This document shows, piece by piece, positions 1-17,306 of a DNA stretch of 17,306 nucleotides. Source of the stretch: a virus (taxonomy: Duplodnaviria; Heunggongvirae; Uroviricota; Caudoviricetes); IMG/VR virus record IMGVR_UViG_3300019888_000209; one strand, given 5' to 3'. Numbering within the stretch: position 1 is the first letter of the stretch; the number at the start of each line of letters is the position of its first letter. The notes under the pieces are model-generated. The model searched no databases. It saw only the letters and a program-made list of their open reading frames with translations, and was not told the origin of the DNA. Both the position numbers and the translations under genes were made by a program.

Positions 1-1113
1 GTGACAGTGAAAAACGAAGCGATGCGCGGCATTTATCGTCGCGGCCAGATTTACTGGCTGAACGCGCAAAAAAATAATAAACGGCAATGGATTTCGCTTC
101 ACACATCGGACCCCGCGGAAGCGATTCGCAAAGCCGCGCGGCATCGACAACAGCCGGAGATTACGAGCGGCGGACTCGTGATCGGGGACGTGATCGAAAG
201 GTTCGTGCGGGAAATGCGTAGCGCTCGCGAGCACGGTTCGCGCAACGGTTGGGCGCGGCGCACGGCTGATTCGAAAATTTATACGCTGCGTATGTTCGCC
301 GGTTTCGTTGGTCGGAAAATTCCCGATCGCGTGACCAGCGGAGACGTTAAAGATTTTTATGGCGAGCGACTTGAAGGCCGAAACGCGCAGACCGCCTACG
401 GCAATTACATGACGCTGCGTAGTTTTTTTAATTGGTGCTCGGACAAGCGGATCGTGCGGGAGAATCCGTGCCTCGCGATCAAAGTGGAAGCGCCGCCACG
501 CGCTGCGCGCAAGAATTTTTGTTCGCCGGAGTTGGTCGCGAAATTGATCGGCGAAGCTCCGCGGCTCGATCTCAAGTACGTCCTCTACTGCGGATTCCAC
601 GCCGGACTGCGATTCCTTGAGATCGTGGAGTCCGTGCCCTGGTGGTTCGATCTGGACCGCGCGAATCTTCATTTGCGCAAAACGCCTACTATAGACTTCA
701 AAGATTTGGAAGAACGAATTGTGCCAATGACGGGCGCGTTCCGAAAGTTCATCGCCGACGAGCACGGATTGCAGGAGCCGTTCATGCTGCACCCCGAGAT
801 CGTGAAGCACCGCAAGAATCGTTACCGCTGGGATTTCACGCGGCCGTTCCGCGAATACATGAAAGCGCAAGAGTGCGAGTGGGTGACGCCACACATCATG
901 CGTCACACGTTCGCGAGTTTGCTGGCTTCGATGGACCCGAAGCTGGGCGGCCCCAGCGATTTCGAAATCTGTAGCTGGATGGGTATCGACTTGCGCACGT
1001 ATCAGCGCACGTATGCCAAGCTGCGACCGCGCCGCGGCGCACTGGATAAGGCGTTTCAAGCGTCAAAGCCTTTCCACCGGTCGAGAGCTGCGTCGATCTC
1101 CGTACGATCGTAA
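1..1113 (+). CDS. int: Tyrosine recombinase / phage integrase
   Basis: N-terminal arm-binding-like segment (GIYRRGQIYW...ISLHTSD), catalytic Arg box (HAGLRFLEI), HxxR box (HIMRHTFAS) and C-terminal Tyr (RTYAKL). The true start may be the ATG at 22, or lie upstream of the window. Confidence 0.93.
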   Translation: MTVKNEAMRGIYRRGQIYWLNAQKNNKRQWISLHTSDPAEAIRKAARHRQQPEITSGGLVIGDVIERFVREMRSAREHGSRNGWARRTADSKIYTLRMFAGFVGRKIPDRVTSGDVKDFYGERLEGRNAQTAYGNYMTLRSFFNWCSDKRIVRENPCLAIKVEAPPRAARKNFCSPELVAKLIGEAPRLDLKYVLYCGFHAGLRFLEIVESVPWWFDLDRANLHLRKTPTIDFKDLEERIVPMTGAFRKFIADEHGLQEPFMLHPEIVKHRKNRYRWDFTRPFREYMKAQECEWVTPHIMRHTFASLLASMDPKLGGPSDFEICSWMGIDLRTYQRTYAKLRPRRGALDKAFQASKPFHRSRAASISVRS

Positions 1114-1253
1114 CGCACAAGACCCCTCTTCTTCACTCGCGGCTTCAACGGGCTTTGCATCTTCAGTAGCGCGTTAAAAACCGTGTCGCCGCCGGCATAA
1201 GCTTTCGCTTCGTCCGGACCAAGCATACGCGGCCATGCCATTATCGAGATCAT
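1056..1253 (-). CDS. Excisionase-like small DNA-binding protein (65 aa)
   Basis: WPRMLGPDEAKAYAG...VRYDRTEIDAALDRW matches the pattern of Xis/AlpA-like HTH proteins. Start reassigned to ATG 1253, which overlaps the upstream stop (ATGA, 1250-1253). Adjacent to int. Confidence 0.7.
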   Translation of the reverse strand: MISIMAWPRMLGPDEAKAYAGGDTVFNALLKMQSPLKPRVKKRGLVRYDRTEIDAALDRWKGFDA

Positions 1254-1450
1254 AAAGTGAATGCCGTGGCGTCGCCGAAGCAGTCTAGAGGCGCGGGAAA
1301 CCAAAAGTTCGTGAACACCATCACTTCGCCAGGGCGCCAATCTAGTCGATCCGACGTCAGATAGACGCTTCCCGATTTGATTTCCGCAGCGTCGCCGTTC
1401 GTGGCTACGAGCTTGAAGTCTTTTATGCAGCGGCGCTCGTAAGTTTTCAT
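1250..1450 (-). CDS. Hypothetical phage protein (66 aa)
   Basis: ATGA overlaps at both ends (1447-1450 and 1250-1253) place it in a coupled operon. Confidence 0.7.
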   Translation of the reverse strand: MKTYERRCIKDFKLVATNGDAAEIKSGSVYLTSDRLDWRPGEVMVFTNFWFPAPLDCFGDATAFTL

Positions 1451-2265
1451 GCGGCGACCGGTTCTTTTGCCTTTCCTAGATGTTCACCGAAATGTTCAAT
1501 GATCCGCCCTGGAATTTTACCCAGGCGCGGGTTATCGCGGTTAGCTATTACGTATTCGTAAACCTTTTCTATGTCTTCGCGCGGGACGCCGCGCACGACA
1601 TTTAGCGCGTTGATCATCAATTGTTCGTTTTGCGTGTATTCCGAGCTTTTGCGCAGCGGTTTGCCGCAGGCCCTATCGATCATCATGATCAGCGCCACCG
1701 CTTTTTTTGTTTCATCAGGAGTCGCCTGCACGTCCAGCGGCAACGCGAACTGCTTACCGCGGCCCTTAATCACATCCACCTGATGCGCGGCTTCGACTTC
1801 GATCTCCTTTGCGGTGCGCCTGGCGTTGCGCGCGATCGCGCCTTTTTGCTGCATCGTTTTGTGATGCGGAGAGAGGTGTGAGTTGAATTGCCAAAAATTA
1901 TTAAGGACTAGGCCCTCCGTTCCGAATCCGTCCATCCCGCGTCTCTCCAAACGGAGCACGCCAGCGGCCAGCGCGTTGCCAAGTAATTCACCGGGTTTCC
2001 CAGTCCAACCACAGAAATCTTCGATAATGAAGGTTAGTTCGCACTCGTTCCACACGATCATCGTCGCTTCCGGTAGCTCGCCTTCAGCCCTTGCCGGCAA
2101 GTCACGCAATTCGCGGTAATCGACTCCGGTAGTGGCCCAATCGACCCACATGCGAAAGAGGTACGCGAGAGCTTTGTCGGCATCGCCGATTGCGCGACAG
2201 AACCGGCGCGCGTCTTCACGCCGTTCGAAATCTATCGGGAAATGGAGCGCAGGCGTCAGGGCCAT
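1447..2265 (-). CDS. Hypothetical protein with an N-terminal domain resembling phage replisome-organiser/replication-initiator proteins (272 aa)
   Basis: Long ORF coupled to its neighbours. LFRMWVDWA...IEDFCGWTGKPGELLGNALAAGVL...LNNFWQFN resembles the N-terminal winged-helix region of phage initiator proteins. Function is inferred. Confidence 0.55.
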   Translation of the reverse strand: MALTPALHFPIDFERREDARRFCRAIGDADKALAYLFRMWVDWATTGVDYRELRDLPARAEGELPEATMIVWNECELTFIIEDFCGWTGKPGELLGNALAAGVLRLERRGMDGFGTEGLVLNNFWQFNSHLSPHHKTMQQKGAIARNARRTAKEIEVEAAHQVDVIKGRGKQFALPLDVQATPDETKKAVALIMMIDRACGKPLRKSSEYTQNEQLMINALNVVRGVPREDIEKVYEYVIANRDNPRLGKIPGRIIEHFGEHLGKAKEPVAA

Positions 2266-2462
2266 ATATTTCCTAGATAATCCACGCGGACACCCAGCTT
2301 GCCGAGCGTGCCAGAGGCGAGGTCACCTGCCGGTTTGTGCAGGGAGACGACGACGCGCCGCGACCTACAGATTGGGCACAACGGCCTGGCGATCGACTCG
2401 TCGATCGCCGCCAACGCCACGGAAAAGATGTGATCGCATTCCAGGAGGGCAAATAAGTTCAT
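2256..2462 (-). CDS. Small Zn-ribbon-like protein (68 aa)
   Basis: LECDHIF...LCPICRS provides Cys/His ligands. TGATG overlap with the upstream gene. Confidence 0.6.
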   Translation of the reverse strand: MNLFALLECDHIFSVALAAIDESIARPLCPICRSRRVVVSLHKPAGDLASGTLGKLGVRVDYLGNIWP

Positions 2463-2665
2463 CAGTATGATTTCGACACTTGTGTCGTAAATGGAATGCC
2501 GTCGCCCGTTACCGCTTGGGCGCGCCGGCCGGCGCCGAGCAATTCGGCGGCCATAGCTTCGGCATCCGTTTTGTTCTCGGCCGTGACCGTAAGCCGCGCG
2601 ATGATTGGAATTTCGATATGATAAACCCGCTCTTTCGTTTCCGCCGAGCCTGCTAGATCAATCAT
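2462..2665 (-). CDS. Hypothetical phage protein (67 aa)
   Basis: Start reassigned to ATG 2665 (ATGA overlap with the stop at 2662-2664). YHIEIPIIARLTVTAENKTDAEAMAAE is a beta-beta-alpha pattern common in small phage proteins. Confidence 0.6.
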   Translation of the reverse strand: MIDLAGSAETKERVYHIEIPIIARLTVTAENKTDAEAMAAELLGAGRRAQAVTGDGIPFTTQVSKSY

Positions 2666-2877
2666 TTCGCCGCGGCTTCGTTGACGATTTCTAGCCATTG
2701 GCTCGATGCCACGCGAATTGCCGGATCGGTGGAAAGCTTCCGCAGGTCGATCACGTGCTTGAGATGTCTTCGTATGGCCTCGAACGCCGATCGGTCCCTG
2801 GCTTCGCCGAATGTCTCAGGCTTGGCCGCCGTGGCGGGTTTTTGTTTCGTCGGTGCGTCGGCGGCTTCGAGTCCCAT
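2662..2877 (-). CDS. Hypothetical protein, first gene of the leftward early operon (71 aa)
   Basis: Start reassigned to ATG 2877 (MGLEAA...). The longer ORF in the track runs through an AT-rich control-like region. Confidence 0.55.
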   Translation of the reverse strand: MGLEAADAPTKQKPATAAKPETFGEARDRSAFEAIRRHLKHVIDLRKLSTDPAIRVASSQWLEIVNEAAAK

Positions 2878-2996
2878 TTTTGTAAGTTTTCTAAATTTGG
2901 AAGAACAGTTCCACATGAAACATATTTCGGTGCCACTCGTCAAATATTTTTAATTTGCTTTTTTAGGAAATCGCCGACCGTCCAACATTCCAAATT
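2878..2996. promoter_or_regulatory. AT-rich divergent control region between the early operon and the repressor
   Basis: Divergent gene starts; visibly AT-rich. TTGACG on the minus strand (2943-2938) with only a weak -10. Inverted repeats: TGGAA-N6-TTCCA (2898-2913), GAAA-N4-TTTC (2917-2928) and AATTTGGAA (2894-2902)/TTCCAAATT (2988-2996). Confidence 0.55.
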
Positions 2997-3485
2997 ATGG
3001 CGTTCCTCGGGAACTATATCGCCAGCGTTATCGCGGCTGAGCGTAAGGCTGGAAAAGACACCACGGCGGCTTCGATGGCCGCACGTATGGGCATTCGCCA
3101 CTCTATGATGTCGCGGTTTCTCAACGACCCGAAGCCGCGCGGCGTGCATCACGAAACGCTGGAAAGAATGTGCCGCGGCATCAGCGACGATCCAATCGTA
3201 CGTGCCGGTCTGCGCATCGCGTATCTCAAAGATCAAATCGGCACCGGACGCGACGCGACCCTGGTGCGCATCGGGCTCGATCGCGAGCCGCGCACGAGCG
3301 AGAGAGATGTCGGCGCGGACGCTTACGCCGCGTTTGCGCAGGTGGCCGAGCGTGTCGGACTGGACGCACAAACTGTAGCCGCTCTTGCGAAAATCATCGA
3401 GGCATCCGCATACTCGATACGCTTTCGCCGATGCGTCCGCGATCTGGCCGATATCGCGCGACAGGACATCCTGCCGCACCGCTAA
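2997..3485 (+). CDS. XRE/Cro-CI family HTH transcriptional regulator, probable repressor (162 aa)
   Basis: TAASMAARMGIRHSMMSRFLN...HHETLERMC is an XRE HTH pattern. Divergent from the early operon. No S24 peptidase domain recognised. Confidence 0.8.
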   Translation: MAFLGNYIASVIAAERKAGKDTTAASMAARMGIRHSMMSRFLNDPKPRGVHHETLERMCRGISDDPIVRAGLRIAYLKDQIGTGRDATLVRIGLDREPRTSERDVGADAYAAFAQVAERVGLDAQTVAALAKIIEASAYSIRFRRCVRDLADIARQDILPHR

Positions 3486-3487
3486 AT

Positions 3488-4228
3488 TTAGCGCCGCGCC
3501 GCGTAGATCACACCGAACGGAGCGCGTCTCGCTGGCGACGCCCTGGGTCGCGCCGGCTCGACACCATGCTTCGCTATCAGGTAAGGGCGCTCTCGCTGGG
3601 TAAGGTTGCCCTGGACTCTCGACGCGCTCCCATTCCAGTAACGCACCGCAACCAACGGCTCCCGGATGAATTCAGGCGCGCCATATTTCCGGTGCAACAG
3701 CCAGTAATAGTCGCAGTCAAGCCGTGTGCGCAATTGCGTATCGAAGTGAAACTCGTTCCGGCGCGTTGCCATTACCGATGGCATGCCAATGGTGTTATCG
3801 CCGAACAAAATATCATCGCTCCAAGACGGATGATGCGTCCTTCGTAATTGTCCTCGCTCATCCATGCTCGTGTAGCTGGCAACCACCCAATGCGCCCGGC
3901 CCAGGGCTTTCTCGAATCGGCGCAAGGCATACGGACTATAAAGCAGATCGTCCTGATACATTATCTTGATCAGATCCGATTCAGCGCGAGCGATCGCGTT
4001 GTTCGAGTTATTGGAAATCCCGAACGTTTCGTTATTCCGAATGTATCGCAGTTTTAACCGATCAAGGTAAGACGCGCAAAGCTGTTGAATCGCGTTATCA
4101 CGCGAGTTATCGCTCACCACCACTTCGAATTCGGCTTCGCATTGTGACACCAATGAATCGAGTAGCGCCGCGAGATACTTCGCGCCGAATCCGGCTTGTT
4201 CATAGGTGGGGATACAGACGGAAATCAT
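3488..4228 (-). CDS. Glycosyltransferase family 2 (GT-A fold)
   Basis: ISVCIPTYEQ, EVVVSDNS, IRNNETFGISNNSNNAI and IMYQDDLL are typical GT2 motifs. Confidence 0.92.
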   Translation of the reverse strand: MISVCIPTYEQAGFGAKYLAALLDSLVSQCEAEFEVVVSDNSRDNAIQQLCASYLDRLKLRYIRNNETFGISNNSNNAIARAESDLIKIMYQDDLLYSPYALRRFEKALGRAHWVVASYTSMDERGQLRRTHHPSWSDDILFGDNTIGMPSVMATRRNEFHFDTQLRTRLDCDYYWLLHRKYGAPEFIREPLVAVRYWNGSASRVQGNLTQRERPYLIAKHGVEPARPRASPARRAPFGVIYAARR

Positions 4229-4247
4229 TTATCCCGTGAAAGTTTTT

Positions 4248-4319
4248 AATCTGGAAGCCAGGAATCTACGAACCCTCTTACCCTCTTTTCTTTATTCCTG
4301 GTTTCGTGGTTTCCAGATT
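4248..4319. repeat. Imperfect inverted repeat with triple-unit arms (CCAGGAA/CCACGAA type)
   Basis: Left arm 4248-4273 AATCTGGAAGCCAGGAATCTACGAAC. Right arm 4294-4319, reverse complement AATCTGGAAACCACGAAACCAGGAAT. 20/26 match, 8-bp period, 20-nt pyrimidine-rich loop. Confidence 0.9.
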
Positions 4320-4343
4320 TATTCCGTTTCATGATCCGCGCGG

Positions 4344-4943
4344 TTAAATTCTGATAACTCCCAGGCCATAGCTTCCAGTCCTGTTTTCCCACTTCAAGCC
4401 TGTCTCGGCGCAGAACGCTTCCAGCGCCTTTGCCACCATGAAGCTTTCATAGCCTTCGGGATAGCCAGGCAACGCCGGCAATTCCGTATCGTGACAACAC
4501 GCGATCCCGCCGGGATTAACGCGCGGAACATACACGCGCAGTTCGGCCATGGTTTGCTCGTAAAAATGCGTGGTATCGATAAAAAGCATGTCGATCTTGT
4601 CCGGCTGCAGGCGCGCAACCTCCGGATCGAGATCGTCGCCGATGGTCAGACCCCAAATAGGGCTCACAAACCACCACTCAGGCACGCGCGGTTTCTCGAT
4701 ATCCACAGACCACAGATTGCCGCCAGACCGTTCTACCCCAGCCAGCAGCGCCGCGGTAGAAATACCCGATCGCACGCCCAGCTCGAGCACGCTCTTACTT
4801 TTCGCCGCGTGCTCATACAAAAACGGCAGATGCTCCTGGATGTCCGACCACGCAGCCAGCCGCTTTTCGTATTCGGACTGGAAAGAACCGAGAACCACGG
4901 ATGACACGGATGAGACGGATGTTGAATCAAAAGGCGGCTTCAT
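4344..4943 (-). CDS. Class I SAM-dependent methyltransferase (Methyltransf_24-like)
   Basis: VLELGVRSGIST (motif I) and IDMLFIDTTHFYE...VNPGGIACCHDT. Candidate RBS AGGAAG at 4956-4951. Confidence 0.9.
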   Translation of the reverse strand: MKPPFDSTSVSSVSSVVLGSFQSEYEKRLAAWSDIQEHLPFLYEHAAKSKSVLELGVRSGISTAALLAGVERSGGNLWSVDIEKPRVPEWWFVSPIWGLTIGDDLDPEVARLQPDKIDMLFIDTTHFYEQTMAELRVYVPRVNPGGIACCHDTELPALPGYPEGYESFMVAKALEAFCAETGLKWENRTGSYGLGVIRI

Positions 4944-4984
4944 TTTCTTTCTTCCTATCCGTGTTATTCGTGTAATCCGTGGTT
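4893..4984. repeat. Imperfect inverted repeat with triple 9-bp-unit arms (CACGGAT type)
   Basis: Arms 4893-4920 (AACCACGGATGACACGGATGAGACGGAT) and 4957-4984 (reverse complement AACCACGGATTACACGAATAACACGGAT). 24/28 match, 36-nt loop. Confidence 0.92.
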
Positions 4985-4992
4985 ATTCTTTT

Positions 4993-5655
4993 TCATTGCA
5001 CCTTCAGGTGACGATGCATTTTGTAGGTCGGATTATCGTAAAAATCGCCCCACACCATCTCCCTGATTTCAATGCCGAACTGGCGCGCCAGAAAAGGGAA
5101 TGAGTTCTGATCGAATGAGGACCACAGCAGGCACGCGTTCCACCAAGCATCGAAGAAACCGTTCATTTGAGCGTTGATCGGCCGGGCAAACAATCCACAC
5201 CACCAGAGCCCGAAGTCCGCCGGATGCCCGTGCTTCTTGTAAAAGTCGGCTTCGATCCGCATCACTTCGGGCGAATAGCGCGCCGCAAGATATTTGTCGC
5301 CGCTGGCGATTCCATCAACGACGAACGCGGCTTCCTCGTAGATGCAATTCCGGAACGGATGCCGAGCCACGGCGATATCAAATTTGCCGGCGCCAATAAT
5401 CTCCTCGACGAACGAAGGCGCCTTGATCTCCACGTTGGCGTCGATCCATACAACGTGTGTGTAGTGAGCAGGCAGAACCCTGTGCGCCTGGAGCTTGAAG
5501 TATTTGCTCTTCATCCGGGCATCGAGCTGATTAAACGGAAACGGGCAATTTTTCTCGCTGATCGCGAACGAATCGCACGACTCCGACTTCCACGGGAAGC
5601 GACGCGCCTCGTCGATTCCGCCAAATGAAGCTGTCAAAACGGCTATTTTTCCCAT
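4993..5655 (-). CDS. DUF616-like (TOD1/MUCI70 family) putative glycosyltransferase
   Basis: IAVLTASFGGID, KSKYFKLQAHRVL, VVWIDANV, ARHPFRNCIYEEA and AWW...FDQNSF follow the DUF616 motif order. Confidence 0.75.
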   Translation of the reverse strand: MGKIAVLTASFGGIDEARRFPWKSESCDSFAISEKNCPFPFNQLDARMKSKYFKLQAHRVLPAHYTHVVWIDANVEIKAPSFVEEIIGAGKFDIAVARHPFRNCIYEEAAFVVDGIASGDKYLAARYSPEVMRIEADFYKKHGHPADFGLWWCGLFARPINAQMNGFFDAWWNACLLWSSFDQNSFPFLARQFGIEIREMVWGDFYDNPTYKMHRHLKVQ

Positions 5656-5663
5656 TGAGATTT

Positions 5664-5704
5664 AATCTGGACAAGAGGGTTCATGGCTTCCTGGTTTCCA
5701 GATT
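5664..5704. repeat. Reduced member of the CCAGGAA-type inverted repeat family
   Basis: One full triple-unit arm, 5680-5704 (reverse complement AATCTGGAAACCAGGAAGCCATGAA), and a single-unit partner AATCTGGA (5664-5671), giving an 8-bp perfect terminal stem. Confidence 0.85.
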
Positions 5705-6489
5705 CATTTCTCCCACTTCGATTTGTCCGGGAATTGCTTTTCCAGCCAGGTCTTGAAGCCGCCGTTAACCAGTGCGCCATCGCTGTACGAAAAAAGAACG
5801 CGCCCCCTGATCTGGTCCTCGAAAACCCCATCATGGAAGAACCGGATCTTGCAGTCCTGCATGAACGGCCCCGGCGCCGGCAGAAGATTGTTCGCATAGA
5901 CGGAGTGAATCACGAAACCATGCCCGTCCGCGCGGCTGCGCTCCCACCACGGAGCCAGCGCCATATAATCCTTACGCCGATAAACGATCGGAAAATGAAC
6001 GTCGTAATCGAGCGCCGGTTTACCTGCCGCCATCAAGGCCGACGCGGTGGCCCGCAACGAATCACGATAAACCGTCGTCGCCGCAGAATTCGTGGCCGAA
6101 TTGAACAGCGGCCCCTGCTGAAAATAATCGAGAGCCCTGACATCCATCGGCGCGACGAGAACATAATCGTCATCAAAGACGGCTACCTCATCTGCGATGT
6201 CCGTGTTTGCGAAAGCCCAAAGAATCTTCCAAGCAATCCGCGCATCCCTATTTGAGCTAATCTCAGGCAGTCTAACAAGAGCCGATGATCCGTTAAGCCC
6301 GTGAGATATGTCCGCCTTGCGCCCGAAACTCGTTCCCGTGCTTATCTCATGGGCTAAAAATCCCGGATCTTCGCCTACAACAAAGACGCGATCATAGCCA
6401 GTGGCAAACCGATCGATCGATCTCAGGCAATAGCGCAGTTCATTATTCTGCCATCCGGTCTCAGTTCCTAATGGAATCAAAATATCCAT
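5704..6489 (-). CDS. Stealth-like (CR2) putative hexose-1-phosphate transferase
   Basis: ELRYCLRSID (6441-6412), RVFVVGEDPGFL and AVFDDDYVL (6177-6163) match the Stealth CR2 pattern ELRYSLRS...P.WL...F.Y.NDD. A later HFPIVY resembles CR3. Confidence 0.72.
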   Translation of the reverse strand: MDILIPLGTETGWQNNELRYCLRSIDRFATGYDRVFVVGEDPGFLAHEISTGTSFGRKADISHGLNGSSALVRLPEISSNRDARIAWKILWAFANTDIADEVAVFDDDYVLVAPMDVRALDYFQQGPLFNSATNSAATTVYRDSLRATASALMAAGKPALDYDVHFPIVYRRKDYMALAPWWERSRADGHGFVIHSVYANNLLPAPGPFMQDCKIRFFHDGVFEDQIRGRVLFSYSDGALVNGGFKTWLEKQFPDKSKWEK

Positions 6490-6498
6490 CGGAATTTA

Positions 6499-6582
6499 GC
6501 CACGGATTTACACGGATGAACACGGATCCAGATTCGGAATCATGAGTCTCACAATCTTGTGAACTTCGTGAACTTCGTGGTG
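6499..6582. repeat. Chimeric triple-unit inverted repeat (CACGGAT arm facing a CACGAAG arm)
   Basis: 6499-6527 GCCACGGATTTACACGGATGAACACGGAT; 6556-6582 CTTGTGAACTTCGTGAACTTCGTGGTG. Confidence 0.85.
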
Positions 6583-6591
6583 GAAATTCAC

Positions 6592-6936
6592 TTACTCCGA
6601 TGGAAGCGAGAACGCTCCGGTAGGCGGCGTCACCACAAAAGTAAACGTATAAATACGTTTCTGAGTACCGTCCGTTTGCGCGATCGTTTGCTGCTTAATC
6701 ACCATCTTAGCCGTTCTGTTTGCCGACTGCGCCTGCCACGCCACGTTCAATGCCTCACAGAAGGCAAAGACCACGTCCCGGATATCGCCGGTCGTCGCAT
6801 TAGCCTGCGCGTTCGTGAGCTGCTCCAGCAGCTTATTCGTAGATGCGTCATTCGTGTTGAACGTGATCAGTTTATTCGTGTCATCGACGGCGTATCCGGC
6901 GCCGAGCCACGTTGAAGGTTTAAGATCTGCCGCCAT
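6592..6936 (-). CDS. Hypothetical phage protein (114 aa), possibly tail-associated
   Basis: Clean ORF with plausible globular composition, in the same operon downstream of the tail-like genes. Function not recognised. Confidence 0.7.
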   Translation of the reverse strand: MAADLKPSTWLGAGYAVDDTNKLITFNTNDASTNKLLEQLTNAQANATTGDIRDVVFAFCEALNVAWQAQSANRTAKMVIKQQTIAQTDGTQKRIYTFTFVVTPPTGAFSLPSE

Positions 6937-6961
6937 CGCTTGCTTTGTCTTTCATAATTAT

Positions 6962-8041
6962 TCAGCCTTTGCAAGCTTTTTCGCGCGTCATCTGCCCGTC
7001 GTTCGCTTCCGCGAACTTCTCGCCGTCCGCCTGTTGGTACCACGGCCGCGGCTCGATGCGCAAGTGACCGACGCATTCCGAGTCCTTCGATTCGTGATAT
7101 GCCTGGCAGAGAATGAATTTGCCTTTTCGTTTGGGATCACGAATCACATGGTCGCAGGGCGAATGCGGAATGACATTGATCCGCAGGCTGGCGCGGTACC
7201 AACGTTTCCAGACCACGTACAGATCTTCGGTGCCGCTGCCATCATAACCGTCGAACTGCGCCAGTGAAAGAGCGCGCTTGTTCATCAGCGTGCATCCGAA
7301 CCCGCACCAATCGCTTGGAACAACTGCGCCTATGCCGATTTCTGGATACGCTGCATGCATCCAACCCCGGCGCCGGAAGCCTTTGGAGTTGCAGAAGAAG
7401 ACGTTACCAATCGGCTTACATTGCTGGACCGCTTTCGACAATTCCTGGTATTGCTGCTTCCATTTTGCGTCAGGTTGACCCTTTAATTTCTTCAGGCGCG
7501 CCTGATGTTGATCGATTTTCTTTTTTAAATCCTCCGGAATCTCGCGTTCATCATCGTAGAAATCTGGAAGGATCGGTCGCTCCGGAATACCGCGCCCGCC
7601 GAGGAACGCGCCGCCACCCTGACTAGGATAAGGACAAGTCGAAACCGAATAAAAGCCGTCATCAAACTCCAGCATTTGTTTCATTACCCTCAGAGCATTC
7701 GGCTGTGGTAACACGTCACTATCAAGGCTCCAGCAGAGATCGGCCTGTAGCTGACGTGCGCGGTCAAAGGCGATCGATCTCATCCGGGCGATGATCAACT
7801 GAGCCGCATTTTTATAGTTCGGCAGGCCATCTTCATATTTGCCAGTGAAAAGCTCTACTGAGCTTTCGGCAGGTAGAACCGATTCGTAAAACTTTCTGGC
7901 CTTCTGTATCTCAGGTGAATTGTCGCCGACTAGAATTACCACAGCCCTGGGCTCACGCTCGATACACGCGACAATCTTACGCGCCTGCGCGATAAGTGCA
8001 TACGCATAAGACCGCGTCGAACAAATGGTAACAGCGATCAT
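6962..8041 (-). CDS. GT-A fold glycosyltransferase (GT2/Anp1-like)
   Basis: DxD motif (WSLDSDVL), SDWCGFGCTL and GTEDL, plus a C-terminal PCDH. ATGA overlap with the upstream gene. Confidence 0.75.
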   Translation of the reverse strand: MIAVTICSTRSYAYALIAQARKIVACIEREPRAVVILVGDNSPEIQKARKFYESVLPAESSVELFTGKYEDGLPNYKNAAQLIIARMRSIAFDRARQLQADLCWSLDSDVLPQPNALRVMKQMLEFDDGFYSVSTCPYPSQGGGAFLGGRGIPERPILPDFYDDEREIPEDLKKKIDQHQARLKKLKGQPDAKWKQQYQELSKAVQQCKPIGNVFFCNSKGFRRRGWMHAAYPEIGIGAVVPSDWCGFGCTLMNKRALSLAQFDGYDGSGTEDLYVVWKRWYRASLRINVIPHSPCDHVIRDPKRKGKFILCQAYHESKDSECVGHLRIEPRPWYQQADGEKFAEANDGQMTREKACKG

Positions 8042-10239
8042 ATCGCCACCCAGGTACCCCCTCCAGTATGGGCATGAACGACGAAAGCGTCACAAACTAA
8101 ATTACCGCCTATCACAGAAAACTGTTTGATGGAACGGTGTAGCATCAGTTTATCCGTAGACAGCGCAGTAGTAGTTCCGTTTCCATAATCCGTGGTTCCG
8201 GACGTGGTCGCATCCCATGTTTGCCATATGCCGGAAACGCAAAGTGTTTGCATGTTTGAGTCGGCCGTAAACGCGCGTGGCCTGCCTCCAACCACGCTCT
8301 CAAAATAGCTGGTCACTGAAGAAGCAAGCCCACCGCCGCTGGTAATCTGTGGAACTGTCGTCCCGGCGCTCATAATGGAGTACGTAAAACTGGACGTCTC
8401 CGTGCTATCGGACGCAATTGCATGCAGCCATGTAACTGATATGATCGGGTTAACAGGGCTGCTATTCCATTCTATCTGCCATGTTGTCGGCTCGTTGGTC
8501 GAGGTTACGCCCCTGTAAGTAAACGAACTCGTCCCAGTGCCGTCCGTCGCAGACGTGCCGCCGTTGTAAACGCATTGATATGGAACGCTGACGCTGCTGC
8601 CAGTTCCCGCGAACGCACCTAAAAATAGAAAACTAGGGAACGGAATAGATGCCGGAGCGCCACCGCCGCTTGCGCTCAGACCTAAATAAACGGGATCAGT
8701 CGCAGAAACAGACGGTTGGATCTGGAACCCTTGAAACGCTGGAACGAAAGTTAACAATGAAGCCGCCGCTTGCTGGAGGGAAAAGAGCCCTGGTAAACCA
8801 AACGTCCTCGTAGAGGTAAATCCGTTTACCGTGTTGTTGTGTATCGTATGATCATTGAAAGCTGTTCCTGATCCAACAGCACTACTAAAACTTCCCGAAG
8901 CAGCAAAGCCTATACCAGTATCACTAATAGCTTTTGTTTCACTTGCGGTTGTTGCGATAAATGAATCCGTTGAAAAGAAGCTCGATGTCCCACGGTCTGA
9001 TCCAGTCCATGTTATGAGTTTACCGGTGGTAAAGGAGCCAAGTTTAGGGCTCGAAGACGTTGTGGCTCCAAATGCACCGAACGTAGAAACACTTGTGCCC
9101 ACGGACGGGAGCGAGGAATTTACTGTGTGCGTTCCCACGAAAGAAGAGTACGTGTAGGTCTTGGAAGCCGATGACATGGGTAGTAATCCAACTGCATAAC
9201 TGGAGTAAGTCGTGATCCAACGTGTTAAGTCCAAGTCAGTTGATGCCGTACTCAGAGAAGTCGCATATTCGAATGATGCCGAGAAGCTCGATGTTGCAGC
9301 TGAGGTCGAGCCACTGGCAACAACTGGGTACACAACTACTATTGAACTCGTTCCGAGAGGATACAATGTTACTTCTCCGGTGGCACTTTCGAATAAATCC
9401 GAGAACTCATAACTTGACCACAGGAATTCGCCCGCATCGGTCCCAGGAGCAAATGTAAATAGTATGTCATTACGAACGGCGTCGAATTCTGGCACGAGCA
9501 CGGTTCGAAGAGCATAGGATTCCCCCAAGCCACGAAAGGTGGATGTGGACAACACGGCCACAGTATACGTTTCTGACGAGTCTGTAAATATTGTTGAAGT
9601 TATATTGTCCGAAACAATGACTGTTGTCGGAATGGTTGAATCCGTGTCTGTCGAATTCGTGGTCGTGTGGGTTCCGGCATAAAACGTATGCGTACCCGTA
9701 GAAGTTGATGTTGAAGATCCGAACAACGTCGATGTTATAGCCAAGGTCGTGTCTGAATGATAAGTGGGTGAGACAATAGATCCGGAAAACGAGCCCGTAT
9801 TAGAAGTGAACCCCGAGGTGCCTGGGCTACTAGAATATGCTGCGTAGAGAGTATTCCCACCACTTACTGTACCAGCCGTCCAATTAACAACAGTCTCTGA
9901 GGACAGACTTTGGATTGTCGAGCCATAAGAGGTGGCCGTTCCGGTACCGCCTCCGCCCTCCGTAAATGAACTTCCGTAATGGGTTGACCCGTTTTCATTT
10001 AGAACAGCCCAAGCATTTTGGTTTCCATTAAACCAAGCATGATCGTTTCTGCTAAAGTTATTAGACACAAAGGAGCTGGAATAAAAAGACAAACCTTGTG
10101 CCGATTCCATGTAATTCCCAGATGCATTATAGGTTCCGGTTCCACCGATCTCTACATCAGTAGTGTGGCCTTCGTCCGAACCCGTGCTAGAATGACCAGC
10201 GTAGTTGCTATAAATATAACCCTGAACACAGGCAATCAT
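8038..10239 (-). CDS. Ser/Thr/Gly-rich 733-aa protein, putative tail fibre/receptor-binding or virion surface protein
   Basis: Long ORF directly after the baseplate-hub-like gene. Very rich in Ser/Thr/Gly with few Lys/Arg and no signal peptide. The fibre role is inferred from position. Confidence 0.6.
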   Translation of the reverse strand: MIACVQGYIYSNYAGHSSTGSDEGHTTDVEIGGTGTYNASGNYMESAQGLSFYSSSFVSNNFSRNDHAWFNGNQNAWAVLNENGSTHYGSSFTEGGGGTGTATSYGSTIQSLSSETVVNWTAGTVSGGNTLYAAYSSSPGTSGFTSNTGSFSGSIVSPTYHSDTTLAITSTLFGSSTSTSTGTHTFYAGTHTTTNSTDTDSTIPTTVIVSDNITSTIFTDSSETYTVAVLSTSTFRGLGESYALRTVLVPEFDAVRNDILFTFAPGTDAGEFLWSSYEFSDLFESATGEVTLYPLGTSSIVVVYPVVASGSTSAATSSFSASFEYATSLSTASTDLDLTRWITTYSSYAVGLLPMSSASKTYTYSSFVGTHTVNSSLPSVGTSVSTFGAFGATTSSSPKLGSFTTGKLITWTGSDRGTSSFFSTDSFIATTASETKAISDTGIGFAASGSFSSAVGSGTAFNDHTIHNNTVNGFTSTRTFGLPGLFSLQQAAASLLTFVPAFQGFQIQPSVSATDPVYLGLSASGGGAPASIPFPSFLFLGAFAGTGSSVSVPYQCVYNGGTSATDGTGTSSFTYRGVTSTNEPTTWQIEWNSSPVNPIISVTWLHAIASDSTETSSFTYSIMSAGTTVPQITSGGGLASSVTSYFESVVGGRPRAFTADSNMQTLCVSGIWQTWDATTSGTTDYGNGTTTALSTDKLMLHRSIKQFSVIGGNLVCDAFVVHAHTGGGTWVAI

Positions 10240-10241
10240 GG

Positions 10242-12944
10242 TTACAAAGACGCGATTTCCCAGGTGTAGTATGTGTCGTAATATGGTTCCCCGGGGACAA
10301 GCGGTGAGCGTAGTGCTTGAACACCTGCCAGCGTGGTCGCTTCCAGAACGTTCATGATTAACTGGAAAGGAATTGTATCAACAATAACGCCTAGCAAAAG
10401 AGAAACGTTTTCAGGGGCCACGTTAAGATCGTAATCAATTGGATCAGGCGGTACGTCACTATTCCCGTCGATAACAGCATTCGTAAGCGACACCCCGTCA
10501 CTTGTGCAATCCAGAGTCACATAATAAGTGCCAGTTGCAGCGATAGCCCAATCGCTAAACATATTCGATGGAATAATCTGGTTGATCGTTCCCGGCGCCA
10601 CTTTCACTCGATAGTCTGGTGCTTCCGATGTGCCAAGGTTCACTACCGTGATTTCCCACGGAAACGCTCTCTCTGCTGCACCGCCGAGCTGCACCATCGC
10701 GAGAACGGTTTGACTGCCAGGATAACTCTGGCTCACCACGCGGCCTAACTGCATCGCGCCGCCTACCTTCGCTGTCTGCCCTGAGCCCTTGTCGATGCCA
10801 ATGCTGTCATTGGACTTGAACGGACCCTTCACCCGCACAGGCACGATGCCTTGCGTGGCGCAATTGACCAGGCTCGTCGATTGATCAGCAATAACAATAC
10901 CAGCGAAGTGTTCGCCGGTCGGACCAGGGTGACCATCCGCGCCGAGAAAGATAGGTTGCCCGGCCAGCCAGATATCCGACGAATAAATCTTCGCCACCGA
11001 ACAGTCAGGCGCGCCCACCGGTTTTTCCATAAAATGCGCCAGTGAGCCATATACAGGTTCCAGCGGCGACCGCTTCAGTTCCTTCGACACCTTGGCGATC
11101 AGATCTAGCTCTTTCGATTCGTCTTTTAATTTACGCTGCCCCGGGAACAAATCCTTGGCGCGCTGCTTACGCTCCAGGTCGCGTTCGGCTTCAAAGTTAC
11201 TTTGTGAACGTTCCTTGCTATACTCGACCCGTTCAGTAATCCCTTGGTCGAATGTTAAGCGCACAGTGACGCGGTCAATGGCGCCTGTTAGCGCAGTGCC
11301 ACTGGCGCCGTTCCGAGTGAAACCACCAGCTACGTAGAATTCCTCCTGCGCGGTAAGCGAATTAACGATTAATGTCGCTTTTTGATCGGCGGTATAAAAA
11401 TCGGCGTAAACAATCTCCGTTCCGTCCGCCAGGACGTGTTCGCACAGGCCAGGAACGTAATGCGATCCATGGCGAGCGCCGTCGCCGAATAGCTTCTGGT
11501 ACCGATCTGCGTCCCATACCAGGGCCGCGCGGACCGGCGCATCTTCAATGGTCGCATCTGCATTTGGGACCGCGATCGCTTTTAGCGAGTCAGGAGCGTC
11601 GGTGCTGGCGTTAGGGAAAATAACAAGATCGGTAGAAACGAACACTGCATCCTGAAAAATAATGGTCTTGTTACGCACATCCAGGTTGAACCTGTTGTTA
11701 GCGGTGAACTCAGCGGCCTCGCGATCCAATTCTGCCTGGGTAAGCACCCGCTGCTTCGTTGGATCAACTAGCCCGAGTGGTTGGCCCTTGACTATCAGGA
11801 ACACTTTTGCATCCGGATAGAGTTGGGACGGGTCTTCAGTCATTGCGCCGCCGAGATCGTAATTGATCGCGCATAATAGACCTTCAATGAGGTCTAGCGA
11901 ATCGCGCGGGAACGCGCCTACTTCAGTGTCCAGGATGTAATCGAGTGGCACCCTGTAAGCCTTGAAAACAATGTCATGAAGATAAGTCCAAACCGGTATC
12001 TCCATGCGTCCCACTTCGCCCCACATTCCATAGTCCGCGTAGCCAGCCCCCCATGCTGTCACTAACTCGCGCACAGTGAAGGTGCGCATTTTAGAAGCCA
12101 GCTCAGCCGATTGAGTAAAATCGTTCGGATCAAGCCCAAGGATGCCGGAAAGGTCCGCCTGCCAATCCGCCTCAAGCCAGAAATCCTCGTAGTTGGCATT
12201 CCAACCTGGCTCCAGATCAACCTCAAGATCCTGATAACGGTTCTTGTCACCTACCACAGTAATTTTGGTATCGTTCGCAGACACGGCTTCGCCGTCAGAG
12301 ATATCGCTCGTGCTTGCCGGATCATAAGCCGGAATGTCGCCGCCGCCCTTACGCGCCCACAATAACGTGCTATCTCCTACCAAGGTAAATAACAAGCCTT
12401 GCGCATCCGAGATTTCCTGTAGGACGCTGCCGAGCTTCTTACCGGTCATCGCGTCGATCTCGTGAATTTCCAGTTCCTGCGCCTCGTAGAAGCTGCCCGT
12501 CCATGAATTCACTACGGTCGGCGCGTCCAGGCAGTACTGAATTATCTGATGCGCCGTTAACGGATCATTAGTATAAGTCTTTAACTGGTGCTCCCAGTTA
12601 TCCGGCAAGATATGCATGTACCGTTTCTGCCGATCGATTCCGGGCGTGAGCGGATTGTGTTCGCGCACTTCCACTCTGTTAAATAAGCCAAATACTACGT
12701 CCCACATCAGCTTGACGCGCATGTCCACGAATGAGATCCGGGTATGCGTTCCGTCCTGCGTGTCGTCCGTAAACTGAGTTAGAACACCGTAGTACGAATC
12801 AGCGCCGAGCGTCAGTATGTAATCGCCGCCCACCGTCAGGCCACTCGCGCCAACAGCAGTGATACTCGCCGCGCCAGGGGAAAGCCCCCAGGCGCGCGTA
12901 AACTCCATATCGGCTATAACAGCGCCACCTATTGAGTACGGCAC
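10242..12944 (-). CDS. Putative tail-tip/baseplate hub protein (900 aa) with additional C-terminal domains
   Basis: N-terminal beta-rich region followed by GKKLGSVLQEISDAQGLLFTL...LLWARKG, reminiscent of gp27/late-control-D-like hub proteins. GTG start immediately follows an in-frame TAA. Confidence 0.55.
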   Translation of the reverse strand: MPYSIGGAVIADMEFTRAWGLSPGAASITAVGASGLTVGGDYILTLGADSYYGVLTQFTDDTQDGTHTRISFVDMRVKLMWDVVFGLFNRVEVREHNPLTPGIDRQKRYMHILPDNWEHQLKTYTNDPLTAHQIIQYCLDAPTVVNSWTGSFYEAQELEIHEIDAMTGKKLGSVLQEISDAQGLLFTLVGDSTLLWARKGGGDIPAYDPASTSDISDGEAVSANDTKITVVGDKNRYQDLEVDLEPGWNANYEDFWLEADWQADLSGILGLDPNDFTQSAELASKMRTFTVRELVTAWGAGYADYGMWGEVGRMEIPVWTYLHDIVFKAYRVPLDYILDTEVGAFPRDSLDLIEGLLCAINYDLGGAMTEDPSQLYPDAKVFLIVKGQPLGLVDPTKQRVLTQAELDREAAEFTANNRFNLDVRNKTIIFQDAVFVSTDLVIFPNASTDAPDSLKAIAVPNADATIEDAPVRAALVWDADRYQKLFGDGARHGSHYVPGLCEHVLADGTEIVYADFYTADQKATLIVNSLTAQEEFYVAGGFTRNGASGTALTGAIDRVTVRLTFDQGITERVEYSKERSQSNFEAERDLERKQRAKDLFPGQRKLKDESKELDLIAKVSKELKRSPLEPVYGSLAHFMEKPVGAPDCSVAKIYSSDIWLAGQPIFLGADGHPGPTGEHFAGIVIADQSTSLVNCATQGIVPVRVKGPFKSNDSIGIDKGSGQTAKVGGAMQLGRVVSQSYPGSQTVLAMVQLGGAAERAFPWEITVVNLGTSEAPDYRVKVAPGTINQIIPSNMFSDWAIAATGTYYVTLDCTSDGVSLTNAVIDGNSDVPPDPIDYDLNVAPENVSLLLGVIVDTIPFQLIMNVLEATTLAGVQALRSPLVPGEPYYDTYYTWEIASL

Positions 12945-12960
12945 TTACTTAGAAAAATTA

Positions 12961-13095
12961 GCCACAGATAAAAAAGAGTCGGGGAATCTGGAAGCCAGGA
13001 ACCCTGTTTCCCTGAAAAGAAAATTCCTGGTTTCGTGGTTTCCAGATAACAAATGCCTTTTCCGAATCCGTGTTTCATCCGTGTTAATCCGTGGC
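12961..13095. repeat. Nested inverted repeats: CACGGAT-type outer pair enclosing a CCAGGAA-type inner pair
   Basis: Outer: GCCACAGAT (12961-12969) and ATCCGTGTTTCATCCGTGTTAATCCGTGGC (13066-13095). Inner: AATCTGGAAGCCAGGAA (12985-13001) and ATTCCTGGTTTCGTGGTTTCCAGAT (13023-13047). Confidence 0.92.
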
Positions 13096-13740
13096 CTGTT
13101 TGGGTACAGCTACCAGCGCAACCGGACCGTCTCGCTTCGATGCGATTAACTCCACAAAATCTACACCCATCAGATCAACGTCGTTTCGGCTTGGCTCGAT
13201 ATTCGTTACCTTCACTCCAAGGCCAGGTCGTAACAGAAAATCGAAAGGACGATCGATTTGAGCAGGCGGCCCGGAAGCCAGAGCTTCCATTTCTGTTTCG
13301 ACTTGTTGCCCAGCTCCAACCTCGATCTCTTCCCGAAGCTTGTAGGAACAACCCATCCCGTCCACGACTGCGTGCATCGTCATTCCTTTAAGAAAGTGCA
13401 CCGCTTTCTTCTCGGATGAGATCACAAACCTGCACAACGATCGTACGAACTTCGCGGCAAGCGCGCGTTCCCATGTTTCGCCGGCGCTGATATCGGCTTG
13501 CACCAGAGCGCCAGGTGCATGCGACTGAACGTTCAGGCTGAGCCACGCTCGTCTTGATTTCCTGATCGACTGCCACTCCTCCCACTGGCCCGTGTTCTTG
13601 TCGCCAAACCGTAATCGCACTTCATAAAGAGCGGGCTCGCCCGCCGTAGCCTCGGGCGAAGGCGGGTCCCATTGCAGCCAGACGTGCGTCCCGTCCCACG
13701 CTCCAACGATGCGCGCATTTAACATAGGTATGGCAGACAT
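13084..13740 (-). CDS. Putative virion protein: FN3/Ig-like N-terminus plus baseplate-J-like beta segment (218 aa)
   Basis: VWLQWDPP...ALYEVRLR is an FN3-like pattern. YKLREEIEVGAGQQVETEMEALASG...GVKVTNIEP resembles the barrel of baseplate J-like proteins. Confidence 0.5.
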   Translation of the reverse strand: MSAIPMLNARIVGAWDGTHVWLQWDPPSPEATAGEPALYEVRLRFGDKNTGQWEEWQSIRKSRRAWLSLNVQSHAPGALVQADISAGETWERALAAKFVRSLCRFVISSEKKAVHFLKGMTMHAVVDGMGCSYKLREEIEVGAGQQVETEMEALASGPPAQIDRPFDFLLRPGLGVKVTNIEPSRNDVDLMGVDFVELIASKRDGPVALVAVPKQATD

Positions 13741-13769
13741 TTTCCGGTCTGCCAGCGGAGGGAGCTGGA

Positions 13770-14111
13770 TTAACTCGCCGTTGATGGTGCCGTGGTTGCA
13801 GCAGCCTGAACTGCTGGCGGAGTCGCAGCCGACACTGTTGCCGGAAGCGAACTCGCGCTTTGATTAGGTGCTGGTGCCACACTCGCGACAGCCTGCACGT
13901 CTGCGGGCGTAGGCGGGACAACCGCCGCGATCTGATTGACGGCCGAATTGATCTGCGCCACATCAGCATCCGTGAGTTGAACGGATGTCTTCAGTTGCGC
14001 CTGGAGATCGGCTATCTGGCCTTTCAACGTCGCAATCTGAGCCACGTTATCGCTGTCGGTATGTACCAACGCGACAAACGCTGCCACCAATTGAATGATT
14101 AGGTTTCTCAT
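13770..14111 (-). CDS. Hypothetical protein (113 aa): hydrophobic N-terminus, short coiled coil, Pro/Ala/Thr/Ser-rich tail
   Basis: Start reassigned to ATG 14111 because of a strong RBS (AAAGGAG) just upstream. First gene of the leftward operon. Confidence 0.7.
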   Translation of the reverse strand: MRNLIIQLVAAFVALVHTDSDNVAQIATLKGQIADLQAQLKTSVQLTDADVAQINSAVNQIAAVVPPTPADVQAVASVAPAPNQSASSLPATVSAATPPAVQAAATTAPSTAS

Positions 14112-14210
14112 TTTGTGCTCCTTTCGTTTTTTTGGTTTCTTTGTTTTCATTACCGTAAGACACATCGCTATCGCATCGCTGCTTGTCTTTCAATGAAAAT
14201 CCGTTTTCGA

Positions 14211-14246
14211 TTGACAAAATTAAAGCAAATCGGATAGCTTTTGCTT
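14211..14246 (+). promoter_or_regulatory. Putative sigma70 promoter with an overlapping operator-like inverted repeat
   Basis: Perfect TTGACA (14211-14216), 18-bp spacer, TAGCTT (14235-14240). AAGCAAA (14223-14229) and TTTGCTT (14240-14246) form an inverted repeat across the -10. Confidence 0.55.
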
Positions 14247-14256
14247 CCGTCGCCCA

Positions 14257-14472
14257 ATGCCAAGCCAGGCCATCAACGGAGCAAACTATCTATCAGCGCC
14301 GCAGATCGCGCGCGCACTCGGGCGCAATCCCGTGAGCATTTATCGCGTGATCAAACGCAAACGGATTACAGCCGCTATCGAGCTTAACGGCTTTAAGTTC
14401 TACTCGTGCGCCGTAAAAGCGAAGATCGAGAAGTCGATGCGCCGCAGAAACGGTCACAAGAACGGAGATTGA
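14257..14472 (+). CDS. HTH DNA-binding protein (HTH_17/MerR-like, 71 aa)
   Basis: YLSAPQIARALGRNPVSIYRVIKRKRI is an HTH pattern. Lies directly upstream of the primase-helicase. Confidence 0.8.
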   Translation: MPSQAINGANYLSAPQIARALGRNPVSIYRVIKRKRITAAIELNGFKFYSCAVKAKIEKSMRRRNGHKNGD

Positions 14473-14476
14473 CCGC

Positions 14477-17306
14477 GTGACTTATCCTCCCCACATCTGG
14501 CAAGCTGCCTTTCAGGCGTTGCCACTGCCTCGCTTGATGACTCATCTAGGAGATGGTCACCATGGCAAAAAAAATGCGGAGTGTCCATTCTGCCAGGCCA
14601 AGGGCGGCACGTGGAGCGTTTACGAGAAGAACGGCCGCTACCTCTTCAAGTGCCACAACGCTAAACCCGTCTGTGTAGCAAACGAGACCGCGCCGGACGT
14701 GGGCCATGGCGAGATTGGGTATCTCGTGCTCCGGAAAGGCTACAGCGTGGACGAGGCCAAGGAGGAATATCTCAATCTGGCCGTGCCGCACCTGCTCGAA
14801 GAATTTCATCGCAAGCAGAGAAAGGAAGGTGATATAAAACGAACCAATGCACCTGTAGCAATCCAATCGCAGGAGTCCACGAGCGATTCTGCCCAGCACT
14901 TGGTAAGTAACGCCGCGCCGACCGTTCAAACCGCAGGCGCGGCGCCCAAAGAACCGTCCGATCTTTCTGTGCCGCCTAATCCCCCAAAGCCGCCCGCGGA
15001 GCTGCCTGCCGAGCCGCCACCAGATCAGCCGCTCGTTTGGGACGCGCTCTGGCGCAGGCTCGTGCTCACACCGCGTGACAGAACAAAGCTCATGCAGCAG
15101 CGCGGTTTCTCGGAAGAGACGATCAAGATTCTCGGATTCAAGTCGAACAACCAATCGAATCTCGTCCACCTAAAGTCGCTCACAGACGACTACCCGATGG
15201 AGCTTTTACTGGCCGAAGGCATCTACAAAATTTATCGGGACGGCCCCGGACCAAACCGGCAGCTTTATGGATGGGGACTCAAGCGCAAAGCACGAAAGGA
15301 AGGCGACGACGATACCTGGGATTGGGTCGAACCGATTCTCATTCCCTACCTTACAGCGAGCGGGGCATGCTCATACCTGCGCCCGCACAAGGGCGGAGTT
15401 TCTGGCGAACGGCGCGAAGATGAGGACGACGAGGAAGCGTCTTGCTCGGCGCACGTTTATAGCCCGTTTCTGTTATCCAACACGGCGGCGACAATCGAGG
15501 GCACCGCGATTCTGTGCGAGGGCGAATTCAAAGCCGCTGCGGTTTACCAGTGCGGCATACCCTCACTGGCGATTCCAGGGATTAGCTTTGTTCGTAACCG
15601 CGCGTTCCGCGAGGAACTGCTCGCGCTTATTCGCACGTTCGGCGTCACCGATTTGATAATTTGCTTCGACAATGAAATCAAAGACGACCCGGCTTTTCCC
15701 GACCGCTACAAGCCAGATCCCACCGACAGGTATGACACCCAAATGTGGGCCGAGTACATCGCGATTGATCTAACGCGTGAGTATTTCGGACCAAACAAGG
15801 GCCGCGTCACGATCGGCATCCTTCCGGATAATCTACACGAGAACGGAAAAGCCGATTTCGATTCAGCTCTCTCTTACTTCGTCCGACAGCAGCGCGACGT
15901 CACGCGCGGCACCAATTCCGCACGCAAAATTTTCAAGAGCGTCATCGACGATGCGCGCCCACATCGTCAGGCCCGAGAACTTTTCCCGAGCGAATCGCGC
16001 CGCATCATTGAGTGGAAACTGCAACGGCTCTTCTATAAACCACTCGTTCCTTCCGGTGGCGAGAAAGAGCTGCGGCTTGCTAATCAATACAAGGCGATCG
16101 GTGAACACGATCTCTCGAAAGCTTACCGCTCCATTGTCGGCTGCTACTACCAGCGCGTTAAACCTGAGCGCGACCAAATAAAAATGCTCCTGGAAGCCGC
16201 GCGTAAGTCGGATGGCCTTGTCGATAACGCTAAGGCCGCGGGAGTAAACGGCAGCGAGCTTCGTAAGCTCCGCTTGAACGCGCGAGCAGCCTGGGATCAC
16301 GTGAAAGGCGCGCCCGAGCCCGTCTCGGATTTCGTGCTTACTTGCGAATTTAAGCTTCACACCAGCGATCAAAAAGCCATCCGCCTGGTCAAGATTCGCA
16401 ACCGGAATGACTCCGGCAAATCAGAAGGCCGCCTTTTGCGCCTCACAGGCGCTGAAATGGCGCGCGGTCCGGAGTTCATGCGCTGGTGTTACGACACCGG
16501 CCACGCTTGCTGGAAAGGCGGCCAACGGTTGCTCTCGCATCTGTGCGAAGACATGGATCACCACTCATACCTGCGCGACATCTTCGAGATAAATTACTAC
16601 GGTTATCACGCCGAGTCCGGCATCTGGTTCTTCGGCGATTGCGCGTTTGGACCAAACGGCGATCGCATCGAGGCCGACAAGAACAACATCTTTTGGAACG
16701 CCGGCATCGGATATCAGATTGATTCATCCATTGAAGACCGAGGCACCACTTTCGAGCAAGGCGCGCCGCTTATGCTCTCCCCGCACGGCGCCGTCGCGAA
16801 GGACGCCAAAGTCGATGTCGGTGAGTTACTCCAAGATCTCTGCCACGATATGCTCTTAACAATTGGCGGATACGACGCATGGTTCATGCTGGGCCTGGTC
16901 TTCGCTTACGCCGCGTCGCCCGAGCTGTTCACAAAGTTTGGTGGCCATCCGAGCATTTGGCTGGCTGGTATCACTTCGGAAGGTAAGACCACCATCGCCC
17001 GCTGGATCATGCGCGTCTGGGGTTTTAAACATTTGACGGGAATCCGTATCAATAAAGGCACAACGCACGTCGCAATGAACCGCAACCTCGCGCAATACTC
17101 ATGCTTGCCCGTTTGGTTCGACGAATATCGCAAAACCGAGATAGATCCCGACAAGGAAGCCGTTCTCCGCGGTGCTTTCGATCGCAACTCCGCTTCGAAA
17201 GGCTTAATGGATCACAGCAATCGCACGCGCAGCGCCCGATTGTTTACCACGCCCATCGTCAGCGGCGAATCCAGCTCGAGTGACGGCGCAACGCGCTCAC
17301 GCTACG
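14477..17306 (+). CDS. Zn-finger/TOPRIM primase fused to a P-loop helicase; 3'-truncated by the window edge (>=943 aa)
   Basis: Translated by hand: the frame is open from GTG 14477 to the window end. CPFC-x19-CHNAKPVC (14582-14674), TOPRIM EGEFK (15518-15532) with a later FDNE/DFD, Walker A GITSEGKT (16967-16990) and Walker B VWFDE (17111-17125). Confidence 0.9.
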   Translation, partial: MTYPPHIWQAAFQALPLPRLMTHLGDGHHGKKNAECPFCQAKGGTWSVYEKNGRYLFKCHNAKPVCVANETAPDVGHGEIGYLVLRKGYSVDEAKEEYLNLAVPHLLEEFHRKQRKEGDIKRTNAPVAIQSQESTSDSAQHLVSNAAPTVQTAGAAPKEPSDLSVPPNPPKPPAELPAEPPPDQPLVWDALWRRLVLTPRDRTKLMQQRGFSEETIKILGFKSNNQSNLVHLKSLTDDYPMELLLAEGIYKIYRDGPGPNRQLYGWGLKRKARKEGDDDTWDWVEPILIPYLTASGACSYLRPHKGGVSGERREDEDDEEASCSAHVYSPFLLSNTAATIEGTAILCEGEFKAAAVYQCGIPSLAIPGISFVRNRAFREELLALIRTFGVTDLIICFDNEIKDDPAFPDRYKPDPTDRYDTQMWAEYIAIDLTREYFGPNKGRVTIGILPDNLHENGKADFDSALSYFVRQQRDVTRGTNSARKIFKSVIDDARPHRQARELFPSESRRIIEWKLQRLFYKPLVPSGGEKELRLANQYKAIGEHDLSKAYRSIVGCYYQRVKPERDQIKMLLEAARKSDGLVDNAKAAGVNGSELRKLRLNARAAWDHVKGAPEPVSDFVLTCEFKLHTSDQKAIRLVKIRNRNDSGKSEGRLLRLTGAEMARGPEFMRWCYDTGHACWKGGQRLLSHLCEDMDHHSYLRDIFEINYYGYHAESGIWFFGDCAFGPNGDRIEADKNNIFWNAGIGYQIDSSIEDRGTTFEQGAPLMLSPHGAVAKDAKVDVGELLQDLCHDMLLTIGGYDAWFMLGLVFAYAASPELFTKFGGHPSIWLAGITSEGKTTIARWIMRVWGFKHLTGIRINKGTTHVAMNRNLAQYSCLPVWFDEYRKTEIDPDKEAVLRGAFDRNSASKGLMDHSNRTRSARLFTTPIVSGESSSSDGATRSRY

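Follow-up and report, generated by a model that had tools for sequence, protein, structure and literature searches.

What do five putative sugar-handling enzymes do at the distal end of a phage tail operon? The question is raised by a stretch of 17,306 nucleotides (the window), in which five co-oriented ORFs had been predicted to form a single pathway building a glycan on a virion protein. All five ORFs are present on the minus strand (Table 1), and their family assignments held: Pfam recognized GT2, Methyltransf_24 and TOD1/MUCI70, a profile match to GNPTAB identified the Stealth-like protein, and the GT-A protein was confirmed by its structural model and invariant DxD motif. Their placement at the end of a putative tail operon is supported by the 900-aa protein encoded two genes upstream, which models as a tail hub. 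The term ‘phage-encoded’ fits more loosely. The source, integrated in a Verrucomicrobiota genome, is an element of some 20 kb. Integrase, primase-helicase and tail-tip genes are present on it, whereas no gene for a capsid, portal, terminase, tube or tape measure could be recognized.

Table 1. Genes and hairpin motifs of the glycosylation region and its surroundings
Feature	Position	Strand	Basis or remark
Conserved gene	2997-3485	+	convergent with the GT2 gene
GT2-family glycosyltransferase, 246 aa	3488-4228	-	PF00535; last gene of the putative operon
Motif A hairpin (AATCTGGAAGCCAGGAA and complement)	4248-4319		upstream of GT2
Class I SAM methyltransferase, Methyltransf_24, 199 aa	4344-4943	-	PF13578
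Motif B, further copy	4893-4984		around the methyltransferase start
TOD1/MUCI70 (former DUF616) glycosyltransferase-like protein, 220 aa	4993-5655	-	PF04765
Motif A, further copy	5673-5705		upstream of TOD1
Short Stealth-type putative sugar-1-phosphate transferase, 261 aa	5704-6489	-	family profile
Motif B (CACGGAT units)	6499-6527		upstream of the Stealth-like gene
Conserved 114-aa protein	6592-6936	-	between GT-A and Stealth-like genes; homologue in L002
GT-A-fold DxD glycosyltransferase, 359 aa	6962-8041	-	AlphaFold2 model, structural matches, synteny
Ser/Thr-rich hypervariable fibre-like protein, 733 aa	8038-10239	-	composition; candidate glycan acceptor
Tail hub, gp27/VgrG/Tal-like, 900 aa	10242-12944	-	structure model
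Motif A, further copy	12984-13047		upstream of the hub
Motif B, further copy	13066-13095		upstream of the hub
Conserved 218-aa protein 5' of the hub	13084-13740	-	kept in L002-L006

The GT-A protein matched nothing in Pfam, PHROG or NCBIfam. Its AlphaFold2 model (pLDDT 94.5) resembles GT-A enzymes (Foldseek E 3e-10; VIA Z 19.9, rmsd 3.3 A over 246 residues), the structural matches being all tied at Z 16-20. Of the candidates that were scored, 523 are relatives at E <= 0.001, and the 120 of them that were listed are all without a Pfam domain; by these sequence relationships, the protein is a member of a large, widespread and unnamed phage family. Its start overlaps the stop of the fibre-like gene by 4 nt (8038-8041), and the same ATGA overlap is frequent in other loci. 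When a fibre-like neighbour is defined as a protein of at least 380 aa with S+T of at least 24% and K+R of at most 9%, a GT-A homologue lies directly 3' of such a gene in 28 of 34 non-redundant loci, while 13 of 328 background genes are of this type (Fisher 4e-26, a value that overstates independence since the loci are related).

The fibre-like protein of the window (S+T 33%, K+R 2%) has no tandem repeats and no Pfam or PHROG match. Only two relatives were found among 1.84 billion representative proteins, and each has a GT-A gene directly 3' of it. Identity between these nearest relatives and the window is 82-85% in GT-A, 50-53% in the adaptor domain and 27-28% in the fibre. A conserved GT-A protein beside a hypervariable, composition-constrained neighbour fits an enzyme that would read Ser/Thr composition and not sequence. 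Because Ser/Thr richness is common among the tail fibres of these phages in any case, it may mark ‘a fibre’ and not ‘a glycan acceptor’. Tight coupling to a fibre gene is also chaperone-like, and the 359-aa protein could be a fibre assembly factor or a virion component with merely a GT-A-like fold: among its closest structural matches are GT-like domains that are accessory and non-catalytic (LH3 residues 297-540), and the GT-A homologues of L009 and L011 are each followed by a tail-fibre-assembly-like gene of 121 aa. We regard this as very unlikely, since an alignment of 39 sequences, with identity down to 47%, shows no variation at D107 and S108 of the DxD motif or at T271, E272, D273, H298 and H326, and hardly any at D109, a pattern typical of a metal-dependent active site. 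Moreover, a chaperone of a hypervariable partner should vary along with it.

Upstream of the fibre-like gene, the hub model (pLDDT 76) matches eCIS/PVC spikes, Mu gp44, 3d37 and the Tal protein of phage NF5 (Foldseek E 1.5e-5 to 1e-3). Its C-terminal domain of ~180 aa (residues 719-897) matches proteins of ~200 aa whose genes precede the S/T-rich gene in numerous viral loci; in phages it forms a gene of its own. A tail-tip role of the 218-aa protein is only suspected, from weak Atlas leads to FN3/Ig-like tail-tip domains only. Between the GT-A and Stealth-like genes lies a 114-aa gene that was absent from the original prediction. Its product has no family match in Pfam, PHROG or NCBIfam. A 113-aa protein with 51% identity to it is encoded at the corresponding location in L002, the closest relative, which is without all five enzymes.

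Taken as a single sequence, the Stealth-like protein scores 19.9 bits against Stealth_CR2, below the cut-off of 39.4. Within its family, all 29 aligned members (29/29) match Stealth_CR2 (best 7e-12), and the family profile matches the GNPTAB catalytic domain (7s6n, E 6.7e-15, CR2 and CR3 covered), Drosophila GNPT (7dxi, E 2e-11) and M. tuberculosis CpsY (8j2n, E 1e-6). The protein also matches phrog_7999 (E 2.5e-18) and has FDDDY in place of the FNDDY of the family consensus. The TOD1-like protein matches PF04765 TOD1_MUCI70 (E 3.4e-8, 33.6 bits for a cut-off of 21.4) at profile positions 140-231 of 314 only, and phrog_26101 ‘glycosyltransferase’ (E 1.9e-6); homologues in phage cassettes share 41-44% identity with it, and relatives occur on 32 viral contigs. 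The GT2 protein (PF00535, E 9e-16, 58.7 bits for a cut-off of 23.3) is 60% identical to its counterpart in L054 and 53% to that in L249, both encoded in phage post-capsid cassettes, and D93 and D94 are invariant in a three-sequence alignment (A5). The methyltransferase (PF13578 Methyltransf_24, E 3.4e-14, 54 bits for a cut-off of 26.3) is 69% identical to that of the L249 cassette, which shows a weak match to RMNT_CmcI (rhamnosyl O-methyltransferase); it is probably a sugar O-methyltransferase.

The last assignment bears on the idea that the enzymes glycosylate or hypermodify the DNA of the element against restriction. Some phage glycosyltransferases do hypermodify DNA (Pyle et al. 2024, cited in PMC12619734), and the methyltransferase has a weak partial match to phrog_2675 ‘DNA methyltransferase’ (E 7e-6). 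We nevertheless find this idea hardly credible, as no hydroxymethylase, dNMP kinase or base-modifying gene is present nearby, the genes sit in structural operons and not in replication modules, and RMNT_CmcI-like relatives of the Methyltransf_24 protein are sugar O-methyltransferases.

The four genes recur as a unit elsewhere. The order Stealth–TOD1–methyltransferase–GT2 is found directly 3' of the major capsid gene in L249, a locus with a GpA terminase, a portal and a protease-capsid fusion, where identity to the window proteins is 46, 43, 69 and 53%, respectively. A JGI contig has the same order; it also encodes a portal, an S49 protease and, where the capsid gene would be expected, a ~360-aa protein. 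Cassette variants occupy the post-capsid spot in L054 (where the cassette genes overlap by 4 nt), L053, L250 and L247. The homologues thus lie within tightly packed head operons of siphophages. For the closest Stealth-like homologues (39-49% identity), seven of seven contexts are directly 3' of a capsid or capsid-position gene and none is fibre-adjacent. Conversely, the 44 GT-A loci contain no window-type cassette homologue except one methyltransferase match in L042, and among seven sampled relatives of the element GT-A is present in one and the cassette in none. As far as the sequences tell, the gene set has two separate evolutionary origins, and the supposed single pathway resolves by descent into a fibre-coupled GT-A and an accessory four-gene cassette.

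This separate distribution would suit split targets, with GT-A serving the fibre and the cassette being independent cargo whose normal acceptor is a capsid protein. As the element has no recognizable head genes, the capsid, the usual neighbour of the cassette, is absent; the cassette would here either modify a helper phage's capsid or be carried without any function. We consider this unlikely: a helper phage is not known, and the intergenic motifs speak against it. The intergenic gaps (25-115 nt) bear hairpins, with no canonical terminators or promoters above shuffle expectation, and hairpin motifs A and B, neither found in 2.96 Mb of the other fetched loci, are common to the hub junction and the cassette junctions, each cassette gene having such a motif before it. 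Such sharing fits co-regulation with the tail genes and argues that the cassette has become part of the regulation of the element itself. Two further observations count against glycosylation of virion proteins as such: the post-capsid spot may simply be a cargo hot spot, since in L066 it also holds DNA methyltransferase-like and exonuclease-like genes, and the capsid proteins of L053 and L054 have no Ser/Thr-rich extension of the mycobacteriophage-acceptor type.

The late-operon position had been taken to argue against lysogenic conversion. This argument is weakened, because the cassette lies at the far end of the operon, beside a repressor-like gene and with hairpin-bearing spacers of 48-115 nt; morons also sit at such positions, so lysogenic conversion has to be reckoned with. 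The cassette, and possibly GT-A, could alter LPS, capsule or exopolysaccharide in the lysogen or during infection, masking the receptor against superinfection or changing the surface in a moron-like manner. In bacteria, Stealth proteins serve as capsule or EPS phosphotransferases, CpsY being among the profile matches; the GT2 protein has weak partial matches to EPS, O-antigen and teichuronic-acid enzymes and to phrog_841 ‘GtrB-like O-antigen conversion’; and absence of the cassette from all seven sampled relatives is what accessory cargo would show. None of the five enzymes has a membrane segment, which is also true of many cytoplasmic-face enzymes acting on lipid-linked sugars. Against host-surface modification, the window contains no membrane GT, GtrA-type flippase, polymerase, ligase or acyl/lipid-carrier-initiating transferase. 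In addition, the cassettes of phages are enclosed by capsid and connector genes, with stops overlapping starts, and do not lie at the end next to an attachment site, and a receptor-matched enzyme should co-vary with the receptor-binding candidate, whereas GT-A is far better conserved than the fibre. We rate surface modification as less likely than glycosylation of virion proteins, yet as a serious rival.

Glycosylation of virion proteins by the five enzymes seems to us the best reading, held with slightly better than even confidence. Two separate cytoplasmic modules would operate at the distal end of the tail-tip operon; as had been noted, the window has no gene for sugar-nucleotide synthesis or export. 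In the first, GT-A, whose gene shows translational coupling to the 3' end of a fibre-like gene located after the tail hub in nearly all cases, would O-glycosylate the Ser/Thr-rich fibre before assembly, presumably using a host nucleotide sugar. In the second, a mobile four-gene cassette, appended in this element behind the fibre module, would build or extend a glycan on a virion protein; the Stealth enzyme would contribute a sugar-1-phosphate (phosphodiester) link, and the glycan would also bear O-methyl groups. We infer the acceptor, the glycan chemistry and the expression timing, and the phosphodiester-containing, methyl-capped glycan from family names only. A precedent for the Stealth step is GNPTAB, which adds GlcNAc-1-phosphate to glycans already on proteins. 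Mycobacterium phages carry glycans on capsid and tail-tube subunits (Freeman et al. 2023, Cell Host Microbe, cited in PMC12619734).

Several known systems offer partial parallels. Seroconversion modules (gtrABC, O-antigen acetylases and glucosylases) are likewise GT2-type accessory cargo on temperate elements; here, in contrast, there is no GtrA flippase, membrane-anchored GtrB C-terminus or GtrC, all proteins are soluble, and homologues of the cassette sit inside head operons. Chlorovirus PBCV-1 glycosylates its capsid with virus-encoded GTs with a methyltransferase domain, such as A064R. As proposed here, viral cytoplasmic machinery puts a methylated glycan on a structural protein and bypasses the host secretory route, although PBCV-1 is a eukaryotic giant virus with atypical N-linked capsid glycans and no known Stealth-type enzyme. 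For serine-rich repeat adhesins of Gram-positive bacteria, GtfA/GtfB initiate glycosylation in the cytoplasm and accessory GTs extend the glycan before export. There too, the gene of a Ser/Thr-rich protein adjoins that of a dedicated cytoplasmic GT, putative in our case; however, GtfA/B are GT-B enzymes and the 359-aa protein is GT-A, and the adhesin is repetitive and uses accessory Sec secretion, whereas the non-repetitive fibre would assemble into a tail.

The Stealth family (GNPTAB, Neisseria capsule polymerases, M. tuberculosis CpsY) shares with the window family alignable CR2 and CR3 regions and the ELRYxLRS, NDD-type and HxP motifs, and the GNPTAB step, sugar-1-phosphate transfer onto protein-borne glycans, is of the kind that we propose. 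Its members are 320-1200 aa long and the phage protein ~240-260 aa; in the latter CR1 was not detected and CR4 is only faint, the window protein has FDDD and not NDD, and the putative enzyme is soluble and encoded in phage head/tail operons. To our knowledge, no Stealth-type or TOD1/MUCI70-type enzyme takes part in mycobacteriophage glycosylation. The hosts of those phages are Actinobacteria, that of the present element belongs to the Verrucomicrobiota, and the mycobacteriophage acceptors are C-terminal ends of capsid and tail-tube proteins, whereas the candidate here is a whole Ser/Thr-rich fibre. Mycobacteriophage virion glycosylation nonetheless relies, as would be the case here, on soluble phage GTs encoded in or beside structural genes, with some methyltransferases (Freeman et al. 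2023, cited in PMC12619734), and the glycans are attached in the cytoplasm from host sugar donors, as we propose for this element.

All five enzyme genes of the original prediction, which had combined them into one glycan pathway co-transcribed with tail genes, are present where they had been placed; but separate distributions among relatives show two modules rather than one pathway. The first comprises a 359-aa GT-A glycosyltransferase and, just upstream of it, a Ser/Thr-rich 733-aa protein, the proposed fibre and glycan acceptor. The second is a cassette of Stealth-like, TOD1/MUCI70, Methyltransf_24 and GT2 genes.

Features of the window and, where a locus is named, of two related fetched loci
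Feature	Coordinates	Strand	Remark
Tyrosine integrase	1-1113	+	Left border of the minus-strand gene run
Two long overlapping ORFs	2940-3485	+ and -	Plus-strand one is the real gene
ORF	2940-3479	-	Not counted in the operon; relatives conserve the plus-strand gene that overlaps it
162-aa gene	2997-3485	+	Kept in two relatives of the element (L004, L005); stop 2 nt from the GT2 stop (convergent)
GT2	3488-4228	-	Cassette
Methyltransf_24	4344-4943	-	Cassette
TOD1/MUCI70	4993-5655	-	Cassette
Stealth-like	5704-6489	-	Cassette
114-aa gene	6592-6936	-	Between GT-A and the cassette
GT-A	6962-8041	-
Fibre (733 aa)	8038-10239	-
Hub (900 aa)	10242-12944	-
131-aa protein	13770-14165	-
HTH gene, then DUF3854/DUF927 primase-helicase	14257-17305	+	Right border of the minus-strand run
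Hairpin motif copies	4248-4319, 4893-4984, 5673-5705, 6499-6527, 12984-13095
L253, second fibre-like gene and GT-B gene	9973-12986
L066, genes inserted among the cassette families	8720-9984

The 359-aa protein has no sequence match in Pfam, PHROG, NCBIfam or PDB. Its earlier designation as a GT-A enzyme is nevertheless borne out by a confident model (pLDDT 94.5, from a 39-sequence alignment), by structural matches to the Rossmann-like GT-A fold and by a conserved DxD motif. The match to COLGALT1 has a Foldseek E value of 3e-10 and a VIA Z of 19.9 (rmsd 3.3 A over 246 residues), and Mnn9, WrtF, K4CP, TarS and others follow at Z 16-18; many GT-A families score alike against the model (Z 16-20), and no sequence match singles out one CAZy family. 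Throughout the 39 sequences D107 and S108 of the DxD motif are invariant and D109 is nearly so, the candidate C-terminal metal or acceptor residues T271, E272, D273, H298 and H326 being invariant as well. At E <= 0.001 the family numbers 523 proteins among the candidates scored, all unnamed and still about 50% identical at rank 120.

The neighbourhood of this enzyme was analysed in 41 IMG/VR loci and in a 69-kb contig with a tape-measure gene (L009). In 28 of 34 non-redundant loci the gene just upstream of GT-A, often overlapping it by ATGA, has a product 380-900 aa long that contains 24-43% Ser+Thr and no more than 9% Lys+Arg; only 13 of 328 other genes of at least 150 aa share this size and composition (Fisher 4e-26, a value that overstates independence because the loci are related). 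The Ser/Thr-rich gene is often preceded by one for a protein of about 200 aa that shares homology with the C-terminal ~180 residues of the tail hub in the window. The Ser/Thr-rich proteins themselves are mutually unrecognizable: phmmer and BLAST searches with the 733-aa protein against the others gave almost nothing, and Pfam and PHROG scans of ten of them were without match. Two relatives only of the 733-aa fibre were found among 1.84 billion representatives; both are 27-28% identical to it, and both are preceded by an adaptor 50-53% identical to the window's and followed, at a 4-nt overlap, by a GT-A 82-85% identical. A conserved GT-A joined to a hypervariable, composition-constrained neighbour is, we infer from these genes, how an O-glycosyltransferase that reads composition would be expected to look.

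The 733-aa fibre is not mucin-like: repeats are lacking, Ser and Thr are spread along the whole length, and it contains 11% Gly and 12% aromatic residues, which suits a beta-rich fibre; its Atlas model (pLDDT 0.23) is unusable. The GC3 of its gene (0.46) is clearly below that of the neighbours (0.58-0.69), which fits recent exchange or different selection. A second pairing of this kind occurs in L253, the phage contig that carries the nearest homologue of the GT-A, where the gene for a fibre-like 633-aa protein (faint collagen match, 23% S+T) is followed by one for a GT-B glycosyltransferase (Glycos_transf_1).

The cassette has a different distribution. None of its four genes occurs in the seven sampled relatives of the element, the integrative unit in Verrucomicrobiota that holds the window. 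GT-A occurs in one of the seven (L006), again behind a 33% Ser/Thr protein, and L002, the closest relative, retains the 114-aa gene that parts GT-A from the cassette in the window. The closest Stealth-like homologues (39-49% identity) lie in siphophage head modules, directly after the major capsid gene or a gene in its position in all seven readable contexts. In one phage locus (L249), GpA terminase, portal and protease-capsid fusion genes are followed by all four cassette genes in the window's order (46, 43, 69 and 53% identical to those of the window, respectively). A JGI contig carries the same four families in the same order behind portal and S49 protease genes, a gene for a ~360-aa protein at the place of the capsid and one for a small protein. 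Stealth, TOD1 and GT2 genes with 4-nt overlaps are flanked in L054 by a phrog_283 head protein on one side and connector genes on the other, the tape measure lying downstream; in L053, L250/251 and L247 the Stealth-like gene keeps its place and the other enzymes are swapped for an RGP-type GT, a GT-B or another methyltransferase. The capsid proteins of L053 and L054 have no Ser/Thr-rich tail. On a wider scale, 223 IMG/VR stretches encode Stealth-like relatives, and a terminase, portal, protease or capsid gene lies within six genes of one in at least 23 of 68 non-redundant loci, a lower bound obtained with few seeds. TOD1-like genes are present in 32 viral contigs, including TOD1–MT–GT2 trios. 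In L066 the Stealth-like gene is separated from TOD1/GT2 by genes resembling a DNA methyltransferase and a DNA-polymerase exonuclease, so the post-capsid position may be a general cargo site.

The family assignments proposed for the cassette enzymes proved sound. GT2 (PF00535, E 9e-16, 58.7 bits against a cut-off of 23.3; D93 and D94 of its acidic motif invariant in the three-sequence alignment A5), the methyltransferase (putatively acting on sugar oxygens; PF13578, E 3.4e-14, 54 bits against 26.3; class I SAM-binding domain) and the DUF616-like protein, now TOD1_MUCI70 (PF04765, E 3.4e-8, 33.6 bits against 21.4, over profile positions 140-231 of 314 only, about a third), all exceed the curated Pfam cut-offs. 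The TOD1 homologues of L054 and L249 belong to the same Pfam family as the window's, and the L249 methyltransferase also matches RMNT_CmcI weakly. The Stealth-like protein alone falls below the cut-off of Stealth_CR2 (PF11380; 19.9 bits against 39.4). Its kinship emerged from 31 collected relatives of about 240 aa: all 29 aligned members match CR2 (best 7e-12), the alignment shows NNELRYCLRS and FDDDY, corresponding to the ELRYSLRS-type and NDD motifs of CR2, and the family profile matches the human GNPTAB (GlcNAc-1-phosphotransferase) catalytic domain 7s6n across CR2 and CR3 (E 6.7e-15), as well as the Drosophila enzyme and M. tuberculosis CpsY. For CR3, the His-x-Pro-His region, the profile alignment to 7s6n (positions 10-170) pairs 'dvHvPii' with GNPTAB 'aHMPHMi', H165 being invariant. 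CR1 was matched by none of the 29 and CR4 by one (E 0.0056), the C-terminal FP..S.WE aligning with GNPTAB in a sub-threshold stretch only. The protein is a real but minimal Stealth relative, putatively transferring hexose-1-phosphate from a nucleotide sugar. A metagenome scan recovered no Stealth-like relative above 34% identity. The phosphodiester-linked, methyl-capped glycan originally proposed is a putative chemistry, read from family names alone.

The five enzymes, whose GC3 equals that of the rest of the element, have no membrane segment (maximum 19-residue hydropathy 0.90-1.38). They thereby differ from gtrABC conversion systems, in which GtrB is membrane-anchored, and neither a GtrA flippase nor GtrB or serotype-specific GtrC families occur in the window. 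That the enzymes modify the host surface instead is, in our estimation, the less likely but still possible alternative. On comparative grounds, glycosylation of a virion protein is the best reading and somewhat probable. The original interpretation is thereby partly supported; by descent, the five genes do not form one pathway.

Gaps along the operon are, in order, 2 nt (hub to fibre), -4, 25, 102, 48, 49 and 115 nt. Scans for consensus promoters and terminators gave counts below shuffle expectation and therefore speak neither for nor against co-transcription. Two hairpin motifs (AATCTGGAAGCCAGGAA-type; CACGGAT units) occupy the longer gaps, upstream of the hub and of each cassette gene, one copy enclosing the methyltransferase start codon. 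They lack a proper U-tract, and no further copy exists in the window, in its flanks or in 2.96 Mb of other fetched loci. These shared motifs hint that the hub and cassette genes may be under common regulation; they do not prove a single transcript.

The expected "tail genes" were correctly recognized as far as the hub is concerned. It has no family match in Pfam or PHROG, its profile found nothing among PDB sequences, and tblastn found nothing in phage records and IMG/VR; 37 relatives were recovered among 5.8 billion clusters. Its predicted fold (pLDDT 76) resembles gp27/VgrG-type hubs, with structural matches to eCIS and PVC spikes, Mu gp44, the Neisseria tail protein 3d37, the monocin tip and the tail-associated lysin of phage NF5, and Atlas leads agree. 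Residues ~640-740 hold an internal beta domain of ~120 aa with matches to decoration or cement proteins of capsids (HFTV1 8qsy, Pam3, T1) and the phi29 head-fibre base (TM 0.5-0.6 by target).

Relatives of the element were found in Spartobacteria, Chthoniobacterales, Verrucomicrobiae and Luteolibacter MAGs, and as a single fragment in an Acidobacteria bin. Genes common to most of them are the primase, an HTH gene, those for a 218-aa and a 272-aa protein, the hub and two genes past the primase; L002 alone yielded an integrase homologue. The element is an integrative unit of roughly 15-20 kb with an integrase, the 272-aa protein, a repressor-like gene, the hub with variable fibre genes, the primase-helicase and another two conserved genes. 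Pfam and PHROGs found no capsid, portal, terminase, tail tube or tape-measure gene in the window, and Pfam found none in the called genes of L001 (the fetched locus containing the window, past which the contig runs on for ~9 kb) or in the genes shared with the seven relatives. As a whole the element is not recognizable as a complete tailed phage; it may be a satellite bringing its own tail tip. A DNA search of the whole window against phage and plasmid records gave no match, and a tRNA scan of the window and the seven related loci found no genes and so gave no attachment site. The 131-aa protein combines a basic N-terminus with one hydrophobic stretch and a coiled-coil-like middle, and its C-terminal third is rich in Pro, Ala, Thr and Ser; it is possibly another O-glycan acceptor or an envelope-acting protein.

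Taken together, these results allow a tentative reading that we consider possible, though doubtful: the 359-aa GT-A family would be devoted to the O-glycosylation of tail fibres and widespread among environmental phages, and a capsid-less, satellite-like Verrucomicrobiota element, with its own glycosylated tail tip and a borrowed capsid-type cassette, would re-equip helper phage particles. Receptor-binding fibres diverged beyond recognition would stay glycosylated since the enzyme would read Ser/Thr composition.

To our knowledge, most documentation of glycosylated phage particles so far concerns a few mycobacteriophages. Should the GT-A family coupled to fibres, with its more than 500 proteins devoid of annotation, glycosylate tail fibres, many environmental phages would have receptor-binding proteins with a sugar coat. 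Such coats would bear on host recognition, protease resistance and evasion of antibodies or defences, and would change how fibre sequences are read in host-range prediction. With the short Stealth-type enzymes of phage head operons, virus-made glycans would come to include phosphodiester-linked sugars. Two simple enzyme-substrate pairs are testable: a fibre with its GT-A, and a post-capsid cassette with its capsid.

Full-text literature searches turned up no publication dealing with these families in phages. Among known systems, the glycosylation of mycobacteriophage virions (as cited in PMC12619734) comes closest. At the gene level, the likeness lies in glycosyltransferase genes placed inside a structural operon, behind the hub and fibre in the window and behind the capsid gene in the homologous siphophage cassettes. 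The general idea of phage virion glycosylation thus has precedents. Three things are new: a GT-A family coupled to fibres, short Stealth enzymes within the structural operons of phages, and the presence of both in one Verrucomicrobiota element that is tail-tip-only.

Follow-up and report, generated by a model that had tools for sequence, protein, structure and literature searches.

Tandem-unit hairpins at five late-operon junctions of a phage: probable gene-less copies of a cassette family of the Candidatus Udaeobacter lineage

Hairpins at the junctions of the late operon

The window, the whole 17,306-nt stretch of DNA analysed here, belongs to a 124.8-kb viral record (IMG/VR IMGVR_UViG_3300019888_000209; Caudoviricetes), of which about 31.6 kb was read. 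Its minus-strand late operon carries imperfect hairpins at five gene junctions, with arms made up of two or three tandem units of 8-11 nt in three flavours, CACGGAT, CACGAAG and CAGGAA. All five copies lie between the stop and start codons of co-directional genes; a four-gene glycan module has one at every internal junction and another at the junction that precedes it. A sequence-only reading had pointed to these sites, and all five were confirmed at their positions. The structural proteins of the phage gave no PHROGs or Pfam match, and neither tRNA nor rRNA genes were found in the window. The features discussed below are as follows.

3488-6489, minus strand: four-gene glycan module (Stealth-like, DUF616/TOD1, Methyltransf_24 and GT2)
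3488-4228, minus strand: GT2 gene of the module
4248-4319, no strand assigned: E1, CAGGAA-type gene-less hairpin at the methyltransferase/GT2 junction, loop orientation '+'
4320-4343, minus strand: degenerate units resembling CACGGAT (CGCGGAT, ACGGAAT) that immediately follow the stop codon of the methyltransferase, read from the sequence
4344-4943, minus strand: Methyltransf_24 gene of the module
4893-4992, minus strand: E2, CACGGAT-type gene-less hairpin between the DUF616 stop codon and the methyltransferase body
4993-5655, minus strand: DUF616/TOD1 gene of the module
4994-4996, minus strand: orphan ATG overlapping the DUF616 stop codon as ATGA, recognised by comparison with the related contig L312
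5664-5704, no strand assigned: E3, truncated CAGGAA-type hairpin at the Stealth-like/DUF616 junction
5704-6489, minus strand: Stealth-like gene of the module
6499-6582, no strand assigned: E4, chimeric hairpin at the 114-aa/Stealth-like junction
12961-13097, no strand assigned: E5, composite, with a CAGGAA-type hairpin sitting inside the loop of one of CACGGAT type

The arms of the window copies are 15-28 nt long and the loops 11-36 nt, with no GxxExxY gene or other ORF inside. Complementarity between arms reaches 86% over 28 nt in E2 (4893-4920 and 4957-4984), 80% over 25 nt in E1 (4248-4272 and 4295-4319), 84% over 19 nt in the inner hairpin of E5 (12986-13004 and 13029-13047) and 80% over 15 nt in E3 (5664-5678 and 5690-5704). 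The E2 loop, read on the minus strand, contains AGGAAG and then an ATG at 4943-4941. The idea that one arm has stop codons, and the other GTG, in every frame, as a 10-nt period would produce, was set aside; the period in E2 is 9 nt.

Three of the five copies are nested or chimeric. In E4, three CACGGAT units (6501-6527) are paired with two CTTCGTG units of the CACGAAG flavour, and the loop holds a CAGGAA-flavour fragment, GAATCTGG; E4 is a chimera of two flavours with a fragment of a third. In the outer hairpin of E5, three units (13066-13093) stand opposite a single degenerate unit (12963-12970), one arm having lost two of its units, and the CAGGAA-type hairpin at 12986-13047 lies between them. 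E3 is inverted with respect to E1, with 28 of 32 positions identical and the likeness reaching into the loop, and its first base is the final base of the Stealth-like stop codon (5706-5704). In these details, the chimerism of E4, the nesting and partial loss of E5 and the truncation and inversion of E3, the sequence-only reading is amended; as to the sites it stands. The degenerate units at 4320-4343 are, on a weak indication, probably the remnant of an older arm in which E1 is nested.

The window contains 15 copies of CACGGAT where 2.75 are expected; a count of 15 is reached in none of 200 shuffles, and the better-folding strand of each element has a z-score of -1.5 to -5.7 relative to shuffled sequences. 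Unit arrays are absent from the rest of the window, from the 5.6 kb beyond it and from 8.7 kb of host flank; the earlier claim that the early and replication genes lack them holds for the window, where no array lies outside the five junctions.

The position of the sites at junctions of one long co-directional operon raises the possibility of RNA elements selected by the phage; serving as RNase III sites or 3'-end stabilisers, they would divide the late transcript and set the amounts of tail proteins and glycan enzymes. The stems are long enough for RNase III, which cuts a homologous Coxiella stem in vitro (PMC4990558), and five sites in 9 kb is a density far above the host-family average of about 0.7 exact triple arrays per Mb, which might point to selection or to a local preference. 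Against this, the window copies occur in both orientations, and it is the plus strand, antisense to the late operon, that folds better as RNA at three of the five sites, the two strands being about equal at the others; the earlier remark that wobble pairing does not consistently favour the mRNA strand was roughly right. Three flavours for one supposed purpose would also be surplus. Rfam gave no gathering-level match over the window (at the E-value threshold, only a chance microRNA match with E = 0.7), and the hairpins lack terminator-like tails. A reading as Rho-independent terminators was dropped, none of the seven terminator-like sites in 3300-14400 coinciding with a hairpin.

A cassette family in the host lineage

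We place the host, a soil bacterium, in Candidatus Udaeobacter (Verrucomicrobiota), the flanking host PafA being 93-94% identical to that of Udaeobacter MAGs. The arm words of the window are at home in this lineage. Double CACGGAT units number 4-50 per genome in five host-lineage genomes, with none in the reversed control, and 144 of the 301 host-family genomes contain exact triple arrays, whose number ranges from 0 to 32 per genome, again with none in the control. The arrays overlap crude ORFs in 53% of cases, compared with 88% for random sites. CAGGAA-type hairpins with the arms seen in the window are also present in host-lineage genomes.

The sequence-only reading mentioned CACGGAT-type hairpins flanking GxxExxY and four-helix-bundle genes in PVC-group bacteria, and such arms do bracket GxxExxY genes in host-lineage genomes, with other flavours around the four-helix-bundle genes. 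One ORF, framed exactly by two triple arms, matches TIGR04256 (3.6e-37). In five host-lineage genomes, flanking inverted repeats exceed the 99th percentile of shuffles around 23 of 25 GxxExxY genes and 22 of 26 four-helix-bundle genes, the inverted arms standing at the start and the stop codon. All three flavours bracket GxxExxY genes: CACGGAT (L258, L260, L261, L266, L271, L279), CACGAAG (L250, L264) and CAGGAA (L278); the four-helix-bundle genes have unit words different from these.

The full cassette is ∼0.45-0.55 kb long. Its inverted arms, with two to four tandem units of 8-11 nt in each, form a stem of ∼25-30 bp around one small gene encoding either a GxxExxY PD-(D/E)XK nuclease or a four-helix-bundle protein of the 23S-rRNA-intervening-sequence family. 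The cassette exactly fills the gap that separates the stop codon of one gene from the start codon of the next gene in the same direction. The literature on GxxExxY, PF13366, TIGR04256 and the CACGGAT word yielded neither a description of the element nor a published definition; we use 'tandem-unit-armed hairpin cassettes around GxxExxY (TIGR04256) genes' as an operational family. Among solved structures there is no sequence match for the GxxExxY protein.

Loss of the inner gene leaves a hairpin. The orthologous uvrD/malQ junction holds a full cassette in seven species, a hairpin that retains the first and last codons of the gene in one, and a 10-nt scar in another. E2 likewise matches, at both of its ends, a full-length GxxExxY cassette from a host-lineage genome, and the aligned stretch takes in 7 nt inside the 3' arm. 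The gene-less copies have themselves been copied: the right arm of E1 is identical over 25 nt to the right arm of the inner hairpin of E5, the two sharing arms and the start of the loop, E3 is a truncated copy in inverted orientation, and the composite arrangement of E5 recurs in a host-lineage genome (L246 in G001).

Within each copy the two arms stay complementary to one another. Mismatches between the arms around 51 host genes, counted on a stringent alignment (a lenient one over-extended), comprise 28 sense-strand G.U pairs, 42 antisense-strand ones and 77 of other kinds, so the family as a whole has no sense-strand wobble bias, a further point against selected RNA elements.

Similar sequences reach other viruses. 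Triple CACGGAT arms are carried by 119 viral stretches, and the CACGGAT word is found in more than 119 unrelated ones, many copies consisting of one arm that lies shortly before a start codon. Neither a one-sequence search nor an iterated profile detected a GxxExxY gene in the 119 stretches, which suggests that spread among phages may not need a nearby gene, or may proceed by recombination. The exact 24-nt CAGGAA-type arm has no match in IMG/VR.

Single arms upstream of start codons, together with a unit spacing of 9-11 nt, would also suit arrays of binding sites at one-turn spacing for a phage repressor, a nucleoid protein or a CsrA-like protein, and ACACGGAUG has what we take to be a resemblance to the CsrA selection consensus. 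We regard such arrays as very unlikely. Three to many unrelated words are used alike, including words without GGA, and the complementarity kept in each copy is something that a one-sided array does not need; moreover, the arrays are gained and lost along with the gene that they enclose, and the word is spread over the unrelated viral stretches and nearly half of the host-family genomes noted above. The specific reading as CsrA sites was abandoned, the units being base-paired and the other flavours lacking GGA.

Compact junctions in related phages

Two other contexts preserve the glycan module in the same gene order. A 50.6-kb phage contig that encodes a DUF616 homologue (P0042, 55% identity) has Stealth, DUF616, Methyltransf_24 and GT2, and its DUF616/MT and MT/GT2 junctions are both -4 nt; the third glycan junction has a 133-nt gap whose sequence was not readable, so that the compact state is seen at the other two only. 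In L312, at 46-63% amino-acid identity, the Stealth/DUF616 and DUF616/MT junctions are ATGA overlaps, and the MT/GT2 junction has 28 nt with a solo two-unit ATCCGTG arm. The backbone relatives L121-L123 lack both the glycan module and the unit arrays. Their junctions equivalent to that of E5 measure -1 to +4 nt, compared with 139 nt in the window, and read TAGGCCATG, TAATG and TAGCATG. Single-protein searches with the 733-aa and 359-aa proteins gave no relatives, and the 900-aa protein was not found in the 301 host-family genomes.

Copies of three flavours thus stand at five junctions of a late operon that relatives keep compact, and we conclude that the window hairpins appear to be secondary insertions into junctions that were tight. 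Traces of insertion are seen in the neighbouring genes. The window methyltransferase aligns to Met1 of its relative only from residue 17, at the edge of E2, and the orphan ATG at 4994-4996, which now starts a dead frame of 22 codons, is the probable ancestral start of the methyltransferase. The 218-aa ORF now stops at a TAA (13086-13084) within the outer arm of E5. By this comparison, the insertions seem to have displaced the methyltransferase start codon and rewritten the end of the 218-aa gene.

These observations bear on the proposed functions. Related phages that have the same glycan genes in the same order, with overlapping stop and start codons and no hairpins, count against a built-in role and fulfil one part of the refutation that the sequence-only reading had itself set out; because the hairpins were probably inserted later into junctions that are tight in related phages, they would not be an operon control device. 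One insertion, moreover, severed a start codon. We therefore consider it unlikely that they are RNA elements selected by the phage, and the earlier suggestion of processing or binding sites that set stoichiometry does not stand as a selected function, given this damage, the two orientations and the better folding of the antisense strand. An incidental effect on the transcript is possible.

The relatives bear equally on the suggestion that the hairpins are recombination sites marking off exchangeable gene cassettes, as attC sites do in integrons. An imperfect hairpin of 40-100 nt flanks each glycan gene, a tyrosine recombinase is encoded in the element, and the module as a whole is missing from the backbone relatives. 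The recombinase, however, is an Xer-like integrase of generic type that scores well under all of the curated cut-offs, and is placed at the end of the element beside host genes; one of the hairpins separates two structural genes that are neighbours in every relative, and in host genomes the unit words are scattered around single small genes. Neither gene content nor gene order changes at the hairpins: the same four genes stand in the same order in both hairpin-free contexts, and there is no integron-type integrase. Recombination sites of this kind are extremely improbable.

The sequence-only interpretation is therefore partly supported. The one of its suggestions that is borne out is that of empty copies of a host hairpin-type mobile element in intergenic gaps, since the arm words are found in the host lineage, where they bracket GxxExxY genes, and relatives lack the hairpins. 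We judge it probable, at about 0.8, that the window hairpins are gene-less, MITE-like copies of a small palindromic cassette family of the Candidatus Udaeobacter lineage, inserted later into the operon; the family is apparently an undescribed form of selfish DNA. On the other side stand the high local density of the sites, the absence of a GxxExxY gene from the 119 viral stretches searched and of a copy from the 8.7 kb of host flank, and a comparison by eye of filled and empty junctions, which gave no consistent target-site duplication; at one host site a GGCTGA repeat runs into the end of the arm.

Proposed mobility and relation to known systems

The copies may be made or moved in trans by host-encoded proteins. 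The likeliest mover would be the GxxExxY nuclease, acting on DNA hairpins or cruciforms, a role suggested only by its co-location with the arms; the window encodes no GxxExxY nuclease gene. The occurrence of one arm design with two unrelated proteins argues against a simple 'its own transposase' model. The phage presumably tolerates the hairpins as passengers, since the elements either supply working stop and start codons or leave such codons in place. Transcribed stems of 15-28 bp could be substrates of RNase III, as homologous rRNA intervening sequences are, and cutting would segment the late mRNA as a side effect and not by design. More tentatively, and at somewhat less than even odds, the cassettes would form an undescribed mobile class, kin of the rRNA intervening sequences, that inserts between stop and start codons, is moved in trans by a GxxExxY nuclease recognising its own arms as DNA hairpins, and jumps from chromosome to prophage and so between hosts.

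On the preferred reading, that of gene-less cassette copies, two very common 'hypothetical' families, GxxExxY (TIGR04256) and the four-helix-bundle/23S intervening-sequence proteins (TIGR02436), would be cargo of one cassette design, gene-less copies of which litter operon junctions. The 30-year-old puzzle of the rRNA intervening sequences would gain a wider setting and a testable partner protein. The window serves as a natural experiment, with five filled junctions in a prophage operon and empty sites in relatives, and the comparison of the two reveals effects of insertion on neighbours, a displaced start codon and a rewritten C-terminus. The comparison also shows that elements of the cassette type get into phages, and phages could then take them from one host to another. 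Genome annotation benefits as well, since the hairpins account for spurious short ORFs and misplaced start calls at the junctions where they lie.

Among known systems, integron attC sites share with these elements imperfect hairpins of 40-140 nt between co-directional promoter-less genes, but here there is no integron integrase, there are no conserved core sites, and gene content is constant at the hairpins. As in MITEs, both ends of the full element and a few bases inside them persist in the gene-less copies (the uvrD/malQ site and E2), which have themselves multiplied; they differ in that no consistent target-site duplication or recognised transposase was found and in that the ends pair over their whole length.

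The closest known systems are the REP/RAYT repeats and the ORF-bearing 23S rRNA intervening sequences. Like REP/REPIN-RAYT elements, the cassettes are short imperfect palindromes dispersed mostly in intergenic DNA, clustered and nested, with many gene-less copies and a few that flank a small gene, and the arm sequence tracks the gene lineage. Unlike them, they have tandem unit arrays as arms in place of a single REP, their copy number is low, from a few to about 30 per genome, and the partner is not a Y1 transposase: in five host-lineage genomes, none of 10 Y1_Tnp loci adjoins a unit array, and a RAYT partner found no support.

The 23S rRNA intervening sequences, known from helix 45 in Coxiella burnetii and from Leptospira, have a terminal-inverted-repeat stem of ∼28 bp around one small ORF that encodes a four-helix-bundle protein of the S23p family (PF05635/TIGR02436); the Coxiella stem is cleaved by RNase III in vitro, and the sequences are sporadic in distribution and unexplained in origin and mobility (PMC4990558). 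The cassettes resemble them in their inverted-repeat stem around one small ORF, the arms of the window copies being 15-28 nt compared with 28 bp, in sparing the transcribed region in which they lie and in their sporadic occurrence, and in the host lineage it is the four-helix-bundle genes themselves that have such arms (the 22 of 26 above). The window copies differ in lying between protein-coding genes and not in helix 25 or 45 of 23S rRNA, and in holding no S23p/four-helix-bundle ORF, such ORFs being enclosed by other flavours in the host lineage. The arms are, in addition, built of tandem short units, and a second, unrelated family, the GxxExxY nuclease, shares the same design.

Hairpins in an integrated Udaeobacter element

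The window lies within a 124.8-kb metagenome contig on which its integrase directly adjoins host genes (Pup-proteasome system, GMP synthase), and it therefore represents an integrated element. The host PafA shares 93-94% identity with its counterpart in Candidatus Udaeobacter MAGs (Verrucomicrobiota), and window positions 1-5709 are matched at 100% identity by a contig from a different sample. SRR7026569 (L125) also contains the sequence of this prophage. At 11475-15078 of L124, the locus where the element meets the host, Mpa-like ATPase and PafA-like Pup ligase genes adjoin it, and the Udaeobacter lineage therefore possesses a Pup-proteasome system; no tRNA gene is found at this end of the element. 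From 3488 to 14165, every long gene is encoded on the minus strand.

Features of the window
Left end: tyrosine recombinase
3488-14165, minus strand, in order of transcription: genes for proteins of 131, 218, 900, 733, 359 and 114 aa, then four glycan enzymes
3488-6489, minus strand, in order of transcription: glycan module of Stealth-like, DUF616/TOD1, Methyltransf_24 and GT2 genes
Right side: HTH protein and primase-helicase
4248-4319: hairpin E1, methyltransferase/GT2 junction
4893-4992: hairpin E2, DUF616/methyltransferase junction
5664-5704: hairpin E3, Stealth-like/DUF616 junction
6499-6582: hairpin E4, 114-aa/Stealth-like junction
12961-13097: hairpin E5, 218-aa/900-aa junction

The backbone genes (integrase, HTH protein, primase-helicase, 218-aa and ~900-aa proteins and others) recur as a family on metagenome contigs of 14-17 kb. 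Neither Pfam nor PHROG has a match for the family's structural proteins, and the 900-aa protein is absent from the 301 host-family genomes searched. The backbone appears to be an uncharacterised lineage, either of small temperate elements or of phages, in soil Verrucomicrobiota.

An inverted-repeat search recovered the hairpins that the sequence-only reading had placed at these junctions, and their construction from short tandem units was confirmed by reading the sequence. CACGGAT occurs 15 times in the window, against 2.75 expected, and folding z-scores relative to shuffles, for the better strand of each element, range from -1.5 to -5.7. With an array detector, CACGGAT-type arrays were picked up at 4896-4920, 4957-4981, 6501-6527 and 13066-13093 and nowhere else in the window; clusters of CAGGAA-type words are confined to the three other sites. 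There are no unit arrays in the 5.6 kb past the window or in 8.7 kb of host flank. The hairpins are thus real, but at three sites their structure differs from that first described: E3 is a truncated copy, inverted with respect to E1; E4 combines two flavours (unit words) in its arms; and in E5 one hairpin sits inside the loop of another. The inner hairpin of E5 has the same orientation as E1 and shares its arms and loop start.

The CACGGAT arm of E4 (6499-6527) is a near-perfect inverted repeat of the outer arm of E5 (13066-13097), and the 6.5 kb between them hold the 900-, 733-, 359- and 114-aa genes; the inverted copies E1 and E3 similarly enclose the methyltransferase and DUF616 genes. Recombination within each pair could allow inversions. 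Inverted variants were not seen.

Equivalent junctions in related elements

Relatives of the 900-aa protein are encoded on 14-17 kb contigs, three of which (L121, L122 and L123) were read and carry neither unit arrays nor glycan genes. Their junctions between the 2xx-aa and 9xx-aa genes are TAGGCCATG, TAATG or TAGCATG; the corresponding window junction is 139 nt long and contains E5. The 218-aa ORF extends into the outer arm of E5, its TAA stop falling between two units. Alignment of the junction with the three relatives places the start of the 900-aa protein at a GTG codon (12944), giving an N-terminus MPYSIGG compared with MSYSxGG in the relatives. The public gene call for this large tail-like protein (888 aa, from 12908) begins 12 codons late.

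The glycan module can be compared with two relatives. A 50.6-kb phage contig (JGI 3300071300), with portal and S49 protease genes, has the four glycan families in conserved order; its DUF616/methyltransferase and methyltransferase/GT2 junctions are each a 4-nt overlap, and its Stealth/DUF616 gap is 133 nt, the gap DNA itself not being readable. In L312, a glycan-module relative with 46-63% amino-acid identity to the window, the gene order is identical, and ATGA overlaps are present at both the Stealth/DUF616 and DUF616/methyltransferase junctions. These overlaps agree with part of what the sequence-only reading had named as evidence against its proposal, namely that related phages carry the same glycan genes in the same order without the hairpins. 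The unchanged order in both relatives also excludes an integron-like role, in which the hairpins would bound exchangeable genes. The module is common, in the same order, to the window and a quite different 50.6-kb phage, and we conclude that the four genes transfer between phage backbones as one block.

The methyltransferase/GT2 junction of L312 is 28 nt long and contains a solo arm of two ATCCGTG units, its start lying within the stop codon. This arm resembles a half-decayed copy and occupies the junction that holds E1 in the window; this junction was thus struck independently by another flavour. The arm (1400-1425) lengthens the L312 methyltransferase by three residues (PSP).

In the window, the ATGA motif persists at the stops of the Stealth-like (AAATGA) and DUF616 (GCAATGA) genes, with a hairpin directly after each, and the ATG at 4996-4994 now heads a dead frame of 22 codons. 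Methyltransferase homology with L312 starts only at window residue 17 (Met1 of L312), at the edge of E2, so that the predicted start must now lie either at 4943 (ATG, E2 loop) or at 4898 (in-frame GTG, E2 arm).

Gene-bearing cassettes and gene-less copies in the host lineage

Triple CACGGAT arrays occur in more than 119 IMG/VR stretches, as hairpins and as single arms. The double unit is found 4-50 times in each of five Udaeobacter genomes, often clustered (reversed control, 0), and exact triple arrays are present in 144 of 301 host-family genomes (0-32 each; control, 0). This tally took in seven unpublished-flagged genomes (G177, G012, G248, G160, G214, G007 and G272), which support no claim beyond it. 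Array density is ~0.7 per Mb in the host family; the 17.3-kb window alone contains four arrays, two exact and two near-exact. Host-lineage genomes also contain CAGGAA-type hairpins with the window's arms, and the composite arrangement of E5 is found again in the host-lineage genome G001. On one contig of this genome (L236, 4060-4822; G001:C2), five near-identical CACGGAT hairpins, each with ~60-150 nt of flank, stand in tandem downstream of a large TPR gene, with GxxExxY genes 3-7 kb upstream.

Also in G001, an ORF that matches TIGR04256 (GxxExxY; 3.6e-37) lies between two triple arms separated by 400 nt. A CACGGAT-type GxxExxY protein is encoded, for example, at 4068-4463 of L238. The five Udaeobacter genomes have 2-13 matches each to GxxExxY and 2-11 to the four-helix-bundle family (TIGR02436), and in the flanks read, genes of both families lie nearly everywhere between arrays in inverted orientation, each made of three or four short units, which touch the start and stop codons of the enclosed genes. 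Flank repeats exceed the 99th percentile of shuffled flanks for 23 of 25 GxxExxY and 22 of 26 four-helix-bundle genes. This agrees with the sequence-only reading, which had placed CACGGAT-type hairpins beside such genes: the window's three flavours, CACGGAT, CACGAAG and CAGGAA, are each found around GxxExxY genes, and the four-helix-bundle genes share the arm design with other unit words. At one GxxExxY gene (L278) the CAGGAA flavour carries the same AATCTG head as in the window. The unit words are many and vary between copies while each copy's own arms stay complementary; this amounts to covariation at the family level. None of the 119 viral stretches contains a GxxExxY gene.

Loss of the gene from a cassette can be traced at the uvrD/malQ junction, compared across 30 genomes of the host genus. 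Seven have a full cassette; in G299 the same flanks surround a hairpin that retains the gene's first codons and last bases, G318 has only a 10-nt scar, and the remaining genomes have hairpins of other families. Across these loci (L313-L342) some palindromic element is present in nearly every species, of at least four kinds: CACGGAT/CACAGAT cassettes, GACGAAT-unit hairpins, a long palindrome starting GTCATTCCGAGCG, and the scar. The junction appears to act as a hot spot, or as a place where elements replace each other. In the window, a full cassette can be matched to E2 at both ends, 7 nt within the 3' arm being part of the alignment. As in full cassettes, the first features of the E2 loop are a ribosome-binding-like run and then an ATG. 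The gene-less copies derive from full cassettes.

We conclude that the window hairpins are gene-less copies of host-type cassettes, secondarily inserted into a compact phage operon. One of the explanations first offered, empty copies of a host element at gene gaps, is supported by the host-lineage cassettes with the window's flavours and by the compact junctions of the relatives.

DNA or RNA level, and comparison with known systems

The observations do not indicate a role for the hairpins in the phage, or any selection acting on the sense RNA. When both strands are folded as RNA, the one antisense to the operon does better at E1, E2 and E4, and the two are about equal at E3 and E5; CAGGAA-type copies are present in both orientations; and arm mismatches in 51 host cassettes comprise 28 sense-strand G.U, 42 antisense G.U and 77 others. 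The arm complementarity is what a DNA-level constraint or recent copying would give. The stems may be sites at which the transcript is cut.

Terminators and known RNA families were excluded, and no description of the arrays, or of a link to GxxExxY, was found in the literature. The logic is similar to that of REP/RAYT systems, from which the elements differ in their partner gene: unit arrays adjoin Y1 transposase genes at 0 of 10 loci, though the host genomes have such genes. The 23S rRNA intervening sequence of Coxiella, 428-444 nt long and of unknown origin, is a substrate of RNase III; its terminal repeats pair into a 28-bp stem that flanks an S23p ORF (PMC4990558). The host four-helix-bundle cassettes share the design of such intervening sequences, but lie outside rRNA.
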